Shown here in pieces: positions 1 through 64,000 of a stretch of DNA of 64,000 bases. How positions within the stretch are numbered: position 1 is the first letter of the stretch; every line of letters begins with the position of its first letter. Below the pieces are notes generated by a model, which saw only the letters and a list, made by a program, of their open reading frames with translations, searched no databases and was not told the origin of the DNA. The stretch covers positions 1-64,000 of the forward strand of contig JAUILA010000021.1 of assembly GCA_030432655.1 (NCBI GenBank), written 5' to 3'. The DNA is from Bacteroidia bacterium. Lineage in GTDB: Bacteria; Bacteroidota; Bacteroidia; Cytophagales; Cyclobacteriaceae. The position numbers and the translations under genes are program-made.

Positions 1-732
1 TTGTCCGACTGTTTGTGCCCCGTCAAGAACCGTGAAGATGCCTCGCTTCCTGGCCTCAGCACAAATACGTTTCACCGGCATCACCACACCGTATACAGAC
101 ACAATATGGGGTATGGCAATCACCCGCGTTTTCGGTGTCACTTCCCTGAATATGGCCTCATATATTTCGTCAGGATCATTGGCAGGCACAGGCATTTTTG
201 CCTGTTTATATACACAACCCTTACGTTTCGCCAGCAATTGCCAGGCGGCAAATCCCCCACCATGTTCCTGATCGGTATTCAGGAGCTCATCTCCTTCTTT
301 CAGGTCCAGCCCGTTCGCTACGTAATTCATCCCGAAGGTGGCATTTTGGGTAAGTACCACCTCTTTCCAGTCGGCGTTAATAAGTCCGGCTACTTTTTTC
401 CTCAGCTCCTCATATACGAAATATCCGCTTAGCAATTCCGGTCCTTCCCCTTTATAATCGGTTTCTGCTCCATGAATGGCGTTGTTCCGCATATCATCGA
501 TCATCCGGTTAAGCGTATAGTCCGGCACTGGTCCCATGGTGCCATTGTTGAAGTAGGTCTGCCCTTTTTTAAGGGAGAATTGGGCCCTTACCGCTTTCCA
601 ATACTCTGCCTCATCCTCAATCAGGTTCAGCTGATCCGGTGCAGGAGCTGAAGCATGGGTCATTCGTCCCAAAGGTGTGAGCATAGCTGTCCCGGCGATG
701 GATCTGGTGATGAAATTTCGGCGTGAGGTCAT
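1..732 (-). CDS. class V aminotransferase family protein (isopenicillin-N epimerase/cysteine desulfurase-like) with twin-arginine signal; 3' part outside window
   Basis: Minus-strand ORF absent from the supplied track. Hand translation from ATG at 732 gives MTSRRNFITRSIAGTAML... (SRRxF Tat motif) and stays open to position 1. Sequence is class-V PLP-fold-like. Confidence 0.5.
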   Translation of the reverse strand, partial: MTSRRNFITRSIAGTAMLTPLGRMTHASAPAPDQLNLIEDEAEYWKAVRAQFSLKKGQTYFNNGTMGPVPDYTLNRMIDDMRNNAIHGAETDYKGEGPELLSGYFVYEELRKKVAGLINADWKEVVLTQNATFGMNYVANGLDLKEGDELLNTDQEHGGGFAAWQLLAKRKGCVYKQAKMPVPANDPDEIYEAIFREVTPKTRVIAIPHIVSVYGVVMPVKRICAEARKRGIFTVLDGAQTVGQ

Positions 733-762
733 GTGAAAACTGTTTAGGTTACTTATTAATGT

Positions 763-2961
763 CTATTGTCCCGGATGATAGCTTCGTTCAGTATTCTCCC
801 GGACTGCGTCCCTGGTAAAGTGGACTTTTTTCAATTCTCCGTTCATAAACATTTCAGCCTGGTCGGTGTAATGCGGAGAATCAGGATCAGCGCTCTGGCC
901 ACCTCCCACAATGCTCCAGGCCTCCACCTGGTCCTTGTCAAAATTGATCACGGCGATAAAGCTGTTCCCGCCGGCATAGAATTTCTGATCAGTTCCTTCG
1001 GGGCTGTCATAGTATGCAGCCGGCAGTGACCCAAGGAAACCAGACATAAAGCGCGACGGGATTGATGGCGCTTCTGCGTCATATTTCGTGGGGTGATCAT
1101 TGAGTCTTTGAAACCGGTAGATATCCCCAAGGGGAACATTGAGCTGGCCGTATTCCTCCAGAACGTTCTCCCTTGCGGTTGACAGTGCCTCCAGAAATTC
1201 GTCTCCGGTCATCTTGTCCCTGGCCAGTACAATATTCGGAAAGGAAACGAGGTTCATACCCATTACGGTATCCCGGGGTATATATTTTCTGGACATTCCG
1301 GCAACGGTGCGGGCATACTGTTCGCCCAGGATCACCGCTTCCGATTCTATCGCAGCCCTCTGGTCCCAGTTCTTCAGAAGCTGCATGGCATCGCTGAGTT
1401 CAGTAAGCCTTGAATCATTCGCCGGAAGATTCTCCCAGGCTTCAAATAATCCAGGGAGGAGCAGGTCAAACAACTGAAGGTAATTGTCATATGCCATAGC
1501 CCTAAATTTATCCGGGGTGAATGCATTCTCCTTTTCAAGTATCCTGATGGCATTGGCGGCCCTGGGATTATGATGATGCCCGGTCATATAGGAGGGGTAA
1601 TTCCCGGGATTCGGGCTGTCATCGCCTGCGGAAAGATATGGTGTGGAATTACAATTCTGAACATACCCGGAAGAAGGATTGATCACCTGGATAATCTCAT
1701 CAAGGGGATGTAACCCCTTCCAGTCATTTTCAGGGGCGCTCGTTACCGCACTTCGCCAGTTGAGATCGGGGTTGCGCCTGGGTACAAAATTCCCGTTCCA
1801 GTAGGCGATGTTTCCGTCAACATCGGCATAGACCGTATTGTTCGTGGCATTTGACCGTATACTCATGACCTCTTTAAAATCGTCAAGCCCCTTTGCTTTC
1901 ATGGTCAGCCATTCCTGCTGATATTCTTTTTCCGGCATATGCAGTGGCGTCAGGCTGACATAATGCTCTCCCCGTTTAGCCATAATGGGACCGTGGTGCG
2001 TGTAGTGCACCTGGTATGTACGGAAATCGGCCGTTCCGTTATCTGTTTTAAATGGTATAGTAATCTCGCGCGTCTCAATATCACGCCATTCATCCCCGAA
2101 TTTGTATTTCAATCTGCCGTCGCGCTGCTCAACAGTTTCAAGAAAGCTGTCCTGCGTATCCGTCCCGCTGGATGTATGCATCCAGCCACAGTAATTATTA
2201 AACCCGTGGTAAACAAAGAACTGCCCTTTGCTTACGGCACCGTAAACATCCAGTCCGCCTTCCTGTTCGCTGATCAGGTGGGCCTCCAGGCGGTGATAGA
2301 CGGAAACATGCGGGTTGATGACGAGCATGGCATTGCCATTGGCCGTTTTTGATGGGGCAACGGCAAATCCATTGGAGCCTTTGCTTTCACCGCCGTGCTC
2401 TTCACTCATGGCATGTTGTGCGCTGAAGTATTCGGAGATCTCCCGGCCCGAAACGTCGGTCTGGTTGCTGGTATTTCCTTCGGAGGAACCTTCGCTGTAG
2501 GTGAGGGGATACCACGGCTGGTATCGCCGGATCAATTTTGGTTTATCCGGGTTTTGCGAAATATAATAATTCATTCCATCGGCAAAGGCCTGCATCAGCT
2601 CCTTCATCCAGGGGTCAAGTGACTCATACGTCTCAACCAGTCTTACCGAATCGCTGAATGCCCGGGCATAGAGGTCACTCATGACATAGCGCTCGCCCTG
2701 CAGTTCGGAAAGCCTGCCAAGTCCTTTAATGTACTGGTACTCGACTCGTTCAAAATCATCTTCACACTGGGCGTACATGAGTCCGAATACCACATCAGCA
2801 TCCGTTTTCCCGTAGATATGAGGTACGCCCCAGTTGTCGCGAATTATGGTCACATTTTCGGCCTGGGATTTCCAGCGGGCTATTTCTTCATCGGAGAATG
2901 ACTGGGAACGGACAAGTCCGGAAATCAACAGGAAAAAGAGGGGGATCAGGAATCGTTTCAT
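763..2961 (-). CDS. penicillin amidase/acylase family (S45 Ntn-hydrolase), secreted
   Basis: 740-aa ORF with the typical SNGFAV...INPH block around the Ser nucleophile. Likely start is MKRFLIPLFFLL (signal peptide) at 2961 rather than 2985. Confidence 0.8.
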   Translation of the reverse strand: MKRFLIPLFFLLISGLVRSQSFSDEEIARWKSQAENVTIIRDNWGVPHIYGKTDADVVFGLMYAQCEDDFERVEYQYIKGLGRLSELQGERYVMSDLYARAFSDSVRLVETYESLDPWMKELMQAFADGMNYYISQNPDKPKLIRRYQPWYPLTYSEGSSEGNTSNQTDVSGREISEYFSAQHAMSEEHGGESKGSNGFAVAPSKTANGNAMLVINPHVSVYHRLEAHLISEQEGGLDVYGAVSKGQFFVYHGFNNYCGWMHTSSGTDTQDSFLETVEQRDGRLKYKFGDEWRDIETREITIPFKTDNGTADFRTYQVHYTHHGPIMAKRGEHYVSLTPLHMPEKEYQQEWLTMKAKGLDDFKEVMSIRSNATNNTVYADVDGNIAYWNGNFVPRRNPDLNWRSAVTSAPENDWKGLHPLDEIIQVINPSSGYVQNCNSTPYLSAGDDSPNPGNYPSYMTGHHHNPRAANAIRILEKENAFTPDKFRAMAYDNYLQLFDLLLPGLFEAWENLPANDSRLTELSDAMQLLKNWDQRAAIESEAVILGEQYARTVAGMSRKYIPRDTVMGMNLVSFPNIVLARDKMTGDEFLEALSTARENVLEEYGQLNVPLGDIYRFQRLNDHPTKYDAEAPSIPSRFMSGFLGSLPAAYYDSPEGTDQKFYAGGNSFIAVINFDKDQVEAWSIVGGGQSADPDSPHYTDQAEMFMNGELKKVHFTRDAVRENTERSYHPGQ

Positions 2962-3037
2962 GGCAGAAAAATGGTTATTCTCCACCTAATATAAAAACAG
3001 AATTCCACGTACGGCGCAGCAATTACCGCCTTTCAGT

Positions 3038-3580
3038 CTATTTGCCAAATATTCTCCAGGCGATGTACACTTCCCACATTCTGAATTTCACATCTTTGAT
3101 ATATACATTATTGGAAATGTCGGATAGTCCGTGAACATATCTGCCGCCGGCTTCCAGTACTGGCAGGATATCCACCCCGGCGCCAAGGGTTCCGCTTACG
3201 GCAATACCTTTAAAATCTTCCTTTTCAACCAGGGTGGCATCCACGTTCAGCAGAAAGCCAAAATGGCCACCGGCATAAATATTGACCGGGGAGAATTTTA
3301 CCTTAAGTACGAGTGGTACAGCGATGTAATCAAAGCTGTAATCAAATCCGTTTTCATTTCCCTCCTGATGCAGGTAATAGGCTTCCGGCTGGATGGCAAA
3401 TCTTTCATTGATATCATACGCCACGAAAATTCCCCCGTAGAAACTGGTTTCTGAATCAGTCGTCAGGAAATCACTCTCCAGCCTGGCAAAATTGGCTCCA
3501 CCTTTTATGCCGCCTGAAAACTGGGCATTTACGGACAGTGCAGCAAGCAGAAAAACGATAAAAATCAATGACGTTTTCAT
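3038..3580 (-). CDS. outer-membrane beta-barrel protein (OmpA-like porin family)
   Basis: MKTSLIFIVFLLAALSVNAQ signal peptide, alternating beta-strand pattern, C-terminal aromatic residue. The longer ORF upstream of MKTSL is unlikely to be translated. Confidence 0.6.
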   Translation of the reverse strand: MKTSLIFIVFLLAALSVNAQFSGGIKGGANFARLESDFLTTDSETSFYGGIFVAYDINERFAIQPEAYYLHQEGNENGFDYSFDYIAVPLVLKVKFSPVNIYAGGHFGFLLNVDATLVEKEDFKGIAVSGTLGAGVDILPVLEAGGRYVHGLSDISNNVYIKDVKFRMWEVYIAWRIFGK

Positions 3581-3705
3581 AAAAGAATAAATCGTAAAGG
3601 TGTCAATATACAGGTAAATCAATCCTTTTATGGCATCTTGTAAGGTTTGTAACAAAAAGAAGGCCATCCCGAAGGACAGCCTTTCTGATTTCTTTTCGAA
3701 TTGGA

Positions 3706-4260
3706 TTATCGCCCGCCAAAGAGACGCCAGGCAACGTATAACTGCCATACGTGATTGTTTACGCTGCCCAGATCAGGAATGTCCGAAATATCAGTAATTC
3801 CATAAACATATCGTCCTCCGGCTTCGAGGCCAAGCGGTAGATCAACACCGGCTCCCAGGATAAAGCTCCATTCAGTGTCCTTAATATTATCGTCGTCAAA
3901 ACCGCCCGGAAGTCCCTTGTTGGTTATTAGGCCAAGTTGAGGTCCCGCATAAATATTAAGAATACTGAAGTTTCCCTGCAACAGCAATGGTATTTGAAGA
4001 TAATCAAAATCGATATCATCCGTACCATCCACTTCTGCACCTATTGTACTGTAAAGGAGCTCAGGCTGTATGGCCCATGTTTCGTTTAAATGAACGTTCA
4101 CGAATGCGCCAAAATGAAATCCTGTCTTGGAATCCGTGCTGATATCTTCAATATCTATGTTGGAAAAATTTGCGCCCGCTTTGATTCCAACACCAATTTG
4201 AGAATACGCTGTAAGGGTCGCCAATGACAGTAACATGGCGATCAAAGTGATTTTTTTCAT
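3706..4260 (-). CDS. outer-membrane beta-barrel protein (paralog of 3038..3580)
   Basis: MKKITLIAMLLSLATLTAYSQ signal peptide. Shares GIKAGANFSNI and GGRYVYG..DIS motifs with the neighbouring gene. Confidence 0.6.
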   Translation of the reverse strand: MKKITLIAMLLSLATLTAYSQIGVGIKAGANFSNIDIEDISTDSKTGFHFGAFVNVHLNETWAIQPELLYSTIGAEVDGTDDIDFDYLQIPLLLQGNFSILNIYAGPQLGLITNKGLPGGFDDDNIKDTEWSFILGAGVDLPLGLEAGGRYVYGITDISDIPDLGSVNNHVWQLYVAWRLFGGR

Positions 4261-4391
4261 GAGTTTTCGAGTTGGTTAGGTATTGTTAACGATGGAATGC
4301 CCGGATTGTTATTGGTGCTTTTCCAGGCACCCCATCATTAATTTCTTAACAAACTGATATACAGGTAAATATAACTTTATTTAGCCGGATT

Positions 4392-5186
4392 TCAGAACTC
4401 TCCTCGCTTAATTTTTTCAAAGGGTGAGGTGGCTCTGTTGAGGTAGCCATGATACCCGGAGGCAATTAAAAGTATGACACAAATTCCGATACACACATAA
4501 GGCAGGATCGAAGCTTCGGTATGCCAGTTATTAAACGCAATTGCCAATATTCCCCAAATGCCGACCAGGCTTGCTTCACGGAGGTTCCTTTTGTAGATAA
4601 GGGTGAGATAGACGAACATGGCCACCAATAAAATGATTACGGCCCAGGTTGTTTCAGACAGGGGACCGCCCGTCCATCCGGTACTCACCAGCCAGGCTGC
4701 AATATTTACCGCAGTGGCCAGCACGATCCAGCCCAGGTAAACGGTGAATGGCCACCAGACCGCAATGATCACGCGGACCGGCGCATCCCAAATTTCAAGC
4801 TTCAGCCGGATTACCAGCTGACAAAGTGCCAGAAGCAAAAGCAACATGATGATGACGGAAGTATCGAGCATCAGGTCCATCCAGCTTATGATCCACAGTC
4901 CGTTAGCCAGGTTTGCGACGGCAAACCAAATACCCGTCTCCTTAAGATTATCTTCTTTTTTTGACAGAAACAGGTACCACTGGTAGGCGAGGAATACTAC
5001 AAGCCCCAGGTAAATGAGTCCCCAGATACCAAATGCATAATCGGCCGGCGTGATGAGTGTGGCAAACCGGTCGCTGATATCCCCTATGCTGTTGCCGGGC
5101 CTGGCATTGGCATTTACATAATAGTTGGCAAAAAGGGTCCCGGCAAATGTGAGGGTGTTGAGAAGGAGCCATGCTAATCTGGACAT
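4392..5186 (-). CDS. TspO/MBR-like multi-pass membrane protein
   Basis: Multiple TM helices and an ITPADYAFGIWGLIYLGL motif reminiscent of the TspO family. Longer than canonical TspO. Confidence 0.4.
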   Translation of the reverse strand: MSRLAWLLLNTLTFAGTLFANYYVNANARPGNSIGDISDRFATLITPADYAFGIWGLIYLGLVVFLAYQWYLFLSKKEDNLKETGIWFAVANLANGLWIISWMDLMLDTSVIIMLLLLLALCQLVIRLKLEIWDAPVRVIIAVWWPFTVYLGWIVLATAVNIAAWLVSTGWTGGPLSETTWAVIILLVAMFVYLTLIYKRNLREASLVGIWGILAIAFNNWHTEASILPYVCIGICVILLIASGYHGYLNRATSPFEKIKRGEF

Positions 5187-5261
5187 TGAAAAATCGTTGA
5201 GGTTTAAGAATCAGTGATTTTATGATCCTGTTAAGTTACGTATCTTCGGACTCATCACAAA

Positions 5262-6023
5262 TTGACCTGCGTGCCATTTACCTTCAGTCATCCGGCCATT
5301 GTTCTTCCGTTTTTCAACAGAAAGTATGTTTCTGTATCCGGACTGATTGCCGGAAGTATGACCCCTGATTTTGAATATTTTATTCGGATGAGAATGCAGG
5401 GCGACCACGGGCACACCTTGCCGGGGATTCTGTATTTTGACCTGCCTGTTGGACTTGTGCTGGTCTTCTCTTACTTTCTGTTGGTCAGAGATCCTCTTGT
5501 AAATAATTTGCCCGCCCCTGTACGGGAACGCATGTCCCCGATTAAGAAGGCGGACTGGCTGACGTTTTTCCGCCGTAACTGGTGGGTAGTTGTCCTGAGT
5601 ATACTGGCCGGGGCAGCGTCACATGTGTTATGGGATAGTTTTACACATAACAGCACGTTTATCACCAGGAATCTCCCACTCCTCCGGCGTCACGTGCTGT
5701 TCTTTTTTGAGGATTACCCGGCGTATCATATTCTCCAGCATGTGAGTACCGGGATCGGACTGGCCATTGTGATTACCTCCTTCTTTTGTTTGCCAAGAAA
5801 TTCTTTCGAAGCAAAGTACTCCAGGGGGTACTGGCCCGGTATCATCGTTACCTTCCTGGTAATATTTGCTGTACGCATAGCGTTTATTGATGAGGAGATA
5901 AAAATCGGGCACGTGGCGGTCATGGCCATTGCTTCGATGATGTATGCGATGCTGCTTATCTCTGCTTTTTATTTACGGAGGTACGGCGGATCAATCACGG
6001 ACGCCAAGACGGTAGAGGAATAA
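5262..6023 (+). CDS. hypothetical membrane protein (DUF4184-like, metal-dependent hydrolase-like)
   Basis: Begins with a FTFSHPAIVLPF motif and is hydrophobic. Confidence 0.4.
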   Translation: MTCVPFTFSHPAIVLPFFNRKYVSVSGLIAGSMTPDFEYFIRMRMQGDHGHTLPGILYFDLPVGLVLVFSYFLLVRDPLVNNLPAPVRERMSPIKKADWLTFFRRNWWVVVLSILAGAASHVLWDSFTHNSTFITRNLPLLRRHVLFFFEDYPAYHILQHVSTGIGLAIVITSFFCLPRNSFEAKYSRGYWPGIIVTFLVIFAVRIAFIDEEIKIGHVAVMAIASMMYAMLLISAFYLRRYGGSITDAKTVEE

Positions 6024-7286
6024 CGCTGCCCGCCGGATCGAATCATCCAGCCTATACAGGTTTCCGAATTCTTCCGCCGTATGGTCTTTTCCTCCGCTCA
6101 GACCAAGTCCGTCAATAGAGGCATTTACAAATTCTGCGGCGAACGAAATATCTGCAGCCCCGGCATTGATTGGTTCTACCGCCGAAACCTCACCGTACCC
6201 CAGGTCTGTGCTGACCTCACTGTACAGGTTCAGGAGTTCCCTGTTTCCGGCGGTCCTGTCCATCGGAGGATACCCCCCTTCCTTAAACACAAGAGTTGCT
6301 TTAGTATGGGGATAATTTTGTGAGGCAATCCGGGCCATTTTCTGCTTCGCCCGTTCAAGTTGTTCCACACTTACCGCCCGGATGTCGCCGTGCACCACGG
6401 CCGTGGCAGCCACTATATTTCCCTTGCCTGTAACTGTACCGCCAATGTTGACCGAATCTTCTGCAACGGCGGTACCGCCAAGGATCGTCCCGGGATTAAA
6501 CGTAAGGTATTCTTCGTCCTGCAGTTCTGTGTAAAACGCTTCCAGTATTCGGGCCATTTCAAAAATAGCTCCTGCGCCAACCTCTTCGGAGAATATCTGG
6601 GAAGAATGGGCCGGACGACCTTCGACATGCAGAGACCACCCTGACGAACTGCGTCGGGATATAACGGCCGTTTCAAAACGGCTGTCCCCGTTTTCAAATC
6701 CGATGGCGTAATCCGCCCGCTGCGCGGCTTCCCGGATCGCCTGTTTGGAAAGGTCAATCGGACTACCGCTTTTTTCCTCATCACCAGTCATCACCACTTC
6801 GACCGTAACCCGGTCCAGGTAACCTGCTTCCTGAAGTGATTTGAGGGCATACAAAATGATGACATCTCCGCCTTTCATATCCACGACTCCCGGGCCTTTC
6901 ATGATCGTATCATTGACCATGGTATATTGCTGATTTGGGTGGTCAGGTTCGAATACTGTATCCAGGTGACCGATAAGGAGAATGCGCGGGGCGCCTTTAC
7001 GACCCTCGCGAACGGCAACCAGATGACCAGCACGATTAAAAGCACTTCCGTCTGCCCAGGTTGTCTCAAAACCCATTTGGTCAAATTCATCCATCAACAG
7101 GTTGCCAACCGACCGGACCCCTTCGAAATTCATGGTACCGCTGTTCATATTGACAAGTGTCCTGAGGAGTTCCGTTGCCTCACCGTTAAGCCGGCCGGCC
7201 TCCTCTGCTATTTTCCTTTCTGCCCGATTGAGCTGAGCTTTGGACGAAAAAGAAATAAGGACAAGTGCTATGAATAATATTCGCAT
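5991..7286 (-). CDS. M20 family peptidase (glutamate carboxypeptidase-like), secreted
   Basis: Signal peptide MRILFIALVLISFSSKAQ, plus IGHLDTVF and TGDEE metal-binding motifs. Confidence 0.75.
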   Translation of the reverse strand: MRILFIALVLISFSSKAQLNRAERKIAEEAGRLNGEATELLRTLVNMNSGTMNFEGVRSVGNLLMDEFDQMGFETTWADGSAFNRAGHLVAVREGRKGAPRILLIGHLDTVFEPDHPNQQYTMVNDTIMKGPGVVDMKGGDVIILYALKSLQEAGYLDRVTVEVVMTGDEEKSGSPIDLSKQAIREAAQRADYAIGFENGDSRFETAVISRRSSSGWSLHVEGRPAHSSQIFSEEVGAGAIFEMARILEAFYTELQDEEYLTFNPGTILGGTAVAEDSVNIGGTVTGKGNIVAATAVVHGDIRAVSVEQLERAKQKMARIASQNYPHTKATLVFKEGGYPPMDRTAGNRELLNLYSEVSTDLGYGEVSAVEPINAGAADISFAAEFVNASIDGLGLSGGKDHTAEEFGNLYRLDDSIRRAALFLYRLGVRD

Positions 7287-7346
7287 GATTAATCAGGTTT
7301 CCGGGGGTAAATCTACCTAATTTTAAAGGAATGACATGGGAGAATA

Positions 7347-7997
7347 ATGGCTGATACGATATTCCGGATTTTCCGTGAATCCGCTGACCCTGACCGGGCG
7401 CAGCAGATGGCAGCGTACATGAGAAATAAATTTGAATTCCTGGGCCTGATGCGGGCTGACAGGGACTTGCTGCAAAAGGAAGTGCTTCAATCAAAAAAGG
7501 CATTGCCTGCCGCGGACTGGGAATGGATCAGCCAGCTTTACGACCAGCCGGAACGTGAATTTCACATGCTCGCGGTGGATTATCTGCGGGCGATACGAAA
7601 GAAGCTTACGCCGGAAGATCTCCCAAAGATCGAGGCGCTGATCCGCCGTCATTCCTGGTGGGATTCGGTGGATGCGCTTTCCGATGTCGTTGGTACCCTG
7701 GTTAAAAAATATCCCTTTCTCCTCGGGGAAGCTCTGACGCGTTGGGTAACTGATGAAAATTTCTGGATACGACGCGCGGCGATTATCCATCAGCTGAAAT
7801 TTAAAGAGGAAACAGACAGGGAATTCCTGGAATTTGCCATTTCATCGAACCTGGGCTCAAAGGAATTTTTCATCAATAAAGCCATTGGATGGGCACTCCG
7901 GCAATACTCCAGGACAGATGCGGACTGGGTGCGTGAGTTCCTCACCAGGTATGATCTTGCCCCGCTGAGTGTCCGCGAAGCATCGAAATATATCTGA
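7347..7997 (+). CDS. DNA alkylation repair enzyme (AlkD-like HEAT-repeat family)
   Basis: 216 aa with the characteristic helical-repeat sequence of PF08713-like proteins. Confidence 0.65.
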   Translation: MADTIFRIFRESADPDRAQQMAAYMRNKFEFLGLMRADRDLLQKEVLQSKKALPAADWEWISQLYDQPEREFHMLAVDYLRAIRKKLTPEDLPKIEALIRRHSWWDSVDALSDVVGTLVKKYPFLLGEALTRWVTDENFWIRRAAIIHQLKFKEETDREFLEFAISSNLGSKEFFINKAIGWALRQYSRTDADWVREFLTRYDLAPLSVREASKYI

Positions 7998-8002
7998 GCG
8001 AA

Positions 8003-9679
8003 TTACATTTCACCAATTTTCAGCCTGCCATAATCAGCCACTGATTTGCGGGTCTCCTTGATAGCGGTTTTTACCACATCTGAACCGGAAAGATCTTCCA
8101 CGGTGCCTGCCACGTCCTCATAATAACTGGTCCAGGTCCGGATAATTTCCTCCTGATCCTTTTTGCTACCCCCTTCCTGCAGGATGTTCCTGCTTAATGC
8201 TGTTTCCGCATCAAGTCTGGTTTTTGCTGCCTGCTCAATTTCCCGGAGAATATTCAGCGCCAGCGCTTCGCCGCCTGATGCCAGCTCCATCACGCTGGTC
8301 ATCGTGCCCGCGACCACATTTCTCAAAGTCTCCTGTGAAACCTTATCGATCCGGTCCTGATCGGTATGATAGAACTGGTCGGTGAAATGCCAGAAGAGTA
8401 CCGAAGGAATATTTGCCCGTAAAAAAGGAACGTGATCACTACCCCCTTCAAACGGATTGGTATTGACGTTCCACTCACTCCGGGAAGCCTGGTTTGTGAA
8501 TTTTGATATGACAAAATCGTTCAGGTAATGAGGCTGGAGCTGGTCCTTTCCGATGGGAGATCCTCCCCATTCGGTATGTTTGTCGTTTCCGCGTGTCCAT
8601 ATGGCACTGGGGTCAGGCATCTTTTCAATCAGGAAGGACCCCCCGGTAACGGCTGTATTCTCCCCGACCATATCCAGGCTGAAACCCCACTTTATCTTTT
8701 CTCCATGTTCTTCCACATAGCGCCTGGTTGAAACGATTTCATCTCCCCACAAAAAAGTGATCGTTCTTTCCGGATCGTATTCTCCGCTTCGAACCAGTCC
8801 GGCCAGGTTCTCCGCAATTTCTGTAGCCGCCCCCACACCACTGGCGTTGTCATTGGCGCCAGGCTCCTGGACATGGGCACTCAGGACGACCTCTTCATCC
8901 GGATTTGATTTTCCGTGTATCTGAGCGACGATAGTGAGTTCATCCGAATCAATGAATTCAGTTTCAATACGCACGTGCACTTCTGAACCACCATTCTCCA
9001 GATACTCCTTTAATTGCTCATTGGCGGCATAGGACAGCGCGATGGACCAGGCTTCGCCTGAATCATTATAGGGAATACTGTTGAACTGAATGGAACGGCG
9101 GTTTGTCTCCGGTTCCAGGTAGGCGGGCATGCCATAGGTCATTATACCAAGCGCGCCAAATTCTCCGACAGCGGCATTAAACAGGTAATAGGGATGGATC
9201 TCGCCATAAACGATCTTCCCCCTGACATCTGCTGCGGCCAGGTCTTCCAGTTCCCGGATCCTGACGACCGGTGCCGTGATTCCTTCAGTCGGGGTGGAAC
9301 GGGAATTCACCGAGATCATGTTCCGGTTGTTGCTGTAATTCAATAAGAGCTCATTGTTACCGGCCAGGCTTACCTGCGCATCCACCGGGTGCCATGCCGG
9401 GTGGTCAAGTGGCCTTTTTTCAATCCGGTAGGTAAGCCGTGCATTGCTGTCTCCTTCCGGTACAAATCCCGCGTTTTTGAGTTTACCTACCACATAATAA
9501 ATGCTGGAATCAAAACCGGGATTTCCGGCGAGTCGCCAGAATTGTTCTACATAGGCAGTCACGTCATAAGCCGTTTCACCGGTGGCATGCTCGTTGGAAA
9601 GGTCAGCATAGCCTTTCTGGGCATGAGAGAGATAATTACCTGCAACGAGCAGCAAAAGAGTAATAAATAGGGTTCGCAT
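8003..9679 (-). CDS. M28 family peptidase with PA domain, secreted
   Basis: Signal peptide plus the HVQEPGANDNASGV M28 zinc-binding block. Confidence 0.75.
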   Translation of the reverse strand: MRTLFITLLLLVAGNYLSHAQKGYADLSNEHATGETAYDVTAYVEQFWRLAGNPGFDSSIYYVVGKLKNAGFVPEGDSNARLTYRIEKRPLDHPAWHPVDAQVSLAGNNELLLNYSNNRNMISVNSRSTPTEGITAPVVRIRELEDLAAADVRGKIVYGEIHPYYLFNAAVGEFGALGIMTYGMPAYLEPETNRRSIQFNSIPYNDSGEAWSIALSYAANEQLKEYLENGGSEVHVRIETEFIDSDELTIVAQIHGKSNPDEEVVLSAHVQEPGANDNASGVGAATEIAENLAGLVRSGEYDPERTITFLWGDEIVSTRRYVEEHGEKIKWGFSLDMVGENTAVTGGSFLIEKMPDPSAIWTRGNDKHTEWGGSPIGKDQLQPHYLNDFVISKFTNQASRSEWNVNTNPFEGGSDHVPFLRANIPSVLFWHFTDQFYHTDQDRIDKVSQETLRNVVAGTMTSVMELASGGEALALNILREIEQAAKTRLDAETALSRNILQEGGSKKDQEEIIRTWTSYYEDVAGTVEDLSGSDVVKTAIKETRKSVADYGRLKIGEM

Positions 9680-9682
9680 CGG

Positions 9683-10258
9683 TTAATTTTGAGTTTTTCC
9701 TTCTAAAACATTGACACCTGGCGGAACCGGGTTGCCTGACATTCGACGCATGATGATCAGCTGACCTGTGTGATAAATTGCGTCGGCGACCGGGCCGTTG
9801 ATGAGGTTCCAGTAGGGATAGCTTTGTTGAGGGAACTGGATGCTGAGTGCGTCCATATCTGGTTGTTGCTCCAGGAGTTCGTTACGCACCTCCTGCAACA
9901 TCATGAGAATTTCCGTTCGGATTTCTTCCGCATCTTTCGCGGAGGGGTCAACTGCCTGTACCGGCAGATTGCGGTGAGTATTGTAAATTACATTGACTAG
10001 CAGATAGATGTGGTCGAGCGTTTCCCGGCATGAACGGATGTCTTCTGCTGGCCTGAAAGCCAAATCCGCCTGTCGGAGCCCTTCCGTCGCCCACCTGAAC
10101 CGGAACCCCAGTCCGTCAATCATCCTGGCAGCCACCGAGTGGGCCGTGTACGAATCCGGGGTTTCTTCAATGGAACTGAAGGGGAGATCATCCTGGCCCT
10201 GAACAGCCTGGCTGAAAATCATAAGGATTGAATAAATGAATAATTGCCTGATAATCAT
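9683..10258 (-). CDS. DinB/YfiT-like superfamily protein, secreted
   Basis: 191 aa with signal peptide and a conserved His-containing helical-bundle pattern. Weak assignment. Confidence 0.35.
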   Translation of the reverse strand: MIIRQLFIYSILMIFSQAVQGQDDLPFSSIEETPDSYTAHSVAARMIDGLGFRFRWATEGLRQADLAFRPAEDIRSCRETLDHIYLLVNVIYNTHRNLPVQAVDPSAKDAEEIRTEILMMLQEVRNELLEQQPDMDALSIQFPQQSYPYWNLINGPVADAIYHTGQLIIMRRMSGNPVPPGVNVLEGKTQN

Positions 10259-10311
10259 CTTGGGGAGTAAACTTATTTATCCCTAAATTAAAGAGTATAA
10301 ATGATAACGTT

Positions 10312-11202
10312 ATGCTGAAGCGATCCATTATATTTTTCACCATCCTGATCGGCCATTCGTTGATGGCCCAGGTATCCGAGCGAATCCGGCCGGGAATAAT
10401 GTACAACGAAGGAACTAATCTTGAAAGCCCGAAATATGGATTTACGGCAACGATTCCGGATAACTGGACAGGAATGTTGCCCCAGGGGACAGAAATATTT
10501 ATGCTTCACCGTACTGATGGCACCAGTGGTGAAGTGCTGATGTTTGCCAGGCCCGAGGGAGACCTTGACCTCATTACAGATAACTGGAAAAACGGGGCAG
10601 CGCTAACCGATGCCATCTATCTGAAAGCAGAAGAAACGGATATAGTGCGCGAAGGAGACATGGCTTATTCGCCGGTGACAGGTGAAGGAGAACGGATCAA
10701 TCCGCAGTACAAAGGATTCATATTTGCGCGTTGCGGTGAATATGGACCCTGCGTGACCCTCCTTATGATCACTCCCGAACAGTTTTTTGATGATGTTCGC
10801 GCGGAAATGATGGAATTCATGAAGCGTGCCTCATTTACCGAACCGTCAAACCGGAATCCGTATGAAAATTTCAACTGGCAGGAATTCCTGTCTGGTAAAG
10901 TAATGGTTACCTATGAAATGGACCAGGGAGCGAAGCGGCAGAATATGATAAACCTTTGCGCCGATGGTACTTTTCAAACGAATATCCGGCAAAGCGGTTG
11001 GCTGAAACAGGATAACAAAGCCTATATGGGTAAAAAAACAGGCAGGTGGAATGTCGAGGGAAATGGGCCGGAAACTGTCCTGAACCTGGTTTTCGACAAA
11101 GAAAAAGCTCCTCCGATCGATATGGTGGTGAGTATTCAGGATGAGAAAATTTTCGTCAGAGGCGTTCGCTATTACGCAGGATATTCGGACTATTGTAACT
11201 AA
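10312..11202 (+). CDS. hypothetical secreted protein
   Basis: Signal peptide MLKRSIIFFTILIGHSLMAQ. No recognisable domain. Confidence 0.5.
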   Translation: MLKRSIIFFTILIGHSLMAQVSERIRPGIMYNEGTNLESPKYGFTATIPDNWTGMLPQGTEIFMLHRTDGTSGEVLMFARPEGDLDLITDNWKNGAALTDAIYLKAEETDIVREGDMAYSPVTGEGERINPQYKGFIFARCGEYGPCVTLLMITPEQFFDDVRAEMMEFMKRASFTEPSNRNPYENFNWQEFLSGKVMVTYEMDQGAKRQNMINLCADGTFQTNIRQSGWLKQDNKAYMGKKTGRWNVEGNGPETVLNLVFDKEKAPPIDMVVSIQDEKIFVRGVRYYAGYSDYCN

Positions 11203-11413
11203 CTGCAGGCACTATCTACCCGCATGGGTCTTAAGTTCCCCCATAATGGGGGATAGAAAATCGCAGGCAATCTGCGATATTGCCGGGGAATGCTTCAGGC
11301 AAATATCATATGGATTTACGAACTCTTCGGCGTTTCTGTACTTGCCGGACTCATCCTGGTTGCCATCCGGTACTTCCAGAAAGAGAACAAGTCGGATTCA
11401 GCAGGCGAATAAA

Positions 11414-12052
11414 TTATCCTTCCTCCTCCTCTTCTTTTTTCTTCCTTGCTTTTAGAAATTTTCGCACCACCGGGATAAGTGCAAGTATCACGATTGCCGG
11501 CAGCAGGTATTTCAGGTATTTTTCTATGCCCGGAATAGCCTGACCCAGATAATAACCGGCAAGTAACAGGCTCGTGACGTACAGGATGATCCCGATAATC
11601 ACGTACATCAGGAAACCGGATAGTTTCATATTGATCGTTCCGGAAAACACCGGATTGAACGTCCGGATGATCGGCAGGAAGCGTCCCAGGATCAGGGCAG
11701 ACTTACCGTGCTTTTTGTAAAAGTTTTCTGCTTCCGTAAGGTATTTCTTTTTAAAGTACCACGTATCCTCTTTCTTATAAAGCCCGTCGCCCCATTTACG
11801 TCCGATATAGTAACCGGTAAGGTCCCCGAGGAACGCAGCACCGACCAGCACCGGGATCATTAAGGTGATATCAGTCTGCAGGAATTGGGTACCCGACAAA
11901 AGGCCGGCGGTAAAAAGGAGGGTTTCACCCCCCGGTACGACCAGTCCGATCAAAAACGCGGTTTCAACATATACCAGCGCAATGATGATGGCAAATCCGC
12001 CCCATTTAATAATTGATTGGTTATCCAGAAAGGCAAAAAGTTCGAATTCCAT
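11414..12052 (-). CDS. DedA family membrane protein
   Basis: GGETLLFTAGLL DedA signature. Multi-TM, with an EEEEEG tail. Confidence 0.75.
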   Translation of the reverse strand: MEFELFAFLDNQSIIKWGGFAIIIALVYVETAFLIGLVVPGGETLLFTAGLLSGTQFLQTDITLMIPVLVGAAFLGDLTGYYIGRKWGDGLYKKEDTWYFKKKYLTEAENFYKKHGKSALILGRFLPIIRTFNPVFSGTINMKLSGFLMYVIIGIILYVTSLLLAGYYLGQAIPGIEKYLKYLLPAIVILALIPVVRKFLKARKKKEEEEEG

Positions 12053-14652
12053 TATTTACTTAGCTTTTTGATAAGTTGAATAACTATTAACGGGAGAATA
12101 CTTGTGATCCCGATAAGTACCCAGGTTCGGAAATCAAGTATCTGGAAGGATAGGATCTCCCTGATACCCGGAATTACATAAGCAAGGACCAGGGCCGCGG
12201 AACAAAAGGCAAGGGCCATCCAAATATATTTGTTGCGCGTAACCTGGTTGTTGAACAGGTTTTCCTCATTATCACGCATATTAAACACATGCCACAGCTG
12301 GGCAAACGCCAGTGAAAAGAAAGCCACATTGTTACAAATATCTTTTCCGAGATCCCAGTAGAAGTAGGCGAACAGGTAGGAACCGGTTACTGCCATAGCC
12401 AGCACGAGCGCATAGGTACCGATCTGTATCCACTTTTCCTTCGGAATGATCGGTTTGTCTTTGTCGTTAGGCGGATGGTTCATAACGTCCGGATGTCCTT
12501 CCCCGATGCCAAGTGCCAGCGCGGGAAAAACGTCGGATAGAAGATTTAAAAAGAGCAACTGCAGGGGAAGCAAAGGCAAATAAAACAACGAGAAGCTAAT
12601 GGCAGCAATGACAATGATCTCCGATAAGTGGTAGGAAAGCTGGTATACGATGAATTTTTGAATATTACCGAAAACAATCCGTCCTTCGCGTATCGCGGAG
12701 ACGATCGAACTGAACGCGTCGTCTTTCAGGACCATATCTGATACTTCCTGGGCAACCTGGGTTCCTTTTTTTCCCATGGCAATGCCGATATCCGCTTTTT
12801 TAAGCGCCGGTGCATCATTGACCCCGTCACCTGTCATGCCCACAATTTCTCCCTGTTCCTGGAAAGATTCTATAATTGACAGTTTCTGCGAAGGGTCTAC
12901 CCGGGCAAAAACATTGCGTTCCCGCATCTCTTCCGGCGACAGGCTATCGAGGTTGGTTCCGTGGATGGCTTTATCCTTACGGTCATCAAGGTTGATCTGG
13001 CTGGCGATCTCACTGGCAGTGCCAGGGTGGTCACCGGTCAGCATGACCACTTCAATGCCGGCATTGTGACAGGTATCTATTGAATCCCGGACCTCTTCGC
13101 GTGGCGGATCGATATAACCTACAAATCCGCAAAAGACCAGGTTTTCCAGCATCTCGTCTTCGTCAGGGGCCTGCCCGGCTTCACGCTTTGCAAGCGCAAT
13201 AACACGAAGCCCGTCTCCGGCCATCCGGTCATTTATTTCTATCAGCTCATTCTTCTTTTTTTTGTTCAGCCCTTCCTCCTCATCACCAGTGATCCATGAT
13301 TCACAGGCATCAACCACCTTCTCAGGAGCCCCTTTAACCGCTATAAAATAGTCCGAACCATCCCTGTGCGCAGCGGCCATCATCATGCGGTCTGAATCGA
13401 AAGGAAGTTCTCCGACACGTTCCATGGACAACCACTCAAGATATTGTTCTTCATTCTCCTGCTGAACATATTCAAGGGAAGCAATTTCCAGCGGGTCGCC
13501 GGATGATTCCTCCTCATTGAGTTCTGCGTTGTTGCACAACGTCATGATCTTCCGGAGAAGTATCGTCTGTTCATGAGATGCTTCTTCTGCGTCGTAAGCC
13601 TGATCGGCAGGAAGCAATTTTTCAACATGCAGTTTGTTGAGTGTAAGTGTTCCGGTTTTGTCGGTAAATATGACGGTGGTTTCACCAAGAGTTTCTACCG
13701 CTGCCAGGCGCTTAACAATCACCTGTTTTTTTGACAGGCGCAACATGCCACGCGCCAGTGCGATGCTGGCCACAATAGGTAATCCTTCCGGAATGGCCGC
13801 AATGGTCCAGGCAATGGCTGTCTGAACTAATTCGTAGATTTCCTTGCCTGTGAGCCAGCCTACCAGGAAGAAAACCGCAGCCAGTATCAGGGTGGCCCAG
13901 ATCAGTTTTTTGCTTAAAGACTCCAGTTTGCGGGTAAGGGGAACTTCTTCCGTTTCTGCATCGCTCACCATTTTCGAAATATCACCAAGTTCGGTTTCCA
14001 TTCCGGTTCGGATCACCAGGGCTCTGCCGCTGCCATTGGTTATTACCGTACCCTTGAAAACCATATTCGAGCGATCTCCTACCCCCTTTTCACCTTCCAG
14101 CACCTCATTCACCTTGTCTACAGGAACGGATTCGCCGGTGAGCGCCGATTCATCTGCTTTCAGCTGGCTCGCTTCGGTGATCCGGGCATCAGCTGTTACT
14201 AATTCGCCAGCCGAAAGTACCAACAGGTCACCAGGAACCATATCCTCCGCGTCGATTTCGGTTTCTTCACCATCCCGGATAACAATTGATTTCCTCCGGT
14301 CAAGTTTTTTCAGGGCCTTCATGGATTGGCGAGCCTGAAATTCCATCCAGAATCCAATGGCCGTATTCAGTAAGATCACGACGATGATCGCAATTGCTTC
14401 CGGGATGTCGCCGAAGGCAAAGGAAACTGTAACTGCGACCACCAGTAAATAGATGACCGGGTTGAGAATCTGATCAAGCAGAATTTGCCAGACGCTTTTT
14501 TGCTTTTCCTCGTGCAATTTGTTCGGACCGAATTCAGAAAGCCGCTTTTCAGCTTCTTTGCCGGTCAGACCATTTTCCTTATCGGCTTCAAGCTTACTTA
14601 TGATTTTTTCGTCCGACTGCTGGTAGGGTGTTTCTATAGTTTCCAAGGGCAT
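12052..14652 (-). CDS. P-type cation-transporting ATPase (type IIA Ca2+/Mg2+-like)
   Basis: DKTGTLT phosphorylation motif, TGDGVNDAPALKKADIGIAMG hinge, 10 predicted TMs. Confidence 0.9.
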   Translation of the reverse strand: MPLETIETPYQQSDEKIISKLEADKENGLTGKEAEKRLSEFGPNKLHEEKQKSVWQILLDQILNPVIYLLVVAVTVSFAFGDIPEAIAIIVVILLNTAIGFWMEFQARQSMKALKKLDRRKSIVIRDGEETEIDAEDMVPGDLLVLSAGELVTADARITEASQLKADESALTGESVPVDKVNEVLEGEKGVGDRSNMVFKGTVITNGSGRALVIRTGMETELGDISKMVSDAETEEVPLTRKLESLSKKLIWATLILAAVFFLVGWLTGKEIYELVQTAIAWTIAAIPEGLPIVASIALARGMLRLSKKQVIVKRLAAVETLGETTVIFTDKTGTLTLNKLHVEKLLPADQAYDAEEASHEQTILLRKIMTLCNNAELNEEESSGDPLEIASLEYVQQENEEQYLEWLSMERVGELPFDSDRMMMAAAHRDGSDYFIAVKGAPEKVVDACESWITGDEEEGLNKKKKNELIEINDRMAGDGLRVIALAKREAGQAPDEDEMLENLVFCGFVGYIDPPREEVRDSIDTCHNAGIEVVMLTGDHPGTASEIASQINLDDRKDKAIHGTNLDSLSPEEMRERNVFARVDPSQKLSIIESFQEQGEIVGMTGDGVNDAPALKKADIGIAMGKKGTQVAQEVSDMVLKDDAFSSIVSAIREGRIVFGNIQKFIVYQLSYHLSEIIVIAAISFSLFYLPLLPLQLLFLNLLSDVFPALALGIGEGHPDVMNHPPNDKDKPIIPKEKWIQIGTYALVLAMAVTGSYLFAYFYWDLGKDICNNVAFFSLAFAQLWHVFNMRDNEENLFNNQVTRNKYIWMALAFCSAALVLAYVIPGIREILSFQILDFRTWVLIGITSILPLIVIQLIKKLSK

Positions 14653-14839
14653 TATAATTTATACGGGATGAAGTGAAAAATTTATGCCAGCGGGAGAATT
14701 ATAGGATCAAAGCAATTGAACGACTTTCTGCCGTTTCCGATGTGGTAGTTTCTCTACAACATAACTTTTTAAAATTCAGCAACTAAGGTCAGGTTCAATT
14801 AACAATCGTCATGTAACTTTAGGAAAATTCCGATCGCCT

Positions 14840-16216
14840 ATGGATGTCGAGATTCTCTCCCGCCTGCAGTTTGCCCTGACTATTTCGTTTCATTACATAT
14901 ACCCGCCATTGAGTATCGGTCTTGGATTGATTATGGTTATCATGGAAGGCCTGTACCTCCGCACCGGGGATAAGCAATATGAAGACCTGGCCCGTTTCTG
15001 GACCAGGATATTTGCGGTCACTTTTGGTATAGGTGTAGCCACAGGGATCGTCATGGAATTTGAATTTGGTACCAACTGGGCTACTTATTCGCGGTATGTG
15101 GGGGATATCTTTGGTTCGGCACTGGCGGCGGAGGGTATTTTTGCCTTTGCCCTCGAAAGCGGGTTCCTGGGGGTCTTGCTCTTTGGATGGGACCGTGTGA
15201 AGCCGGCGGTGCATTTTATTGCCACCGTCGGGGTGTGGCTCGGCTCCATGTTTTCTGCCATATGGATCGTTGTAGCCAATTCCTGGCAGCAAACACCCGC
15301 CGGTTATCATATTGTCGGAACCGGTATGGAGGCACGGGCTGAGATTACGGATTTCTGGGCGATGGTATTTAACCCATCTTCGGTAGAGCGGCTTTCTCAC
15401 GTCTGGCTGGGATCATTTCTGGCTGGAGCATTCCTGGTTATGTCGGTGCATGCCTGGTACCTGTTGCATGGGAGATTTGGGGATATCTCTAAAAAAGCGT
15501 TCAGGATCGCTCTGCTGGTAGCCGTGGTATCTTCCCTGGCCCAGTTATTCGCCGGGCATAAATCTGCCGAGGTGGTTGCCGAACATCAGCCGGCAAAGCT
15601 GGCGGCTCTGGAGGGGCACTATGACAGCCTCGGTGTAGCTGATATGTACCTTATAGGTTGGGTGGACAAGGAGAATAAAAAGGTCACGGGAATCAGGATT
15701 CCGGGCGGATTAAGTTTTCTGACCGGCTTTGATTTCAAAACCCGGGTTAAAGGGCTGGATTATTTCGGGGAAGAGGATCGTCCTTCTGCGGTGAATGCTA
15801 TATTTCAGTTTTATCACATCATGGTCGCCATCGGAATGGCGCTTATCGCGATCAGTCTTGCCGGACTTTATTACTGGTGGAGGGGGACCCTATTTGAAAA
15901 ACGGTGGTTGCTGTGGGGGTTTGTAGGGGCGGTTTTACTGCCCCAGATCGCCAACCAGGCGGGGTGGTTTGCTGCTGAGATGGGCCGGCAGCCCTGGGTG
16001 GTGTACGGACATCTGCGCACGTCTGATGCGTTGTCAAAGTCGGTAACGGCAAACCATGTCTTATTCTCCATCATCCTGTTTACCATCATATACATTTTCC
16101 TGTTCACGCTCTTTGTCTATATGATGAATAAGAAAATCCAGCACGGGCCCGTCAGCGGAGAGCTCATGGATGACCGGCCCCGTCAGAAGGATATGACCAA
16201 AAAGATTACGGATTGA
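14840..16216 (+). CDS. cydA: cytochrome bd ubiquinol oxidase subunit I
   Basis: Strong similarity across the conserved N-terminus (haem ligands, Q-loop). Followed immediately by subunit II. Confidence 0.9.
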
Positions 16217-16217
16217 T

Positions 16218-17252
16218 ATGGAAACATTTCTCGGACTGGAATATTCAACATGGTGGTTTCTGGTGGTAGGCGGAGTTTTTTCCGGGTACGCCATCCTTGA
16301 TGGTTTTGACCTGGGTGCCGGGGCCTGGCACTTATTCCTGAAGAAGGAAAAGAGCAGGAGAATTGCTCTGAATGCCATCGGGCCGGTTTGGGATGGCAAC
16401 GAAGTCTGGCTGGTGATCGGCGGAGGGGCGTTATTCGCAGGATTTCCGGATGTATATGCCACCGTATTCTCCGCAATGTACATACCGTTCATTCTCTTCC
16501 TCGTCATGCTGATCTTCCGGGCCGTGTCGATTGAATTTCGCAGCAAAGAAAATATGAACTGGTGGAGAAAGTCGTGGGATCGTGCCTATTCGTTTTCAAG
16601 TATTCTCCTGGCCTTTCTGCTGGGAGTGGTCCTGGGAAATATTCTTCTGGGAATGCCGATCGGAGCGGACAAGGAGTTTTCAGGCTCATGGCTGAGTTTC
16701 ATTAATCCCTATGCTATCCTGGTTGGATTTTGTTCGCTGACATTATTCATGATGCACGGAGCGATCTACCTGATCATGAAGACAGAAGGGCGTCTTTATC
16801 AGAAAATGGCGATCCTGGCCCGCCGGGCAATAATTGCCTTCATTGTAATATTTGCGATCACTACTATCTATACGCTTATCTACCTGCCCCATCTTTCGGA
16901 TAAATTCAAAAGCAATCAATGGCTGTTTATTGTTCCGCTGCTCGCGATGCTGAGTATTGCTAATATTCCGCGACTGGTCACCAAGAGAAAGTACGTGCAG
17001 TCGTTTGTGTTTTCTGCACTGACCATAGCTCTGCTGCTGATTGTGGTGGCCATCGAACTGTACCCGGTAATGATCATATCCACGATCGATCCGGCGTACA
17101 GCCTGACGGTTCAGAATGCCAGCAGCTCCGAGAAATCACTGGAGATTATGCTCATATTTGCAGCAATAGGGGTGCCATTGGTGGCCATTTATACCACATT
17201 CGTATTCTGGACTTTCCGCGGGAAGGTCACCCTTGATGATCACAGCTACTAG
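16218..17252 (+). CDS. cydB: cytochrome bd ubiquinol oxidase subunit II
   Basis: 344-aa multi-TM protein. Start lies 2 nt after the cydA stop. Confidence 0.85.
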   Translation: METFLGLEYSTWWFLVVGGVFSGYAILDGFDLGAGAWHLFLKKEKSRRIALNAIGPVWDGNEVWLVIGGGALFAGFPDVYATVFSAMYIPFILFLVMLIFRAVSIEFRSKENMNWWRKSWDRAYSFSSILLAFLLGVVLGNILLGMPIGADKEFSGSWLSFINPYAILVGFCSLTLFMMHGAIYLIMKTEGRLYQKMAILARRAIIAFIVIFAITTIYTLIYLPHLSDKFKSNQWLFIVPLLAMLSIANIPRLVTKRKYVQSFVFSALTIALLLIVVAIELYPVMIISTIDPAYSLTVQNASSSEKSLEIMLIFAAIGVPLVAIYTTFVFWTFRGKVTLDDHSY

Positions 17253-17254
17253 CC

Positions 17255-19063
17255 TCAGGAAACCCTCAGCGTACGCAGGATCCGGAAGAGCATGAACGTA
17301 GACGCCACCGCCAGTACACCCAATATGCCGGCACGGGTGATATCTCCATAAACGATACCGCCAATCGTAAACAGGCTTGAGTAGATGGCAATACAACCCA
17401 GGAATACAAGAAGTATCTGCTTGGGCATTTCCCACGCCTTTCCTTCTTCCTTTTGGTTTATATTGACGCCTTCCGCGGCAGCCTCGTCCACAACACGCTG
17501 CCAGCCCGGTCCGCCAGGATGTGTAAGCCTGTAGAAGTTGCGCAGTGTTTCCTTATTCTCCGGCCGGGAGAAAAGGGTGGTCAATATCCAGGTAACCGTT
17601 ACCACGCCGACAGTGATAAGCAGTTTCATGGTGAAGGCATCCAGTATCATTCCGTCGAATACTTCGTCATTAACCACCAGCACCATTATGACGGCCATGA
17701 GTGTTGCCACCACCATCGCCACGATCTCGGTGAGCGCATTGATACGCCACCAGAACCAGCGGAGAATATAAATAAGTCCCGTACCGGCTCCCGACAGGAG
17801 CAAAATATCAAACGCCTGCGTGGCATCTTCAAGAAAAGTCAGCGAAAACGTGGCCGAGATAATCATCAGGACCACGGTGGAGATTCTTCCCATAGTAACC
17901 ATTTGCTTTTCAGTAGCGGCCGGATTGACAAAGCGCTTGTAAAAATCATTGACCACATAACTGGAGCCCCAGTTAAGGTGCGTACCAATAGTCGACATAT
18001 AAGCTGCGATCAGGGAAGCAACCACAAGTCCGAGCCAGCCGGGTCCGAGCCGGGTGAGCATCGCCGGATAAGCCACATCATCCCCCAGGTACTGATCGGT
18101 AATATTCGGAAATTCCTGCTTGATGGACGCCAGATCAGGGAAAATGATCAATGAGGCCAGGGCTACGATGATCCATGGCCAGGGACGCAGCGCATAATGG
18201 GCGAAGTTGAAAAGAAGGGTCGCGCCGATGGCATTTTTTTCATCCTTGGCAGAAAGCATCCGCTGCGCGATGTACCCGCCGCCACCAGGTTCTGCTCCCG
18301 GGTACCAGACCGCCCACCACTGGACAGCAATCGGGATGATGAGAAGAGGAATGTACACCGACGGATCGGTAAAATCAGGCATGATATCGAGCTTGCCCTG
18401 TACATTCGGATGAGTGAACAACGCGTCCAGGCTGCCGATCTCAGGCTGTTCGATGGCCACAACAGCCGCCATGATCGCACCCAGCATGGCCATTCCGTAT
18501 TGAAAGAAATCAGCCCATATTACCCCCTTGATACCGCCCAGAGCAGCATAAAGCACCACCACAACGGAGGCGCCCACCACTACGGTGACCGGATCCAGTC
18601 CGAGCATCACACCGCCGATCTTAATTGCAGCCAGTGTTACGGAACCCATGATCAGGCAGTTAAAGAGGATGCCGAGATAAAGCGAACGGAATCCGCGCAG
18701 GAAGGAGGCGAGTTTGCCCCCGTAGCGTATTTCGTAAAATTCAAGATCGGTCATGACATTTGACCGGCGCCACAGACGGGCGTAAATAAAGACGGTGACC
18801 ATCCCGGTGATCAGGAATGCCCACCATGCCCAGTTTTTAACCACGCCATCTTCCCTGACCATACCAGTGACCAGGTTGGGAGTATCCGCAGAAAACGTAC
18901 AGGCTACCATCGAAATACCCAACAGCCACCAGGGCATTCCCCGGCCGCCCAGGAAAAATTCGGAAGTGCTCTTGCCTGCAGTACGGGAAGCGACCCAGCC
19001 GATACCAAGCACGATGATGAAGAAAACAGCTACGATTATCCAGTCAAGGGTTGATAATGCCAT
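17255..19063 (-). CDS. sodium:solute symporter family transporter
   Basis: 602 aa, 13-14 TMs, SSF signature GGRGMPWWLLGISM. Confidence 0.8.
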   Translation of the reverse strand: MALSTLDWIIVAVFFIIVLGIGWVASRTAGKSTSEFFLGGRGMPWWLLGISMVACTFSADTPNLVTGMVREDGVVKNWAWWAFLITGMVTVFIYARLWRRSNVMTDLEFYEIRYGGKLASFLRGFRSLYLGILFNCLIMGSVTLAAIKIGGVMLGLDPVTVVVGASVVVVLYAALGGIKGVIWADFFQYGMAMLGAIMAAVVAIEQPEIGSLDALFTHPNVQGKLDIMPDFTDPSVYIPLLIIPIAVQWWAVWYPGAEPGGGGYIAQRMLSAKDEKNAIGATLLFNFAHYALRPWPWIIVALASLIIFPDLASIKQEFPNITDQYLGDDVAYPAMLTRLGPGWLGLVVASLIAAYMSTIGTHLNWGSSYVVNDFYKRFVNPAATEKQMVTMGRISTVVLMIISATFSLTFLEDATQAFDILLLSGAGTGLIYILRWFWWRINALTEIVAMVVATLMAVIMVLVVNDEVFDGMILDAFTMKLLITVGVVTVTWILTTLFSRPENKETLRNFYRLTHPGGPGWQRVVDEAAAEGVNINQKEEGKAWEMPKQILLVFLGCIAIYSSLFTIGGIVYGDITRAGILGVLAVASTFMLFRILRTLRVS

Positions 19064-19341
19064 GAGAAGTTGGTTGGTAAAACTCGGTGAATATATAAAT
19101 AATTACTCGCATTTGAAGAAGGGGCTTTATGAACGGTGTCTTATTTGTGCGAACCACCCCGGGGTCAGACGGGTGAGGTGGCGGCCTGATGAGCATCCGG
19201 CAAAATATTGGCAGTCAAAGACTATTCAATAACTATCTGATTATCAATTATGTAGAATGTAAATTTTTGATTGGCACGATTTTGTATTAGGTAGGGGTGC
19301 AGCGCTGCGAAAGTTTAATCATACTATAAACACTGAGCAAT

Positions 19342-20019
19342 ATGAAAAAGAGAATATGGATTGCTTTCGCTTTACTACTTACAGGAATTTCCTGGGCGGA
19401 AGCACAGGTCAAACCTGAATTTGGGATACGTGCAGGGGCGAATTTCGCCAACTGGCGCGGAGAATTATATGACGGGTTCAGTACCCTGCTTGAGGGGACG
19501 AACGCGGTGGAAGCAGAAGGACGTACCGGATTTCACGCCGGGTTTTATATGGTGCAGCCGCTCTCGGAGCGGTGGTCGGTCGAACCGGGTATTTACTATT
19601 CCACGAAAGGAGTGCGGGTATCACAGCGCCTGCTGGATGATACCATGGTGGGCAGCCTGCTGAATGTGAAAGCATCGGTAGCGAATGTGTCCCATTACCT
19701 GGATATGCCGGTGTATTTCCGGTATAATATAACGGATGGATTTCATATTTACGGAGGGCCCCAGGTTTCTTACCTGATGGAGAATAAAGTACGGGCAGAG
19801 GCCGGGTTACTGGGGTTCTCGATCGGTCAGACAGTACCGGTTGATCCGGGATTGAGAAAATGGGATTTCGGACTTTCCGGTGGATTAGGATATGAATTTA
19901 CCAATGGGCTGAATGTACGCGCAGGATATGATCACGGTCTGACAACCCTGGACGAAGGCAGAGGTGATTTTGAGGCTTACAATAAGGCGGTTAAAGTTTC
20001 TGTTGGCTTTACTTTTTAG
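19342..20019 (+). CDS. outer-membrane beta-barrel protein (porin-like, OMP_b-brl_2)
   Basis: Signal peptide MKKRIWIAFALLLTGISWAEAQ, alternating hydrophobic beta-strands, C-terminal F. Confidence 0.6.
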   Translation: MKKRIWIAFALLLTGISWAEAQVKPEFGIRAGANFANWRGELYDGFSTLLEGTNAVEAEGRTGFHAGFYMVQPLSERWSVEPGIYYSTKGVRVSQRLLDDTMVGSLLNVKASVANVSHYLDMPVYFRYNITDGFHIYGGPQVSYLMENKVRAEAGLLGFSIGQTVPVDPGLRKWDFGLSGGLGYEFTNGLNVRAGYDHGLTTLDEGRGDFEAYNKAVKVSVGFTF

Positions 20020-20032
20020 CAGGAGGGGATGT

Positions 20033-20156
20033 ATGTACAGTTGGAGAATTGAGCATACAGCGTGCGTGGGTCAAAAAGTCTGTCATCCCCGTCTATGTAC
20101 AGTGGGAGAATTGAGCATACAGTGTGCGTGGGTCAAAAAGTCTGTCACCCCCGTCC
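20033..20156 (+). repeat. 62-bp tandem repeat, 2 copies (same family as 30367..30800)
   Basis: Unit atgtacagttggagaattgagcatacagtgtgcgtgggtcaaaaagtctgtcacccccgtct repeated at 20033 and 20095. Confidence 0.9.
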
Positions 20157-20354
20157 GGTAACCTGAACGAGTGATTGTCCCTCCAGACGGGGGTCTGGGA
20201 TCGGAGATCCCCGGTAAGCTGGAAGAGTACGATAGGAGGGGCGTAGCGTGGACGCTACGACCATCATTGGATTAAAGAGTAAGTCTCCGTAGCTGCTGGA
20301 TCTCGGGTTACACGACCTTCGGCCGTGTCCCCGAGATGACAGCGCATGAGTCCA
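20143..20354 (+). repeat. ~210-nt structured repeat element, copy A (putative structured RNA / MITE-like)
   Basis: About 93-95% identical to copies at 30786..30998 and 30999..31208. Contains nested perfect stems (cccccgtc...gacggggg, cgtagcg-tgga-cgctacg, ctcggg...cccgag). Confidence 0.7.
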
Positions 20355-20416
20355 TGTCCCCACGCCCTGTTTTTGTTCCCTGTCACCCCACGCCCTGTTC
20401 TTCTTCCCTGTCACCC
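20352..20416 (+). repeat. 27-bp tandem repeat x2 containing the ctgtcaccc core
   Basis: cacgccctgtttttgttccctgtcaccc followed by cacgccctgttcttcttccctgtcaccc. Confidence 0.7.
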
Positions 20417-20422
20417 GGATAT

Positions 20423-21211
20423 TTACTCCTTCTCCCCCTTCCGATCCATGGTTTTCATCAATAAGTCAAGTTTTTCTTCCAGGGCAATAATGCGTTCCTC
20501 GGTCCGTGATGGTGCCTTCATGTGTTCGCTGTAATAGGCCCGGACTTTCCAGATTTCCAGCAGGGCATTCCTGGAGTAATGCAGGATGTCAAAAGCCGGG
20601 TCGTCCGTTTTGAAGGTCAGGTTTTTGTTAATATCGCTCAACCGGCGTACGCGGATTGCATCATCTGTAATCAGCACATACAAGGTTCCCACTTCGAGCA
20701 TATCTTCCTTTCTAACCCGGTCACATAAAAGAATATCCTGATGGTGAATCCCGCAGTTTTCATATTCCATCTCCTTCCCGTCTACCTGGAAGGCCCGTGT
20801 TTTTTCAAACTGTGTGAATGGAAACTGGAAGGAAGGGAGGGAGTTGATAAAGTCTTTGTTCTTATGGCTTACAATATATTCGGTCATCTTATCGATCAGG
20901 ACCAGCGGGGTTTGTTCTTTGAGAAGATCCTTGTCAAGGATGACTTCACTTTCCGTCTTCGCCTTTCCACCTGCAGAGAATAGGTCAAACTTATATAATT
21001 CATTGATTGTGAGTTCTTTGGTGAGAAGGGCGTCAGTACTGATTTTAAAATGCTTCGCTATTTCTATGAGCGTATCTATTTTTGGTTCGGACCGGCCTTC
21101 TTCATAGGCTCCCACACTTGGTCGGGCTAAATTGAACAGCTGAGCAAAATCTGCCTGACTCATTTTCTTCACTGAACGTATTTTTTTGATGTTTTTCCCA
21201 ATTTTTGACAT
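20423..21211 (-). CDS. XRE-family HTH transcriptional regulator with LexA/cI-like S24 domain carrying substituted catalytic residues (Ser to Glu, Lys to Arg)
   Basis: N-terminal HTH_XRE (KKMSQADFAQLFNLARPSVGAYEEG). C-terminal region aligns to LexA VSGMSM...VKRL as VDGKEM...VRRL. Confidence 0.7.
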   Translation of the reverse strand: MSKIGKNIKKIRSVKKMSQADFAQLFNLARPSVGAYEEGRSEPKIDTLIEIAKHFKISTDALLTKELTINELYKFDLFSAGGKAKTESEVILDKDLLKEQTPLVLIDKMTEYIVSHKNKDFINSLPSFQFPFTQFEKTRAFQVDGKEMEYENCGIHHQDILLCDRVRKEDMLEVGTLYVLITDDAIRVRRLSDINKNLTFKTDDPAFDILHYSRNALLEIWKVRAYYSEHMKAPSRTEERIIALEEKLDLLMKTMDRKGEKE

Positions 21212-21450
21212 GTGAATATTTTTTTTCTTTTGTGTAACCTCTTAAGAACTAGTACGTAAATATAAGTAATTAGTTGCTCAAAAAAATAGCAATGACAAAA
21301 AAAGTAGCATTATTTAATTTTATTTATTACTTTTAGAATTAGATGCGAGGCTACATTCAGTATTAGTATACTTTTTATGATTTCCCTCGGGAGTCAAAAA
21401 TATAATTAATACTTTCAATCGATTTATTCACCTCTAACTCAAATCAACCT

Positions 21451-21852
21451 ATGAACGAATACTTCAAAAAAGTACGGGATTACCTGCTGGACCTAAACTA
21501 CAACATCAGCTATGAAGCTGAAACAGACGGTGTCATCGTCGTGGATGAACAAAGTGCAGGAGTGCAAAATCTGGTACTTGGGGTAGCAGACCCGATCCTG
21601 ATCATCGAACAGTTCATTCTGGAGATCAATGGCAACAGTGCAGAAATCTATCGCAGCCTTCTTCAGAAAAACCGCGACATCATCCATGGAGCCTTCGTGC
21701 TTGATGAAAGCGGCACCAAAGTGATTTTCCGGAATACCCTGGAACTTGAAAATCTTGACCTGAACGAACTGGAGGCGTCCTTTAATTCGCTCAGTCTGCT
21801 CCTAAGTGAGTACTCAAACGAACTAATCCAATTTTCTAAGAAAAAACAATAA
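21451..21852 (+). CDS. YbjN/YjfI-like small cytoplasmic protein (putative sensory-transduction regulator fold)
   Basis: 133 aa, acidic. Pattern resembles YbjN-like domain proteins. First gene of the pspA operon, 11 bp upstream of pspA. Confidence 0.4.
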   Translation: MNEYFKKVRDYLLDLNYNISYEAETDGVIVVDEQSAGVQNLVLGVADPILIIEQFILEINGNSAEIYRSLLQKNRDIIHGAFVLDESGTKVIFRNTLELENLDLNELEASFNSLSLLLSEYSNELIQFSKKKQ

Positions 21853-21862
21853 ACATACGATC

Positions 21863-22591
21863 ATGAAAATCTTTAAACGACTATTCAAAATCGGCCAGTC
21901 CGAGGCCCATGCAGCTATAAACAATCTTGAAGATCCCATTAAGCTGACCGAACAGGGTATCCGCGATATGAAGGAAGACCTTGATAAGGCGCTTAATTCA
22001 CTGGCCCAGGTGAAAGCCATGGCCATCCGTGCCCGAAAGGATGCGACCACCTACTCGGAAAAAGCGGAAGAGTATGAGGGAAAAGCGGTGACTTTGTTAA
22101 AGCGTGCTCAAAGTGGTGACATTGATTCATCCGAGGCAGACAGGCTGGCCACCGAAGCCCTTGCACAGAAAGATAATAATCTTCAGCACGCTTCCCGCGC
22201 ATTGGGAGAGCAGACGAAATACGAAGAATCAGTTGAAAAGCTTGAAAGCAATGTCAACCGGCTCAAGTCAACCATTAATCAGTGGGAGAATGAGTTGAAA
22301 ACACTCAAGGCACGCGTCAAAGTGAGTAACGCAACCAAGAATATCAACAAGCAAATGGCGCAGATCGATTCCACGGATACGATCTCCATGCTGGAACGAA
22401 TGAAGGATAAAGTTGCTCAGGAAGAAGCACTGGCCGAATCCTACGAAGAGATGGCCAACGAATCCAGAAGTATCGATGAGGAAATCGATCGTACCCTGGA
22501 GGAGTCCGGTAAATCCGACAAAGCCCGTGAACTGGAAGCTTTGAAGGAGAAACTTGGAATAAAAAAAGAGGACAGTTCTGACAAAGAATAA
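21863..22591 (+). CDS. pspA: PspA/IM30 (ESCRT-III-like) family protein
   Basis: 242 aa all-helical. Alignable with E. coli PspA over the full length (N-terminal amphipathic helix, coiled-coil hairpin). Confidence 0.85.
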   Translation: MKIFKRLFKIGQSEAHAAINNLEDPIKLTEQGIRDMKEDLDKALNSLAQVKAMAIRARKDATTYSEKAEEYEGKAVTLLKRAQSGDIDSSEADRLATEALAQKDNNLQHASRALGEQTKYEESVEKLESNVNRLKSTINQWENELKTLKARVKVSNATKNINKQMAQIDSTDTISMLERMKDKVAQEEALAESYEEMANESRSIDEEIDRTLEESGKSDKARELEALKEKLGIKKEDSSDKE

Positions 22592-22597
22592 TTAATC

Positions 22598-23221
22598 ATG
22601 GGCGAATTACTTGAGGCGGCACTTTCACCAGCAAACCTGGTGATTACAATCCTGGCGGTTTTTGTAGTGATCTACTGGATCACCGTGATCATCGGCCTGG
22701 TGGATGTCGACCTGTTTGATCTCGACTTAGATCTTGACATGGACGTCGATGCCGACGGAATTTCGGTCGGCTGGCTCAACTCGGCCCTTGCCTTTTTCAA
22801 CCTGGCACAGGTGCCCATCATGATCTTCCTGAGTTTCCTTATCATTCCGGCCTGGGGCCTGATACTAATCGTTAACAATGCATTAGGGATTGAATCCTTC
22901 CTGCCCGGATTGCTGGTACTTATTCCTGTATTCATCATCAGTTTGTTCATTGCCAAATTCATGACAATTCCCTTTGTGAAAATTTTTGGGAAAATGTCAG
23001 AGGAGAAGGAGAATGAAGTGGTCATTGGCAAAGTCTGCGAAGTTATTGTTCCCACGAGGGGCAGTAAAGTCGGACAGGCGCTTGTAACAACAAACGGGGC
23101 ACCCCTGCGACTGAATGTCTTTACAACAAAAGGCATCGAGTTGATCAAAGGGGATAAAGGCCTGGTCATTGAATACCAGAAAGAACGAAATATTTATTTA
23201 ATCGAACCTTATAACAATTAG
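22598..23221 (+). CDS. YqiJ/NfeD-like inner-membrane protein (TM N-terminus, acidic DLDLD stretch, C-terminal OB-fold)
   Basis: Multi-TM N-terminal half. C-terminal VIGKVCEVIVP...GQALVTTNGAPLRLNVFT...GDKGLVIEY resembles the NfeD OB-fold. Sits immediately upstream of a flotillin gene as in yqiJK. Confidence 0.6.
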   Translation: MGELLEAALSPANLVITILAVFVVIYWITVIIGLVDVDLFDLDLDLDMDVDADGISVGWLNSALAFFNLAQVPIMIFLSFLIIPAWGLILIVNNALGIESFLPGLLVLIPVFIISLFIAKFMTIPFVKIFGKMSEEKENEVVIGKVCEVIVPTRGSKVGQALVTTNGAPLRLNVFTTKGIELIKGDKGLVIEYQKERNIYLIEPYNN

Positions 23222-23223
23222 AA

Positions 23224-25395
23224 ATGGCAACAAATGTAACGATCGTTTTAATTCTGGTCGGCGTTATCCTCGTAATCGGGATATTGTCGCTCTTTATTAA
23301 AATGTATAGAAAAGCTGTCCAGGGCGAAGCACTCATCAGGACTGGTGTTGGCGATGCAAAAGTTTCATTCTCCGGAATATTTGTCATCCCGGTAATGCAC
23401 AAACTGGAGGTTATGGACATCACCCTCAAAACGGTCAATATATCGAGAATGGGGAAAGATGGTCTCATATGTAAAGACAATATGCGAGCCGATATCAAGG
23501 TGAGTTTCTTTATCCGTGTAAACAAAACCACGGAAGATGTAATTCATGTAGCACAGTCAATCGGATGTCAGCGCGCTTCGGATATTCAGCAACTTGAAAT
23601 GCTGTTTGACGCAAAATTCTCCGAGGCCTTAAAAACCGTAGGTAAGCACTTTGACTTTGTGGAACTCTATAATTCACGAAGCAAATTCAAGGAAAAGATC
23701 CTGGAAGAGATCGGTACGGACCTCAATGGCTATGTGCTGGATGATTGCGCCATAGATTATGTGGAGCAGACATCGATCCTTGATCTTAATGAACAAAATA
23801 TCCTTGACGCACAGGGTATCAAGAAGATCATTGACCTGACGGCCGCAGAAAAGGTGAAGTCCAACCTGATCGAGCGGGAAAAGGAAAAGACCATTAAGAA
23901 GCAGGACGTGGAGGCGCGCGAAACCATTCTCCAGCTGGAAAGGCAGCTTGCGGAGAAGGAAGAGCAGCAGAAACGTGAAATTGATAACATCAAGGCCCGT
24001 GAAGAAGCGGCGATTGCCAAGGTGCGTGAGGAGGAACGTCTCAAGTCCGAAAAAGCACGAATTACCACCGAGGAAGAACTTGGGGTAGCCGAGGAGAACA
24101 AACTCCGTCAGATCGTAGTGGCGCAGAAGAGTAAGGACAAAACGGAAGCGGTTGAAATGGAGCGTGTGGAACTTGCCCGTGCCCTGGAGGCAACCGAACG
24201 CGAGCGGGTGGTTGAGCTGGCGCAGATTGATAAGGAGAAGTCCCTCGAAGTGGAGCGCAGAAATATCCAGGAGGTTATCCGTGAGCGCGTGACCGTGGAG
24301 AAGGCAACAGTGGAAGAAGAGGAAAAGATCAAGGATACACGCGCGAAGGCTGAGGCTGATCGTAATAAGATGGTGGCGATTACGCTGGCCGAACAGAATG
24401 CCCAGGAGGCGCTTGTTAAAGAGATCAAATCGGCCGAAGCTGCCAAACAGTCGGCAGAACATCTTGCTGAAAAAGCGCTGGTGGATGCACAAGCGGAGAA
24501 ATCAGCGGCCGAACACCGCGCAGAAGCCATGAAGACCATGGCCGAAGCAGAAGCCGCTCAGAAAGCAGCTTTAGGTATGTCCGAGGCACAAGTCATGAAA
24601 GCCAAGGCAGAAGCACTCGAAGAGCAGGGTGAGTCGGAAGCCTCCGTGATCGAAATGAAAGCAGAAGCCGAAGCCAAAGGAATCCGGGCCAAGTCCAACG
24701 CGCAGGCGGAAGCCGAAGAGCGCCTCGGATTTACCGCAGCCAAGGTAAACCGGGAGAAAGGGCTTGCCAATGCCGAGGTGACGGAAGTTCAGGCAGCTGC
24801 CGACGAGAAGAAAGGCCTTGCCGACGCCAGGATCATGAAGGAGAAGTTCGCCGCGGATGCAGAAGGCATAAAAGCCAAAGCGGAAGCTATGAAACTCTTC
24901 GACGACCAGGGTATCCTTCACGAAGAGTTTAAGTTACAGCTTGAAAAAGACAGGACGATCGAACTTGCTCATTTCGACATTCAGAAGTATGTGGCAGAAG
25001 CACAGGCGAAAGTACTGGGAGAAGCATTCAAGGAAGCCAACATCGATATCATTGGTGGGGAGTCCATGTTCTTCAACCAGATCGCGGGCGCCATTGCCAA
25101 TGGTAAGTCGATCGACGGACTCGTCAATAACAGCAAAGTGCTGAGCGATATCCGCCATACCTTTTTAGGAAGTGAAGGCGGATCTGACTTCAAGCACAAG
25201 ATCGGTGAATTGCTTAAAAGCTTTAATGTGACCAGTGATGATGTGAAGAATCTCACCATTTCTGCGATCCTCTTTAAGCTCATGGGCAAAGCCGATAATG
25301 CCGACCTGAAGTCAAACCTTCAGCAAATGATGAGCATAGCCAAGTCTGCGGGACTCGATAAGGAGACCCCGAGATCATTGGGACTGGCCGTTTAA
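23224..25395 (+). CDS. flotillin-like SPFH/band-7 protein (YqiK/FloT-type) with long Ala/Glu/Lys-rich coiled coil
   Basis: N-terminal TM anchor, SPFH domain, about 350 aa of EA-rich heptads. Start is 3 nt after the upstream stop. Confidence 0.8.
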   Translation: MATNVTIVLILVGVILVIGILSLFIKMYRKAVQGEALIRTGVGDAKVSFSGIFVIPVMHKLEVMDITLKTVNISRMGKDGLICKDNMRADIKVSFFIRVNKTTEDVIHVAQSIGCQRASDIQQLEMLFDAKFSEALKTVGKHFDFVELYNSRSKFKEKILEEIGTDLNGYVLDDCAIDYVEQTSILDLNEQNILDAQGIKKIIDLTAAEKVKSNLIEREKEKTIKKQDVEARETILQLERQLAEKEEQQKREIDNIKAREEAAIAKVREEERLKSEKARITTEEELGVAEENKLRQIVVAQKSKDKTEAVEMERVELARALEATERERVVELAQIDKEKSLEVERRNIQEVIRERVTVEKATVEEEEKIKDTRAKAEADRNKMVAITLAEQNAQEALVKEIKSAEAAKQSAEHLAEKALVDAQAEKSAAEHRAEAMKTMAEAEAAQKAALGMSEAQVMKAKAEALEEQGESEASVIEMKAEAEAKGIRAKSNAQAEAEERLGFTAAKVNREKGLANAEVTEVQAAADEKKGLADARIMKEKFAADAEGIKAKAEAMKLFDDQGILHEEFKLQLEKDRTIELAHFDIQKYVAEAQAKVLGEAFKEANIDIIGGESMFFNQIAGAIANGKSIDGLVNNSKVLSDIRHTFLGSEGGSDFKHKIGELLKSFNVTSDDVKNLTISAILFKLMGKADNADLKSNLQQMMSIAKSAGLDKETPRSLGLAV

Positions 25396-25465
25396 CGGGC
25401 CAGCTGTATTAATCAAAACGCCCGGGAAGTTGGTCCCGGGCACTTAAACCCTACACCAGTAAAAT

Positions 25466-28400
25466 ATGAGCGATAAGGAAACTTTGTCGACGGGTGGAAA
25501 CTACGAGGTTCTGAAGTCACGCCTGAATGCAGCAGTTGAAGATTTGAAGTCTTCCCTCGCCGGCCTGAATGAGGCTAGGAAAGATACATTCGGCAATATA
25601 GAACAGAAGCTGGTTGCTACCGAACGGATCAGTACGCAGAATAATTGTGTTCCGAGGGATATGATAGCACTGGGCGATAAGCTCCTGTTTGGCTTTAATG
25701 TGCACATCGGGCTAAAAGCCCAGGTCAGTGTGTCCGATGTATTCTCCATCCACAAATATGAAGATCATGCTTTTCATGAACTGGATAATGCGCTTATCAG
25801 CGACGATCAGTTTGAAGATGATTTTCATAAGCTATATAAATACTACAAGGAAACCACCTTCGTGAAATTCGCGGTCCGCGGTCCTTACCTGTATATGATA
25901 TTCCGTATCGGCAAGGACGAAGAGGATATTAAGGCGTTCAAATGGCAGATCAATGCGGAAGGACTCACCTATATCGATAATCGCAGCGAGTACGAATTTT
26001 CCTATCCCGATCAGCATGAATTCTCCTGGAAAAAGACCACGCGTGACAATCAGCGTCAGGGTAAATTTCCCCATGTTTCCATTGAGGATAAGTTGTTCGT
26101 GGAAACAATAGGAGGTGACCTGACCATAAAGATAGAGGACAATACCGATAACGGTCATGGCATTTACAAGGAGGAAGTGGAGGATGCCGACCAGACCCTG
26201 GATGACAGTGAGATCTATTATGCAATTTACGGCAGCCTGATCCTGTTGAAAATCCGCCCCTACCGCGAAGAGGCATACCGTTACCTCGTGTATAACAGTA
26301 AGCTTCAGCAGGTGCGAAATATACCGTCAATCCGGGAAGCATGTATCTTTCTTCCGGACGACCAGGGTATTCTGTTCACAAATGGATATTACCTGCAATC
26401 CGGTGACTTCAAGGCGTTTGAACGCGACGAAGCCAATCTTAAGTACGAACTGACTATTGCCTCTCCCAATGGGGAGGATTATATGTATGTTTTCTACCAG
26501 CCCGGAATCGGTAATTACCTGTTGCTTCCATATAATATAATTCTCCGTCAGATCGGCACCCCGATATGGTGCCATGGATACGCGCTGTACCAGAACGGCG
26601 AATTGGCTTATTTCACGGCAGATGAGCAGCCAAAGAAGCATCATGTAGTGCGGATCTGGCAAACTTCATATACCGCTCCTGATTTTGAACTGACCCACAC
26701 CAACAATTCTTACCTGTCAAAAGTCGGTAACAAAGATATCGTACGAGCGATGGCGGAATGTCAGGAGATCATTACACTTACGGAGAAAGGAGAGGATTAT
26801 GATGGTTTGTATATTGATCTGTCAAGACAGGCGACAGATGTTATCGACTCCTATTACTGGCTGGATCATGACGAGGCGTTTAATGTAAAAAGTCCGCTGG
26901 AAAATATCCGGCAGTCAGCGAATGCCGCCATTGATGAATTTGACAAAGTAGTCAGGATCCGGAAGGAAACCGGCCAGCGTACGAAAGCTGTTTTTGACGA
27001 GGGGTCCTCACATATTAAGAAAACATCCCGCGAAAGCGGACAATCCCTTGATACGTATGTGGCTCACCTGACTACGTTCAGAAAACTGATGGGGGAAACG
27101 GAAGGCTTGCGTCAGTTGCGGTTTGCAGATGAGGAAGCGGTGGATAAACAGCTTGCGGAATTGAAACAGGCCAGTGAGAGTTACGCGGCATCCTGCGTAC
27201 GGTATCTTCTTCGCCCTGAATCGCTCGAGCCTTACGAAAAACGTATTGACGAATTAGCGGCTCGGATTGATGAGGTGAAAAAGGTGACCGAGGCCAAGGA
27301 ATTGCAGGAGAATATTAATCAGACAGGTAAGGATCTGGAGATGCTGATCGACGTGGTGAGTAATCTTAAAATTGAAGATGCCACACAAACGACAGAGATC
27401 ATTGAAAATATTTCAGCACTTTTCGCGAGGGTTAACCAGCAAAGGGCCCGGCTGAAAAAGCACAGGCAGAATCTGTCGCGGGAGGAATCCAAGGCAGAGT
27501 TTGTGGTCCAGATGAAACTGGTTGATCAAAGCCTCACCAATTACCTGGATCTGTGCGATACACCGGCCCGTTGCGAGGAATACCTTTCAAAGCTGTTAAT
27601 CCAGATTGAGGAGATGGAGAGCCGTTTCGGAGATTTTGAGGACTTCTTTTCTGATATTGCCGATAAACGGGAGATGGTGGTCGATGCCTTTGAATCCCGC
27701 AAGAATGTGATTAATGAAGAGCTCGGTAGAAAGCGTCAGAGCCTTTTTCAGTCCGGTAAGCGAATACTTCAAAGTATAGAAAACCGCGTCTTGAAAATGA
27801 ATGACGCCGCCGAAATTCAGGCCTATTTCACTGCGGATTTAATGATTGAGAAAGTTCGGTCCACCATTGAAAAATTGCGTGAAATTGATGATCCGGTTAA
27901 AGCGGATGATCTGGCTGGACAGCTTAAATCATTACGGGAAGACGCTTACAGGCAATTGTCGGACAGGCAGGATCTGTATGCCGGAGATGATGATATAATT
28001 AAATTCGGCAATTTCCAGTTTTCCATTAATTCGCAGCAACTTGAATTGTCCATTATTCCACGGAATGAATCACTCTATTTCTACCTGGGCGGCACAAATT
28101 TTTACGAAAAAGTCAATGACGAATTTCTGGAGAATAACAAGGAAATATGGGACCAGGTCTATCAGTCCGAATCGCCGGATGTATACCGGGCGGAGTTTCT
28201 TGCCTATTCACTTTTCCAGCAATGGCGGATCCAGGGCAATGAAGTATTAAGTGACATTGAAGCGATGGAGGATCAGGATCTGCTGGAACGGATCCGGAAG
28301 GAAATGTCCACCCGGTTCAACGAAGGATACGCGAAAGGCATTCATGATGAAGATACCCTGAAGATCCTGAAGGCAATTTTCTCATTTTACTCAGCAGGGG

Positions 28401-30310
28401 GGACGCTGATCTACCCGGCGGATATCCGTGCGGAAGCAATGAAATTCTGGTTTTTCACCCTCGATGAGGGTTCCAGGAAAAAATGGAACGACAGGATCAA
28501 GGGTCTTGGATTAATTTATTCCGTTTTTAATAATCCTGCGATTTATGCGGAAACCTGCGCGCTCCTTTTACCACTGATTACAGAATCGTCGCGTGATTCC
28601 TTAACCCGCAGTCAGTATGAAGAGGTGACCCGTTACCTTGTGGAAGAAATGGCGGTGGAAACCACCTTCATCTTGTCTGCAGAAGCAGCGGCAACCGGCG
28701 TTAATTTCAAGGCAGCCCTGAAGAAAAGAAAGGCAGTAAAGACCTTTGAAGAATCGCTCAGGAAAGCGGGTGAAACACCTGCAGAACAATTTGCCATGGT
28801 GTGCGAATGGTTAAGGGTTTTTAGTAATCCGGAAGAACGTGAGTTTATGCAGGAAGCCGCTTTGTACATATTAATGGAAGATGTTTTCAGGGTGTCTGAT
28901 ACCGTTATGAAACACCAGATTGGCGGAATGAAGGGAACACATCCGAAGATCAGTGACCAGAATGAATTGGCGTTGAACTTTAATAATTATTTCAAGCGCC
29001 TTTTAGACTATACAACAGGTACTTTACCGGCGTTCCGTGAATTTCAGCACCGGAAGCAGGAAAAGGTAAAAACGTTTTCCGACGAACTTCGGCTGGATTC
29101 CTTTAAGCCAAAAGTCATGAGCAGTTTTGTGCGAAACAAACTGATTAATGATGTCTATCTTCCCCTCATAGGTGCCAACCTGGCCAAGCAAATTGGGGAG
29201 GCCGGAGCCAATCAGCGAACAGATCTGATGGGACTATTGCTGTTGATCTCTCCGCCCGGCTATGGCAAGACTACGCTTATGGAATATATTGCCAACCGCC
29301 TGGGGCTTATATTTATGAAAATTAACGGTCCGGCCATTGGTCACGATGTTACTTCCGTTGATCCGGGAGAAGCGTCAAGTGCCACTGCCCGCCAGGAGCT
29401 GGAAAAGCTGAACCTGGCTTTTGAAATGGGCGATAATATTATGATATACCTGGATGACATCCAGCACGTGAGCCCCGAATTTTTGCAGAAGTTCATTTCG
29501 CTTTGTGATGCCCAGCGGAAAATTGAAGGTGTTTATAAAGGTAAAACCCGCACCTATGATTTTCGCGGTAAGAAGGTTTGTGTGGTAATGGCAGGCAACC
29601 CCTACACCGAGAGCGGTGAGAAGTTTGCTATACCTGATATGCTGGCTAACCGGGCCGACATCTATAATCTTGGCGACATCATTGGTGATTCCTCCCATGC
29701 TTTCAAATTGAGTTACATCGAGAACTGTATCACGAGTAACCAGACCCTTAATAGCCTGGCCGGTAAAAGCCGCGAGGATATCTATGCACTGATCAAGTCT
29801 GCAGAAGACGGAACGGCAGCCGACACCCTCACCGGCAACTATTCTCCAGATGAAATTTCAGATTACCTCAAAGTATTTAAAATGCTTCTGAAGGTCCGGG
29901 ATGTCATCATGACCGTCAATAACGAATACGTTCGCTCAGCAGCACAAGCAGATGAATTCCGGACTGAACCTCCGTTTAAACTGCAAGGTTCTTATCGCGA
30001 CATGAATAAGATCGCGGAAAAAGTATTTCCGGTCATGAATGAAGACGAGTTGAATATTATCCTGTCGGATCATTATGAGAATGAAGCGCAGTCACTCACC
30101 CGCGGGGCTGAATTTAACCTGCTTAAATACAACCAGCTGACTGATCAGCTGACCGACGAAAACCGGAAACGATGGGATTATATAACCAGTGTCTTTATGA
30201 AACAGCAAAAGCAGAAAGGATACGGGGATAATTCAACGGCGATGCTCGTGGAGAATATGGAAGAAATCAGTGACGGGATTCGTGAGATTGGAAAGGCATT
30301 GAAGAAATGA
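25466..30310 (+). CDS. giant (1614 aa) protein with C-terminal MoxR-like AAA+ ATPase module; N-terminal ~1200 aa of unknown function (beta-rich region + long coiled coil)
   Basis: Walker A LISPPGYGKTT (about 29245), Walker B IMIYLDDIQH, sensor block VVMAGNPYTESGEKFAIPDMLANRAD (compare MoxR ATQNP...LDRF). No recognisable N-terminal domain. Confidence 0.75.
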   Translation: MSDKETLSTGGNYEVLKSRLNAAVEDLKSSLAGLNEARKDTFGNIEQKLVATERISTQNNCVPRDMIALGDKLLFGFNVHIGLKAQVSVSDVFSIHKYEDHAFHELDNALISDDQFEDDFHKLYKYYKETTFVKFAVRGPYLYMIFRIGKDEEDIKAFKWQINAEGLTYIDNRSEYEFSYPDQHEFSWKKTTRDNQRQGKFPHVSIEDKLFVETIGGDLTIKIEDNTDNGHGIYKEEVEDADQTLDDSEIYYAIYGSLILLKIRPYREEAYRYLVYNSKLQQVRNIPSIREACIFLPDDQGILFTNGYYLQSGDFKAFERDEANLKYELTIASPNGEDYMYVFYQPGIGNYLLLPYNIILRQIGTPIWCHGYALYQNGELAYFTADEQPKKHHVVRIWQTSYTAPDFELTHTNNSYLSKVGNKDIVRAMAECQEIITLTEKGEDYDGLYIDLSRQATDVIDSYYWLDHDEAFNVKSPLENIRQSANAAIDEFDKVVRIRKETGQRTKAVFDEGSSHIKKTSRESGQSLDTYVAHLTTFRKLMGETEGLRQLRFADEEAVDKQLAELKQASESYAASCVRYLLRPESLEPYEKRIDELAARIDEVKKVTEAKELQENINQTGKDLEMLIDVVSNLKIEDATQTTEIIENISALFARVNQQRARLKKHRQNLSREESKAEFVVQMKLVDQSLTNYLDLCDTPARCEEYLSKLLIQIEEMESRFGDFEDFFSDIADKREMVVDAFESRKNVINEELGRKRQSLFQSGKRILQSIENRVLKMNDAAEIQAYFTADLMIEKVRSTIEKLREIDDPVKADDLAGQLKSLREDAYRQLSDRQDLYAGDDDIIKFGNFQFSINSQQLELSIIPRNESLYFYLGGTNFYEKVNDEFLENNKEIWDQVYQSESPDVYRAEFLAYSLFQQWRIQGNEVLSDIEAMEDQDLLERIRKEMSTRFNEGYAKGIHDEDTLKILKAIFSFYSAGGTLIYPADIRAEAMKFWFFTLDEGSRKKWNDRIKGLGLIYSVFNNPAIYAETCALLLPLITESSRDSLTRSQYEEVTRYLVEEMAVETTFILSAEAAATGVNFKAALKKRKAVKTFEESLRKAGETPAEQFAMVCEWLRVFSNPEEREFMQEAALYILMEDVFRVSDTVMKHQIGGMKGTHPKISDQNELALNFNNYFKRLLDYTTGTLPAFREFQHRKQEKVKTFSDELRLDSFKPKVMSSFVRNKLINDVYLPLIGANLAKQIGEAGANQRTDLMGLLLLISPPGYGKTTLMEYIANRLGLIFMKINGPAIGHDVTSVDPGEASSATARQELEKLNLAFEMGDNIMIYLDDIQHVSPEFLQKFISLCDAQRKIEGVYKGKTRTYDFRGKKVCVVMAGNPYTESGEKFAIPDMLANRADIYNLGDIIGDSSHAFKLSYIENCITSNQTLNSLAGKSREDIYALIKSAEDGTAADTLTGNYSPDEISDYLKVFKMLLKVRDVIMTVNNEYVRSAAQADEFRTEPPFKLQGSYRDMNKIAEKVFPVMNEDELNIILSDHYENEAQSLTRGAEFNLLKYNQLTDQLTDENRKRWDYITSVFMKQQKQKGYGDNSTAMLVENMEEISDGIREIGKALKK

Positions 30311-30323
30311 CAGCATGGCGGAT

Positions 30324-30347
30324 GGTCGGAGCGTCCACGCTCCGACC
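30324..30347 (+). terminator. perfect 10-bp stem-loop immediately after the giant gene stop (no U-tract)
   Basis: ggtcggagcg-tcca-cgctccgacc, 14 nt downstream of the TGA. Confidence 0.4.
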
Positions 30348-30366
30348 AACAGTCCCTGTCACCCCT

Positions 30367-30800
30367 ATGTACAGTTGGAGAATTGAGCATACAGTGGGCG
30401 TGAGTAAAAAAGTCTGTCACCCCCGTCTATGGACAGTTGGAGAATTGAGCATACAGTGTGCGTGGGTTAAAAAGTCTGTCACCCCCGCCTATGGACAGTT
30501 GGAGAATTGAGCATACAGTGCGTGTGAGTAAAAAAGTCTGTCACCCCCGTCTATGTACAGTTGGAGAATTGAGCATACAGTGTGCGTGGGTTAAAAAGTC
30601 TGTCACCCCCGTCTATGTACAGTTGGAGAATTGAGCAAACAGTGGGCGTGAGTAAAAAAGTCTGTCACCCCCGTCTATGTACAGTTGGAGAATTGAGCAT
30701 ACAGTGTGCGTGAGTAAAAAAGTCTGTCACCCCCGTCTATGTACAGTTTGAGAATTGAGCATACTGTGTGCGTGGGTCAAAAAGTCTGTCACCCCCGTCC
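30367..30800 (+). repeat. 62-bp tandem repeat array, 7 copies, two alternating unit variants
   Basis: Copies start at 30367, 30429, 30491, 30553, 30615, 30677 and 30739. Variants differ at gtgggcgtgagtaaaaaa versus gtgtgcgtgggttaaaaa. No unique spacers. Confidence 0.9.
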
Positions 30801-30998
30801 GGTAACCTGAACGAGTGATTGTCCCTCCAGACGGGGGTCTGGGATCGGCAGATCGCCGGTAAGCTGGAAGAGTACGATAGGAGGGGCGTAGCGTGGACGC
30901 TACCACCATCATTGGATTAAAGAATACGTCTCCGTAGCTGCTGGATCTCGGGTTACACGACCTTCGGTCGCATCCCCGAGATGACAGCACGTGAGTAC
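30786..30998 (+). repeat. ~210-nt structured repeat element, copy B
   Basis: See copy A. Has a register-shifted hairpin, cggc-agatc-gccg, where the other copies have gggatc...gatccc. Confidence 0.7.
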
Positions 30999-31208
30999 CT
31001 GTCACCCCCGTCCGAAAATCTGAGCGAGTGCTTGTCTCTCCAGACGGGGGTCTGGGATCGGTAGATCCCCGGTAAGCTGGAAGAGTACGATAGGAGGGGC
31101 GTAGCGTGGACGCTACGACCATCATTGGATTAAAGAATACGTCTCCGTAGCTGCTGGATCGCGGGTTACTCGACCTTCGGTCGCATCCCCGAGATGGCAG
31201 AGAATGAG
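30999..31208 (+). repeat. ~210-nt structured repeat element, copy C (overlaps the annotated ltaE ATG)
   Basis: Tandem to copy B. The element's terminal ccccgagatgRcag supplies the ATG at 31194. Confidence 0.7.
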
Positions 31209-31238
31209 AAATACCGTGATTTTTCCTATTTTTCACCT

Positions 31239-32261
31239 ATGATCATCGATTTGCGCAGTGATACTGTAACCAAACCCACTCCGGGAATGCTGGATGCCAT
31301 GATGTCGGCTGAGGTTGGCGACGATGTATTCGGCGAAGACCCCACCGTCAATGCCCTGGAAGAAAAATGCGCTTCGCTTTTTGGCAAGGAGGCCGCCCTG
31401 TTTTGTCCGTCCGGTACCATGACCAACCAGATCGGGATCAATATCCTGACCAGTCCTTACGAGGAAGTCATCTGTTACAGGAACAGTCACATTTACCTTT
31501 ATGAAGGTGGCGGAATTGCCGGCAACAGTGGATTATCATTCCGTTTACTGGATGCCGATAACGGCCGGCTCACCCGTGACCAGGTGGAAGCGGCCATAAA
31601 TCCGGATGACGTTCACTTTCCCCGCACTTCAGTGGTTTCACTGGAGAATACGGTTAATAAAGGCGGAGGCTCGTGTTACGACCTCAATGAAATCCGCAAG
31701 ATCAGCCGTCTTTGTCGTGACAGAGGCCTGGGACTGCACCTGGATGGCGCCCGCTTGTTTAACGCACTGGTGGCCAGGCATGAATCGCCCAGTGATTACG
31801 GCCGGCTCTTTAATACGATCTCTCTCTGCCTGTCGAAAGGACTGGGCGCCCCGGTCGGATCGGTTCTGATTGCCGACAAATCCCTGATCGCCAAGGCGCG
31901 CAGAATGCGAAAAGTATTCGGCGGAGGAATGCGCCAGGCAGGATTCCTGGCGGCCGCAGGGATCTATGCACTGGATAATCACGTTAACCGGCTTGAGGAT
32001 GATCACCGGAGGGCGACCACCCTGGCGGCGGTGCTTTCCGCCTGTTCCTGGGTAACCGAAGTGTTCCCGGTGGAGACAAATATCGTCATTGTGAAGTTGA
32101 AAGAAGGCCTGACCAATGAACAGGTTTTAGGAGAATTCAGCGAAAAAAATGTACTGGCAACGGGCTTTGGACCTGGGTTGATCCGCTTCACAACCCACCT
32201 GGATTTTACTGATTCACATCTTGAGGAGGCCGTTAAAAAGCTTCGCCCGATATCCTTTTAA
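31239..32261 (+). CDS. ltaE: low-specificity L-threonine aldolase
   Basis: [14 protein letters not shown] start is typical of LtaE. Class-I/II PLP aldolase sequence. The longer ORF from 31194 starts inside the repeat element. Confidence 0.8.
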
Positions 32262-32268
32262 GAGGGAG

Positions 32269-32445
32269 TTAGTAGGTTCGGTCCCGCACATGTACAAGGT
32301 AATAAACAATGGCCGCCGCGAAGATAAGGGCGAAAATTGTCCATAAGATCTTATTGGTTTCGCTAAGCCGGGTATTCTTATTCCATACATCGTAAATAAC
32401 CCAGACAGCGCAGGCAATTCCCAGTAACCAGATTAATTTAGACAT
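32269..32445 (-). CDS. PLDc_N-like small membrane protein (58 aa)
   Basis: Not in the supplied track. MSKLIWLLGIACAVWVIYDVWNKNTRLSETNKILWTIFALIFAAAIVYYLVHVRDRTY matches the PLD N-terminal small-protein pattern (xIxDV...K.LW......P..G.I.Y). Its ATG overlaps the stop of the upstream EamA gene (ATGTCTAA). Confidence 0.5.
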   Translation of the reverse strand: MSKLIWLLGIACAVWVIYDVWNKNTRLSETNKILWTIFALIFAAAIVYYLVHVRDRTY

Positions 32446-33320
32446 TCTTATTTCGTTTGCTCACTAAATAAACACCTGCCATGATAATCAGCGCATAAAT
32501 CACAGTCAGCAAATCAAGCTGATCTTCACCGGCAGCAAGGGCAACAATGGTTGCGAATACAGGCTGAAGATAAATAAAAATGCCGACAACCGAAGAATCA
32601 ACATAGTTGAGTGCCCAGGCATTAAGCAGGTAGACGACAAACGTAGCGGCAAGTACCACATATCCCAGGCTCCACCAGGTAAGATCCGGAAATGATGACC
32701 AGTCCGCTGAGAACACCTGCTGCAACCCAACCGGAACCATCATAAGCGCCCCATAAAGAAATACCCACTTCAGCACGGTGGCATGATGATAAGTCCGCAT
32801 AAGTGGTTTTACCAGTACCAGGTAGGTGGCATAAGTGATGCCGTTAAGCAGAATGAATAAGTCTCCTGTAAACGTACCATTCTCCAGCGAAACACCCCCT
32901 TTGGTAAGCAGCAGAAGCACACCGGCCAACCCGACAAGCACACCTGTGATCTTCATCATCGTCAGTCGTTCATGCCTGAGAAAAGCCGCCACCATCAACA
33001 CCGCAATCGGGGTGGTGGTCATGATCAGGGATGCGTGGATGGGCGTGGTGAGGCTAAGCCCTTTGAAATAGAAGAACTGGTTGATCGCCGTGCCGAAAAA
33101 GGCGCAGCGAATAAGCAACCAGTGATCACGACGCCTGACTTTCTCAGTGGGAAAAGTCCGCGCAACCATCCAGAACAACAAGGTGGAAACCGAAACGCGC
33201 ATTACCACGAACGCCAGCGGCAGGAGATACTCCGGCACCACATATTTCGCAATAGTATAATTCGCCCCGTAAATAAGCGTGACTAGCAAAAGGGCAAGGT
33301 AAACCAGGGCGGTACGCGGC
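32438..33320 (-). CDS. EamA/DMT family transporter
   Basis: 10-TM protein with two EamA-type repeats. Likely start is MPRTALVYLALLL at 33320, since the long ORF N-terminus is not protein-like. Confidence 0.7.
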
Positions 33321-33379
33321 ATAGGTAAAACTATAGATTGCACATGGAAAATCTTACCTTTACAGGGTAAATTACAACT

Positions 33380-34648
33380 ATGTTTGAAACATCCCGCCCC
33401 CTTGCCGAAAGAATGCGTCCCTCCCGTCTCGAAGACCTGATTGGTCAGGAACATCTGACAGGGGAACAGGGAGTGCTGAGGCGTGCGATTCGCGCGGGTA
33501 GTATTCCCTCCATGATCCTTTGGGGACCTCCCGGGGTGGGAAAAACAACTATGGCAAATATCATTGCCAATGAGCTCAAGATCCCGTTTTATACCCTGAG
33601 TGCGGTAAGCGCAGGTGTCAAGGACGTACGGGAGGTTATCCAAAAGGCCCAGCGGCAGCAACATGCCATTTTATTTATCGATGAGATCCACCGTTTTAAT
33701 AAGTCTCAGCAGGATGCACTGCTCGGTGCTGTAGAAAAAGGGATCATTACGCTGATAGGTGCTACGACGGAAAATCCATCCTTTGAAGTAAATGCCGCCC
33801 TGCTCAGCAGGTGTCAGGTGTATACCTTAAAATCCCTGTCAAAGGAGGACCTGCTGTCCCTGATGGACCACGCCCTGCAGAGTGACCCTGAACTGAAGAA
33901 AAAGAAAGTCAATATAAAGGAGAATGAGGCATTGCTTTCCATCAGCGGGGGAGATGCGCGAAAGCTGCTGAACCTGCTGGACCTGGTGGTCAGCCATCTG
34001 CCGGGTGATGATGTGGAAGTGACCAATGAGGAGGTGAAACGAATCGCCCAGCAGCGTGTGGCGATATATGATAAAAGCGGTGAACAACACTATGATATTA
34101 TTTCTGCATTTATCAAATCCATTCGGGGAAGCGACCCCAACGCCGGATTGTACTACCTGGCACGGATGATCGAAGGGGGGGAGGATGTGAAATTCATCGC
34201 CCGCCGCCTGCTTATACTGGCCTCGGAAGACATCGGTAATGCCAATCCGACCGCCCTGGTGATTGCGACAAGTACATTTCAGGCGGTGACAATGATCGGA
34301 TACCCCGAAGCTGAGATTATACTTTCTCAATGCGTCGTTTATCTGGCGTGCTCGCCAAAGAGTAATGCAAGTTATAAGGCTATTAAGAAAGCCAGGGGGC
34401 TCGTGAAAGAAACCGGCGACCTGCCGGTACCGCTGGCAATTCGTAACGCACCCACCAAATTAATGAAGGATATCGGGTACGGAAAAGGGTATCAGTATGC
34501 CCATGATTTTCCGGGGAATTTTGTCCACACAGAGTTCCTTCCCGAGGCCATTTCAGGCACCAAAATCTACGATCCGGGAGAAAACCCCCGGGAGGCCGAA
34601 ATGCGCAAGAAAATGCGGCAATTCTGGAAGGAAAAATACGGTTATTAG
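33380..34648 (+). CDS. rarA: replication-associated recombination protein A (AAA+ ATPase)
   Basis: GPPGVGKTT Walker A. Full-length RarA/MgsA-like, including the C-terminal MgsA domains. Confidence 0.9.
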   Translation: MFETSRPLAERMRPSRLEDLIGQEHLTGEQGVLRRAIRAGSIPSMILWGPPGVGKTTMANIIANELKIPFYTLSAVSAGVKDVREVIQKAQRQQHAILFIDEIHRFNKSQQDALLGAVEKGIITLIGATTENPSFEVNAALLSRCQVYTLKSLSKEDLLSLMDHALQSDPELKKKKVNIKENEALLSISGGDARKLLNLLDLVVSHLPGDDVEVTNEEVKRIAQQRVAIYDKSGEQHYDIISAFIKSIRGSDPNAGLYYLARMIEGGEDVKFIARRLLILASEDIGNANPTALVIATSTFQAVTMIGYPEAEIILSQCVVYLACSPKSNASYKAIKKARGLVKETGDLPVPLAIRNAPTKLMKDIGYGKGYQYAHDFPGNFVHTEFLPEAISGTKIYDPGENPREAEMRKKMRQFWKEKYGY

Positions 34649-34881
34649 GCCCCTCTAAGTCCCTGTCAGTCATCGGGGATATGTGCATCTTGTCGTCAAT
34701 ATTACACACTGGCCGTTTGGCACGATCCGTTTATGGGCATATTTTACATTTCATCGACCGTATTTACAATTAAAATATTTCGGGATTAAATTGTAGATCA
34801 AATACCACACATTTGCAGCTGTTGATATGTGGACTAACCATCCACTTAATTTTTTTTAACCACTACTAAATTTATTGGAGA

Positions 34882-37197
34882 ATGAGGAAAGTTCTATTGA
34901 CCACCTTGTTGGCTGTGATCTCTTTTGCAATGAACGCGCAATTTTCGAGTAATGCTGACATTGATGATCATAATCGAGTGACGATTAATAAGTATCCTGT
35001 CAACGGATACCTTGAGCATCTTCCCGCAGACTACTATTCAAATCCTACTAAAAAATATCCGATGATCGTGATGCTTCACGGACAGTCGGAACGCGGAAAT
35101 GGTACTACTCAACTCTGGATGGCTGCCAAGGCAGGACCATCTTATGAGGCTGAATATAACGGGAAGTTTTGTATAGATGGAGAATGTTTTATAGTGATAT
35201 CACCGCAGCTTGCAGCGGGCAGCTGGACTGCCAGCGCACAGGCTGGTTTCTGGGATTATATCCTGAATCAGCGCGGACTGCGGTACGATCCGGACCGGAT
35301 CTACCTTACAGGGCTTTCCCTGGGTGGTAACGGGGTCTGGAACTGGATAACTTCGGATTATCCCGGAGCTGATAAAATTGCCGCGGCAACGATCAATGCC
35401 GGTTGGGGAAATACCGGACTTGCTTATAAGGTCAATCAGCGTGGAACTTCGACCTGGGGTTTCCATGGAACAGCTGACCCGGTTATTGCTTATAACAACG
35501 GGAAAGGAATGAGCGACGCGGTAAAAAATTCAAGTAACCCGCATGGAGCTGAACACAGGTGGACGGGCTTTGCCAATCAGGGTCATAACATCTGGTGGAT
35601 GACTTATCGCATGGATGATTACTACGTAAGCCCGAATCCTTATCGTTGGATGGCCGGAAAACGTCGTCAGAATCAGTCCGGTGGCGGAGGTTCAGAGCCT
35701 AACCAGGGACCAAGTGTTAATGCCGGTGCGGACGTAACAGTCAATGCGAATACCGGCTCGGGCAGTGTTACTGCTTCGGCAAGTGATCCGGATGGATCTG
35801 TGGTAAGTTACCGATGGACTAAGATCTCAGGTCCGGCAGTATCCATGTGGAGCACCAATACCGCAACACTTGGACTATCAAACTTTGCTGCCACCGGTGG
35901 AACATATGAATTCCAGATCACGGTAACGGATAATGACGGAGCTACAGCTTCTGACCGGGTACGGGTGATCAAGGAAACTGCTCCTACTGGCGGAGGTGGA
36001 ACCGGCGGTGGCTCTAACAGCGCGCCTACTGTTTCAGCGGGACCTGACGTTACAATCCCTGCTTCTTCAGGTTCAGGGAGTATTCAGGCTTCAGCAAGTG
36101 ACAGCGATGGGTCCATCGCCAGCTACAAGTGGACTAAAATTTCCGGTCCTTCTGTTTCCATGTGGAGCACTAACTCATCGAAATTGTTGCTTTCTAACTT
36201 CTCAGCTAACGGCGGTACGTATGTCTTCCGGGTAACGGTAACCGATAATGATGGTGCCCAGGCTTCGGATGATGTCACCCTTGTGAAACAAGTTGCCGGA
36301 GGCGGCACTTCGTCTTCCGGAAATAATGCGCCAACTGTTTCGGCTGGCTCTGACTTTACAGTACCTGCCAGCTCCGGATCGGCAAGTATCCAGTCTTCAG
36401 CCAGTGACAGCGACGGAAACATCGCCAGCTATAAGTGGACTAAAATTTCAGGTCCGTCCGTATCCATGTGGAGTACCAACTCATCAAAACTGTTGCTTTC
36501 TAATTTTGCGGCTTCCGGCGGTAACTACGTGTTCCGTATAACGGTAACCGATAACGGAGGGGCAACCGCTTATGATGATGTTGTGGTTACGAAGCAGGTT
36601 ACAGGTGGTTCAGGTTCAGGCACAGGCATTACTGTCTCTGCAGGAGCCGACATGACAATCGATATGTATACCGGTTCTGCACTTGTGCAGGGAGCAGCGG
36701 TAGACCAGGGCGGCCATATTGTAAAATACCAGTGGACGAAAGTAAGCGGACCCAGCGTATCGATGTGGAGTACCAACTCTCCAAATCTGGGTCTTTCGAA
36801 CTTTGCTGCATCAGGTGGAATTTATGAGTTCAGGCTTACTGTGACGGACGATTCCGGAAACCAGGCGTCTGATGTGATGAGGCTGACCAAGCTGACTACG
36901 CTTTCAGCTTTGAATAATAATAACTTTAACTACACTATCAATAAGGAATCAGGTGAATTCAGCCGCGTTGAGCAGGAAGTTGAAGTGAAGAACTATCGTA
37001 CTGATGGTAATCCCGTAGAATTCAGCAGCACCCAGCCAATGAGAGTGATTATCATGGGCATCAACGGTGTAATGGTGACGGATGAGAAGGTGAACGGAAG
37101 TGTAAATGCCAACATGCTTTCTAACGGTATGTACATTTATCGTCTCGTGACCGAGGAAGGAGTCCTTGTTCAGAAAGGACGAATTATCCGCTACTAG
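34882..37197 (+). CDS. secreted esterase (alpha/beta-hydrolase, GLSLGG) with 5 PKD-like repeats and T9SS C-terminal sorting domain
   Basis: Signal peptide. GLSLGGNG nucleophile elbow. Five repeats of about 95 aa, each with SDPDGS..SY.WTKISGP.VSMWSTN. C-terminal ...NGMYIYRLVTEEGVLVQKGRIIRY T9SS CTD. Confidence 0.75.
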   Translation: MRKVLLTTLLAVISFAMNAQFSSNADIDDHNRVTINKYPVNGYLEHLPADYYSNPTKKYPMIVMLHGQSERGNGTTQLWMAAKAGPSYEAEYNGKFCIDGECFIVISPQLAAGSWTASAQAGFWDYILNQRGLRYDPDRIYLTGLSLGGNGVWNWITSDYPGADKIAAATINAGWGNTGLAYKVNQRGTSTWGFHGTADPVIAYNNGKGMSDAVKNSSNPHGAEHRWTGFANQGHNIWWMTYRMDDYYVSPNPYRWMAGKRRQNQSGGGGSEPNQGPSVNAGADVTVNANTGSGSVTASASDPDGSVVSYRWTKISGPAVSMWSTNTATLGLSNFAATGGTYEFQITVTDNDGATASDRVRVIKETAPTGGGGTGGGSNSAPTVSAGPDVTIPASSGSGSIQASASDSDGSIASYKWTKISGPSVSMWSTNSSKLLLSNFSANGGTYVFRVTVTDNDGAQASDDVTLVKQVAGGGTSSSGNNAPTVSAGSDFTVPASSGSASIQSSASDSDGNIASYKWTKISGPSVSMWSTNSSKLLLSNFAASGGNYVFRITVTDNGGATAYDDVVVTKQVTGGSGSGTGITVSAGADMTIDMYTGSALVQGAAVDQGGHIVKYQWTKVSGPSVSMWSTNSPNLGLSNFAASGGIYEFRLTVTDDSGNQASDVMRLTKLTTLSALNNNNFNYTINKESGEFSRVEQEVEVKNYRTDGNPVEFSSTQPMRVIIMGINGVMVTDEKVNGSVNANMLSNGMYIYRLVTEEGVLVQKGRIIRY

Positions 37198-37223
37198 TCA
37201 GGATTACATATATTGCAATGAAA

Positions 37224-37253
37224 CCCTGCAGGATTTTCCTGCAGGGTTTTTTT
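37224..37253 (+). terminator. rho-independent terminator
   Basis: ccctgcagg-atttt-cctgcaggg followed by T7. Confidence 0.75.
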
Positions 37254-37283
37254 ATCATCATTTTTCAATAATTAGCATGAAGT

Positions 37284-38333
37284 GTGGCCATCATGTATAT
37301 TTACTGCATGTGGTTGGTTGTTCTGGCGTTCAATTCATTCTCCGTCGTAAAGCTTGGAATTTGTTTCCTGGCTGGCCTGGCTGTCGGTTGGTATTATTTC
37401 AGGAGACCGGGACCCTGGAGTAATATTACTGCTTTATTTCATGGATTGTTCTACGCCGGTATTGTGACATTCATCATGGGGATTATGTTATTTCCGGTGC
37501 TTGGCAGGGTCTGGTACGAATTGTCTAAACCTCCCCTGATGTTCAAAAGTAATGATGACTTGAAGCAATTTACTATCCGGGAGTTTGCAGACCCGCCTGT
37601 GAAAGGTTACCTGGAACATCTGCCTCCCGGATATGAGGAGAATGAGGATGATACCTATCCGATGATCGTGTTTCTGCATGGTCTGGCGGAATATGGAAAC
37701 GGGAAGGATAAAATTTACAGAGCGGCTGAGCTTGGGGTACCACGTGAAGTGGAAAAACTTGGTAATTTGTGTGTCACTAAATCGGACGGAGAAGAAGAAT
37801 GTTTTATCGTCATTGTACCTCAGAAAGACGACAAAGGAGAATGGACGGTGGATATTCAAAGGAATTTCTGGAATTATATACTACACGGGCCTCATAATTA
37901 TCGGTATGATCCGGACCGCATATTCCTGACCGGTTTGTCACTTGGCGCACACGGAGTCTGGGCCTGGGCTCATTCCAAAGAGCCCGATGCCGCTTTGCTG
38001 GCCGGAGCTATACCAGTCAGTGGCCGTGGTAAAAATGCCACCTATGCCTGTCACCTGGAAGAAAATGGTATTAACCTGTGGGCTTTTCACGGCGCTGAAG
38101 ACCCGATCCTTCCTCCGCCAATCGCTATGCAGGAATTTAATGCACTGGAGCGATGTCCTGAGGTGACGGGGGCCGAACATACCTGGACCAACGTTCCGGA
38201 CGTTGGTCACTGGATGTATGAACCAATTTATATCAATGACCACCACATGTTCAATCCGAATATATATGAATGGATGGCAGAGACCCCGAAAAAACATCCT
38301 CCGGCGAAACCTTTACCTGTCCATAGCGAATAA
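37284..38333 (+). CDS. esterase (alpha/beta-hydrolase) paralog of the 34882 N-terminal domain, membrane-anchored
   Basis: Shares YLEHLP, ECFIVI.PQ and YDPDRI.LTGLSLG..GVW.W blocks with the upstream gene. N-terminal 2-TM region carries a GPWS motif. Confidence 0.6.
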   Translation: MAIMYIYCMWLVVLAFNSFSVVKLGICFLAGLAVGWYYFRRPGPWSNITALFHGLFYAGIVTFIMGIMLFPVLGRVWYELSKPPLMFKSNDDLKQFTIREFADPPVKGYLEHLPPGYEENEDDTYPMIVFLHGLAEYGNGKDKIYRAAELGVPREVEKLGNLCVTKSDGEEECFIVIVPQKDDKGEWTVDIQRNFWNYILHGPHNYRYDPDRIFLTGLSLGAHGVWAWAHSKEPDAALLAGAIPVSGRGKNATYACHLEENGINLWAFHGAEDPILPPPIAMQEFNALERCPEVTGAEHTWTNVPDVGHWMYEPIYINDHHMFNPNIYEWMAETPKKHPPAKPLPVHSE

Positions 38334-38386
38334 ATTTACTTTCAACCGTAACAGGCGTATCTTTAATGACGTTGAATAGCTGAAGT

Positions 38387-40468
38387 ATGATCTCTGAATT
38401 CTCTTTGTCATATCCTCCCGGATTTGTTCTGCTGTGTATTGCCGCTGGGGTACTTTATGCTTGGATCGCCTACCGTAAAAAAGGGCCCTGGAGTAAACGG
38501 ATGAATTGGATCCTGTTTGCGGTACGTACCATTATTGTGAGCATTCTTGCCATATTATTACTGTCACCTGTACTGCGGCAGACACGGAATTATACGGAAA
38601 AACCGGCGCTCGTAGTCGCTGTTGATAATTCTGTCTCAATTGGCGCTATCTACGATTCAGGCGCACAGGAATCTCTTAATGAACAAATCCTTGATTTCGC
38701 CGGGAAACTGTCATCAGACGATTTTGAGGTGGAGGTCCGGCTGCTCGATGAGAAAAATCCGGAAGAATGGTCGTATTCAGCCGGAAGTACCAACCTGGAC
38801 CAGCTGCTTCAGAATGTTCGTGAGGATTATCAGGGTATGAACCTGGAAGAAGTGATCCTGATCAGTGATGGTATATATAATGAAGGCATTTCTCCGGGAT
38901 ACCGTGAATATCCGTTTGCTATCACCACCGTGGGTGTGGGGGACAGTTCGGTTAAAAAGGATATTTACTTATCCAATGTGCTTTACAACAAAATTGCTTA
39001 CCAGGGCAATCGGTTTCCGCTGGTGGCAACCGTTAGTCAGAATGGCTATGCCCAACAACCGGTAAGGATGGAAGTGCGTCACGGTGGCCGCGTAGTCGGC
39101 AGTCAAACGGTCAACCTTCCCGCTGAAGGCGTACCGCTGGATGTACAATTTTTACTGGACGCAGATGAGGTGGGATACCAGCAATTCGATGTGATCGTCG
39201 AACAACTCGATGATGAATTCTCCAAAGAGAATAATGTACGTACTGCATTTGTCGAGATTGTCGAAGGCAAGCAAAAAATCCATATGGTTGCGGCCGCCCC
39301 GCATCCTGACCTGAAGGCAATTCGCTCAGCCCTGGAGACAAGTGAAAATTATGAGATCAGCCAATTCATACTAAGCATCCCTGCGGAACGTCAGCAGTAC
39401 CTGTCCCTGGATGAATCTGCCGACCTGGTGATTTTGCACCAGCTGCCTTCCTCGTCGGTAAGCGGCTTTAACTGGCAGGAACGACTTAAGAATTCATCAC
39501 AATGGTATATTTACGGTCCGTCTATGAATTTAACGGCTTTTACCGGCTTTAACCCCTGGCTATCGATTCGGCAGATCAGTGGGGAATTCGACCGGGTATT
39601 ACCTGTTTTCAACACACAATTTGCTCCTTTTACTTTTTCTGACGAACTGCTAGCGCAGTTACAGAATTTTCCGCCAATCGCTGTGCCTTTTGGGGATATT
39701 AATATATCACCACAAGCACAAACGTTATTGTTCCAGCAAATCGGGAGTATCCGCACTAACCGGCCGCTGATTACTGTCAATGAGTCAGCCGATCAGAAAG
39801 TCGCTATCCTGCTGGGCTCAGGAATATGGCAGTGGAAACTGACGGATTATGCGGAGAACAAGGATAACCGGATTTTCAATGAACTGGTATCTAAACTGGT
39901 GCAATACCTGTCTACCCGCGATAATAAGGACCGGTTCCGGTTGTACCCGGTGGAGACTGAATATGAACTCGGCGAAGAAGTGGTTTTTGAGACTGAGGTA
40001 TACAATGAACTTTATGAGCGCATTTACGGAAACAAAGTGGCGCTGGACATTACAGGTCCGAATGGCGAGGTGAACAGTTATTCGTACGTTACGAGCCCGG
40101 CAAACAGCAGGTACAGGGTAGGCGGACTTGAAGAAGGGGTGTATCAATATAAAGGTACTACGGTTATTGATGGAACGGAGGAAACCGTGAACGGACAAGT
40201 CGTTGTACGTGGTGTGGATTTAGAAATGATTAATCTGACTGCCAATTTTAACCTGCTTCGTAACCTGGCATCCGGATCAGGTGGTTCGTTCTATTCTCTC
40301 AATCAATGGAATGAACTTGAATCCCGTTATGAAAACCTGGAAGCGCAGGGAGTGATTCACAGCGAAGAAACCTATTTTCCCGCCATCGACCTTTTCTGGC
40401 TGTTCATTGCTATCCTGGTACTCATATCACTGGAATGGGGCCTTCGCAAATATCACGGATCGTATTAA
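38387..40468 (+). CDS. membrane-anchored vWA-like domain protein
   Basis: N-terminal TMs with YRKKGPWS. VVAVDNSVSIG carries a DxSxS MIDAS-like motif. C-terminal TM. Confidence 0.4.
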   Translation: MISEFSLSYPPGFVLLCIAAGVLYAWIAYRKKGPWSKRMNWILFAVRTIIVSILAILLLSPVLRQTRNYTEKPALVVAVDNSVSIGAIYDSGAQESLNEQILDFAGKLSSDDFEVEVRLLDEKNPEEWSYSAGSTNLDQLLQNVREDYQGMNLEEVILISDGIYNEGISPGYREYPFAITTVGVGDSSVKKDIYLSNVLYNKIAYQGNRFPLVATVSQNGYAQQPVRMEVRHGGRVVGSQTVNLPAEGVPLDVQFLLDADEVGYQQFDVIVEQLDDEFSKENNVRTAFVEIVEGKQKIHMVAAAPHPDLKAIRSALETSENYEISQFILSIPAERQQYLSLDESADLVILHQLPSSSVSGFNWQERLKNSSQWYIYGPSMNLTAFTGFNPWLSIRQISGEFDRVLPVFNTQFAPFTFSDELLAQLQNFPPIAVPFGDINISPQAQTLLFQQIGSIRTNRPLITVNESADQKVAILLGSGIWQWKLTDYAENKDNRIFNELVSKLVQYLSTRDNKDRFRLYPVETEYELGEEVVFETEVYNELYERIYGNKVALDITGPNGEVNSYSYVTSPANSRYRVGGLEEGVYQYKGTTVIDGTEETVNGQVVVRGVDLEMINLTANFNLLRNLASGSGGSFYSLNQWNELESRYENLEAQGVIHSEETYFPAIDLFWLFIAILVLISLEWGLRKYHGSY

Positions 40469-40492
40469 GCTCCGGCTGAGTGTTGGTGCCGG

Positions 40493-41032
40493 TTAATCGA
40501 GGTACTGATCCGGGATAGGAAATTCGGCAGTTTCAGATTGCCAGAATATACTCATCACCCACCATCTTTCCCCATCAAACAGTAACTGGATACTGTTTAT
40601 ACCCCGGGCAAAAGGTTCATCGTCGGACTCTGAATGATAGGATTCGTACGTGCTGAAAATCTGAACAACATTACCAAAACGATCGGTTTCACGGCTGATC
40701 TCCTTTTCAAAGAAACCATTGGCCTCCAGATACGAACCGGAGCTCTCCACGTAATCGGCCGGGGACATTACTGAATAGGAAACCTTCCCCTGTTGGTTTT
40801 TTCCGCTGGGAATCAGCCTTGCTTCGGGTACAAATAAATATTTAAACAATTCCCAGTCCCTGGCTTCCCCTTTCTCCCCCGAAATAACGGCGTAGAGCGT
40901 TTCAATGGTGCTGTCGAGTGTTTTTACTTTGGCCTGGTAATCGGTGTCCTGGGCAATGCCTGAGAAAGAAATCAGGAGAATGGTGAAAATAAGCAGGTAT
41001 CTCATGGGTAAGCGGGTTAGTAGCAGTACCAT
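40493..41032 (-). CDS. hypothetical secreted protein
   Basis: Signal peptide. No recognisable domain. Confidence 0.45.
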   Translation of the reverse strand: MVLLLTRLPMRYLLIFTILLISFSGIAQDTDYQAKVKTLDSTIETLYAVISGEKGEARDWELFKYLFVPEARLIPSGKNQQGKVSYSVMSPADYVESSGSYLEANGFFEKEISRETDRFGNVVQIFSTYESYHSESDDEPFARGINSIQLLFDGERWWVMSIFWQSETAEFPIPDQYLD

Positions 41033-41075
41033 AAGATAGAAAAAAACCCCGAAGAAAATCTCCGGAGTTGTTAAT

Positions 41076-43613
41076 TTACTCTTCTTTTTCTTCCTTTTTG
41101 GAAGCTTTCGGTTTTTTGATCTTCAGTGTCAGCTCATCCGATTTGCCATCGTAATCTGCTACAATGATAGATCCTTCGTCCGTTTCACCCTTAAGGATTT
41201 CTTCCGCAACAGCATCTTCCAGGTATTTCTGAATTGCCCGGTTCAGCGGTCTGGCCCCGTACTGAGGATCATACCCTTTCTCGGCAAGGAAATCCTTGGC
41301 CTTCTTAGTAAGCTCAACGGTATATCCGAGGTCGGTGATACGAATGAACAATTTCTCCAGGGTAAGATCGATGATTTTGTGAATATCCTCGCGCTGAAGC
41401 GAATTGAAGACAATAACATCATCAAGCCTGTTAAGGAACTCCGGACTGAACGCTTTTTTAAGCGCGTTCTGTATGGTGGATTTCATGATCTCATCTTCAC
41501 TTGCCTGCTTGGCTGAAGTAGAGAATCCGATTCCCGCACCGAAATCCTTCAGGTCGCGTACCCCGATATTGGAAGTCATAATGATGATGGTGTTCCGGAA
41601 ATCCACGCGGCGTCCAAGTCCGTCGGTAAGTATACCTTCGTCAAGCACCTGCAACAACAGGTTGAATACATCCGGGTGTGCTTTCTCGATCTCATCAAGG
41701 AGCACAACACTGTAGGGTTTACGTCGTACCTTTTCGGTAAGCTGACCGCCCTCTTCGTAACCAACATAGCCCGGAGGCGCTCCTACGAGACGTGATACGG
41801 AGAATTTCTCCATGTACTCGCTCATGTCAATCCTGATAAGACTGTCTTCCTTATCAAACAGGTAAGTGGCAAGAACTTTAGCCAGCTCTGTTTTACCCAC
41901 CCCGGTCGGACCGAGGAATATGAATGAACCAATGGGTTTTTTAGGGTCTTTCAGACCAACGCGTGTACGCTGGATGGCCTTCGTGAGTTTCTTGATAGCT
42001 TCATCCTGGCCGATAACTTTATCGCTGAGCTCCTTCTGCATTCCGAGCAGCTTGTTGCTTTCTTTCTGTGCGATCCGTTTGGTCGGGATGCCGGTCATCA
42101 TGGCGATTACATCCGCCACATTGTCTTCATCCACCTCGTACCTTCGGCTTTTTGTTTCTTCTTCCCATTCCACCTTGGCCTGCTCCAGCTGTTCAAGGAG
42201 TTTTTTCTCTTTGTCACGCAGACGGGCCGCTTCTTCGTACTTCTGGCTCTTTACTACCTGATTCTTTTCTTCCTTGATATCCTCAATTGCAGCTTCCAGC
42301 TTCACAATGTTATCGGGAACATGAATATTATTAATATGCACACGGGCACCTGCCTCATCCAGTACATCAATTGCCTTATCCGGAAGATAACGGTCACTGA
42401 TATACCTGTCAGACAACTTGACACAAGCCTGTATGGCCTCATCGGTATAGTTGACGTGGTGGTGCTCTTCGTATTTTTCCTTAATATTCTCCAGGATCTG
42501 GATAGTTTCTTCCGGCGTTGTCGCATCGACCATCACCATCTGGAACCTTCTGGCGAGGGCGCCGTCCTTCTCGATATACTGACGGTACTCATCCAGCGTA
42601 GTGGCTCCAATACATTGAATTTCTCCTCTTGCCAGGGCCGGCTTAAACATATTGGACGCATCCAGTGAGCCGGAAGCGCCACCTGCGCCGACGATGGTAT
42701 GAAGTTCATCAATGAACAGAATCACTTCAGGTGATTTTTCGAGTTCGTTCATCACGGCCTTCATCCTTTCCTCGAATTGTCCCCTGTATTTGGTGCCTGC
42801 CACGAGGGAGGCAAGATCAAGGGTTACCACACGCTTACCGAAAAGGACGCGTGAAACTTTCTTCTGGACAATACGCAGGGCGAGGCCTTCAGCAATAGCC
42901 GTTTTACCAACACCCGGTTCCCCGATCAGAATCGGGTTATTCTTTTTACGGCGGCTCAGGATCTGTGCCACACGTTCAATTTCCTTTTCCCGACCGACGA
43001 TCGGGTCCATTTTATTTTCTTCAGCCAGTTTGGTCAGGTCTCTTCCGAAATTATCCAGCACAGGAGTCCTGGATTTTTCACTTCCTTTCTTCTCCTTGCC
43101 GCCACCTGCGGTACCGCCGAAAATTTTTGATCCGTCATCATCCGGATCATCGGTGTCCGATGAAGCCATCGGATTTTCGGTCTGGTACTCCAAGAGCTCC
43201 TTGATCACGTCATAGTTGACATCAAATTTCTCCAGGATCTGTGTAGCAATATTATCTTCGTCACGCAGGATCGAAAGGAGCAGGTGCTCGGTTCCGATCA
43301 ACTGGCTTTTGAATATCTTGGCTTCCAGGTAGGTTATCTTCAGAACCTTTTCAGACTGCCTCGTCAGGGGAATATTTGCGAGGTTTTTCACGTCGTGTGA
43401 GGCCGTGCCCTTCGATACTTTTTCGACGGCGGCGCGTAACTCCTCCAGGGAAATTCCAATCTTCTTCAATAGACTTACAGCCACTCCTTCACCTTCGCGG
43501 ATCATCCCCAAAAGGAGATGTTCTGTCCCAATGTAGTCATGCCCAAGTCTCAACGCCTCTTCCCTGCTGAGGGATATAACCTCCTTAACTCTGTTTGAAA
43601 ATTTAGCTTCCAT
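41076..43613 (-). CDS. clpC: ATP-dependent Clp protease ATP-binding subunit ClpC-like (Clp_N, two AAA+ modules, short UVR-like M-domain)
   Basis: Clp_N repeats. Two Walker A motifs (GEPGVGKT, GPTGVGKT). M-domain of about 60 aa. Start taken at MEAKFSNRV (43613). Confidence 0.8.
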   Translation of the reverse strand: MEAKFSNRVKEVISLSREEALRLGHDYIGTEHLLLGMIREGEGVAVSLLKKIGISLEELRAAVEKVSKGTASHDVKNLANIPLTRQSEKVLKITYLEAKIFKSQLIGTEHLLLSILRDEDNIATQILEKFDVNYDVIKELLEYQTENPMASSDTDDPDDDGSKIFGGTAGGGKEKKGSEKSRTPVLDNFGRDLTKLAEENKMDPIVGREKEIERVAQILSRRKKNNPILIGEPGVGKTAIAEGLALRIVQKKVSRVLFGKRVVTLDLASLVAGTKYRGQFEERMKAVMNELEKSPEVILFIDELHTIVGAGGASGSLDASNMFKPALARGEIQCIGATTLDEYRQYIEKDGALARRFQMVMVDATTPEETIQILENIKEKYEEHHHVNYTDEAIQACVKLSDRYISDRYLPDKAIDVLDEAGARVHINNIHVPDNIVKLEAAIEDIKEEKNQVVKSQKYEEAARLRDKEKKLLEQLEQAKVEWEEETKSRRYEVDEDNVADVIAMMTGIPTKRIAQKESNKLLGMQKELSDKVIGQDEAIKKLTKAIQRTRVGLKDPKKPIGSFIFLGPTGVGKTELAKVLATYLFDKEDSLIRIDMSEYMEKFSVSRLVGAPPGYVGYEEGGQLTEKVRRKPYSVVLLDEIEKAHPDVFNLLLQVLDEGILTDGLGRRVDFRNTIIIMTSNIGVRDLKDFGAGIGFSTSAKQASEDEIMKSTIQNALKKAFSPEFLNRLDDVIVFNSLQREDIHKIIDLTLEKLFIRITDLGYTVELTKKAKDFLAEKGYDPQYGARPLNRAIQKYLEDAVAEEILKGETDEGSIIVADYDGKSDELTLKIKKPKASKKEEKEE

Positions 43614-43723
43614 ATTTGAGCAATCTGTTAAAAATATACTATGTAAATGTATGATATATGATAAAGAATTACCATACAACATACCATTAATTAGAATAAA
43701 AACATTACCTGAGATTTAAATGT

Positions 43724-44347
43724 TCAGGATACGTCTGAATCATTTAGAATGCGGCGGGCATCAGGCCCCTGGCAAAATAACAGGTCTATGATACTGAGGT
43801 TTGGTACAAAGTCTTTGCCAAAAACCTGAATATAAGGAACCGGCCTGTAAAATGAATTGCCTTCAGGTGATTTTTTTGGATGAATTACCGATCTGAGGTC
43901 AATCAGCGGCTTTGAGGGGTTTTTATGATAGGAATCGCTGATCGAAATTTTGGGAACATCCATTTCGAGTAATTTCAGACATAATGTCAGCAGGCGCAGG
44001 TTGATATCCCACAGAAAACTTCCCTGCTTTTCCAGTTCTTTTTTGAAATAGTGTCCGTAATATTCGAAAAAAGGCGCATTACCATACGCGGATATTATTG
44101 ATCTCCAGTGAGTTGCCCTCCAGTTTTCCCGGTCATCCACCTGTACCTCGCGGATGGGAATATTGCTTCTGCCCCTGATAATCGGAATATTCAGCATCAG
44201 CGGTCCGTTTGCCCCGAGAATGTAGCACCGGTTCCGGTACGTTTGCTTGGTAAAATTCTCATGACCCTCCAGCAAAATTTCATTCTCCCTGTTGATGCGG
44301 CAGAAAAATTCCAGGCTCGGAAGGTACTGAAGGTCAATCAGCACCAT
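43724..44347 (-). CDS. WbqC-like family protein
   Basis: QYLPSLEFF...FTKQTYRNRCYILGANGPLMLNIPI matches the WbqC family pattern. Confidence 0.55.
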   Translation of the reverse strand: MVLIDLQYLPSLEFFCRINRENEILLEGHENFTKQTYRNRCYILGANGPLMLNIPIIRGRSNIPIREVQVDDRENWRATHWRSIISAYGNAPFFEYYGHYFKKELEKQGSFLWDINLRLLTLCLKLLEMDVPKISISDSYHKNPSKPLIDLRSVIHPKKSPEGNSFYRPVPYIQVFGKDFVPNLSIIDLLFCQGPDARRILNDSDVS

Positions 44348-44976
44348 CAGGCAAATTCACGGATATCGCCCAGGCCCTCCCGCAGGATCACATATTCGTC
44401 GCCGGTACAATCGACCACCGTGGAAGGGATGTTTCCTCCATAGCCTCCGTCGATGACAATATCGACCTGGTGCTTGAACGATTCATACATGACCTCCGGA
44501 TCAGTCATATATTCAATGATCTTGTCGTCGTCTTTCAACGAGGTGGTAACGATCGGATTGCCGAGGGATTTGACGATCATTCTTGGAATGGTATGGTCAG
44601 GAATCCGGATCCCTACGGTTTTTTTGGTGACGTCCAAAATTTTGGGGACGTTGCTGTTGGACTCCAGAATGAAGGTAAATGGCCCGGGCAGGGATTTCTT
44701 CAGAAGTTTGAAATCAGGGGTGTCCAAACGTTTGACATAGTGGCTGATATCGCTCAGGTCGTAGCAGATAAACGAAAGGTTCATGTCCTTCGGCCGCAGT
44801 CCTTTCAGCCGGCAAACCCGTTCGACCGCCTTCCGGTTAAACAAATCACATCCGACGCCGTAAATAGTATCCGTTGGATAAATAACGAGGCCCCCTTCGC
44901 GAAGAACCTCTGCGACTTGCTCGATCTTTTTCATTTCCGGGTTGTCCGGGTAGATTTTCATTAATTGTGCAGTCAT
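44347..44976 (-). CDS. tsaC: L-threonylcarbamoyladenylate synthase (YrdC/Sua5 family)
   Basis: YrdC fold motif [14 protein letters not shown]. 209 aa. Confidence 0.8.
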
Positions 44977-45096
44977 GACGATAAAGATTTGTTAATCTAA
45001 ATTACGGTGAATTATTGAATTGTGAATTTTAACCACGGGGATTTCTGTTATAAAAATGATAGGCATAACCTGTTGATTCACTAGATTTGCGCTGTT

Positions 45097-46155
45097 ATGA
45101 CCAGGAAAAAAATTGTTGTAATCGTGATGTTGCTGCTGACGATCCTGTTGTCGTCATTCGCTTTTTATGGCTGGCAGATGTTGTATTCTCCCAATATATT
45201 GGTGGAAGGGGAGGACAGGTATTTCCTGGTGCAACGCGGGGATACCTTCAAGGATGTACAGGACAGGTTGTATGACGGACATTATGTGAATGACCTGGTT
45301 TCATTCAGTTTCCTTGCCAAACTGATGAATTATAATGAGCAGGTGAAAGCAGGAAGGTATCTGCTCACCAAGGATATGACCAACCTGGAAGCTGTAAGGC
45401 TGCTCAGGTCCGGGCAGCAGGCACCGGTGAATATTACTTTTAATAATATCCGCCTGAAGGAGGAGATTGGTGAGAAAATCACGGACAATATTCTCCTGAC
45501 GGAGACGGAATTTAATGAAGCCCTGGAGAATTATATCGCTACCAACGACGAAGGCTGGAATGATGAGAACATCATCGGAATGTTTATTCCGAATACGTAT
45601 GAAGTATATTTTGATGTAAGCGGACCGGCACTTATTGAGCGGATGAACCAGGAATATCACAAATTCTGGAATGAATCAAGGACGGCAAAGGCTGATTCGA
45701 TCGGCCTTAAACCGCGGGAGGTGTCGGCCCTGGCCTCCATTGTGCAGGCGGAGAGTGTTAAAGCAGATGAAAGTGCGCGGATCGCCGGGTTGTACATGAA
45801 CCGGCTGAACCGTGGTATTGCCCTGCAGGCGGATCCCACGCTTGTTTTTGCTTCGGGAGATTTTACGCTCAAGCGGGTGCTGAATGTTCATAAGGAGATT
45901 GATTCTCCCTATAATACCTATAAGAATGCAGGCCTGCCTCCGGGCCCTATCAACATGCCGACAATCCGCTCGCTGGATGCGGTCCTTAACTATGAGGATC
46001 ATAAATTCATCTACATGTGCGCCCGTGAGGATTTTTCTGGCTACCATAATTTTGCCACGAACATCGCAGATCACAACGCCAATGCCCGGCGTTACCAGCG
46101 GCAGCTGTCTATTGAAATGCGGAAGGCGCGTGAGGCGGAAAGGGAAGGCCGATAG
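45097..46155 (+). CDS. mltG: endolytic murein transglycosylase (YceG family)
   Basis: N-terminal TM followed by a YceG-like domain. Confidence 0.8.
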   Translation: MTRKKIVVIVMLLLTILLSSFAFYGWQMLYSPNILVEGEDRYFLVQRGDTFKDVQDRLYDGHYVNDLVSFSFLAKLMNYNEQVKAGRYLLTKDMTNLEAVRLLRSGQQAPVNITFNNIRLKEEIGEKITDNILLTETEFNEALENYIATNDEGWNDENIIGMFIPNTYEVYFDVSGPALIERMNQEYHKFWNESRTAKADSIGLKPREVSALASIVQAESVKADESARIAGLYMNRLNRGIALQADPTLVFASGDFTLKRVLNVHKEIDSPYNTYKNAGLPPGPINMPTIRSLDAVLNYEDHKFIYMCAREDFSGYHNFATNIADHNANARRYQRQLSIEMRKAREAEREGR

Positions 46156-46158
46156 CCT

Positions 46159-46584
46159 ATGTACCGTCACGAGACCCGGCTTCGCGTGAGATATGCAGAC
46201 ACTGACCAGATGGGCTATGTCTACTACGGGAATTACTCGGCATACTATGAAGCAGCACGTGTTGAGAGCATGAGGGCACTGGGGCTTAGCTACAAATCCA
46301 TGGAGGAAGACGGCGTGATCATGCCGGTAATGGAGAATTGGTCGAAGTATCATGCACCGGCCACGTACGATGAAATGCTTTCGGTTCATGCCATCATCAA
46401 GACCATGCCGGGGGTGCGGATCAAGTTTTTTTATGAAATCTACAACGAATCTGATAACTTGATCCATGAGGGGGAAACAACACTGGTTTTCGTAAAAAAA
46501 GAAACAGGAAGGCCGTGTAAGATGCCTGATCAGATGCGAGAAGCGCTGGCTCCCTTTTTTCCCGATGAAAAAACGCCTGGTTAA
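46159..46584 (+). CDS. acyl-CoA thioesterase, 4HBT/YbgC hotdog family
   Basis: 141 aa. YADTDQMGYVYYGNY motif. Confidence 0.75.
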   Translation: MYRHETRLRVRYADTDQMGYVYYGNYSAYYEAARVESMRALGLSYKSMEEDGVIMPVMENWSKYHAPATYDEMLSVHAIIKTMPGVRIKFFYEIYNESDNLIHEGETTLVFVKKETGRPCKMPDQMREALAPFFPDEKTPG

Positions 46585-47527
46585 TTATATTGTCGAATCC
46601 GACTGGTATGCTGCGCTCATCAACTGGCTCAAGAGTATCCGGTTTAAGCGCTACGAGGATCTTACCCTTTATGAAGTGATCAATGTTTTTCTGCAGAAGA
46701 TCACCAAGGATGAGATCATTGACCGGGCCAATGCCGTGGCATTTAATTTTACCCTAGCCATATTTCCCGGGATAATATTCCTTTTTACCCTGACGCCCTA
46801 CATTCACGAAGTAATCCCGGAAGTGAGCCAGGACAATATCATGGAATTTATCAGCAATTTCATGAGTTCGGATATGTACAGTACGGCTTACCTGACGGTG
46901 GAAGATATCGTGGAGAATACCCGCGGCGGACTGCTCACTTTTGGTGCGGTGACCTCCCTGTACCTGGCTACGAACGGGATGCTGTCGTTAATGAAAGCGT
47001 TCAATGCTTGTTACAGGACTATTGAAAAGCGGGGTTTTCTGAAAATGCGGATGGTGGCGACCCTGCTGACCATCATGTTTGCGTTTGTGCTGATGCTGAG
47101 TGCGCTGTTGTTAATTGTCGGAAACCTGATCGTGGACAGTATTCAGTCTATTGAATGGCTGAACTTACAGAATCATTCTGTCGGGCTGCTTTTTCTGAGC
47201 CGGTTCCTGATCCTGTTTATTGCGTTCTTTACCGTTATTTCGATGGTCTATTATTACGGGCCGGCAGTGCATTACAACTGGCGGTTCTTTTCAATCGGCG
47301 CCTTCCTTGCGACGATCCTGGCTGTTCTTGCCTCGTATCTTTTCTCCTTTTACCTGGATAATTTCGGAACATACAACAAACTATACGGTTCGCTCGGCGC
47401 CCTGATTGCGCTGATGATCTACCTGGAGATCCTGAGTATCATTTTACTGGTAGGGTACGAAGTAAACGCGAGTATCCACCATGCGCACCGGATATCCGGG
47501 ATACGCGAATTGCGGCATTACGATTAA
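46565..47527 (+). CDS. yihY: YihY/BrkB family membrane protein
   Basis: 320 aa, 6 TMs, YihY-like conserved core. Confidence 0.7.
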   Translation: MKKRLVNYIVESDWYAALINWLKSIRFKRYEDLTLYEVINVFLQKITKDEIIDRANAVAFNFTLAIFPGIIFLFTLTPYIHEVIPEVSQDNIMEFISNFMSSDMYSTAYLTVEDIVENTRGGLLTFGAVTSLYLATNGMLSLMKAFNACYRTIEKRGFLKMRMVATLLTIMFAFVLMLSALLLIVGNLIVDSIQSIEWLNLQNHSVGLLFLSRFLILFIAFFTVISMVYYYGPAVHYNWRFFSIGAFLATILAVLASYLFSFYLDNFGTYNKLYGSLGALIALMIYLEILSIILLVGYEVNASIHHAHRISGIRELRHYD

Positions 47528-47610
47528 TTTTGCCGGAGTTGTTTGGACAGAAATAAAAAACAAAATACATTTGCAATCCCGTTCGGAAAACGACCGGTCG
47601 GGAAATACAA

Positions 47611-47695
47611 AGAGGAGTGGCAGAGTGGTCGAATGCGGCGGTCTTGAAAACCGTTGTACCGCGAGGTACCGGGGGTTCGAATCCCTCCTCCTCTG
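47611..47695 (+). tRNA. tRNA-Ser (anticodon TGA)
   Basis: Hand-folded. Acceptor agaggag/ctcctct. Anticodon loop cTTGAaa. Long variable arm gtacc...ggtac. T-loop ttcgaat. Discriminator G. No encoded CCA. Confidence 0.85.
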
Positions 47696-47921
47696 CATAG
47701 TGATCCCCTAAGTAGCTAATAGTCAGTTATTTAGGGGATTTATTATTTGTTGTGGGGCGAATTGTGGGGCGAAATTAAGTTCTAGTATTACTCAGAATAT
47801 GCCCTATTATAATTATCTCAGAGCAAGCAATGAACTTATTTATAAGTACAAATAAAAAACTTTAATGGCTAGATTATATTGTCATAGCTGACGATAGGAA
47901 GCTATTGTTGTAAAAGTGTAT

Positions 47922-48941
47922 TTATTTTTTGTATGGCCCTAAAAATTTGTCGCCATTAAAATGGACTAAGTGATCAGGATTATCCGCAATCCAAACTTCA
48001 GTTTCCCAAGCAATGTCAGTCATAAATTGTCGAAACTTCGGTCTGGTTAAAAATGAGGTTACATATACAATTTCTGCTTTGCATTCCTGAGTCAGCTTTT
48101 GAAGTTGTATTAACCGTAATTCACTAATTGGACCCGATGAGTGCACCGCTTCAATCAAATAGAGCCAATTTTTTTTTTTTGAGTATGCAATTACATCTGG
48201 TAATTCTTCGTGTGAAATCTCGAAGAAGTTTAATTTCTCGAGTTTTTCTTTTTCCAAGTAGAGGTATTTGTCAGAAGTGTCACCAACATAGAGTATCTCA
48301 GCACCATGTCCATATCTTGGAAGAAAATCTTCAATTATTGCCTTTTGTAAATCATTGTGTTCTCCTGAGGAAAAAGTTAACTCACCACCCGAAGGAAGAG
48401 TTACATTTACTTTCGCAATTTCCCTTTGACGTTTAAGTTTTTTACTAAGCGGTTCGATATTTTTGAGTTTATCAGAGACCATTTTTTCCCAATTCTTTGA
48501 TCCAAATGCTCTTAGAAGTTCAGCATATGTTGGATTGATTGAATACCCCCTTGTTGAGTCGTTTGTGGCAGAGTTTGGACTCGACTGAAGAATAACTTCT
48601 GCAACCGTAAGCAATTTGAGGTCTTTTCTACGAATATCATCATAAGACCCAGAGCTAATGTCTTCTCCAAAATACTTGTTGACAAAAATGATGATATCCC
48701 TAGTTTTTAGGGAATGACCACTGTTTAAGTCTTTTGCATTTTTAATATCCGAGAATTTTTTAATGTCACCGCTGGCTAGAAATGCAATTGCCATTCTTTC
48801 CAACCTTCTTGAAGTTGAATCTAAAGGAATTCCAAATGTGTCCAGGATATAAAGCGTGGTGTTTATCAGTTCCTGTACCTGTTTGCTTTTCTTGCTAAAG
48901 GTTTTGGATTTAACGGGACTGATATACTGCTTCATTCTCAA
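47922..48941 (-). CDS. putative type II restriction endonuclease (partner of adjacent m5C methyltransferase)
   Basis: Called only from context: 3' neighbour of, and 32-bp overlap with, the m5C MTase gene. No family assignment possible by eye. Confidence 0.4.
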   Translation of the reverse strand: MRMKQYISPVKSKTFSKKSKQVQELINTTLYILDTFGIPLDSTSRRLERMAIAFLASGDIKKFSDIKNAKDLNSGHSLKTRDIIIFVNKYFGEDISSGSYDDIRRKDLKLLTVAEVILQSSPNSATNDSTRGYSINPTYAELLRAFGSKNWEKMVSDKLKNIEPLSKKLKRQREIAKVNVTLPSGGELTFSSGEHNDLQKAIIEDFLPRYGHGAEILYVGDTSDKYLYLEKEKLEKLNFFEISHEELPDVIAYSKKKNWLYLIEAVHSSGPISELRLIQLQKLTQECKAEIVYVTSFLTRPKFRQFMTDIAWETEVWIADNPDHLVHFNGDKFLGPYKK

Positions 48942-49941
48942 ATAATTTTAGTTGGTCGTTCTCTGTAGTGATATATTGGTTTTCTACATCAACTGTAAAA
49001 TAATTCTTGATATTTAATGCCAAGTGATATGCAAAATAAGGCGCAACCGCATTGCCAATTTGGTTGAATTGATTTGTTTCTGTTCCTGAGAACTTAAACC
49101 AATCGGGAAAACTTTGAAGTCTGGCAGCTTCTCTAACCGTAATTCTTCGTCGTCTACCATCTTTTAATCTAACTCGGTGCATATCTCCTGTTGCACCTGC
49201 TAAATTTCTACATGTTAAAGTTCTCGCGGGTCTATCCAAGTATAAGTCTCGAGGATTAATACAGTTGGAGGCTCTTTCGTACTTGGCAACATATCTGTCC
49301 ATGGATTCCGTGAAAAACTTAGAATCTTCATCAAATTGAAATGCTAGCCCCCCTAATGCTTGACCTGCCGTTACTTTTCTGTTCACCTTTTTTGGAAGGC
49401 TGATTTTTTTCTTTGCCCCGATGACAATTACCCGTTCTCTGTTCTGTGGAACTTCATAGTTCAAAGCATTCAAAAGGGCATAATTGATAAAGTAACCTAG
49501 GCTTTCAAGCTCTTCAATGACTTCTTTTAAATACCACTTATTCTTGTAAAGCATTCCCCTTACATTTTCAAACATCAAGACTTCTGGGTTAAGTTGTCCA
49601 ATTGCGGATAAGAATATCGGAAATCCATCTCTCGAATCTTTTAATCCTAGTTGCTTACCACCAACGCTGAATGGCTGACATGGTGGTCCCCCAATGACAA
49701 TATCTGCTTTTGGATATTCTGACTCAATTGTAAGCTTTTCGTTATAACACTTTCCAATTAAGTTTTTATTATATGTCTGGGTGGCAGGTTCGTCCATTTC
49801 ATAACCAATTGTTCGAAAACCATTAGCTTCGAAACCTAGAGAAAGTCCACCACAACCTGCAAAAAGGTCTACTACTGTTTTATTTAAATCAGTGTCAACC
49901 CAAGGTTTCAACTTTACATTTATCTCTTCCCAGTATTTCAT
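48910..49941 (-). CDS. DNA (cytosine-5)-methyltransferase
   Basis: Motif I DLFAGCGGLSLGF. Motif IV GGPPCQPFS. Motif VI ENVRGM. Confidence 0.9.
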   Translation of the reverse strand: MKYWEEINVKLKPWVDTDLNKTVVDLFAGCGGLSLGFEANGFRTIGYEMDEPATQTYNKNLIGKCYNEKLTIESEYPKADIVIGGPPCQPFSVGGKQLGLKDSRDGFPIFLSAIGQLNPEVLMFENVRGMLYKNKWYLKEVIEELESLGYFINYALLNALNYEVPQNRERVIVIGAKKKISLPKKVNRKVTAGQALGGLAFQFDEDSKFFTESMDRYVAKYERASNCINPRDLYLDRPARTLTCRNLAGATGDMHRVRLKDGRRRRITVREAARLQSFPDWFKFSGTETNQFNQIGNAVAPYFAYHLALNIKNYFTVDVENQYITTENDQLKLFENEAVYQSR

Positions 49942-50144
49942 TGTTTTAAGTTACGAATTTGTGAAGTGGTTTCTATTTCTTCACATTGGGTACAAGTCTG
50001 TGTAGACAAAATATGCCACACATGAGGCAATAAAAAGCTAAACGTAGCAATTTCTGCTAAAATTCTCAACCTAAAATAGGCAATAAAATGTTTCTTCTTT
50101 TAAGTTCCTACTGCGTCATTGTTCAATACATTCCTAAAAAAAAG

Positions 50145-51329
50145 TTATCGTCCGATTCCTCTTTTTCTTTTTGTTTTACCTTGATTTTCTTCATCAATAC
50201 CTACTACATTAAAAACCCCAGCAACATCACCAAATTTATTGCCACCACGATGATCAGACCGAAATACACCATTCTCAGGATCCAGCTGCCGATGTCCCTG
50301 GCTTTCCTGAATTCCAGAATCTCTTTTTTCACTTCTTGAATTTCCTGATGAAGAATCTGCTGATTCCCCATGACACTTCCCATTTCTTCCAGGCTGCTTA
50401 TGAATGAATTCTGATTCTCCCCGAACTGCTGATTGACTCCTTCCAGTGCTATCTTCATTTCTTCCATCTGTTGAAGAAGCTCTTCCACCTGAAGTTCTTC
50501 CCTGAGTGTCGAGGATTCTCCTTGTTCGATCGTTTGCCTGGCTAATTTCCTGGCCGTCTCTAGTTTTTTCATATTCAATTTGTTTAATAATGTTCCCCCA
50601 GGTGAATTGCCTGCCGAGCTTCTGACCCTTGATCAGGAAGTCTCCATAAGCATATGAGATTCCTGAAACTCGTCCGGTCGAAGCCTGGTTGAACAGGGGA
50701 TGAATATTTTGTTTCTCCATATTTTGAATGAACTCGCTAATAGATCGGGAATGCTGAATGCCCAGCGCCACCATATCCTGCAATTCCATTTTGATTGAAG
50801 GCAGGCCGGTCCGGACAACCATTTCAATTTCATTCTTCGTAGGAGCTCGTCGGATGGCCTTCTTACTGGATTGGGTTTCCTCCAGCTTGTATTTCTTTTC
50901 CAGATCGCGAATTATCTGCTCACTTCTCCGGTAATTATTGCTGTCTGAGACCACAGTTCCGTCAAACCGGTTTCTCAATACCAGGACATGGGCATGTGTA
51001 TGGCCGGCATCGTGATGGCGAAAGATGAAATACAGGTTATTATCAAATCCCATCCTGGTCATATATTCCCTGGCAATGGCCAGCATCTTTTTATCAGACA
51101 GCTTATCTTCTTTTGGAAAATTCAGACTCGTATGCCAGGTGTTACGCTGCAGTCGGGGATTCATTTGTTTCATCATCATCAGCTCGGCCAGGATCTGGTT
51201 CCGCTCCATGGACTGACTGTTGGTTTCCAGCAAGGTCGCTCGCTGACCAGGATCCGGATGACCCACTTTTTTGAGGTTGTAATCCAGGGCACCCATGAAT
51301 GATTTACCGATGGACTGTTTAGCGATCAT
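50145..51329 (-). CDS. relaxase/mobilization nuclease (MobA/VirD2-type, Bacteroides MobB-like)
   Basis: HHDAGHTHAHVLV histidine triad. Confidence 0.8.
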   Translation of the reverse strand: MIAKQSIGKSFMGALDYNLKKVGHPDPGQRATLLETNSQSMERNQILAELMMMKQMNPRLQRNTWHTSLNFPKEDKLSDKKMLAIAREYMTRMGFDNNLYFIFRHHDAGHTHAHVLVLRNRFDGTVVSDSNNYRRSEQIIRDLEKKYKLEETQSSKKAIRRAPTKNEIEMVVRTGLPSIKMELQDMVALGIQHSRSISEFIQNMEKQNIHPLFNQASTGRVSGISYAYGDFLIKGQKLGRQFTWGNIIKQIEYEKTRDGQEISQANDRTRRILDTQGRTSGGRASSTDGRNEDSTGRSQSAVRGESEFIHKQPGRNGKCHGESADSSSGNSRSEKRDSGIQESQGHRQLDPENGVFRSDHRGGNKFGDVAGVFNVVGIDEENQGKTKRKRGIGR

Positions 51330-51654
51330 GGAGTATCTGGTTAATAAGTCTGTTCAAGTCTTCCCTTATTTTTTTTATTTCGCCAGCATCCGCTTTCATT
51401 CCGGAATTCAAATGCCTGGCAATATGATTGATGTTATTGCCAATCCGCTTGAGCTCACCATACGCTTTGCGGTCAACCAGCGGCTTCACAGGTTTCAGCG
51501 TTCGGGGTTTGAATACACAGGCCCTTATCACTTCACCGCCGGAGGTATTATAATATTCTGCCATCACCGCCAGCATCCGGAATTCTTCCTCTGTCATCCG
51601 AAAGGTGAACCGGATCGATTTCTTGTCTTTTCTGTCTTTCCTCGGGCGGCTCAT
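51319..51654 (-). CDS. mobilization protein MobC-like (relaxosome accessory)
   Basis: 111 aa. ...GNNINHIARHLN motif typical of Bacteroides MobA/MobC small proteins. Overlaps the relaxase start. Confidence 0.65.
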   Translation of the reverse strand: MSRPRKDRKDKKSIRFTFRMTEEEFRMLAVMAEYYNTSGGEVIRACVFKPRTLKPVKPLVDRKAYGELKRIGNNINHIARHLNSGMKADAGEIKKIREDLNRLINQILHDR

Positions 51655-51694
51655 TTTCCTTAACTGTGAACGAAGTGAACAGTCCTTCCGTAGG

Positions 51695-52600
51695 TTACGG
51701 AAGCAAGCGTTTTGGTCTTACCAAAACATGGCTTGCTTCCGGCGCGTTGGCTAATTTCTTTTTACGTGCAATTTTTGAAACAAGAAGCTCATTGAAGTCT
51801 TTGAATCCGCTGTAGATCCAGCGCTTATCCTTGCTGAATGGATATTCGTCCCTGATCTTTTGAGTGGCTTCATTCCCTGCCCGGTCATTATCCAGGAAGA
51901 GGTTGATTTTCTCATATCCCTGGAGGGCATCGATTCCTCTGTTAAGATTAGCCGTTGAATTCAGGATCAATAAATCCGATTGTCTACTGCTGTAAGTAGC
52001 CAGCTGCTTGTAGCTGATCATGTCGAAGATTCCTTCGAAGACTGCCACCTGGTGAGAGCCTGTCCTGTGATGGGTGATGCCCTGACCTGTGCACCCCTTC
52101 CAGTATTTGTTCCGGATGGACCAACCCTTTTCATTTTCATGACCAATCCCGAAATAGGATTTGCCACCAGTTTTGTAATAGATTTCACTGCAGAATTTGT
52201 TGGCCAGCTTTACATCTATTCCCCGTTCGTTCAGGTAGGCATTCAGCAGCTTATTGTTGCCAATGGATCCGATGGATTCTATCTGTATTCTGCCTTTAAC
52301 TTCGGACTTGTTGACAGACGCTTGCCTTTGAAAAGAAAAAGAGGATAGGTCTTTGAGTACACCACTAACGTCTAGTTCAGGTTTCATTTTACGAACCAGG
52401 TCAATGAGGCTTCCTCCGGCATTGCTGTTTCCATAATCCACCCACAGGTTCTTCTTCAGATCCACTTTCATCGAAGGATGAGTATCATCTCTCCAGGGAG
52501 CTTTATACATCAGATATCCTCCGTAGGTCCTGGCCGGCTGGATACCCTGGCTGGCCAGGTAGTCCGGAATCGGGATGCGATTTGCCTGTTCTGCATTCAT
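51695..52600 (-). CDS. toprim-domain DNA primase-like protein
   Basis: Typical of Bacteroides CTn/IME replication-initiation genes. Start taken at MNAEQANRIPIPDYL. Confidence 0.5.
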   Translation of the reverse strand: MNAEQANRIPIPDYLASQGIQPARTYGGYLMYKAPWRDDTHPSMKVDLKKNLWVDYGNSNAGGSLIDLVRKMKPELDVSGVLKDLSSFSFQRQASVNKSEVKGRIQIESIGSIGNNKLLNAYLNERGIDVKLANKFCSEIYYKTGGKSYFGIGHENEKGWSIRNKYWKGCTGQGITHHRTGSHQVAVFEGIFDMISYKQLATYSSRQSDLLILNSTANLNRGIDALQGYEKINLFLDNDRAGNEATQKIRDEYPFSKDKRWIYSGFKDFNELLVSKIARKKKLANAPEASHVLVRPKRLLP

Positions 52601-52749
52601 GTTTTTATTTTTAAAATCGTTTGTAGCACCTGCTACCTTGCTACCATTGCCTCTTTGTAGTAAGGTGTAGCAGGTCATTTATTTTATCCTTACTACAGGT
52701 AACTATCTTATATTCAGTAGTATATATTGATTGTAGCATGGTAGCAGGG

Positions 52750-53913
52750 TTAATTCTTTAAAATGTAATATCCTCTTATCGGGATACGGTCTCCTTCCTT
52801 ACGGACCTGCACCTGGTTGAAGCCTAACAGGACCAGGCCTTTTCCAATTTCCATGGGGGAAAGCTTAAACTTGGAATTGGTCTGAATCATCAGTTCTTCA
52901 CCCATCTCCGTGGCGGTCATGAAAGCATCATTTTTTTCTTTAGTGCCGGGAGAATAAAACCGCTGGATCAGTTCAGCCTCGGTCGACAAGGTTTTGTAGG
53001 TACTGTTCAGGTTTTCATTCTCCAGGATTTCTACAGTGGTCATCTGGTATTTGAATCCGGATTTATACAGCTGATAGGCCTGCGCCCAGACCTTATCAAT
53101 GTCAATATCGGTTTTATAGGCCCAATCAATTTCCTGGACAGTAAAACATAGCCAGCGGACACTCCCGGTTTCATCGGTCAGGAATTCTGCTTTGTTGGTG
53201 GATCCGATTATAGAAGCCCTTCGCGGATTCTTCGTGGTCTTTCGCGCATAGGGATGGCGCACTTTTACGCTCGACTTACTCATCAATGCTTTCTGGGCAT
53301 TGATCTCTGTTCGGGTCATCGTGGAGAGTTCATCCTGTATGATGATGAAGTTCTCGGTCAAGGAAATTAGGCTGTCTTTGTCCGTGGAGATATTCTCCGC
53401 TTTGTATTCCTCCAGTGCTGCTGGTACCAGGAATCGGGTAAAGGTTGTCTTGCCACTGTTCTGTTTATTCTGGACCAGGATGAGTGCCTGTTTATTGAAA
53501 AATTCATCCTCCAGGGCACAGGCAATACAGCGTACCAACCATTTCTTGAATTGCACTCCGAATAGCTCCTGGTCTGCTACCTTTACATACTCACTGAACC
53601 GCTGGACATAATCGCCATCCTCTTGCTGAGAATAGCATTGCTCAACATTTTCAAAATAGGAGAGAAGTGGATTTATCTTTGGGATATAATCGGAACTCAG
53701 GAAAATTTTGATGTCCTGGATGGAGCAGCGAAATCCGGCTTGCTTTGCTTCAAGGTACAGGTTATTCGGATTGATTTGTTCAACATTCTCTTTTCCTTTT
53801 TCACTGGCAAAAACTACATTCAAGATTTCGTTATTCCTGAAGTCATATTTACTCATGAGGTATTGGATCATCTTAATAGTAGGATCCGTGGAATCTTCTT
53901 TGAAAAGCTTCAT
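52750..53913 (-). CDS. P-loop NTPase, plasmid/phage primase C-terminal (VirE/D5-like) family
   Basis: Walker A NKQNSGKTTF. Context within the mobilization module. Confidence 0.45.
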   Translation of the reverse strand: MKLFKEDSTDPTIKMIQYLMSKYDFRNNEILNVVFASEKGKENVEQINPNNLYLEAKQAGFRCSIQDIKIFLSSDYIPKINPLLSYFENVEQCYSQQEDGDYVQRFSEYVKVADQELFGVQFKKWLVRCIACALEDEFFNKQALILVQNKQNSGKTTFTRFLVPAALEEYKAENISTDKDSLISLTENFIIIQDELSTMTRTEINAQKALMSKSSVKVRHPYARKTTKNPRRASIIGSTNKAEFLTDETGSVRWLCFTVQEIDWAYKTDIDIDKVWAQAYQLYKSGFKYQMTTVEILENENLNSTYKTLSTEAELIQRFYSPGTKEKNDAFMTATEMGEELMIQTNSKFKLSPMEIGKGLVLLGFNQVQVRKEGDRIPIRGYYILKN

Positions 53914-53921
53914 GGTTCCGA

Positions 53922-54209
53922 TTATTTGACCCTTGAGAATGCCCGGCGGGAGTTTCTTCCGGCGTTCAGTACATCTGATTTCTTGAAATAGACCCGGGTG
54001 TTGATCACCTGGTCCTTGAGGAATCCTTCCTTACGCCAGTTATTTATGGTAGATCTGGACCTGCCAAGGATCTTCATGGCTTCCGGAATCTGAATGAGTT
54101 CGTCTTCCTGTGAGAGCTCCTTTAGTTCGGATAATCTGTTAAACAGAGCATTGGTAATTTCATTTACCAGTTCGGCCCGGTCCGTGGGAGTTAGTTCAAT
54201 TCTTTCCAT
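53922..54209 (-). CDS. excisionase-like HTH DNA-binding protein (HTH_17/MerR-like)
   Basis: LIQIPEAMKILGRSRSTINNWRKEGFL. Confidence 0.65.
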   Translation of the reverse strand: MERIELTPTDRAELVNEITNALFNRLSELKELSQEDELIQIPEAMKILGRSRSTINNWRKEGFLKDQVINTRVYFKKSDVLNAGRNSRRAFSRVK

Positions 54210-54295
54210 ACGAATTTTGTTTTTCGGGGAAGTTGGAAAGAATGGGAATTGGGTAGGTAGTTGGGTAGTACCCCTTAATTGAGAATAATTTGACT

Positions 54296-55129
54296 TTACC
54301 GGTCAGCCTGATTCAGGCGGTCTTCTATTTCGCTTACGATGTGCAAAAAATTGGCGCGCCTGAAGATCTCCTGAACCTGGACCAACTGCTGCTTGCGTTT
54401 AGCACTAAGTGGACCGGATTGATTTCTGATCTTTTCTAATTCCGGAAGACCTTTGCGAATATTATCTTCATCCGTATTCAGAATGTCTCCTAAAACAGCA
54501 AATATTCCTCTTTTACTAAGCTTAGGATTTTGATGATAGAGCTTGTTAATACTTTCATTCAAAGATCCTGGTTCTCCGACAAGGTAGTCCAGGAGTAAAA
54601 GTTTTTCAGTCCGGTCCAGGTTAACCTCTGATAATTTCTTTTCAACATAAGGTCTATTCAATAAATAGGCGGACTGAAATTGTGCAATGGCCTCTGGATC
54701 ATTCAGGTCTAGTTGAATAAATGCCGCTTTGTTGACTACATCGGACTGAATGAATTTAAGCAGGTATTTTGTCTGGCTGTAGTTGAGAAAAAACTTGCTT
54801 TGCAGGAAAACTAAAACTGCCACGACGGAGGTTATAACTATAACTGCCATTGAGGTATAGGCTATGGATCCATTTGATATGGCCTTGAAAAGAATAATAG
54901 TGAGCCAGATTATAGTGACTAACCCCAGGATAAGAAGTGTGACAAGAAACACTCCACGCCATTTGATGAAATTCATATAGGTGTCAAGTGACAGGTTTCT
55001 ATTGACGAATTGGTCTCTCCCTAACAAATAGGCTTGTAGTCGATCACAACCATTTGCAGAATAATCATAATATCCGACCAGTTCGCGAATTACGTATTGA
55101 GCGAAACCTAATTCTGCAGCCTTGTCCAT
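54296..55129 (-). CDS. hypothetical membrane protein (IME cargo)
   Basis: 277 aa. One TM pair mid-protein. AT-rich. Confidence 0.45.
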   Translation of the reverse strand: MDKAAELGFAQYVIRELVGYYDYSANGCDRLQAYLLGRDQFVNRNLSLDTYMNFIKWRGVFLVTLLILGLVTIIWLTIILFKAISNGSIAYTSMAVIVITSVVAVLVFLQSKFFLNYSQTKYLLKFIQSDVVNKAAFIQLDLNDPEAIAQFQSAYLLNRPYVEKKLSEVNLDRTEKLLLLDYLVGEPGSLNESINKLYHQNPKLSKRGIFAVLGDILNTDEDNIRKGLPELEKIRNQSGPLSAKRKQQLVQVQEIFRRANFLHIVSEIEDRLNQADR

Positions 55130-55407
55130 TTATATTGTGTTGAGATGGTATTTGTGGCGTGATAATTACGCCCATCTGACGGACATGGATCAAAAGTCAT
55201 GCTAGAACTTGACAATGCGTACCAAGTAATACTCTACCTCCAGTTAAGGGGTCAAAATGTACCAGATAATCTAGCATGATAGGCAAGTCAGAAAATCCAC
55301 ATAAATAGGGATGCTTAAAACATTAAATTTTGCTAATTTAATTTTGGATTTTTTGGGGGAACCCAAGGTAATAAAGAATTAGGTGTCTTGTTCTAAATAA
55401 TGCATGT

Positions 55408-55641
55408 ATGAAGGCAAAATTGAATGCGGTTCATGATAACGATCTAGAAGTCCTATTGATAAAGTTGAATTTGTTGGAAAAAATTAATAGAGGAGAATTG
55501 AAATGCAAATTCACGAAGGAGATAATTACTTTGGAAAATCTTCATTCAATTTTTCCAGAGGAAGGAACAATTAAATTAGTCTCTGACAGCCCTGAGGCCA
55601 TTAAGTTATTTTCAGAATATATTAATGATAAAGATTTATAG
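55408..55641 (+). CDS. hypothetical small protein (IME cargo)
   Basis: 77 aa. Overlaps the start of the next gene by 17 nt. Confidence 0.3.
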   Translation: MKAKLNAVHDNDLEVLLIKLNLLEKINRGELKCKFTKEIITLENLHSIFPEEGTIKLVSDSPEAIKLFSEYINDKDL

Positions 55642-56710
55642 CGCTATAGAGTTTAACTTTTTCTTTGATTTTGAAATTTCAGCTTGGCAACTATCCACTG
55701 CCACATTGGCTGGAATCTTAATCTACTTCTTACTCAATCCAGAAAAGTTCGAAAAATTCGTAGCCCTTGTTAGCAAGTTTTTAAAGATAGTCTCAAAAAG
55801 CTTTGATAGAACGTATGTTAAATATGACTTGCAAGGTAAGATTAATGACTATTTGCGCAAGGTATCAAAGCGAGTGAAGCACATTGATATAAAAAAAATA
55901 AAAGTAGAATGGATTGATGTAAATACTCAATCTGAGAGCCAATATATTCAGAATGGTGAAATGATAATTCGCCTAAAGAAAGGTGAGCATCAAAATGAAA
56001 ATATAGTTAAAGCTTCTATGGCTTTTATTTCTTTTGCTTTTTTGAAAAAAGCAAAATCCTACATAGCTAAGTATCAGAGGGAGTCTATGGATTTATTTGC
56101 ATGCTATGATCTATTAAAAGAGGAACATGCCGAAATACTAGACCAATTCGTTCAAGACTTTATGAAGGAAAAGATGGACAACGATAAGATTGCTGATTTT
56201 TTTCAAAAGTACACCGATATTGACGAGGTTGGTATTTTCTATCCGGTTCTGGTTCAGGAGTTAACGTTTTTGGGAGAAAAAGTTTTGGCTAGAAAAAGAG
56301 ATGCACATCAAATTTATTCTGAGGTAACAAATCTTGTAAATTTTCTTTATCGATATGCCAATAGAAAGCTAAGAGAAGATAATATATCTGACTTCTCTGG
56401 GGAATATTGCAAATTCGGAATCCGTATTATTGGGAGAAGTACTGTCATTAACCGAGATGGAGAACGTGTATATTCCAATCATTTAAGAAAAATTGCAAGT
56501 CAAAATGAAACTATATATTTAATCGGGAGTAAAGACCATAAAAAATTCATTAAAAAAGTTTTTAAAAGTTGTAAGTCAGATATAAACTATTCTCTTCTTC
56601 AAAAAGAGACATATTCCGCAATAATCAAGGATCCTGATGGCGAACCAATTAAAGTGGAAAGTTTTATGATGACTATTAGAAATAATTCGATCAAAGTTTA
56701 TCATAAATAG
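55625..56710 (+). CDS. hypothetical protein (IME cargo, AT-rich)
   Basis: 361 aa. No recognisable motifs. Confidence 0.45.
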   Translation: MIKIYSAIEFNFFFDFEISAWQLSTATLAGILIYFLLNPEKFEKFVALVSKFLKIVSKSFDRTYVKYDLQGKINDYLRKVSKRVKHIDIKKIKVEWIDVNTQSESQYIQNGEMIIRLKKGEHQNENIVKASMAFISFAFLKKAKSYIAKYQRESMDLFACYDLLKEEHAEILDQFVQDFMKEKMDNDKIADFFQKYTDIDEVGIFYPVLVQELTFLGEKVLARKRDAHQIYSEVTNLVNFLYRYANRKLREDNISDFSGEYCKFGIRIIGRSTVINRDGERVYSNHLRKIASQNETIYLIGSKDHKKFIKKVFKSCKSDINYSLLQKETYSAIIKDPDGEPIKVESFMMTIRNNSIKVYHK

Positions 56711-56746
56711 GGGGCCACTTCTTATTGATGGGTTATTTCACTTCAC

Positions 56747-58078
56747 TTAATTAAAATTAGGACTCCCCCAAGCCCGCTCCATCTCGTTCTTCTTCCGCTG
56801 CTCAGAAACATTAACATATCGCTGAAAGCTCTTGTAATCGGAATGCCCGGTAATTTTCATTACGGTTTCTGCCGGTATGCCTTTTTCCAGAGATAGTGTA
56901 ACGAAAGTTTTCCGACCGGTGTGGGCGCTGATCAGGTCGTGTTTCTTAAACACCTGGGAAATTTTCTCCGCGCCACGGTATCGAATAATTTCAATGTCCT
57001 CATCGATTTCGGCCTTCTTGCAAATCTCTTTGATGTAAATGTTGAATTTCTGGTTGGTTATCATTGGCAGCGGATCGGCTCTGGATTCGTATTTCTTCAG
57101 AATATCAGCAGAGATTTTATTCAGCGGAATAATCATGGGCTCCCTGGTTTTCTTGATGGTTAGCCGGATCTCATTAGGTTTGATGTGTTCTCTTTTCAGC
57201 TGCACCATATCCGAATACCGCAATCCAGTGGCACAACTGAAACAAAATACATCTCTTACTTTATTTAATCGGGCATCCTTCGACAGATCCAGGTTTAGTA
57301 GTTTATTAAGTTCTTGTTCGGACAGAGCGATGACTTCAAGCTTATCTTTTTTGACTGAGAAATCTCTGAATCCGGAATTAACCTTAATGCCACGCCTCTT
57401 CGCGTATCCCAGGAACGTTTTCAATGTGCCCAATTGTTTGCTGATGGAGGTATTTCCCAGGGTGGTAACCGTGCCCGTCTTAGGATGAGTAGTCTCCCAA
57501 CTCAGCAGATGGTTTTTAAAGGCCAACATGAAATCATAATCCATCTCCTCAAAGGTTATCTTCTTCATTCGGGATTTCTCGAAATTCTTTAGATGTTTTC
57601 TCAGCGATTTGTACACCACAATACTCCCTTTGGCACGGGACAGCTCGTGATCTTCTATATACTTGTCAATAAAATCGTAGACGTTGACTTTTATTTTCCG
57701 ATTTGACCCACCCGGATTATCTTCATCCGAATTGTATTCGGGTATCAGAATATCGAGGGTAATTGGAATCCTGTCAAGCTTATGTCGCATGACGATGTCA
57801 TTTAACTTCTTTAGCATCACTGCAAGGACGGACTGGTAATCGTGCAGGTCCTTTTTGAGCACTGAATCGTGATCGTATTTCTTACGCAGCTGATCCATTC
57901 GCCGGTCGGAGGGAATTATTATTTGCTGATTCTCCGCATCCCAAAGCTCCGGCCATAACTTGATACCGGTGGATAGTTTTCTTCGTTCAGAGTCCTGATG
58001 AATATTAAGAACAATCGGATGTTCGCCGTTCTTATTTTTCCAATCCTTCCTAAGCTCAAAACGATATGTGATCTTCAT
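56747..58078 (-). CDS. int: tyrosine-type site-specific integrase (Bacteroides CTn/IME type)
   Basis: Catalytic box ...LRYSDM...HTGRKTF...GHSDYKSFQRYV. Start taken at MKITYRFELRK (58078). Confidence 0.85.
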   Translation of the reverse strand: MKITYRFELRKDWKNKNGEHPIVLNIHQDSERRKLSTGIKLWPELWDAENQQIIIPSDRRMDQLRKKYDHDSVLKKDLHDYQSVLAVMLKKLNDIVMRHKLDRIPITLDILIPEYNSDEDNPGGSNRKIKVNVYDFIDKYIEDHELSRAKGSIVVYKSLRKHLKNFEKSRMKKITFEEMDYDFMLAFKNHLLSWETTHPKTGTVTTLGNTSISKQLGTLKTFLGYAKRRGIKVNSGFRDFSVKKDKLEVIALSEQELNKLLNLDLSKDARLNKVRDVFCFSCATGLRYSDMVQLKREHIKPNEIRLTIKKTREPMIIPLNKISADILKKYESRADPLPMITNQKFNIYIKEICKKAEIDEDIEIIRYRGAEKISQVFKKHDLISAHTGRKTFVTLSLEKGIPAETVMKITGHSDYKSFQRYVNVSEQRKKNEMERAWGSPNFN

Positions 58079-58326
58079 AGTAAACTGATTATTCGAAGTT
58101 TGGAAATTCGCCGGACAGGTTCGAGAATGTATACTCCCTGAATTTAGAAAATCGCCCCAGAAAAACAAAAAGTCTGGGGCGATTTGTGGGGCGATTTTGC
58201 TGCATAACACCGTATATAGGTTGTCATAACTACTCAAGAAACATCATTTAAATCGTTTCAAGCACGTTTCTATGACCGATTATGACTCAAGGTGAACAGA
58301 TGGTTCATAAACCTTCTCCTCTGCAG

Positions 58327-58366
58327 CCAAAAGCCGGCCCGCAATAGCGGGCTGGCTTTTTTTATG
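58327..58366. terminator. bidirectional rho-independent terminator
   Basis: aaaagccggcccgc-aata-gcgggctggcttttttt. Confidence 0.6.
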
Positions 58367-58610
58367 CACCTAAACGAACGAAGCTTGCTTCAGCGAGTGC
58401 AGGAGCAAAAAAGCAAGGCAACTTTGTCTCCGTCGCTTTTGGTTGACACACCCCCTGCCGGGATCACCGAGCGATAGCGAGGTAATCCAATTGTCTGCGA
58501 ATTGTGGGGCGATTTGTGGGGCGAAAATCATTGATAATTAGATAACTGATTTTCACTTAATACCAAATGTATAATTTGAATCCCTTTAGAAGGATTAATT
58601 GCAGGAGTCA

Positions 58611-59375
58611 TCAGGGAAGCGTTAGATTTTTCTGAATTTGTTGGATCAGTCTTTCGGTTTGGCCTTTGAGTGGTAAATAATAAGCTTTGTTAAGGTTTAT
58701 GGAAGCTACTATGTATAGATACAGGTTGCTTTCAAATTCCTGCATTTTCAGGAACTTAAAATCGTTATCCGGAAAACTACCTGGTGTTGGATCAAGCAGC
58801 ACATCATCAATAATATCCAGATGTCTTCTGAAGTTGCCAAACTTAATAAAAAAATCCTGGCTTGAGTCCCTTCTCCGAATGACATACGATTCCTGATTAC
58901 TAATAAATTCCAATTGGGAACGCCATTCAGAAATGGCTTTTCTTAATTCAGGGTCAGAAATCATCGACATTTTTCCAGAATTGATCATTTCATTCATTGT
59001 GCCTGAATTAGGAATGTATCGGGCTTCATTTTTAAATGCTCCAACCAATAATGTCGATATATCCTTTTCATTGTATTCTGGCGATGACGGACCTGTGAAT
59101 TCACCGATCATTATGGCAGATTCATAATTACGGGTGTTTGTCAAGATAGTCGAATCAAGTATTTCAAGATTGCCTTCAAATTCCTGGAGGAGAGCTGTCA
59201 GGAGGTGCCGCTCCATTGCCTTTTCTTTATTCAGATCATTCCAATTATTAATCTGAATCGCAATTAATATGCCTATCACTACAAGGATAATTTCACCAAG
59301 CGCATAAATCAGGTATTTACTGATCCTGTTTTCAGATAGCATTTTCTTACGAATCTTTCTTATGAATTGTATCAT
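58611..59375 (-). CDS. hypothetical membrane-anchored protein
   Basis: N-terminal TM (YLIYALGEIILVVIGILIAIQI). No recognisable domain. Confidence 0.45.
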   Translation of the reverse strand: MIQFIRKIRKKMLSENRISKYLIYALGEIILVVIGILIAIQINNWNDLNKEKAMERHLLTALLQEFEGNLEILDSTILTNTRNYESAIMIGEFTGPSSPEYNEKDISTLLVGAFKNEARYIPNSGTMNEMINSGKMSMISDPELRKAISEWRSQLEFISNQESYVIRRRDSSQDFFIKFGNFRRHLDIIDDVLLDPTPGSFPDNDFKFLKMQEFESNLYLYIVASINLNKAYYLPLKGQTERLIQQIQKNLTLP

Positions 59376-59726
59376 GCGAGGCAGTGTTCCAAGTGAGCAA
59401 CTATTTGTGGCATATAAGAAGGATCAAGTCACCGAACTACGTAGTTGTGGCCACTTTATCTGCTGAAAAATACTATTTTTACCTGATACACATTCACTTT
59501 TTATGATTTGGGCCGGAAGTTTCTGCCCTGTTTTCCTTTGCGGCCTCATCAAATGCGCCAGGGTATGGCCTGGCGTCAACTTGAACAATCTAAATTTGAT
59601 CGGAAAACCAATTAATGTCAGCGCCGGGACCACCTTGCGTCTGCGAGGTAACCCCGCTGAACAGAATCAAACCACATCATGCTCTTCAGTTAAGAGTAGC
59701 AATAGCAATTCTCATTTTTTACTATC

Positions 59727-60743
59727 TTGACTATCCAGCCAAGGTATTTACAGCCAATGAGCTATATCTCTATTAATCTTTACAGGAAAATTGTTAATCA
59801 TGGATTATCTGAGGGTCTTAGCAAAGAAGACTTGTCCGACCTTCCGGTGTCACCGGAGAAGATGGAGCAGCTACAGGCAGTGCCCTCCGACCAGTTTTTT
59901 TTGACCCATGAATTATTGGATGAAAAGCTGGGGCCGGGCTTTGCTGTTCGGGTAGGTCAGGAAATGAAAATTGATGACTATGGGGTTTTAGGCTTATCCT
60001 GGCGCACCTGCTCATGGGCCGGAGAGATCTTTGTAAGAAGTGAGCGCTATTTCAAATTGCTTTCAGATACGTATGTGTTCACAGTTGAAGACAGAGGAAG
60101 CCTATCTTATATCAATCTGCATCGTGAGCCACACAGAAGAGGGGTGGAACTTTCTAATGAAGCTACTTTATCGGCAACAGTAGTGGTACTGCAGGCCATC
60201 ACAGAGACCAACATCCTGCCGGTTCAGGTCGCATTCAAGCATAAGGCGCCAAATGATCTAGCCAATCATAAAAAAGGTTTTCGATGTGAATTGCTTTTTG
60301 AACAACCCTGTTATTACATCGCCTATAAAACGAAGGACCTTCAATTGCGAACAGCCAAAGCTGATGAGAGCATTAATAAGTTTCTGGTCGAGCGGGTCAA
60401 AGAAGAAACGGAAGGTATAGTAGCAGATTCAGGACGATTTACCAGAGATGTCGAACGACTCATAAAGGAAGCGCTGCCCAGCGGCATTCCCAGTGTGGTG
60501 AATATTGCAGAACATATGGGCATGAGCAACCGCACACTCACCAGAAGACTGGCAGAACACGGGGTTACTTTTAGAGACCTCATTAAAAAAACGCAGGAAA
60601 ATATTGCGAAAAATCTTCTTGCCACTTCCAATCGCAGCATTGCTGAGATCGCTTTTGAAACGGGGTTTTCCGAACAAAGCTCTTTTAACCGTGCGTTCAA
60701 AAGATGGACTAATCTGAATCCACTGGAGTATCGCGCCAAATAG
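59727..60743 (+). CDS. AraC family transcriptional regulator
   Basis: C-terminal HTH_18 (...SIAEIAFETGFSEQSSFNRAFKRWTNLNPLEYR). Alternative start at 59757. Confidence 0.85.
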   Translation: MTIQPRYLQPMSYISINLYRKIVNHGLSEGLSKEDLSDLPVSPEKMEQLQAVPSDQFFLTHELLDEKLGPGFAVRVGQEMKIDDYGVLGLSWRTCSWAGEIFVRSERYFKLLSDTYVFTVEDRGSLSYINLHREPHRRGVELSNEATLSATVVVLQAITETNILPVQVAFKHKAPNDLANHKKGFRCELLFEQPCYYIAYKTKDLQLRTAKADESINKFLVERVKEETEGIVADSGRFTRDVERLIKEALPSGIPSVVNIAEHMGMSNRTLTRRLAEHGVTFRDLIKKTQENIAKNLLATSNRSIAEIAFETGFSEQSSFNRAFKRWTNLNPLEYRAK

Positions 60744-60838
60744 CCAGGTGGCGTAAACTGTCAAAAACTTGGCGTAAAGTGTCAAGTTGCCAGGTAATTA
60801 CTGATTCATCTTTGTGTCATACAAAATTTGATGTATCG

Positions 60839-61336
60839 ATGAACGGTCAATCTCTTCAAACGCTTATACACATTACAACCTTATTGCTGATCGGATTAGC
60901 AGGAGGTTTTTTCTACACCTGGCAGGTATCGGTCATTCCCGGTACGCTCAAGATTTCGGACACCTCCTATCTGGAAGCAATGAAATCCATCAACAAGGAA
61001 ATTCTAAATCCCTTCTTCTTTGTCATCTTTTTTGGCGCGCTGCTCTTTGTGCTGTCAGACGCCGGTTTTCATCTCTTCAATTCACGGAGCCTGGCTACCC
61101 TCTGGGTGTCTCTGGCGGCAATTTTATATGCAATAACATTTGGAATAACTGCCTTTGGTAATGTTCCTCTCAACAATTCGCTGGAAGCTCTTCAACTTGA
61201 TGAATTGAGTGCTGTTGAGCTTAAGGATTTCAGAAACTATTACGAAGTCGCCTGGAATAAATACCATGTGTACCGCATGTGGACTTCCTTGATGGCTTTC
61301 ATATTTATCATTATTGGAACTATAAACTCAAAATAA
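60839..61336 (+). CDS. DUF1772-like (anthrone-oxygenase-like) membrane protein
   Basis: 4 TMs, about 165 aa from MNGQSLQ. Confidence 0.4.
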   Translation: MNGQSLQTLIHITTLLLIGLAGGFFYTWQVSVIPGTLKISDTSYLEAMKSINKEILNPFFFVIFFGALLFVLSDAGFHLFNSRSLATLWVSLAAILYAITFGITAFGNVPLNNSLEALQLDELSAVELKDFRNYYEVAWNKYHVYRMWTSLMAFIFIIIGTINSK

Positions 61337-61337
61337 A

Positions 61338-62180
61338 ATGAAACACAACATCTTAGTAATCGGTGGCACTGGTAAGACCGGCAGCCGCGTAGTTGAAAAC
61401 TTAGTGAAACTGGGCCATAACGTAACTATTGGATCCAGAAATGGCAGTCCGGCCTTCAATTGGGATGATCCCGGCGCCTATGCAGCTGCGCTCAGGGGTA
61501 TGGACCGCGCCTACATCGTTTATTACCCTGACTTAGCTGTGCCGGGAGCGAGGGATGCCATTTCGAAATTAACTGAGACTGCTTTAAAGGAAGGTCTGGA
61601 AAAAATAGTGCTGCTCTCAGGAAAAGGTGAATCAGAAGCTGAGGCCTGCGAAGAAATAGTGGCTCATTCCGGCTTGAATTATACGCTGGTACGGGCCTCC
61701 TGGTTTAATCAGAACTTCAGCGAAGGAGCATTCAAAGAATTCATTCTTGCCGGAAATGTGGCGCTCCCTATGCCGGAAGCAAGAATACCATTTGTAGATG
61801 TGAACGATATCGCTGATGTCGTGACTAAAGTAATGCTCGATGACGCGTATAACGGCGAAACGATCACTGTCACCGGCCCGAGGAAAATGACTTTTAAGGA
61901 GGTAGTGGAAACCATGTCCAATGCTACAGGAAGAGCAATTCATTATGAGCCAATTTCAATCGAAGAATTTAAGGCGGGAATGAAAGCGGCCGGTTTACCA
62001 GACTCTTATGTTTGGCTTTTTGGCTACCTGTTCAAGGAGGTTTTAGGAAATCCTGATAATCAGGATATTTCAACGGATGTTGAAAAAGTATTGGGCAGGC
62101 AGGCCGTTGATTTCAGGGATTTTGCTGCCAGGACCGCTGCGTCCGGAGTTTGGAGTGAGAATATCACCCAAAGTATTTAA
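61338..62180 (+). CDS. NmrA-like NAD(P)H-binding protein
   Basis: N-terminal Rossmann motif ILVIGGTGKTGSRVV. Confidence 0.75.
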   Translation: MKHNILVIGGTGKTGSRVVENLVKLGHNVTIGSRNGSPAFNWDDPGAYAAALRGMDRAYIVYYPDLAVPGARDAISKLTETALKEGLEKIVLLSGKGESEAEACEEIVAHSGLNYTLVRASWFNQNFSEGAFKEFILAGNVALPMPEARIPFVDVNDIADVVTKVMLDDAYNGETITVTGPRKMTFKEVVETMSNATGRAIHYEPISIEEFKAGMKAAGLPDSYVWLFGYLFKEVLGNPDNQDISTDVEKVLGRQAVDFRDFAARTAASGVWSENITQSI

Positions 62181-62191
62181 ATGGATCTGTC

Positions 62192-62599
62192 ATGACAAAT
62201 TTAAACATGAAACGAGCTTTATTGAGCTCCCTGGTAGTCTACATCATAGGTATAACGGCTTTCGTAAGCTCTTACTTCGTTACGATATCAGACGATGCAG
62301 ATCTGCAGGCAAATTATGCATTGATGATAGTCATACTTCCTGCTGCCCTAATCGGTGCGCATCTATACTACAGAGAGGGATTTGACACCAACGGATTCAT
62401 ACTGGGAGCCGTTATGTTCCTTGGTGCTATGATCCTGGATGCAATAATTACTGTTCCTCTTTTTATCATCCCCAATGGCGGCGATTATTTCTCATTCTTT
62501 GGAGAACCTGGTTTTTGGCTCATTGCCATAGAGTATTTAAGTGTAGTTGTGGCCTATTGGTATACAGAGAGGAGGGTGGGCAGACTAAAAACGCAATGA
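62192..62599 (+). CDS. hypothetical 4-TM membrane protein
   Basis: Hydrophobicity pattern. Follows the NmrA gene at 12 bp. Confidence 0.45.
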   Translation: MTNLNMKRALLSSLVVYIIGITAFVSSYFVTISDDADLQANYALMIVILPAALIGAHLYYREGFDTNGFILGAVMFLGAMILDAIITVPLFIIPNGGDYFSFFGEPGFWLIAIEYLSVVVAYWYTERRVGRLKTQ

Positions 62600-62806
62600 G
62601 ATTGAAATTGAAATAAGGCTAAAGGTAAACCCTTCTACTTTTGGAAGGGTTTCTTTATGACTCACGAATTGAATTCAAGCCCCGGCTTTTGAATGACCAA
62701 CCCTGGCAAAACCTCCCCAACCCCATATTATTTAACTGTATTGATAATTCCATAGTAAGATTTTTGTAAATTATCTTACGGACTGATAATCAGAAGATTA
62801 TATAAT

Positions 62807-63787
62807 ATGAAATATCGGATTGTAATAGCCTGCATGTTCCTTTGGATGTCAAACCCGATATTGTCACAGGATACTGGCGATGCATATTCTGAAGCTTGCG
62901 AAGGTGTTACCACCTTGTCGTGGCAAAAACAGATAATAACTCCGAGTGACGAATACAATGCTGCCAGGGCCGGGGAAATACGGGAAGCGCTGGAAATGGA
63001 CGCCCGGGAAAGTTCCATGCTAAGTCAGGGTTGGAAACTAAAAGGAACGGTTACCAGTCATCTAGCCAGCGTTATCAACAAATATATGTCTGACAGCCAA
63101 AGCGTCAGCGATGAGTTTTGGGAACAATCTGTGCGGTTTACAGAGACCATGTGTTTTTTGCTGACCCTGATGGACAGAAGTGATCTGTCAAACACGATGA
63201 GACAGAATCTGGAGAATAATCTTCAGAGTGTGATTAACTCCAGAAGTGATTATCTGACAAACCTGAATTTCGTCGGTAATAAAACCATAGAGGTTATTGA
63301 AGTTGATGAGGACCAGGTCCGGCTTTCCATTGCGAATTATTTCGATGACCCATATTCCATTTCTATTACGGACATAGATATCCTGAGAAGGTACATTATT
63401 CAATATGAGACGGAACCATCTTTTGACAGGGGTTTAAACTCTGATGGATTTGTTAAAGATATAGAACTGTCAATTGTTAATGATCCGGAAATAGATGGCA
63501 ACCTGCAAACTATCCCGTTCAATGAAACTAATACCTCTTGCCAGTTGAAAAGTGGTGACCATGTTTACATTAAGTTAAGATTCAATATACAGGACTACCT
63601 GCAGGACGGATTAGCTTATATCGAAGCAAATTCTACCGGTCGCGCCATAGGTTTCAGGGTCGATCACGCGGTTCGGATAATATCCTATGGACCGGAGATT
63701 CAGAAGAACAGTGAGAATGGCACTTCCATTGTAACCAAAGCAGATACCATCATCATTCAAATACCTGATCTTTCATATAAATTCTGA
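62807..63787 (+). CDS. hypothetical secreted protein
   Basis: Signal peptide MKYRIVIACMFLWMSNPILSQ. Confidence 0.5.
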   Translation: MKYRIVIACMFLWMSNPILSQDTGDAYSEACEGVTTLSWQKQIITPSDEYNAARAGEIREALEMDARESSMLSQGWKLKGTVTSHLASVINKYMSDSQSVSDEFWEQSVRFTETMCFLLTLMDRSDLSNTMRQNLENNLQSVINSRSDYLTNLNFVGNKTIEVIEVDEDQVRLSIANYFDDPYSISITDIDILRRYIIQYETEPSFDRGLNSDGFVKDIELSIVNDPEIDGNLQTIPFNETNTSCQLKSGDHVYIKLRFNIQDYLQDGLAYIEANSTGRAIGFRVDHAVRIISYGPEIQKNSENGTSIVTKADTIIIQIPDLSYKF

Positions 63788-63791
63788 GCAC

Positions 63792-64000
63792 ATGAAGACT
63801 CTCAATACTTATTTGGCCTATGTAGTTTTGGGAATTGGCATATCCTTATTCATTCAATGCAGTCCGGCCACCAAAACCGTACAGACCGACAGGAATGCTT
63901 ATTCTGAAGCATGTGAAGGAGTTACCTCCTTATCCTGGCAAAAGCAAATTCAAACCGGGGATGCCGAAACCGACGTGCAGAGAGCGCTGGATCTGGTAAC
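63792..64000 (+). CDS. hypothetical secreted protein, tandem paralog of 62807..63787 (3' end outside window)
   Basis: Signal peptide. Shares NAYSEACEGVTSLSWQKQIQT with DAYSEACEGVTTLSWQKQIIT in the upstream gene. Confidence 0.45.
   Translation, partial: MKTLNTYLAYVVLGIGISLFIQCSPATKTVQTDRNAYSEACEGVTSLSWQKQIQTGDAETDVQRALDLV

What the first reader, a model, noticed from the sequence alone, without database searches (positions are those of the whole stretch)
20033..31208. The island is bracketed by direct copies of the same composite repeat (62-mers + structured element)
The left block (20033-20416) and right block (30367-31208) are in the same orientation. They enclose exactly the regulator plus the 5-gene operon, about 9.95 kb. 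The flanking genes are ordinary: an OMP on the left, ltaE on the right. Direct repeats of this length could mediate excision, amplification or loss of the island by homologous recombination, or could mark a repeat-mediated insertion.
Basis: inference. Interest (0 to 1): 0.55.

Follow-up and report, generated by a model that had tools for sequence, protein, structure and literature searches.

The report
Lineage-specific spacer repeats flanking PspA operon
The two repeat blocks are real, but related bacteria carry the same genes at the same chromosomal place without any repeats, so the repeats are late, species-specific spacer DNA on either side of an old resident operon and not the ends of an inserted island.

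Summary
Two same-orientation composite blocks lie at 20032-20416 and 30321-31210. Each combines tandem 62-mers with a structured unit of about 211 nt (B). They enclose exactly an HTH/S24 regulator gene and a CesT-PspA-207aa-flotillin-AAA operon. Three of the four block/unique junctions are reproduced 100% in unitigs from two independent sequencing runs.

A related Cytophagales genome (L085) is colinear from the symporter to rarA. It has the same OMP, regulator, operon and ltaE order but no repeats, and its OMP/regulator spacer is 46 nt with an ordinary terminator. A second relative (L086) has the operon followed by ltaE after 83 nt. Cassette and flanking proteins are similarly diverged from L085. 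No integrase, transposase or RAYT lies in or next to the bracket. A third relative (L005) lacks the OMP gene, the cassette and the repeats altogether.

The repeat family was found nowhere else. The best reading is a lineage-restricted modular intergenic repeat, of the BOX, BIME or BrickBuilt kind. It arrived in, or expanded within, two spacers after divergence from these relatives. Exact identities of 83 and 74 nt between the blocks remain a plausible but untested substrate for RecA-mediated deletion or duplication. Interest is low.

The parts
20032..20155 (+). Left block, module A: two tandem 62-nt units (TATGTACAGTKGGAGAATTGAGCATACAG..GTCTGTCACCCCCGTC), the 'gggtcaaaaag' variant
   Evidence: TRF period 62, 2.0 copies, 95% matches; nhmmer E about 1e-21
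20142..20352 (+). Left block, module B: a single copy of the ~211-nt structured unit. Its first 14 nt (CTGTCACCCCCGTC) are also the last 14 nt of the preceding 62-mer
   Evidence: 96% identical to the right B1 over 203 nt; alignment; nhmmer E 2.8e-76
20358..20416 (+). Left block, module C: 28-mer x2.1 (CCCCACGCCCTGTTCTTCTTCCCTGTCA), unstructured, ending 6 nt from the regulator stop codon
   Evidence: TRF; no fold
30321..30365 (.). Start of the right block: an isolated hairpin GGTCGGAGCG-TCCA-CGCTCCGACC (30324-30347). It is an inverted copy of the hairpin inside B with one compensatory T-A to G-C change, and it is followed by the junction motif CCCTGTCACCCC. It lies 11 nt after the stop of the 1614-aa gene
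   Evidence: Inverted repeats I1-I3, 85-89% complementary; DNA fold -14.3 kcal/mol, z -5.1; weak nhmmer match to B positions 99-125 on the minus strand
30365..30799 (+). Right block, module A: seven tandem 62-nt units. Only the last unit before B has the same 'gggtcaaaaag' variant as the left-block units
   Evidence: TRF period 62, 7.0 copies, 93% matches; unit listing
30786..30998 (+). Right block, module B copy 1
   Evidence: TRF period 213, 1.9 copies, 94%
30999..31210 (+). Right block, module B copy 2, the most diverged copy. Homology to the relatives' ltaE upstream region resumes at about 31215-31218
20423..21211 (-). HTH_3 + Peptidase_S24 (LexA/CI-like) regulator, transcribed divergently from the operon. 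It is 6-7 aa longer at the C-terminus than the L085 orthologue
   Evidence: Pfam; 84% identity to the L085 orthologue
21451..30310 (+). Five-gene operon: CesT_Tir_1/YbjN (21451-21852), PspA/IM30 (21863-22591), 207-aa protein (22598-23221), 723-aa flotillin-family protein (23224-25395), 1614-aa DUF3686+DUF7902+AAA protein (25466-30310)
   Evidence: Pfam; source names 'flotillin family protein' for homologues; the operon class is described in PMC11237479
19342..20019 (+). Left flanking gene: OMP beta-barrel. It is syntenic with the cassette in L085 and absent together with the cassette in L005
31239..32261 (+). Right flanking gene: ltaE (beta-eliminating lyase), with the corrected start at ATG 31239. 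A conserved TAnnTTTC box at 31227-31234 lies outside the repeat

Best explanation
The two blocks are copies of a lineage-restricted, non-coding, modular intergenic repeat. The family has four modules: a 62-nt minisatellite unit; a ~211-nt hairpin-rich unit (B) containing a REP-like GTAGCG-TGGA-CGCTAC hairpin; a 28-nt unit; and a free inverted copy of the hairpin. The modules are joined through a shared CTGTCACCCC(CGTC) junction.

Shown:
- The regulator plus CesT-PspA-flotillin-AAA cassette was already at this chromosomal position, between the OMP gene and ltaE, in the common ancestor shared with related species.
- The relatives have short, ordinary spacers there.

Inferred:
- The repeat entered, or was copied into, the two spacers on either side of the cassette later. 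On the left it replaced the ancestral bidirectional terminator. On the right it filled the spacer upstream of the ltaE core promoter.
- It then expanded in tandem (2 versus 7 62-mers; 1 versus 2 B units), by slipped-strand pairing or unequal exchange at the shared junction motif.
- The second locus may have arisen by short-range copying or gene conversion, or by trans-mobilisation from an element elsewhere in the genome.
- The GC-rich hairpins may now act as transcript-end or insulator structures.
- As a by-product, the cassette is flanked by ~310 nt of ~95% identical direct repeat. RecA could use this to delete or duplicate the cassette.

The repeats are not att sites or island ends.
For: - Anatomy and orientation.
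- Synteny without repeats: L085 is colinear with window 14988-35307 at 72-77% nt except at the spacers. Its OMP/regulator spacer is 46 nt and holds AAGCCCCTGCAGAGGGGCTTTTTTT. L086/L087 have the operon followed by ltaE after 83 nt.
- Cassette proteins (75-92% identity to L085) diverge like the flanking proteins (70-91%), which argues for vertical co-inheritance.
- B copies differ by only 4-6% while the orthologous DNA differs by 23-28%, so the repeat copies are much younger than the synteny, or are homogenised.
- There is no integrase, transposase or RAYT within or beside the bracket, although a canonical tRNA-Ser/integrase element elsewhere in the window shows what one looks like here.
- The shared junction motif occurs 11 times against 0.14 expected.
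- The hairpin is kept through a compensatory change in the inverted free copy.
- The same cassette in L085, L223 and L224 has no flanking direct repeats.
- The junctions are independently reproduced in two runs.
Against: - Genome-wide copy number is unknown, because only 64 kb of the source genome is visible. In that stretch the only two loci are those flanking the cassette, which could point to a specific link with the cassette.
- No homologue of any module was found in any collection, so the 'dispersed repeat family' label rests on analogy.
- The nearest relatives are distant (about 22-30% nt divergence). The timing of arrival is therefore only loosely bounded, and loss of the repeats in all three relatives is unparsimonious but not excluded.
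- Neither a terminator role nor recombination has been observed.
Confidence: 0.75

Rival explanations
1. The bracketed 9.95 kb is a mobile island, and the direct repeats are its ends. They would be either the product of Campbell-type integration through a pre-existing repeat or the substrate that moved the island in.
For: The blocks enclose exactly the 6-gene cassette. The cassette is a discrete unit found in other neighbourhoods in more distant Cytophagales. One relative (L005) lacks it at this locus. The regulator is LexA/CI-like, as in many mobile elements.
Against: L085 and L086 have the cassette at the same place without repeats. L005's gap also removes the OMP gene and leaves no repeat copy, so its end points (window 19138 and 31218) are not the repeats. 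Cassette and flanks are equally diverged. No recombinase is present. There are no flanking repeats around the cassette in L085, L223 or L224.
Confidence: 0.05
2. Module B is a functional structured RNA gene or cis-regulatory RNA that has been duplicated, for example an sRNA or a leader for ltaE. The 62-mers would be accessory sequence, and the position next to the cassette would be functional.
For: B is hairpin-rich (minus-strand fold z -3.2, internal hairpin z -5.9). A C-to-T change in B2 keeps a predicted plus-strand pair as G-U. The right block sits directly upstream of ltaE.
Against: There is no Rfam match even at E<=5. No homologue appears in 1.4 Mb of Cytophagales loci or in any public collection searched. 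Relatives have the same genes without B. The left copy lies between two convergent stop codons. With three near-identical copies there is no covariation to test. No Bacteroidetes-type -7 box lies in the blocks.
Confidence: 0.1
3. The blocks are non-autonomous transposable elements (MITE-like). A transposase encoded elsewhere in the genome would mobilise them, and they would have inserted independently into the two spacers.
For: B starts with CTGTCACCCC and has GAGATGACAG near its 3' end, an 8/10 imperfect inverted match read directly from the sequence. The size of about 210 nt and the intergenic location are typical. The P. gingivalis BrickBuilt element shows that a minisatellite can ride inside a MITE (PMC4596501).
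Against: The inverted match is short, lies about 10 nt inside the right end, and is not significant on its own. No target-site duplication is recognisable at either block. No transposase is in the window. No other copy occurs in the 64 kb window.
Confidence: 0.1

Closest known systems
BOX elements of Streptococcus pneumoniae (modular boxA-boxB(n)-boxC intergenic repeats; from my own knowledge: Martin et al. 1992, Croucher et al. 2011)
   Same: Both are non-coding and intergenic and are built from distinct modules. One short module is tandemly reiterated a variable number of times next to structured modules. Both are species-restricted and have no transposase of their own.
   Different: There is no sequence similarity. 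The unit sizes differ (62/211/28 nt here against 59/45/50 nt). BOX has more than 100 dispersed copies, whereas here only two loci are visible and the genome-wide count is unknown.
BrickBuilt minisatellite/MITE of Porphyromonas gingivalis (Klein et al. 2015, PMC4596501)
   Same: Both come from the phylum Bacteroidota. Each is a tandem repeat without spacers, flanked by non-repeated 'leader/tail' subunits. Both are always intergenic and species-specific.
   Different: The BrickBuilt unit is 23 nt, not 62. BrickBuilt has small terminal inverted repeats, 19 copies per genome and demonstrated promoter activity. Here no convincing terminal inverted repeats were found, the copy number is unknown and no promoter motif was found.
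REP/BIME elements of enterobacteria and pseudomonads (from my own knowledge)
   Same: Both have a GC-rich imperfect palindrome containing GTAG. Both occur in the two orientations (three copies inside B, one free inverted copy), combined with other short motifs into mosaics, in spacers at gene 3' ends.
   Different: No RAYT (Y1 transposase) is in the window. Only four hairpin copies are seen. The element is dominated by a 62-nt minisatellite and a ~211-nt unit, which BIMEs lack.
Genomic islands and integrative elements bounded by att direct repeats
   Same: A direct repeat lies on each side of a discrete gene cassette that is absent from one relative.
   Different: The repeats are 0.38 and 0.89 kb composite arrays, not a short att core. 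There is no integrase. Relatives carry the same cassette at the same place without repeats. A real example of this type (tRNA-Ser, integrase, relaxase, 16-nt direct repeat) lies at about 47.6-58.5 kb in the same window.

Membership tests
Integrase-type genomic island with att direct repeats | Site-specific recombinase (integrase) encoded inside or at the edge of the bracketed segment | tested here: not met
   Pfam on all seven ORFs from 19342 to 31236 finds no integrase or transposase. The nearest integrase is at 56747-58237 and belongs to a different element.
Integrase-type genomic island with att direct repeats | Empty site in relatives that carries a single copy of the repeat | tested here: not met
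   L005 has the symporter 142 nt from ltaE, with no repeat and no OMP gene.
Integrase-type genomic island with att direct repeats | The repeats co-occur with the island wherever the island is present | tested here: not met
   L085 and L086 carry the cassette at the same locus without repeats. L223 and L224 carry it in other neighbourhoods. No flanking direct repeats were found around the cassette in L085, L223 or L224.
MITE | Terminal inverted repeats at the element ends | tested here: inconclusive
   There is only an 8/10 match, CTGTCACCCC against GAGATGACAG, lying about 10 nt inside the 3' end of B (sequence). The inverted repeats reported are the internal hairpin copies, not the termini.
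MITE | Target-site duplication flanking each insertion | tested here: not met
   The flanks caggaggggatg|...|cccggatatt (left) and cagcatggcg...|...|aataccgtga (right) show no duplicated target.
MITE | Many dispersed copies and a related autonomous IS in the genome | not testable with these tools
   Only 64 kb of the source genome is available. The source assembly is not indexed. No copies were found elsewhere in the window.
REP/BIME | Imperfect palindrome with a conserved GTAG-type head, present in both orientations | tested here: met
   GGGCGTAGCG-TGGA-CGCTACGACC occurs three times on the plus strand. The inverted free copy GGTCGGAGCG-TCCA-CGCTCCGACC carries a compensatory change.
REP/BIME | Cognate RAYT gene and tens to hundreds of copies | tested here: inconclusive
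   No Y1 transposase was found among 45 window ORFs scanned with Pfam. The rest of the genome was not seen.
BOX-like / BrickBuilt-like modular intergenic repeat | Distinct modules, one of them tandemly reiterated in variable number without spacers, strictly intergenic | tested here: met
   There are 2 versus 7 62-mers and 1 versus 2 B units. Both blocks fill spacers and do not overlap the corrected coding sequences.
BOX-like / BrickBuilt-like modular intergenic repeat | Species- or lineage-restricted distribution | tested here: met
   There were zero hits in genome contigs, metagenome contigs, viral contigs, plasmids, phages and protein space, and none in three relatives. The same strain is present in two Logan runs.
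CRISPR array | Conserved repeats separated by unique spacers | tested here: not met
   The whole 62-nt period is 93-98% conserved, so there are no spacers.
Known RNA family (Rfam) | Covariance-model match at or near the gathering score | tested here: not met
   There are no matches in either block at the gathering threshold or at E<=5.

The most novel reading that the evidence does not exclude
The B unit, with its 62-mer train, could be a previously undescribed structured non-coding element. It might be a new kind of non-autonomous mobile element or a structured RNA that specifically occupies the two transcript-end spacers of the PspA/flotillin/AAA stress cassette. In that case the bracketing would be functional, for example insulation, co-regulation, or programmed amplification or loss of the cassette, and not incidental.
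Probability: 0.08. Interest if true: 0.55.

Novelty: new member of a known kind. Interest (0 to 1): 0.2.

Why it matters
The main value is as a correction. A pair of long direct repeats around a tidy gene cassette looks like an island, but comparative synteny shows the cassette is resident and the repeats are latecomers.

The repeat family itself is new at the sequence level, with no relatives in any collection searched. It adds a Cytophagales example to the small set of modular bacterial spacer repeats that contain a minisatellite, such as BOX and BrickBuilt.

There are also practical consequences. These blocks break short-read assemblies exactly at the cassette borders. They could also cause real or artefactual copy-number changes of a PspA/flotillin/AAA membrane-stress operon.

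Tried and rejected
- **Exact-pattern scans for B.** Scans of the B core returned 0 hits in genome contigs, metagenome contigs and viral contigs. The 62-mer core returned 0 hits in viral contigs.
- **Protein-space trick.** The 169-aa spurious ORF that runs through B2+B1 was searched against 5.8 billion proteins to catch other copies called as genes. There were no hits.
- **BLAST.** blastn 'distant' of the whole right block against plasmids and phages found no match.
- **Local searches.** blastn-short and nhmmer --max against the window plus 86 Cytophagales loci (1.42 Mb) found no further copy.
- **Periodic junction motif.** CTGTCACCCC x3 at 50-80 nt spacing gave more than 120 loci in metagenome contigs. 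All of them are unrelated minisatellites of many periods with no other similarity. Controls in viral contigs gave 6 loci for the true motif against 1, 1 and 6 for shuffled 10-mers. The hits are therefore background from the abundance of tandem repeats, and the lead was dropped.
- **BrickBuilt identity.** Rejected, because its unit is 23 nt and it is specific to P. gingivalis.
- **CRISPR, tRNA-derived or Rfam family.** Rejected.
- **Defence-system annotation of the cassette.** PADLOC gave only generic HTH and weak AAA hits. The cassette instead fits the CesT/Tir-PspA + flotillin + AAA class of PMC11237479.
- **Fetching more of the source genome.** The assembly is not in the gene-position index.
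- **Polarity of the L005 difference.** The window, L005 and L085 are about equidistant, so insertion against deletion of OMP+cassette could not be decided.
Full report
**1. Observation**

The repeats exist as described.
- Tandem Repeats Finder reports a 62-nt period x2.0 at 20032-20155 and x7.0 at 30365-30799. It also reports a 213-nt period x1.9 at 30786-31200 and a 28-nt period x2.1 at 20358-20416.
- The repeat finder places a single copy of the ~211-nt unit (called B here) at 20141-20342, in register with the two right-hand copies.
- An alignment of the three B copies has 93% mean column identity. blastn gives 96% (left against right-1) and 94% (right-2 against right-1).
- All modules are on the + strand. 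Diagnostic words occur only at these two loci in the 64-kb window: 9 hits against 0.19 expected, and 6 against 0.00.
- Every module boundary carries CTGTCACCCC, which occurs 11 times against 0.14 expected.
- The last 14 nt of each 62-mer (CTGTCACCCCCGTC) are identical to the first 14 nt of B. The 62-mer train therefore runs seamlessly into B.

B is hairpin-rich.
- The minus strand folds to -86 kcal/mol (z -3.2) and the plus strand to -82 kcal/mol (z -1.6).
- Its internal hairpin GGGCGTAGCG-TGGA-CGCTACGACC folds with z -5.9 as DNA.
- The 62-mer and the 28-mer do not fold better than shuffles.
- A free copy of the same hairpin, inverted and carrying a compensatory T-A to G-C change, opens the right block at 30324-30347, 14 nt after the stop codon of the last operon gene.

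The junctions are not assembly artefacts. Logan unitigs from two independent runs (SRR24442557, ERR3420974) are 100% identical to window 20293-25321, 25303-30394 and 31131-34270. Each stops where 31-mers cease to be unique among the three B copies or inside the 62-mer train. The array copy numbers themselves are not independently confirmed.

**2. What is enclosed and what flanks it**

Pfam gives the following:
- An OMP beta-barrel protein at 19342-20019.
- An HTH_3 + Peptidase_S24 regulator on the minus strand at 20423-21211.
- On the plus strand: CesT_Tir_1/YbjN, PspA/IM30, a 207-aa protein, a 723-aa protein, and a 1614-aa DUF3686 + DUF7902 + AAA protein, ending at 30310.
- A beta-eliminating lyase (ltaE) downstream.

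Homologues of the 723-aa protein are named flotillin family protein or YqiK by their sources. This is the operon class described by Ravi et al. 2024: the CesT/Tir-PspA dyad with a band-7/flotillin protein, a novel AAA+ ATPase carrying beta-propeller repeats, and a small membrane protein (PMC11237479). PADLOC gives only generic matches.

The ORF finder's ltaE start at 31194 lies in the tail of B2. The conserved start is ATG 31239 ([11 protein letters not shown]), preceded by a conserved TAnnTTTC box, as in the relatives.

**3. Comparative evidence**

The organism is a Cytophagales bacterium with few sequenced relatives. The best ltaE match in GTDB representatives is 81%, from an uncultured Roseivirgaceae MAG. 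The next matches are at or below 66% (Fulvivirga, Cyclobacteriaceae). Three relatives are informative.

(a) **L085** (GCA_964563925.1).
- It was reached through a 91%-identical flotillin.
- It is colinear with window 14988-35307 at 72-77% nucleotide identity.
- Its gene order is cyt-bd I/II, symporter, [sulfatase], OMP, regulator, CesT, PspA, 207-aa, flotillin, AAA, [245-aa gene], ltaE, EamA, rarA. The bracketed genes are extra in L085.
- It has no trace of any repeat module.
- Its OMP/regulator spacer is 46 nt and holds a textbook bidirectional terminator.

(b) **L086/L087** (two Logan runs, flotillin 91%). The AAA gene is followed after 83 nt by ltaE, again without repeats.

(c) **L005** (the Roseivirgaceae MAG).
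- The symporter (91% aa) is followed after 142 nt by ltaE.
- Homology to the window stops at 19138 and resumes at 31218.
- The 12.08 kb that is missing comprises the OMP gene, both blocks and the cassette, and no repeat copy remains.

The window, L005 and L085 are about equidistant: 77-79% nt on the symporter and 70-72% on ltaE. Insertion against deletion in L005 therefore cannot be polarised. Identity of the window's proteins to L085 is 75-92% for the cassette and 70-91% for the flanks, which is what vertical co-inheritance predicts.

At greater distance, the 6-gene cassette is intact but sits in different neighbourhoods in Mangrovivirga cuniculi CP028923 and in a JGI contig. Fulvivirga and others keep ltaE-EamA-rarA without the cassette upstream. 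None of L085, L223 or L224 has direct repeats flanking the cassette.

**4.

That is what L085 and L086 show. The predicted empty site (OMP, one repeat copy, ltaE) is not what the one cassette-less relative shows.

No integrase, transposase or RAYT is encoded in or near the bracket. The same window does hold a canonical integrative element next to tRNA-Ser, with a restriction-modification system, a relaxase, a primase, VapE, a tyrosine integrase and a 16-nt direct repeat. The contrast is instructive.

What survives is the generic point. The left block aligns to the last 62-mers plus B1 of the right block over ~310 nt at ~95%, with exact runs of 83, 74, 48 and 40 nt. From general knowledge of RecA-dependent recombination, that is enough for occasional deletion or duplication of the intervening 10 kb. 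This is inference; nothing here shows that it happens.

**5. What the repeats are**

No module has a detectable relative anywhere:
- GTDB representative genomes, JGI metagenomes, IMG/VR, PLSDB and INPHARED.
- Protein space, using a spurious ORF through B.
- 1.42 Mb of Cytophagales loci.
- Rfam, even at E<=5.

A scan for the periodic junction motif returned more than 120 metagenomic minisatellites. These share nothing else with the element, and shuffled 10-mers gave similar counts in a control collection. This is background.

The anatomy has these features:
- Distinct modules.
- One module reiterated in variable number without spacers.
- A REP-like GTAG hairpin used in both orientations and maintained by a compensatory change.
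- Strictly intergenic placement at gene 3' ends.
- Restriction to one lineage.

This is the anatomy of modular bacterial spacer repeats such as pneumococcal BOX elements and enterobacterial BIMEs (my own knowledge) and the P. gingivalis BrickBuilt minisatellite/MITE (PMC4596501).

B copies differ by 4-6% while orthologous DNA differs by 23-28% from the nearest relatives. The copies are therefore much younger than the synteny, or they are kept alike by gene conversion.

Only the 62-mer adjacent to B in the right block has the 'gggtcaaaaag' variant found in both left-block units. This fits an original '62-mer + B' unit being copied between the two spacers and the right-hand train then expanding.

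On the left, the block replaced the ancestral terminator, and the regulator ORF now runs 6-7 codons further and stops right at the block. On the right, the block was inserted between the operon stop and the conserved ltaE core promoter box.

**6. Mechanism and confidence**

Shown:
- The repeats are real, direct and lineage-specific.
- The cassette is resident.
- The relatives lack the repeats.
- No recombinase is present.

Inferred:
- Arrival after divergence from the relatives.
- Tandem expansion by slippage or unequal exchange at the shared junction motif.
- Copying between two spacers 10 kb apart, by gene conversion, short-range transposition or trans-mobilisation; this is unresolved.
- A possible role of the hairpins as transcript ends.
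- Potential RecA-mediated deletion or duplication of the cassette.

I put 0.75 on 'secondary, lineage-specific modular spacer repeat, not island ends'. The rivals are a MITE mobilised in trans (0.10), which is compatible with the main reading as a sub-mechanism, a functional structured RNA (0.10), and true island ends (0.05).

The main weakness is that only 64 kb of the source genome is visible. Whether these are the only two loci or two of many cannot be decided here.

**7. Novelty and interest**

At the sequence level the repeat is new. In kind it is a new member of a known class. The cassette is a described PspA operon type. The finding is best scored low (0.2).

The residual novel reading is that B is a new structured element specifically tied to the transcript ends of this stress cassette. 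I put it at about 0.08 probability.

Noticed in passing
window 47611-58525: A canonical integrative, mobilisable element lies next to tRNA-Ser(tga) at 47611-47696. It carries a PstI-like restriction endonuclease and a C5 methylase (47922-49941), a MobA/VirD2 relaxase (50145-51329), a Toprim primase, VapE and a tyrosine integrase (56747-58237). A 16-nt direct repeat GCGAATTGTGGGGCGA occurs at 47757 and 58497, the latter inside a 12-nt tandem repeat. A tRNA-3'-end-like CTCCTCTGCA lies near 58310. The exact boundaries were not resolved.
   Followed up: partly
window 31194-31239: The longest-ORF start of ltaE (ATG 31194) lies inside the tail of repeat unit B2. The conserved start shared with L005 and L086 is ATG 31239, which sits 4 nt after a conserved TAnnTTTC box. 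This suggests a leaderless or very short-leader ltaE mRNA in this clade.
   Followed up: partly
L005 1-3705 (CAYGOW010000407.1), versus window 19138-31218: A Roseivirgaceae MAG has the symporter gene 142 nt from ltaE. The OMP gene and the whole PspA cassette (12.08 kb in the window) are missing there, with end points that are not the repeats. The direction (insertion or deletion) could not be decided, because the three relatives are equidistant.
   Followed up: yes
L085 4378-6252 and 17174-17911: The relative that lacks the repeats has other extra genes close to the window's repeat-bearing spacers. A sulfatase lies between the symporter and the OMP gene, and a 245-aa gene lies between the operon and ltaE. 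The borders of the cassette region are therefore recurrent sites of gene gain and loss.
   Followed up: partly
window 20423-20445: The HTH/S24 regulator is 6-7 residues longer at its C-terminus (…MDRKGEK) than its L085 orthologue, and its stop codon sits 6 nt from the left block. This is consistent with the block having removed the ancestral stop and terminator.
   Followed up: partly
L224 7232-17176 (Mangrovivirga cuniculi CP028923) and L223 7229-17187: The divergent regulator plus the CesT-PspA-207aa-flotillin-DUF3686/AAA operon is conserved as one 6-gene unit at 75-78% flotillin identity, in entirely different neighbourhoods. The unit relocates over deeper evolutionary time without recognisable flanking repeats.
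   Followed up: partly
L089-L208 (metagenome contigs): More than 120 unrelated minisatellites, with periods from 9 to about 80 nt, contain the 10-mer CTGTCACCCC. A control with shuffled 10-mers in viral contigs gave comparable counts (6 against 1, 1 and 6). This looks like background from the sheer number of tandem repeats, not a shared motif.
   Followed up: yes
window 3038-4260: Two adjacent OMP beta-barrel genes (236 aa and 184 aa, minus strand) belong to the same Pfam families as the OMP gene that flanks the left block. Their relationship to it was not examined.
   Followed up: no
window 19139-19258: About 120 nt upstream of the OMP gene has no counterpart in L005 or L085. It contains a GC-rich segment (ccaccccggggtcagacgggtgaggtgg). 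It is unrelated to the repeat modules, and its origin is unknown.
   Followed up: no

Follow-up and report, generated by a model that had tools for sequence, protein, structure and literature searches.

A PspA, flotillin and giant AAA+ ATPase locus in a Bacteroidia bacterium: a predicted membrane-maintenance module with a conserved three-gene core

Introduction

An operon class that joins a CesT/Tir-PspA pair to YqiJ/YuaF, Band-7/flotillin and β-propeller/coiled-coil AAA+ genes has been described by comparative genomics (PMC11237479). That study (Ravi, Aravind, Gennaro and co-authors, mSystems 2024) presents the layout, including the divergent regulator, in Dokdonia donghaensis (ANH61663.1; section 19 and Table S3), and notes an abbreviated flotillin-YqiJ-AAA+ form in other lineages. 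Parts of the arrangement are also known from smaller systems. E. coli yqiJK and B. subtilis yuaFG(floT) encode an SPFH2 flotillin and an NfeD-like protein, an established operon pairing (PMC2636767). In E. coli yjfIJ(KLMC), the gene for the CesT/Tir-like protein YjfI is followed by that for the PspA-family protein YjfJ, and chaperone-PspA pairs of this type are treated as a core dyad (PMC11237479). The B. subtilis operon pspA-ydjGHI encodes the SPFH protein YdjI together with PspA, which is reported to reach the membrane only with the SPFH protein (PMC8581546, as cited in PMC10936438). In the literature, PspA is assigned to the ESCRT-III superfamily and flotillin to the SPFH superfamily.

Here we analysed a locus of this class in a 64,000-nt window (contig JAUILA010000021.1, positions 1 to 64,000). 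The Dokdonia operon shares all six genes with it in identical order and orientation, including the divergent cHTH plus "protease" regulator, and the two are alike in architecture throughout; our locus is the ortholog in another Cytophagia-like genome. The six-gene arrangement is therefore not new, its exact layout having been published in 2024, and the view of the initial annotation that PspA has no known giant AAA+ partner does not hold. To the published description we add synteny counts from 80+ loci, the finding that the regulator's S24 domain is degenerate (Ser-to-Glu, Lys-to-Arg), the position of the AAA+ domain as judged from structure, and the composite operon of plasmid pQBR103.

The locus differs from the smaller systems in several respects. 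Its flotillin and NfeD-like genes are homologous to those of yqiJK and yuaFG(floT) and stand in the same order, whereas no giant AAA+ gene, pspA or regulator adjoins E. coli yqiJK, and the flotillin is 170 aa longer than YqiK, with a conserved C-terminal extension. It carries a dyad like yjfIJ but lacks the polyamine-related genes YjfK/L/M/C, and its CesT-like protein belongs to the CesT_Tir_1/YbjN branch, the family profile matching E. coli YjfI only weakly (1e-4). By analogy, YdjI-PspA is the best experimental precedent for a flotillin-PspA step, although YdjI belongs to another SPFH subfamily, the membrane partners there are YdjG/H and no AAA+ ATPase is encoded. The locus can also be likened to ESCRT-III/Vps4 and HflK/C-FtsH, in which a membrane-bound polymer or cage is paired with an AAA+ machine. 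This likeness is a functional analogy only, and unlike Vps4 or FtsH-type machines the giant protein has no MIT domain, protease domain or TM segment.

Results

Six ORFs were confirmed at 20423-30310, each where it had first been placed (Table 1), and domain, profile and alignment checks bore out every gene identity of the initial annotation, the pseudo-S24 call included. The five same-strand genes are separated by non-coding spacers of 10, 6, 2 and 70 nt. The figures given before (11, 7, 3 and 71 bp) were start-minus-end differences, each off by one; the description as a self-contained, operon-like unit is supported. The 27-nt hairpin starts 10 nt past the stop codon of the giant gene, and because a T-run is absent we regard it as a putative terminator only. 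This is a real six-gene locus predicted to serve membrane maintenance, comprising a regulator, a chaperone-like protein, PspA, an NfeD-like membrane protein, a flotillin and a giant AAA+ ATPase.

Table 1. Features of the locus, with window coordinates
Feature	Coordinates	Strand	Basis
Divergent regulator, 262 aa: N-terminal Cro/C1-type HTH, C-terminal pseudo-S24 (LexA/cI-like) domain, C-terminal coiled-coil tail	20423..21211	-	Pfam
Divergent intergenic region, 239 nt, AT-rich (~26% GC)	21212..21450	.	Sequence and GC content
Small acidic CesT/Tir-like (YbjN/YjfI-like) chaperone-type protein, 133 aa	21451..21852	+	Pfam
PspA/IM30 (ESCRT-III superfamily) protein, 242 aa	21863..22591	+	Pfam PspA_IM30 3.5e-40
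YqiJ/YuaF-type (NfeD-like) membrane protein, 207 aa: ~3 TM segments, C-terminal soluble β-rich domain	22598..23221	+	YqiJ similarity
YqiK-type flotillin (SPFH2), 723 aa	23224..25395	+	BLASTP and family HMM vs YqiK
Giant soluble AAA+ protein, 1614 aa; database name "DNA repair ATPase"	25466..30310	+	Pfam
DUF3686 region of the giant, residues 26-464: long helix, then β-propeller-like domain	25541..26857	+
DUF7902 segment, residues 586-668, within the giant's long helical/coiled-coil middle	27221..27469	+	Pfam PF25472 7e-30
AAA+ ATPase core of the giant, about residues 1245-1420	29198..29725	+
GC-rich hairpin, possible terminator or transcript-end structure	30321..30347	+	Inverted-repeat arm GATGGTCGGAGCGTCCACGCTCCGACC

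The regulator matched HTH_3 (4e-10) and Peptidase_S24 (7.7e-8) in Pfam. Aligned with E. coli LexA, the regulator carries Glu in place of Ser119 and Arg in place of Lys156 and is therefore a pseudo-protease; none of the 21 members of its family has the Ser+Lys pair. A homolog occupies the same divergent position in 20/28 Bacteroidota loci. The intergenic region presumably holds the promoter and operator; a palindromic operator conserved among 21 loci was looked for there and not found, and a sigma-70 scan of the region gave scores not above those of shuffled sequence.

The CesT-like protein has 22 acidic and 11 basic residues and matched CesT_Tir_1 (1.5e-56), YbjN (1.1e-7) and CesT (7.8e-6); its gene lies immediately 5′ of pspA in 20 of the 28 Bacteroidota loci. 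The PspA family HMM matched both E. coli PspA (1.5e-13) and YjfJ (3e-11). A C-terminal motif of PspA, LxxLKxK[LM]G, is conserved, and since E. coli PspA carries it too, it is not specific to this operon.

Neither the NfeD-like protein nor the flotillin gave a match in the Pfam search, and both were assigned through their E. coli counterparts. The former shares 27% identity with YqiJ over 190 aa (family HMM E=3e-13) and has hydrophobic segments at 4-42, 62-99 and 94-131. The flotillin consists of an N-terminal TM segment (residues 1-30), an SPFH domain, a long Ala/Glu-rich coiled coil and a C-terminal extension, and aligned with YqiK at 31% identity over 457 aa (BLASTP, E=5e-46; family HMM 1.5e-69). 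The extension (about residues 570-723) falls outside this alignment, and it shows conserved columns across 14 giant-linked flotillins from several phyla.

The giant protein matched DUF3686 (9e-181), DUF7902 (7e-30) and AAA (1.2e-7), and no TM segment was predicted in it. Full-length homologs with 42-52% identity occur in at least 8 phyla. In the structure model, helices run on over residues 416 to 519. The AAA+ fold is present, with Walker A (GPPGYGKTT), Walker B (YLDDIQ), a pre-sensor-1 β-hairpin, sensor-1 N1378 and box VII R1396; the residues of both Walker motifs, of sensor-1 and the Arg of box VII are invariant, and the ATPase motifs are intact. Structurally, this core is closer to MoxR/Hsp100/dynein-type modules than to Vps4. 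Walker B reads DD instead of DE, and the pore-loop-1 position (KINGPAIGH) has no aromatic residue; these features speak against the classical threading mechanism of unfoldases such as Vps4 or ClpB.

Synteny was counted over informative loci in a sample of 80 related genomes. The flotillin gene lay directly 5′ of the giant gene on the same strand in 63/67 loci from at least 8 phyla (28/30 Bacteroidota, 35/37 other phyla), a YqiJ-like gene preceded the flotillin gene in 59/64, and the giant gene was solitary in 4/67. PspA accompanied the giant in 22 of 28 Bacteroidota loci and in none of the 34 non-Bacteroidota loci; likewise, the PspA, CesT and regulator additions were found only in Bacteroidota in this sample (about 20–22 of 28 loci). 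These counts indicate that the NfeD-like protein, flotillin and giant AAA+ protein form the conserved core and that PspA is accessory; given its absence from all 34 non-Bacteroidota loci, PspA is not an obligate substrate of the giant. A lack of positional linkage elsewhere, which the initial annotation named as grounds for rejecting its proposal, was not observed: homologs of the giant are strongly linked to flotillin and YqiJ/NfeD-like genes across many phyla, and to pspA within Bacteroidota. No further conserved neighbour families were found around the giant in the surveyed loci. The flotillin-giant spacer ranges from -11 to 2731 nt, at times with unrelated genes inside, so that in some lineages the giant may be transcribed from a separate promoter. 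The triad is maintained in Streptomyces, Deinococcus and the Pseudomonas plasmid pQBR103 (giant 37-39% identity). On pQBR103 it is physically joined to a yjfIJ-type (YjfI-PspA-polyamine) operon, an independent second link of the triad to PspA.

Two repeats flank the module in the same orientation and are absent elsewhere in the window: 62-nt tandem units (2 copies upstream, 7 downstream) and a ~213-nt unit (1 copy upstream, 2 downstream). The neighbouring genes are housekeeping genes (cydAB, symporter, OMP, threonine aldolase, EamA, MgsA). In the nearest relative, these genes sit in the same chromosomal surroundings and the repeats are missing. Among distant genomes the contexts differ, and large plasmids also carry the module. 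Elsewhere in the window lies an integrative element with a tRNA, an integrase and low GC, none of which occurs at the PspA-flotillin-giant locus. PADLOC returned no system match for the locus, only generic HTH and P-loop matches, and no phage homologs were found.

Discussion

Somewhat better than even, in our estimate, is the prospect that the locus encodes a module for maintenance and remodelling of the cytoplasmic membrane, in which the giant would use ATP to remodel or organise a flotillin/NfeD scaffold, to which PspA would be recruited. The most serious competitor, although we consider it unlikely, is that the giant is brought to the membrane, or enclosed there, by the flotillin/NfeD assembly, as in HflK/C-FtsH or the prohibitin-m-AAA protease, and acts on clients other than the scaffold; it could, for instance, extract or hold damaged membrane proteins, while PspA separately seals the bilayer. 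HflK/C-FtsH provides an SPFH-AAA+ precedent (PMC2636767, PMC10936438), the synteny counts of the triad fit this equally well, and β-propeller and coiled-coil domains are typically client-binding or adaptor modules; however, the giant has neither the protease domain nor the TM segment of such machines, and no conserved client gene was seen in its neighbourhood in the surveyed loci. The initial annotation had suggested a Vps4-like action on the PspA or flotillin scaffold. The joint operon in Bacteroidota and on pQBR103 would suit a giant that is chiefly a disassemblase of ESCRT-III-like PspA, and ESCRT-like analogies for PspA-AAA+ associations have been raised (PMC11237479). Yet the conserved partnership of the giant is not with PspA, which weakens this analogy relative to a flotillin/NfeD-centred reading and leaves it improbable.

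We give very little credence to the proposal that the locus serves in anti-phage defence or abortive infection, perhaps as a mobile unit with the flanking repeats as its ends. The direct repeats are real, the varied contexts and plasmid carriage would agree with mobility, and the regulator resembles HTH regulators of defence loci, though the PADLOC matches are to generic HTH. However, the nearest relative keeps the module in the same context with no repeats, so that the repeats do not mark its edges, and with housekeeping neighbours and none of the hallmarks of the window's true integrative element, the suggested horizontal movement finds no mobile-element evidence. The suggestion of abortive infection is equally left unsupported by the PADLOC and phage searches. 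Least credible of all is that the giant is a DNA repair ATPase with the membrane genes as mere neighbours. The name comes from the Pfam description of DUF3686 and the NCBI product name, and there are weak P-loop-only matches to RuvB. Against this, the RuvB similarity is limited to about 45 residues around the P-loop, a search of the giant for a nuclease or DNA-binding domain detected none, and adjacency to flotillin in nearly all loci across phyla is incompatible with a chance neighbourhood.

The triad at the core of the favoured membrane-remodelling module consists of an NfeD-like membrane protein of the YqiJ/YuaF type, a flotillin of the YqiK type and the giant soluble ATPase, the last built from an N-terminal helix, the β-propeller-like DUF3686, a long coiled coil, a helical domain and the AAA+ domain. 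On its 5′ side Bacteroidota, this genome among them, have added the CesT/YbjN-like chaperone and PspA dyad and the divergent HTH/pseudo-S24 predicted repressor. Flotillin, anchored by its N-terminal TM segment, and its NfeD-like partner may form an oligomeric scaffold or cage at the inner face of the membrane. The CesT-like chaperone would keep PspA soluble until the scaffold recruits it to polymerise on damaged membrane, as might be expected from YdjI-PspA in B. subtilis. The giant would dock through its propeller and coiled-coil arm, for which the conserved C-terminal extension of flotillin is a candidate docking site, and would spend ATP on building, remodelling or recycling assemblies of flotillin (and of PspA). 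The AAA+ protein may act on the scaffold itself, or the scaffold may merely position it for other clients. The regulator, presumably incapable of self-cleavage, would keep both promoters repressed until a signal reaches it through the degenerate S24 domain.

Gene content of the locus and identities of the encoded proteins

An ORF check of the window placed all six genes of the locus at the coordinates given in the initial annotation, and its gene annotations proved correct for each of them; its intergenic gaps were each one too high, the non-coding spacers being 10, 6, 2 and 70 nt long. The first of the five same-strand genes encodes an acidic CesT-like protein (Pfam CesT_Tir_1 at E=1.5e-56; YbjN and CesT match less strongly), so that a CesT/Tir-superfamily gene stands directly 5′ of a PspA-family gene (PspA_IM30, E=3.5e-40 in Pfam) across the 10-nt spacer. 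For the 207-aa and 723-aa proteins encoded next, Pfam and NCBIfam returned nothing even at E<=10, the Band_7 and Flot models being silent, and their identities were therefore set against E. coli YqiJ and YqiK. In BLASTP, the 207-aa protein matched YqiJ with 27% identity over 190 aa, and the 723-aa flotillin matched YqiK with 31% identity over 457 aa (E=5e-46). HMMs of the syntenic families recovered YqiK at 1.5e-69 with the flotillin family and YqiJ at 3e-13 with the YqiJ-like family, E-values which refer to a five-sequence database. Searched against PDB sequences, the flotillin and its profile found just marginal coiled-coil matches, to flotillin-2 and QmcA. By hydropathy, the flotillin has a single N-terminal transmembrane segment and the YqiJ-like protein about three, and the giant, the 1614-aa AAA+ protein encoded by the last gene, has none. 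We identified a conserved C-terminal extension outside the YqiK alignment in the giant-linked flotillins, which is a candidate docking site. A MIM-like docking role for the C-terminal LxxLKxKLG peptide of PspA was entertained and rejected, as the same motif occurs in E. coli PspA. The failure of Pfam and NCBIfam to see the flotillin and YqiJ-like families is an annotation blind spot, which covers 22598-25395 of the window and 7204-10001 of L085, the locus of the nearest relative.

The regulator gene lies on the opposite strand to the other five, and its product carries HTH_3 and Peptidase_S24 domains (Pfam). In the alignment with E. coli LexA, Ser119 is replaced by Glu and Lys156 by Arg. Among 21 members of the regulator family, Glu occupies the Ser position in 16 and Arg the Lys position in 18, and none has the Ser and Lys dyad together. 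The description of this protein as a pseudo-S24 regulator was thus accurate, and LexA-like self-cleavage is judged unlikely because the catalytic Ser-Lys pair is missing. The divergent intergenic region of 239 nt has a GC content of about 26%, and GC is typical across the rest of the locus. Scans of the locus for sigma-70 promoters and intrinsic terminators performed no better than on shuffled sequences; an uninformative sigma-70 scan is expected for Bacteroidota promoters. A conserved palindromic operator was sought in 21 regulator-CesT intergenic regions, which yielded just A/T runs and clade-specific matches. In the canonical Psp system (PspF-PspABC, as laid out in E. coli), PspF and PspB/PspC are encoded beside pspA, whereas neither a Sigma54_activat-type regulator nor a PspB or PspC domain was found in the six genes and ten flanking genes, in agreement with the absence noticed at first sight.

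Features of the locus, its flanking repeats and the integrative element in the window (nucleotide positions of the window unless residues are stated)
Feature	Position	Strand	Basis or remark
62-nt tandem units	20032-20155		2 copies
~213-nt unit	20141-20342		1 copy
28-nt tandem	20358-20416
Regulator	20423-21211	-	ORF
CesT-like gene	21451-21852	+	ORF
pspA	21863-22591	+	ORF
YqiJ-like gene	22598-23221	+	ORF
Flotillin gene	23224-25395	+	ORF
Giant gene	25466-30310	+	ORF
DUF3686	giant residues 26-464		Pfam, 9e-181
DUF7902	giant residues 586-668		Pfam
AAA domain, weak	giant residues 1258-1378		Pfam
GC-rich hairpin	30321-30347		after giant stop codon
62-nt tandem units	30365-30799		7 copies
~213-nt unit	30786-31200		2 copies
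tRNA-Ser(tga)	47611-47696
BsuBI/PstI-type restriction endonuclease	47922-48941	-
C5 DNA methylase	48910-49941	-
MobA/VirD2 relaxase	50145-51329	-
Tyrosine integrase	56747-58237	-

Sequence features of the giant AAA+ protein

[quoted passage not shown] Walker A (GPPGYGKTT), Walker B (YLDDIQ), sensor-1 N1378 and box VII R1396 are invariant in 15 homologs, and the giant is predicted to be an active NTPase. Its Walker B carries DD, not DE, and the pore-loop-1 position (KINGPAIGH) is without an aromatic residue; judged from these residues, it is not obviously a threading unfoldase. When the profile of the giant was run against the PDB, the P-loop alone matched, and similarity to RuvB is confined to some 45 residues surrounding the P-loop. 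The name given to the giant in databases, 'DNA repair ATPase', finds no support here and is probably misleading. MoxR AAA+ proteins are usually partnered by a VWA-domain protein encoded nearby, whereas we found no VWA domain in the locus and no such conserved neighbour in 80 loci of giant homologs. Vps4 has an N-terminal MIT domain, a classical-clade AAA core and an aromatic pore loop, a combination that the giant, in contrast, does not show.

The giant is linked to a flotillin and an NfeD-like protein across phyla

The giant family comprises more than 4698 proteins at E<1e-5. The N-terminal 700 residues gave 286 clusters (50% identity, E<=1e-30), and full-length members are nearly all 1600-1900 aa long. 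Synteny was analysed by tblastn, ORF clustering and family HMMs at the 80 loci, which come from species genomes with full-length giant homologs of 42-52% identity and were drawn from Bacteroidota, Planctomycetota, Verrucomicrobiota, Desulfobacterota, Clostridia, Kiritimatiellota, Omnitrophota and Chitinispirillaceae. A flotillin gene lies immediately 5′ of the giant gene on the same strand in 63 of the 67 loci with enough upstream sequence (28/30 in Bacteroidota, 35/37 in the others), and a YqiJ-like gene is present in 59 of 64. PspA was identified in 22 of 28 Bacteroidota loci, and the CesT-like protein and the divergent regulator in 20 of 28 each, while all three were found in none of 34 loci of other phyla. 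No further conserved neighbour family appeared in the 80 loci. The positional linkage proposed in the initial annotation was therefore borne out, for PspA within Bacteroidota. These counts indicate that the universal partners of the giant are the flotillin and the NfeD-like protein, and that PspA is a lineage-specific addition.

The triad of YqiJ-like protein, flotillin and giant also persists where the giant is more distant (37-39% identity), in Streptomyces, Deinococcus and the P. fluorescens SBW25 megaplasmid pQBR103. On pQBR103 (L088, NC_009444.1 84437-97641) the triad directly follows a YjfI-PspA-rhomboid-DUF2491-DUF350-DUF1190-glutathionylspermidine-synthase operon, which is a second, independent join of the triad to PspA. 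Four loci carry the giant gene alone among unrelated genes, and no alternative partner was found for these stand-alone copies. Taken together, these results show that the triad is co-inherited as a unit, to which PspA, with a chaperone-like protein and a repressor predicted to be non-cleavable, was added in Bacteroidota. Over long evolutionary distances, horizontal spread of the triad is consistent with its varied genomic contexts, its occurrence on megaplasmids and its high identity across phyla. The flotillin and giant genes are separated by -11 to 2731 nt, and in some loci this spacer holds unrelated small genes. It is a small-gene hot spot in L005, L011, L014, L031, L032, L045, L066 and L074, where the inserted genes resemble, by eye, those for DUF559-like endonucleases, GxxExxY-type proteins, a ParE-like toxin and a Y1-transposase-like protein.

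Possible roles of the giant at a proposed flotillin/NfeD scaffold

Membrane organisation or repair is the presumed function of both bacterial flotillins and PspA, and we know of no dedicated ATPase that remodels either of them, unlike the eukaryotic and archaeal ESCRT-III, which has Vps4. Its ties to flotillin/NfeD in at least 10 phyla and at least two independent joins to PspA make the giant the obvious candidate for such a remodelling ATPase. SPFH proteins, which have NfeD proteins as partners, assemble into large cages or scaffolds at membranes, and HflK/C organises the AAA+ protease FtsH. The flotillin/NfeD scaffold may thus serve as a platform, with PspA as a recruited effector that would be kept soluble by the CesT-like protein; B. 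subtilis PspA needs an SPFH protein to reach the membrane (PMC8581546, as cited in PMC10936438). The giant, through its propeller and coiled-coil arm, would then provide ATP-dependent assembly, remodelling or recycling.

We propose tentatively, as a reading that we consider possible but would not bet on, that the giant is an ATP-driven machine for assembly or disassembly of the flotillin/NfeD cage, the missing energy-consuming partner of bacterial flotillin, and that in Bacteroidota and some Pseudomonas plasmids it also recycles the ESCRT-III-like PspA polymers as a non-homologous functional analogue of Vps4. The main rival of the platform model above shares the conserved link to flotillin and NfeD and holds that the scaffold only positions the giant, which acts on other clients. 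A strict model in which the giant acts on PspA as Vps4 does on ESCRT-III, raised in the initial annotation, accords with the linkage of the two genes in Bacteroidota; it is less likely in view of the phyletic pattern, PspA being missing from all 34 loci of other phyla in the set, and of the pore-loop and Walker B features of the giant. A role in abortive infection or defence had also been suggested. PADLOC 2.0 gave just generic HTH matches for the regulator and P-loop-level matches at E>1e-3 for the giant, and no phage homologs were found, so this suggestion gained no backing.

The observation in the initial annotation stands and its interpretation gains partial support, but its claim to novelty does not hold. 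The same operon class is described in PMC11237479, where abbreviated flotillin-YqiJ-AAA+ operons are reported to be more widespread, and Table S3 of that study lists a Dokdonia donghaensis locus (ANH61663.1) with the same gene order and a divergent 'cHTH+Protease' gene. All elements of the class, namely CesT/Tir-PspA, a YqiJ/YuaF-type multi-TM protein, flotillin, a β-propeller/coiled-coil AAA+ protein and a divergent cHTH+S24 regulator, are present here. The locus is therefore another member of a published class known from comparative genomics, and the action of the giant on flotillin or PspA is likewise already a comparative-genomics prediction in the literature. The SPFH2-NfeD pairing dates to PMC2636767. 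No paper mentioning DUF3686, PF12458 or DUF7902 turned up in literature searches, nor did any experimental study of the giant. The value of the locus lies in a compact, clean case for experimental work and in a corrected annotation, not in a discovery.

Flanking repeats and genomic context

Within the window, a composite repeat family is confined to the two sides of the locus (20020-20422 and 30311-31193). The three ~213-nt copies are about 95% identical and share one orientation; the unit is highly structured, with a minus-strand fold of z=-3.8. Rfam searches of the flanking repeats and metagenome scans for the 213-nt repeat core gave no match; a REP/MITE-like element and a small RNA are both in view. 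Short-read contigs with an identical giant gene end within the first 62-nt unit, as one would expect of a repeat in multiple copies. In the closest relative (GCA_964563925.1), whose giant is 75% identical, all six genes sit in the same chromosomal surroundings (cydB, symporter, OMP, module, threonine aldolase, EamA, MgsA and PKD protein), and the repeats are absent. The repeats, although real, are thus intergenic filler specific to this lineage and do not bound a mobile unit. The neighbours of the module are housekeeping genes, which are not conserved beside it in the 80 distant loci.

The window also contains a region, 47611-58237, that has the appearance of an integrative mobilizable element lodged at a tRNA. 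The island behind the tRNA is low in GC (0.34-0.46), and it also encodes a Toprim protein and a VapE-like protein. This tRNA-Ser element shows all the usual integrative hallmarks, namely the tRNA, low GC, PstI-type R-M genes, a relaxase, a VapE-like gene and an integrase, in contrast to the module, which has typical GC outside its intergenic region and housekeeping surroundings and whose site is occupied in the same way in L085.

Compared with the window, L085 carries an extra sulfatase gene (2207-4081) between the symporter and OMP genes, and a gene for a 245-aa protein (15003-15740) between the giant and threonine aldolase genes, where the window has the downstream repeat array. As mechanically called, the EamA ORF (33664 to 32438 on the minus strand) and the MgsA/RarA ORF (33380-34648, plus strand) overlap by 285 nt. 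The EamA start at 33664 is probably over-called, since the EamA homolog of the nearest relative has just 291 aa.

Follow-up and report, generated by a model that had tools for sequence, protein, structure and literature searches.

A protein of 262 amino acids, encoded in a 64,000-nucleotide stretch of a Cyclobacteriaceae genome (contig JAUILA010000021.1, positions 1 to 64,000; hereafter, the window), is probably dedicated to regulating the Psp-like envelope-stress operon beside it, acting as a non-cleaving and presumably oligomerising repressor that would respond to some signal other than RecA for its release. The protein combines a Cro/CI-type helix-turn-helix (HTH) domain with a C-terminal domain of the S24 (LexA/UmuD/cI) fold that has no catalytic Ser–Lys dyad. 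Because its gene was divergent from the same operon in 80 of 80 loci and a conserved palindrome lay between the two, we favour a dedicated regulator of that operon over an SOS or prophage repressor. The features of the window that bear on this conclusion are collected in Table 1.

Table 1. Position, strand, and basis of the features of the regulator gene, the intergenic region, and the divergent operon in the window
Feature	Position	Strand	Basis
Regulator gene, 262 aa: XRE-type HTH, linker, dyad-less S24-like domain, C-terminal helix	20423-21211	-	ORF list, Pfam, AlphaFold model
HTH_3 (Cro/CI-type) DNA-binding domain, residues 8-61	21029-21190	-	Pfam, E 4e-10
S24 (LexA/UmuD/cI) fold domain without catalytic dyad, residues 134-219	20555-20812	-	Pfam, hhalign, Foldseek
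C-terminal helix, residues 236-261	20429-20506	-	AlphaFold model
Glu147 codon (GAG), aligned with Ser119, the nucleophile of LexA	20771-20773	-	hhalign register; codon read in DNA
Arg189 codon (CGC), aligned with Lys156, the general base of LexA	20645-20647	-	hmmsearch and hhalign; codon read in DNA
Predicted operator GCTCAAAAAAATAGC, matching GCT[C/A]-N7-[G/T]AGC	21276-21290	.	Family palindrome
Predicted degenerate tandem copy GACAAAAAAAGTAGC, starting 18 bp after the start of the first	21294-21308	.	Identified by eye
Conserved TACGTAAA box	21253-21260	+	CGTAAA count in intergenic regions
Candidate Bacteroidota-type -7 element TACTTTTA (TAnnTTTG)	21328-21335	+	Read by eye
CesT_Tir_1/YbjN-like chaperone-fold protein, first gene of the divergent operon	21451-21852	+	Pfam CesT_Tir_1, E 1.5e-56
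PspA/IM30 family protein	21863-22591	+	Pfam PspA_IM30, E 3.5e-40
207-aa membrane protein	22598-23221	+	Synteny
723-aa N-terminally anchored, coiled-coil-rich membrane protein	23224-25395	+	Synteny

A sequence-only reading of the window had described this open reading frame as a LexA/cI-like regulator lying head-to-head with a pspA operon and next to a repeat block. The boundaries of the frame were exact, Pfam recognised both HTH_3 and Peptidase_S24 in its product, and the CesT_Tir_1/YbjN and PspA_IM30 genes of the operon and the repeat block were located where the reading had placed them. The N-terminus also matched HTH_19 (E = 1.9e-9), and matches in the PDB showed that it resembles the HTH domains of PezA, ImmR, CylR2, and P22 C2; Pfam and the structural model agreed on a five-helix HTH_3 domain, as expected of an XRE-type regulator. 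The Peptidase_S24 match (PF00717) scored 32.5 bits, above the Pfam gathering cut-off of 23.3. NCBIfam contains no family specific to the protein, its matches being limited to parts of the HTH and to UmuD below the threshold, and no AAA+ domain of the PspF type was found among the domain matches from Pfam and NCBIfam.

The genomic neighbourhood of the regulator was compared in a scan of one genome per species. Of the 309 relatives that it yielded, the 80 loci that scored best were retained, with similarity to the regulator as the sole criterion. In all 80, the regulator was divergent from the same CesT–PspA gene set. The pspA gene was present in 79 of the 79 loci with a contig reaching that far (the contig of locus L044 ends inside the CesT-like gene), a CesT-like gene stood beside the regulator in 76 of the 80, and the two membrane-protein genes were found in 71. 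The downstream neighbours of the regulator varied and were conserved solely in the closest relative, and no SOS genes were adjacent to it at any of the 80 loci. All named loci belonged to the Cytophagales, where they were spread over at least eight families and included Hymenobacteraceae, Fulvivirgaceae, Roseivirgaceae, Cyclobacteriaceae, Catalimonadaceae, Cesiribacteraceae, Flammeovirgaceae, and Reichenbachiella. Pfam did not detect the S24 domain in the distant member P0246, yet its gene was also divergent from CesT–PspA. The 207- and 723-amino-acid proteins of the operon had no match in Pfam, NCBIfam, or the PDB. CesT/Tir–PspA operons with band-7/flotillin and YqiJ/YuaF-type membrane proteins have been described (PMC11237479), and the 723-amino-acid protein occupies the band-7/flotillin slot of this operon class, a match of position only. 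Identification of this protein as a flotillin found no support in Pfam, NCBIfam, or the PDB, including a search with a 21-sequence profile.

Counts of k-mers and dyads in the 81 regulator/psp intergenic regions singled out GCTCAAA and GCTC-N7-GAGC, and the family palindrome was described as the 15-bp sequence GCTCAAAnTTTGAGC, with the pattern GCT[A/C]-N7-[G/T]AGC and an AT-rich centre. In the 16.5 kb of these regions, 118 copies of the palindrome were counted, versus 40 in the other 1.145 Mb, which makes it approximately 205-fold denser in the regulator/psp intergenic regions than elsewhere, and several of the matches outside these regions were recurrent coding positions. A palindromic predicted operator was thus found near the regulator's own gene in 74 of the 81 loci, again as expected of an XRE-type protein. 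When 70 loci were anchored on the first site, they shared the fixed layout GCTcAaanttTGAGC-ann-TCTaaAACTTTnng-TAnnnTTg-nnn-cGTAAA, in which the second palindrome (O2) was weaker than the first (O1) and started 18 bp after it, and the TTTG of the first site lay 20 nt upstream of the TAnn(n)TTG box. Promoters of Bacteroides and Flavobacterium carry TTTG at -33 and TAnnTTTG at -7. Read by eye against these elements, site 1 appears to cover the -33 TTTG and site 2 appears to lie in the spacer of the putative operon promoter in most relatives. Because the predicted operators would cover the -33 element and the spacer, repression of the operon is favoured. The CGTAAA motif was found in 67 of the 81 intergenic regions, mostly just downstream of the putative -7 element; the search for a promoter of the regulator gene itself gave no convincing candidate.

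Two further observations concern the arrangement and the sequence of these sites. Two strict sites were present in 46 loci, nearly all from Hymenobacter, and in 38 of the 46 a further site (O3) was located 83–84 bp from O1; because this distance corresponds to eight helical turns, it suggests looping between dimers bound at O1 and O3 in most Hymenobacter loci. At the corresponding position, the distant member P0246 had another perfect palindrome, GCCAATCTTATTGGC, followed by the same TAnnnTTG...TGTAAAGCTA context, and such a change would be the pattern expected of a co-evolving protein–DNA pair.

In the window, the two predicted operators had the 18-bp phasing seen for O1 and O2 in the 70 anchored loci. 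The candidate -7 element lay 19 nt downstream of the second predicted operator, and the closest relative (L002) had a perfect TACTTTTG at its place. In the clade formed by the window and loci L002–L004, unlike in most relatives, the predicted operators were found between the TACGTAAA box and the operon, a placement that fits repression and may also fit activation of the class-II type. The window alone contained three motif matches, with 1.77 expected when one mismatch was allowed, which is not significant, so the support for the operator is entirely comparative and comes from the 81 loci. The third match, at 21057–21071 within the regulator coding sequence, was taken as a coding coincidence because it recurs in the closest relative only.

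The opposite sign of regulation, in which the protein binds just upstream of the -33 element and activates the psp-like operon by contacting RNA polymerase, is unlikely, although it is the best placed of the alternatives. Activation by comparable proteins is familiar from lambda cI at PRM and from ClgR at the mycobacterial clgR–pspA operon. The geometry of the window clade is compatible with it, as the operators there end approximately 19 nt upstream of the candidate -7 element and are centred at roughly -39 and -57, which is class-II-like, and both PspF and ClgR, which are known to control Psp systems, do so by activation (PMC11237479). However, at the 70 other loci, site 2 falls inside the promoter spacer and site 1 falls on the -33 TTTG, where a bound protein would occlude the polymerase. 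The promoter positions on which both of these arguments depend, in the window clade and in the 70 other loci alike, are themselves predicted.

To place the C-terminal domain among the S24 proteins, a family profile was required, since a phmmer search of the PDB with the C-terminal half of the regulator alone gave no useful match. The profile from an alignment of 40 relatives (A1) matched E. coli LexA structures (E ~1e-4), with residues 142–217 on LexA 111–181. When A1 was compared by hhalign with the aligned sequences of lambda cI and of LexA and UmuD from E. coli, the probability was 90.5% (E = 1.4e-6); the positions of LexA Ser119/Lys156 and UmuD Ser60/Lys97 in these sequences were checked. 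The aligned blocks were QVDGKEM on RVSGMSM, QDILLCDR on GDLLAVHK, and DDAIRVRRL on DDEVTVKRL. These are, residue for residue, the blocks that the sequence-only reading had proposed for the C-terminal half, and its placement of Glu at the nucleophile position and Arg at the general-base position was likewise borne out by the hhalign register and by the codons read directly in the DNA. In hmmsearch, Arg189 paired with LexA Lys156, UmuD Lys97, and cI Lys192, and the pairing with Lys156 was the same in hhalign. The register around the Ser motif differed, in that the ungapped hmmsearch alignment placed Glu149 on Ser119 and hhalign placed Glu147 there, and under either register, the residue at the Ser119 position is Glu. 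We prefer the Glu147 register because some relatives have a canonical GDSM at exactly G145-x-S147-M148. There was no Ser or Thr in residues 139–155 (the stretch RAFQVDGKEMEYENCGI). A conserved Ser or Lys elsewhere in the domain would have spoken against the earlier proposal, and none was seen in any of the profile alignments.

The scissile bond of the self-cleaving family, which lies approximately 35 residues before the Ser, was also missing. No conserved Ala-Gly or Cys-Gly bond was present in the family alignment, where equivalence to the LexA site was judged by eye; after a conserved P-L-V, the alignment and the model showed a helix ending at the invariant Tyr112, followed by the motif NKDFI. 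The window protein does contain Ala80-Gly81, located in an unconserved, disordered linker with a pLDDT below 50 at residues 76–89. With the Ser nucleophile, the Lys general base, and a conserved Ala-Gly all absent, the regulator should be unable to use the self-cleavage mechanism of LexA and cI.

The fold itself has been retained. The AlphaFold2 model built on A1 had a mean pLDDT of 84, with blocks above 90 across most of the C-terminal domain. It comprised a five-helix HTH (helices 3–14, 19–25, 30–37, 45–54, and 59–64), the disordered linker, two short helices at 106–124, and a beta-domain at 138–227, followed by the C-terminal helix. Among the PDB structures that Foldseek matched to this model were the full-length lambda repressor (E = 9e-7), LexA of E. 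coli and of Thermotoga, UmuD', and the CI protein of phage 186, and the C-terminal domains of M. tuberculosis LexA were matched with a TM-score of 0.74, normalised to the target, and an rmsd of 2.4 Å. Together with Pfam and hhalign, these matches point to an S24 beta-fold in the C-terminal domain, and the model supports the view that the domain keeps this fold. The hydrophobic residues I241, L244, L248, L251, and M255 of the C-terminal helix, read by eye, follow a heptad-like 3-4-3-4 spacing, and the helix may serve in oligomerisation or in the binding of a partner.

The substitutions at the catalytic positions were shared across the family. Among 81 aligned sequences (80 genomic relatives and the window protein), position 147 was Glu in 49, Asp in 22, Ala in eight, and Ser in two (Glu or Asp in 71 of 81), position 189 was Arg in all 81, and position 190 was Arg in 80; Met148, Pro234, and Glu245 were invariant. 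Since the dyad substitutions are common to the family, they are no sequencing accident. When 1.84 billion cluster representatives were searched exhaustively with HMMER, 335 of them matched at E <=1e-30, and nearly all of the best 150 of these spanned most of the profile, about ten being truncated. In a collection of 265 wider relatives, Ser was found at position 147 in 21 and Lys at position 189 in 11, and GDSM and Lys occurred together in one sequence (P0084). Because only this member of the 265 retains both, the catalytic dyad seems to have decayed within the regulator family, with a few members still in the ancestral state. The contigs of P0084, P0215, P0230, and P0125 were too short for their upstream neighbours to be seen. 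The proposal that the Ser–Lys dyad has been lost, and with it the capacity for self-cleavage, is thus backed by formal alignments, by the family-wide substitutions, and by the fold. From this loss, the sequence-only reading had concluded that the protein either answers another signal or acts in dimerisation, an interpretation that these results support.

Loss of self-cleavage would also fit a repressor that is removed in trans by a stress-activated protease, the dead S24 domain serving as a dimerisation module and degradation target. ImmA cuts ImmR, IrrE cuts DdrO, and other repressors are degraded by Clp or Lon, so the mode itself has precedents. In the model, the long disordered linker at residues 76–89 is a plausible site for such a cut, and IrvR of Streptococcus mutans is reported to be a LexA-like protein that answers environmental stress outside the RecA paradigm (PMC7101444). 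However, no conserved protease gene was found beside the regulator across the 80 loci, and the linker sequence is unconserved, and we regard removal by a protease as improbable. Last, a LexA/cI-type repressor of the SOS response or of a prophage that is still able to cleave itself, an identity that the HTH–S24 architecture, the Pfam S24 match above threshold, and the NCBI name "LexA family" borne by some relatives would imply, is very hard to reconcile with the missing Ser, Lys, and Ala-Gly site, with Psp neighbours and no SOS or phage genes in 80 of 80 genomes, and with a tblastn search of 50,697 phage records that gave HTH-only matches covering at most 27% of the query and no full-length homologue; on synteny and the phage search, we reject the identity as a prophage repressor.

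The closest described counterparts of the regulator are the non-canonical LexA proteins of the Bacteroidota, which combine a PF01381 HTH with an S24 domain and conserve the Ala-Gly site and the Ser–Lys dyad in full; they recognise CTAA-N5-TTAG or GGA-N5-TCC motifs, control SOS genes (dinB/umuC, umuD, and others), and show extensive paralogy with divergence of the motif (Sanchez-Osuna et al., NAR 2021, PMC8565304). The regulator comes from the same phylum and has the same two-domain architecture and sites in its own promoter region. The geometry of the dyad is also shared, with 4-bp arms and a 5-bp spacer in both the LexA motif CTAA-N5-TTAG and the regulator-family core G-CT[C/A]A-N5-T[G/T]AG-C, and the site of locus L045, GCTAACTTTATTAGC, is literally CTAA-N5-TTAG. 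In contrast to these LexA proteins, the regulator family lacks their catalytic signature, having Glu or Asp and Arg at the dyad and no Ala-Gly site, and it has an extra C-terminal helix, a helical insert before the beta-domain, and a tie to the PspA operon. In the neighbourhoods of the 80 loci, its sites face the CesT–PspA operon, with no SOS genes adjacent. Because the core geometry of the operator is the same, and at some loci literally CTAA-N5-TTAG, these comparisons suggest that the regulator family is a diverged paralogue of the Bacteroidota LexA.

In relation to LexA, UmuD, and lambda cI more generally, the regulator has the same C-terminal fold, with conserved blocks around both catalytic positions, and it shares the N-terminal Cro/CI-type HTH of lambda cI; it differs in lacking the nucleophile, the general base, and a conserved scissile bond, in having no evident link to RecA or DNA damage, and in its C-terminal helix, which is absent from all three. 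Non-catalytic S24-domain homologues and non-cleaving CI-type repressors are already known. The phage 186 CI, with its antirepressor Tum, and the Gifsy prophage repressors are CI-type proteins that are not cleaved and are instead inactivated by antirepressor proteins. The regulator resembles them in joining an HTH to a C-terminal oligomerisation domain, apparently without self-cleavage, whereas those proteins are prophage immunity repressors and the regulator is chromosomal and fixed beside a stress operon.

The known regulators of Psp systems are PspF for PspA in Proteobacteria, ClgR for PspA in Actinobacteria, and LiaRS in Firmicutes (PMC11237479). Unlike PspF and LiaRS, the regulator has neither an AAA+ domain nor a two-component system. 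It shares a Cro-like HTH with ClgR, but ClgR, an activator, is small, consists of the HTH alone, and has its gene inside the operon, and the regulator is a divergently encoded protein of 262 amino acids with an S24-like domain; it thus belongs to neither the PspF nor the ClgR type. That survey of Psp systems lists the CesT–PspA–flotillin operon class without a regulator, and neither "S24" nor "LexA" occurs anywhere in its text (PMC11237479). Our literature search, of incomplete coverage, found no described S24-type Psp regulator or S24 pseudo-peptidase repressor, and relative to the literature searched, a conserved PspA-operon regulator with a dead S24 domain is new.

We propose the following mechanism for the dedicated repressor. 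As the palindrome and the fold suggest, the regulator would bind the 15-bp palindromes of the shared intergenic region as a dimer through its HTH, the predicted sites in the window being the operator and its degenerate tandem copy (Table 1). From the position of the operators, the bound protein would repress the operon and probably also its own gene. The dead S24 domain and the additional C-terminal helix may supply the dimer or tetramer contacts, and such contacts would allow cooperative binding at the tandem sites and, in most Hymenobacter, looping to the third site. If self-cleavage is indeed excluded, as the sequence indicates, the inducing signal should act through the binding of a partner, through a ligand, or through proteolysis in trans. 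We speculate that membrane stress is signalled to the regulator by a route that involves no proteolysis, the most plausible carrier being a protein partner encoded in the operon.

A more specific and tentative version, which is possible rather than likely, is that the S24 domain, the C-terminal helix, or both now serve as the receiver of the Psp system in a partner switch linked to PspA or to the CesT-like protein. PspA feeds back on PspF in Proteobacteria, and because of this feedback and because PspA is the one invariant neighbour of the regulator, a PspA/CesT switch is the most attractive form of partner binding. In one version, free PspA, a member of the ESCRT-III superfamily, would act as a co-repressor, and membrane damage would draw it off and release the operon. 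In the other, stress would free the CesT-like chaperone from PspA, and the chaperone would then act as an antirepressor.

PspA systems are widespread, and their regulators are known for only a few phyla (PspF, ClgR, and LiaRS). The family described here is a strong candidate for the missing regulator, with a predicted operator, of the CesT–PspA operons of a whole order of Bacteroidota. The annotations "LexA family" and "S24 peptidase" are misleading in these genomes, where the proteins so named appear to be neither SOS regulators nor peptidases, a point that bears on reconstructions of SOS regulons across the phylum. The family also offers a natural case in which the self-cleaving LexA/cI scaffold has been kept for its fold and its chemistry discarded, and the loss of the dyad is traceable because rare relatives retain GDSM, Lys, or both. 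If the partner switch were true, an autoproteolytic switch would have been turned into a partner-switching one, and the Cytophagales would represent a third, independent solution to PspA feedback beside PspF and ClgR.

Two genes of the pspA operon were strongly conserved. One encodes a membrane protein of 207 aa and the other a coiled-coil membrane protein of 723 aa; the N-terminal 260 aa of the latter showed a mean column identity of 80% across 21 species. Searches of Pfam, NCBIfam, and PDB returned no sequence matches for either protein. In published CesT–PspA operons, the positions held here by these two proteins are occupied by YqiJ/YuaF-type and band-7/flotillin proteins. The CesT-like gene was missing from the loci of two Cyclobacteriaceae metagenome-assembled genomes (L014 and L022), and in the intergenic region of both loci a microsatellite with the heptamer unit GGTCACT separates the operator region from pspA. 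This run extended over several hundred bases in L014, and the runs in L022 were shorter and interrupted.

Coordinates of the features discussed here, by sequence
Feature	Sequence	Position
28-nt tandem duplication	Window	20358-20413
62-nt repeat, tandem pair	Window	20032-20155
62-nt repeat, further five copies	Window	30377-30791
Operator-pattern match in coding sequence	Window	21057-21071
(T)ACGTAAA box	Window	21253-21260
Gene for 207-aa membrane protein	Window	22598-23221
Gene for 723-aa coiled-coil membrane protein	Window	23224-25395
P0084	L082	54-857
PLDc_2 gene	L083	2163-2846

A conserved (T)ACGTAAA box was present in 67 of 81 related intergenic regions. Because it lies downstream of a putative -7 element in most loci, it may represent the transcription start region or a site for a second factor. 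In the clade formed by the window and L002–L004, the box is located on the opposite side of the operators from that seen in most loci. The operator pattern is also matched perfectly within the HTH-coding region of the regulator gene itself (GCTATTTCTATGAGC); the closest relative (L002, position 7141) is the only one in which this match recurs at identical codons. It is probably a coincidence of the coding sequence; alternatively, it may be a putative auxiliary site, with the main operator about 220 bp away.

Repeats were also found beside the regulator gene. A dispersed 62-nt family, of which no copies are expected by chance, forms a tandem pair a short distance downstream of the gene and recurs approximately 10 kb away; it resembles intergenic repeats of the REP or MITE type. 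A separate 28-nt tandem duplication (CCCCACGCCCTGTT..TTCCCTGTCA) ends ten bases below the stop codon (20423-20425), with no further copies elsewhere in the window.

In one distant member of the regulator family, the regulator gene is overlapped at its end by a PLDc_2 (phospholipase D-like) gene, and phospholipase D genes have been reported in some CesT–PspA–flotillin operons (PMC11237479). Another family member, P0084, has kept both residues of the catalytic Ser–Lys dyad, as GDSM and V-L-K-R, and it may be a still-active relative marking the ancestral state.

Follow-up and report, generated by a model that had tools for sequence, protein, structure and literature searches.

A flotillin-adjacent DUF3686-DUF7902-AAA+ ATPase as a putative remodeller of bacterial membrane scaffolds

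Described operons and the locus in a Bacteroidia contig

Ravi et al. 2024 (mSystems, PMC11237479) described computationally an operon for which they suggested ATP-dependent membrane remodelling. It is composed of a CesT/Tir-PspA dyad on the same strand, YqiJ/YuaF, flotillin and a terminal gene specified as "beta-propeller + coiled-coil + AAA+ ATPase"; for the operon of Dokdonia donghaensis (PspA ANH61663.1), their Table S3 also includes "cHTH+Protease". This description is purely computational, with no structure, clade assignment or test. In Pseudomonas aeruginosa, the genes bacABCDEF ("biofilm associated cluster", PA14_16140-16200, including PA14_16190) are co-transcribed and co-regulated, and all bac products rise in a bacA mutant (PMC10948618). 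A shorter arrangement is known from E. coli, where yqiJ-yqiK form an NfeD2-flotillin pair and no DUF3686 ATPase is encoded after yqiK. Our literature search (DUF3686, PF12458, MoxR/AAA+ with flotillin, bacE/bacD) retrieved no experimental work on a DUF3686/DUF7902-AAA+ protein.

The window analysed here comprises 64,000 nucleotides of a Bacteroidia genome (Cyclobacteriaceae; contig JAUILA010000021.1, positions 1 to 64,000). It contains an open reading frame for 1614 aa (25466..30310, + strand; ATG start, TGA stop), which is the last gene of an operon and starts 70 nt past a flotillin-like gene. A sequence-only reading of the window had proposed a remodelling function for the encoded protein. 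The reading frame and all motifs quoted there are present (the two helical strings at residues 563-582 and 611-631), and remodelling is still the most plausible role; however, the operon itself was missed, and the operon is the decisive evidence. The finding is also less novel than that reading implied, because Ravi et al. 2024 had already described both the architecture and the operon. In fact, all features of their operon are found in the window: gene content, order and strand match those in Dokdonia, the ATPase shows the same three parts as the product of their terminal gene, and a divergent regulator corresponds to "cHTH+Protease". There is no essential difference, and the window represents another example from Bacteroidota.

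The first gene of the operon (21451..21852, + strand) encodes a CesT/Tir-like chaperone of 133 aa (CesT_Tir_1, PF22550, full length, E=1.5e-56; Pfam YbjN and CesT match as well). It is followed by genes for a PspA/IM30 protein of the bacterial ESCRT-III superfamily (21863..22591, + strand; 242 aa; Pfam PspA_IM30, residues 3-229, E=3.5e-40), a YqiJ/YuaF (short NfeD)-like membrane protein (22598..23221, + strand; 207 aa), a flotillin/YqiK-like SPFH protein (23224..25395, + strand; 723 aa) and the ATPase, with gaps of 10, 6, 2 and 70 nt in this order. The YqiJ-like protein has an acidic loop, hydrophobic segments and a soluble beta-rich C-terminal domain, in which its best PDB match is located (B. 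subtilis YuaF, 2k14, E=0.12). The flotillin-like protein begins with a membrane helix, has an SPFH-like domain and a long coiled coil rich in Glu, Ala and Lys, and ends in a conserved C-terminal module (PDB profile match to the SPFH protein QmcA, 8z5g, E=8.5e-4). Note that neither of these two proteins had a Pfam match even at E<=10, Band_7 and Flotillin models included; their identities rest on profile-profile comparison of family alignments (hhalign against E. coli YqiJ, 94.7%, E=5.9e-8; against E. coli YqiK, 100%, E=6.6e-41, 400 columns). A flotillin homologue from a related locus (L037), for which a precomputed Pfam Band_7 match exists, fits the family profile of the window flotillin at E=1e-218. 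The two genes preceding the ATPase are therefore homologous to E. coli yqiJ-yqiK and stand in the same order. As the YqiK alignment ends at about residue 428 of 723, the C-terminal 290 residues of the flotillin may be specific to ATPase-linked members.

The regulator gene (20423..21211, - strand), transcribed divergently from the operon, encodes an HTH_3 domain (Cro/C1 type; Pfam E=3.9e-10) and a C-terminal Peptidase_S24-like domain (E=7.6e-8), in which, by reading of the sequence, the catalytic Ser and Lys positions appear replaced (GKEME for GDSM; DR for HK). A homologue is present in the same divergent position at nine loci, all Bacteroidota or unclassified. A scan for sigma-70 promoters and terminators, with a tool that does not cover Bacteroidota promoters, gave counts near those for shuffled sequence. 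The genes flanking the operon have housekeeping functions (cytochrome bd oxidase, transporters, a threonine-aldolase-like lyase, MgsA).

Domain architecture of the 1614-residue protein

According to the sequence-only reading, only the C-terminal ~350 aa of the protein were recognisable. This is not the case, as Pfam matches DUF3686, DUF7902 and AAA in it: DUF3686 (PF12458) at residues 26-464 with 601.6 bits (cutoff 25; E=9e-181; profile positions 1-448 of 448) and DUF7902 (PF25472) at residues 586-668 with 103.5 bits (cutoff 26; E=7e-30). Since both are domains of unknown function, the N-terminus is recognisable yet uncharacterised. Altogether 4,698 homologues were scored, and those listed have the identical Pfam domain set at 99-100% coverage. 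The nearest named relatives belong to Fulvivirga and Roseivirgaceae (55-75% identity); across six phyla the identity is 45-50% over 1600 aa, a protein on a Pseudomonas contig shows 41%, and collinear matches reach down to 26%. The N-terminal 1200 aa alone match ~400 50%-identity clusters at E<=1e-30 with collinear architecture. Judged by these alignments, the ATPase gene is real and strongly conserved.

The structure of the protein was predicted with two AlphaFold models, for which 63 sequences (identity at least 48%) were used. In the model of residues 1-900 (mean pLDDT 85.6), the DUF3686 region (25541..26857, + strand) is represented by a helix (residues 11-42) and a beta-rich, irregular beta-propeller-like domain (residues 48-399), for which Foldseek returned propeller matches with probability 1.0 but low target-normalised TM-scores (0.3-0.43). 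Residues 1 to ~450 had earlier been characterised as beta-rich and unplaceable, of which the first part holds and the second does not, given the DUF3686 match. The following helical rod (residues 416-837; 26711..27976, + strand) has about eleven helices and contains DUF7902 (nt 27221-27469). Its many helices of 15-58 residues are joined by short loops and do not form a single continuous coiled coil; consecutive spectrin-repeat-like bundles are predicted instead. Only at residues ~500-750 does a crude heptad score rise above the 99th percentile of shuffled sequence. Of the long heptad-rich coiled coil suggested before for residues ~500-900, the helical character is thus retained, whereas the coiled coil gives way to predicted bundles. 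A small beta domain (residues 844-882; 27995..28111, + strand; AlphaFold strands) leads from the rod to an all-helical middle domain (residues ~900-1200; 28163..29065, + strand) ahead of the ATPase core. The second model, of residues 900-1614, has pLDDT values mostly >90 at model residues 60-290; no separate structural match was obtained for the middle domain, as the ATPase dominated the search. As modelled, the propeller and the spectrin-like rod have the layout of an adaptor on a stalk.

The AAA+ alpha/beta core extends over residues ~1240-1402 (29183..29671, + strand). It includes LISPPGYGKTT at residues 1260-1270 (Walker A SPPGYGKTT, K1268; 29243-29275, + strand), the Walker B motif IMIYLDDIQH at residues 1325-1334 with the invariant Asp-Asp pair D1330 and D1331 (29438-29467, + strand), and the sensor block VVMAGNPYTESGEKFAIPDMLANRADIYNL at residues 1373-1402, in which sensor-1 is AGNP (N1378) and R1396 of NRAD is a candidate arginine finger. 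The helical lid and C-terminal region (residues 1403-1614; 29672..30307, + strand) were delimited from the alignment, conservation counts and AlphaFold. There, ~100 residues of additional helices separate beta-5 from an invariant QGSYR (residues 1507-1511; 29984-29998, + strand), whose R1511 is, by its position and the resemblance to the MoxR "SPR" motif, a candidate sensor-2 arginine. Among 72 divergent full-length members, 71-72 retain Walker A, the Asp-Asp pair of Walker B, sensor-1 and both arginines (R1396, R1511), which points to a catalytically active enzyme kept by strong selection.

Two further elements bear on the clade of the ATPase. A pre-sensor-1 beta-hairpin (residues 1351-1366; 29516-29563, + strand) is highly conserved in the alignment; in the model numbering, its two strands are 453-458 and 461-466 (protein residues 1352-1365), preceded by helix 438-448 and followed by strand 472-478. 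The site of the MoxR helix-2 insert is occupied in the model by a 14-residue loop without strands (residues 1292-1305, GHDVTSVDPGEASS), which could be a reduced helix-2 insert. A structure search with the model identified the MoxR proteins CbbQ and NorQ as the closest relatives of the module. Sequence comparison gives a different picture: AAA_5 scores 23.4 bits (cutoff 22) and generic AAA higher (32.7); hhalign probabilities for E. coli YehL (20%) and RavA (19%) are not significant, and that for RuvB is 95% (E=1.7e-8, 74 columns, Walker A-B stretch). In PDB sequence searches, whether run with one sequence or with a 22-sequence profile, the matches were limited to the Walker A region of p97, Cdc48 and RuvB, and in NCBIfam only sub-threshold RuvB and CDC48 P-loop matches were obtained. 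The ATPase is therefore MoxR-like in fold rather than a demonstrated MoxR member, and the earlier designation "MoxR-like" holds for the structure. Moreover, CbbQ and NorQ (PDB 6l1q, 9qh4) are stand-alone rings of ~260 aa, whereas the module of the window protein forms the end of a 1614-aa chain; their helix-2 insert is a hairpin, not a loop; their Walker B has Asp-Glu instead of Asp-Asp; and they use the vWA/MIDAS partners CbbO and NorD, whereas the window ATPase has no vWA gene nearby. Indeed, as the sequence-only reading had stated, no vWA domain is present in the open reading frames scanned from ~14.8 to 41 kb of the window. The ATPase also differs from the classical clade and Vps4, which are marked by an N-terminal MIT domain, the absence of the hairpin and the second region of homology.

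The RuvB-like Walker A-B stretch is, together with the Pfam description of DUF3686 and the NCBI product name "DNA repair ATPase", what speaks for a function in DNA repair. However, the resemblance does not extend beyond the P-loop region (residues 1246-1293), and RuvB scores stay below the cutoffs (Pfam RuvB_N 24.3 vs 27; NCBIfam RuvB 24.6 vs 282 and 19.9 vs 299). Pfam, NCBIfam and PDB sequence searches detected no DNA-binding, nuclease or helicase domain, the conserved neighbours are all membrane-associated, and no paper tying the DUF3686 family to DNA repair was found in the literature. A repair function is therefore hardly credible. The annotation "DNA repair ATPase" was rejected as unsupported, in view of the sub-cutoff RuvB scores and the membrane-protein neighbours. 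A match of the N-terminus to a well-characterised family, which the sequence-only reading had named as evidence against itself, was not found, the only link to DNA repair being an unsupported database label.

Conservation of the gene neighbourhood

Over ~30 related loci, NfeD-like and flotillin-like genes are the conserved neighbours of the ATPase gene. For counting, we considered only loci with upstream DNA of 2.3 kb or more (n=28). A flotillin-family gene is located directly upstream of the ATPase gene in 26 of them, which belong to Bacteroidota, Planctomycetota, Verrucomicrobiota, Omnitrophota, Sumerlaeota and Acidobacteriota; two loci (L018, L029) have no adjacent flotillin gene. The same position is found for four ATPase homologues of only 26-30% identity and on the Pseudomonas contig. 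As the ATPase is almost always encoded beside a bacterial flotillin, it is a good candidate for a scaffold motor. The NfeD-flotillin-ATPase triad is present in at least seven phyla, even with ATPase homologues as distant as 26-30% identity, and PspA and CesT accompany it in Bacteroidota and Pseudomonas. A truncated paralogue of the ATPase adjoins a gene for an MMPL/sterol-sensing transporter.

The Pseudomonas contig (L052) links the family to the bac operon. Three published bac primers match it exactly; note that we relied on primer positions rather than on sizes, as the published amplicon is 501 bp and the spacing on contigs 174-176 bp. The contig encodes a DUF2170 protein (CesT superfamily), PspA, NfeD-like and flotillin-like proteins, a DUF3686/DUF7902/AAA+ protein whose 41% identity to the window ATPase spans residues 5-1610, and a PLD-like protein. 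Since BacE (PA14_16190) is listed in the bac paper as a hypothetical protein, we can only infer from the primer positions that it is the homologue of the ATPase. The bac operon differs from that of the window in the additional PLD-like gene, in the reported sigma-54 promoter, in place of which the window has the adjacent HTH-S24-like regulator, and in its chaperone, as DUF2170 is another branch of the CesT superfamily than CesT_Tir_1. Because of this different CesT family, the PspA-CesT dyad must have been recruited twice. The PLD-like gene in Pseudomonas and the MMPL/sterol-sensing neighbour of the paralogue both point to membrane lipids.

The PLD-family gene can also be read differently, as the PLD domain is common to many defence nucleases. 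Furthermore, the regulator with its HTH and S24-like domains looks like phage repressors, and MoxR/McrB-like ATPases occur in defence systems. The operon could then be an anti-phage or conflict system, with the membrane scaffolds and the ATPase acting as sensor and effector. We consider this very improbable: in a PADLOC scan, neither the ATPase nor any of the four proteins encoded upstream reached significance (best E 0.0018-0.0038, P-loop/coiled-coil only), the operon is flanked by housekeeping genes, and an identity of 45-50% over 1600 aa across phyla is unlike that of fast-evolving defence genes.

Proposed function of the ATPase

The domain content, the invariance of the catalytic motifs, the identified neighbours and the conserved gene neighbourhood argue for the ATPase being a cytoplasmic, ATP-driven remodeller whose function is probably tied to the flotillin-like and YqiJ/NfeD-like proteins and, in Bacteroidota and Pseudomonas, also to PspA and the CesT-like chaperone. 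The CbbQ/NorQ-like C-terminal module would form a ring that binds and hydrolyses ATP, and the conserved pre-sensor-1 hairpin probably grips a segment of a partner. Each subunit would extend a spectrin-like rod tipped by the irregular beta-propeller, which would dock directly onto a cytoplasmic flotillin/NfeD cage or onto PspA polymers, so that ATP turnover could power assembly, disassembly or reshaping of the scaffolds under the membrane in envelope stress. The precedents are FtsH-HflK/C and Vps4-ESCRT-III, in which an AAA+ ring at the cytoplasmic membrane face is paired with an SPFH cage in the one case and an ESCRT-III-type polymer in the other. The proposed analogy is a functional one and implies no homology beyond the AAA+ fold: FtsH is a membrane-anchored protease and Vps4 has an MIT domain, both being of the classical clade, whereas the window ATPase has neither feature. 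In B. subtilis, the SPFH protein YdjI is reported to be required for bringing PspA to the membrane.

Several observations count against a remodeller. Individual or multiple deletions of the SPFH (paFlo) genes of P. aeruginosa, the family in which PaFlo3 is the flotillin partner, caused no strong phenotype (PMC13086221). Also counted here were the two loci without an adjacent flotillin gene, the missing vWA partner, the weak matches of the propeller and the purely predicted nature of both structural models.

The weight of the partners may be distributed differently. PspA and a CesT-type chaperone share the operon in Bacteroidota and, with DUF2170, in Pseudomonas, and Vps4 is reported to be absent from bacteria (PMC7619361), the same 2025 review stating that bacteria are without a Vps4-like ATPase for PspA. 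The ATPase might thus be a functional analogue of Vps4 that disassembles or recycles PspA polymers, with flotillin as a mere membrane platform; we regard this restriction to PspA as unlikely.

About equally unlikely is a quality-control unfoldase that extracts or refolds damaged membrane proteins in flotillin/NfeD microdomains, similar to FtsH-HflK/C without the protease. SPFH cages do hold AAA+ machines (FtsH-HflKC), the operon includes a CesT-like chaperone, the invariant aromatics of the pre-sensor-1 hairpin (GVY, TYD) suit polypeptide gripping, and S. aureus flotillin with NfeD is reported to stabilise unfolded proteins (PMC11222466). However, the operon has no protease or other degradation partner, processive unfolding is not established for MoxR-type ATPases, and the very long rod with its propeller suggests docking to a large scaffold over handling of varied clients.

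For the remodeller, a more specific and more tentative version can be formulated. In it, the family would supply the missing energy for bacterial scaffolds beneath the membrane. The ATPase may be a ring with six long spectrin-like arms that clamps onto cages of flotillin/NfeD and, at the expense of ATP, opens, closes or recycles them, and that also recycles PspA/ESCRT-III where present.

Flotillin/SPFH cages and PspA/ESCRT-III polymers are structurally known, and a Vps4-like ATPase is, according to the 2025 review (PMC7619361), lacking in bacteria. A flotillin-adjacent ATPase of 1600 residues, present in at least seven phyla and 45-50% identical in six, is an obvious candidate for the motor. 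To the published neighbourhood, our analysis adds the structural assignment (CbbQ/NorQ-like ring, spectrin-like rod and irregular propeller, as predicted), the list of invariant catalytic residues and the inferred membership of BacE, which would give a genetically tractable system. If the six-armed version holds true, the ATPase would be the first dedicated motor of SPFH assemblies; it would also be the bacterial equivalent, in function, of Vps4, with a core of MoxR-like instead of classical AAA+ type.

A large ATPase with DUF3686 and DUF7902 domains

At 25466-30310 (+), an uninterrupted reading frame of 1614 codons runs from an ATG start to a TGA stop, and every string quoted for it in the sequence-only reading was found in the 1614-aa translation: the Walker A motif LISPPGYGKTT (residues 1260-1270), the Walker B motif IMIYLDDIQH (residues 1325-1334, nt 29438-29467), the sensor block VVMAGNPYTESGEKFAIPDMLANRADIYNL (residues 1373-1402) and two helical strings (residues 563-582 and 611-631). 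A search of a collection of 5.8 billion proteins scored 4,698 homologues, the best 120 of which are 49-75% identical with 99-100% query coverage. Furthermore, exhaustive HMMER searching matched the N-terminal 1200 residues to 1,286 cluster representatives (400 at E<=1e-30); the matched proteins, 1600-1900 aa long, remain collinear even at an identity of 26%. This is clearly a real gene.

The N-terminus, at first regarded as unknown, is known to Pfam as DUF3686 (PF12458; residues 26-464, 601.6 bits, E=9e-181) and DUF7902 (PF25472; residues 586-668, E=7e-30); the Pfam AAA domain covers residues 1258-1378. Pfam describes DUF3686 in one line as 'ATPase involved in DNA repair', and most of its members are named 'DNA repair ATPase' by NCBI. 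The P-loop region gives the one DNA-related signal in the protein, a match to RuvB_N below threshold (24.3 bits, cutoff 27). The NCBIfam RuvB models are also under their cutoff (24.6, cutoff 282), and our literature search found no mention of DUF3686 or PF12458. We thus see no basis for this name. The annotated role in DNA repair has, in our view, a very low probability.

Two AlphaFold2 models (residues 1-900 and 900-1614, mean pLDDT 85.6 and 83.2, respectively) were built from alignments of 63 database sequences. The first predicts an N-terminal helix (residues 11-42), a beta-rich domain of ~28 strands (48-399), a rod of eleven helices (416-837) and a small beta domain (844-882). Its top-ranked Foldseek matches are propeller-plus-helix coat-type proteins (IFT-A and clathrin heavy chain), with TM-scores <0.15, i.e., a likeness of layout only. 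Of the long heptad-rich helical segment proposed earlier for residues ~500-900, only the part at ~500-750 has a simple heptad score above the 99th percentile of shuffled sequence. In the second model, an all-helical domain predicted with confidence (residues ~900-1200) is joined by a linker of low confidence to a canonical AAA+ core, which is followed by a large helical lid.

Between helix 3 and strand 4 of the core, this model has a hairpin made of two strands (residues 1352-1365). It is a pre-sensor-1 hairpin, a feature absent from classical-clade ATPases, e.g., Vps4 and p97. Membership in the MoxR family finds no support in the sequence evidence. Pfam AAA_5 scores 23.4 (threshold 22), under the generic AAA (32.7), and the family profile reached an hhalign probability of ~20% with two MoxR proteins of E. 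coli, YehL and RavA, and of 95% with RuvB, over the Walker A-B stretch. The stretch that corresponds to the MoxR helix-2 insert is predicted to be a loop of 14 residues. No vWA domain was found in the ORFs scanned at ~14.8-41 kb of the window, which include the genes outside the operon, as had been noted from the sequence. We infer that the ATPase works like a MoxR-type ring; its module is at most a putative member of the MoxR family and may be a separate AAA+ lineage.

The catalytic residues K1268, D1330-D1331, N1378, R1396 and R1511 hardly ever vary among 72 divergent relatives of full length. Note that Walker B (LDDIQH) has Asp-Asp where Asp-Glu is usual, as it does in 71 of these 72 proteins; the string 'DDIQ' is also present in DnaA. 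The protein is a conserved and probably active ATPase.

The ATPase gene and its flotillin/NfeD neighbors

Directly 5' of the ATPase gene lie four genes on the same strand, separated by gaps of 10, 6, 2 and 70 nt. They encode a CesT/Tir-like chaperone (21451-21852, +; PF22550, E=1.5e-56), PspA/IM30 (21863-22591, +; Pfam E=3.5e-40), an NfeD-like 207-aa membrane protein (22598-23221, +) and a flotillin-like 723-aa protein (23224-25395, +). The latter two have no Pfam match, and the models Band_7, Flotillin and NfeD did not match them even at E<=10, so that the operon's membrane context will escape automatic annotation. Profiles of the two families, built from related loci, were compared with E. 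coli MG1655 proteins using hhalign. The 723-aa family matched the flotillin YqiK (probability 100%, E=6.6e-41, 400 columns) and the 207-aa family matched YqiJ (94.7%, E=5.9e-8), the short NfeD partner of YqiK. PDB profile searches agree, leading to the SPFH protein QmcA (E=8.5e-4) and to B. subtilis YuaF (E=0.12), respectively. YqiK can be aligned up to about residue 428 of the 723-aa protein, beyond which a conserved C-terminal module of ~290 residues is left over.

A protein with HTH_3 and Peptidase_S24-like domains (20423-21211, -) is encoded divergently from the operon. When aligned by eye, both LexA/CI self-cleavage dyad residues of this regulator are apparently replaced (GKEME vs GMSM and DR vs HK in LexA). 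The 240-bp AT-rich region between regulator and operon carries a direct repeat, AAAAAAATAGCA / AAAAAAGTAGCA, at 21280 and 21298. Directly 3' of the ATPase stop codon, repeats occupy 30365-31200, beginning with seven units of 62 bp in a non-coding tandem array (93% matches) and continuing with a 213-bp unit (1.9 copies, 94% matches); a 169-aa ORF within these repeats (30727-31236, -; no Pfam match) is probably spurious. The genes at 34882-40468 may form an uncharacterised cluster for the cell surface: one encodes a 771-aa protein carrying four PKD repeats of the K319L-like type, and the next two, on the same strand, encode proteins of 349 and 693 aa that have no Pfam match. The genes beyond the ATPase operon are of an ordinary kind (cytochrome bd oxidase, sodium:solute symporter, outer-membrane beta-barrel, beta-eliminating lyase, EamA transporter, MgsA). 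For the ATPase, we consider a role in a conflict or defence system very improbable.

A four-element operon including a CesT/Tir-PspA dyad and a YqiJ/YuaF-type membrane protein was described by Ravi et al. 2024 (mSystems, PMC11237479), together with widespread abbreviated versions without PspA and, in some Proteobacteria, versions with a phospholipase-D gene. The window has the same arrangement, divergent regulator included. The ATPase is a new member of its family, which, like the operon type, was described by computational work in 2024. The finding is therefore not categorically new; an experimental study of the ATPase itself was not found in the literature.

Scanning one genome per GTDB species gave 35 ATPase loci in Bacteroidota, Planctomycetota, Verrucomicrobiota, Omnitrophota, Sumerlaeota and Acidobacteriota (Holophagae), with 43-50% ATPase identity across phyla. 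All their six-frame ORFs were searched with HMMs of the flotillin-like and NfeD-like families and with the other proteins of the window. A flotillin-family gene is immediately 5' of the ATPase gene in 26 of the 28 loci whose upstream DNA spans 2.3 kb or more, nearly always preceded by an NfeD-like gene. In four distant homologues (26-30% identity), the flotillin gene is upstream in all cases, and the NfeD-like gene is upstream in two and downstream in one. One might think of a protease-free quality-control unfoldase whose clients are held in flotillin domains, which we regard as doubtful. Eleven loci have PspA and nine have the CesT-like gene, essentially all of them in Bacteroidota; the divergent HTH-S24-like gene accompanies them, an adjacency kept in nine related loci. 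It follows that the conserved functional unit comprises the NfeD-like, flotillin-like and ATPase genes, with PspA and CesT as lineage-specific additions. A disassembly factor specific for PspA is likewise an unlikely role for the ATPase.

Two loci are exceptions. In one of them (L018), genes for an AI-2E transporter and recA are upstream of the ATPase gene. In a Chitinophagales genome (L029, 7570-12142), a 715-aa paralogue has neither propeller nor rod, its sole parts being the middle helical domain and the AAA+ module, and directly follows an MMPL/sterol-sensing-domain transporter gene rather than a flotillin gene. Separately, an internal stop or a frameshift around locus position 12,000 splits a Holophagae homologue (L024, 9965-15504) into two overlapping frames; this reflects a pseudogene or else a faulty assembly.

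The bac operon of Pseudomonas

P. aeruginosa bacABCDEF encodes BacA (DUF2170, CesT-like), BacB (PspA), BacC (short NfeD), BacD (PaFlo3) and the 'hypothetical proteins' BacE and BacF; bacE is co-transcribed with bacA-D and is up 8.9-fold in a bacA mutant (PMC10948618). Metagenome contigs were scanned with a 20-nt junction primer from the supplement of that paper, which led to L052 and also to L044. L052, a Pseudomonas contig (67% GC), matches three bac primers exactly and carries, at 153-10387, genes for DUF2170, PspA, NfeD-like, flotillin-like, DUF3686/DUF7902/AAA+ and PLD-like proteins in this order. Identity between its DUF3686 protein and that of the window is 41% over residues 5-1610. Of the primers, the forward one falls within the 3' end of the ATPase ORF and the reverse one within the PLD gene; their spacing on the contigs is 174-176 bp vs the 501-bp amplicon in the paper's table. 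From gene order and primer positions, BacE is very probably a member of the DUF3686 ATPase family, which is our own conclusion and is not in the paper, and BacF by implication would be a phospholipase-D-family protein. The ATPase gene is thus tied to the flotillin/NfeD pair and, in two separate lineages, also to PspA and a CesT-superfamily chaperone.

A possible motor for membrane scaffolds

SPFH proteins form large membrane cages, sometimes with NfeD proteins (QmcA-YbbJ, flotillin-1/2, HflK/C with FtsH), and PspA is a bacterial ESCRT-III. In B. subtilis, PspA is recruited by an SPFH protein. A Vps4 equivalent is said to be absent from bacteria (PMC7619361). Our favored reading, which we consider fairly probable, is that the C-terminal module forms a ring, that the propeller-tipped rods would reach the scaffold, and that ATP would serve to build, open or recycle the flotillin/NfeD cages and, wherever PspA is present, its polymers as well. 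The observation made in the sequence-only reading is confirmed, and its interpretation is supported in part. That such an ATPase may power scaffolds is an idea not original to the present analysis. The family is large, very conserved and misannotated, and it is a plausible answer to the question of how bacterial membrane scaffolds get powered.
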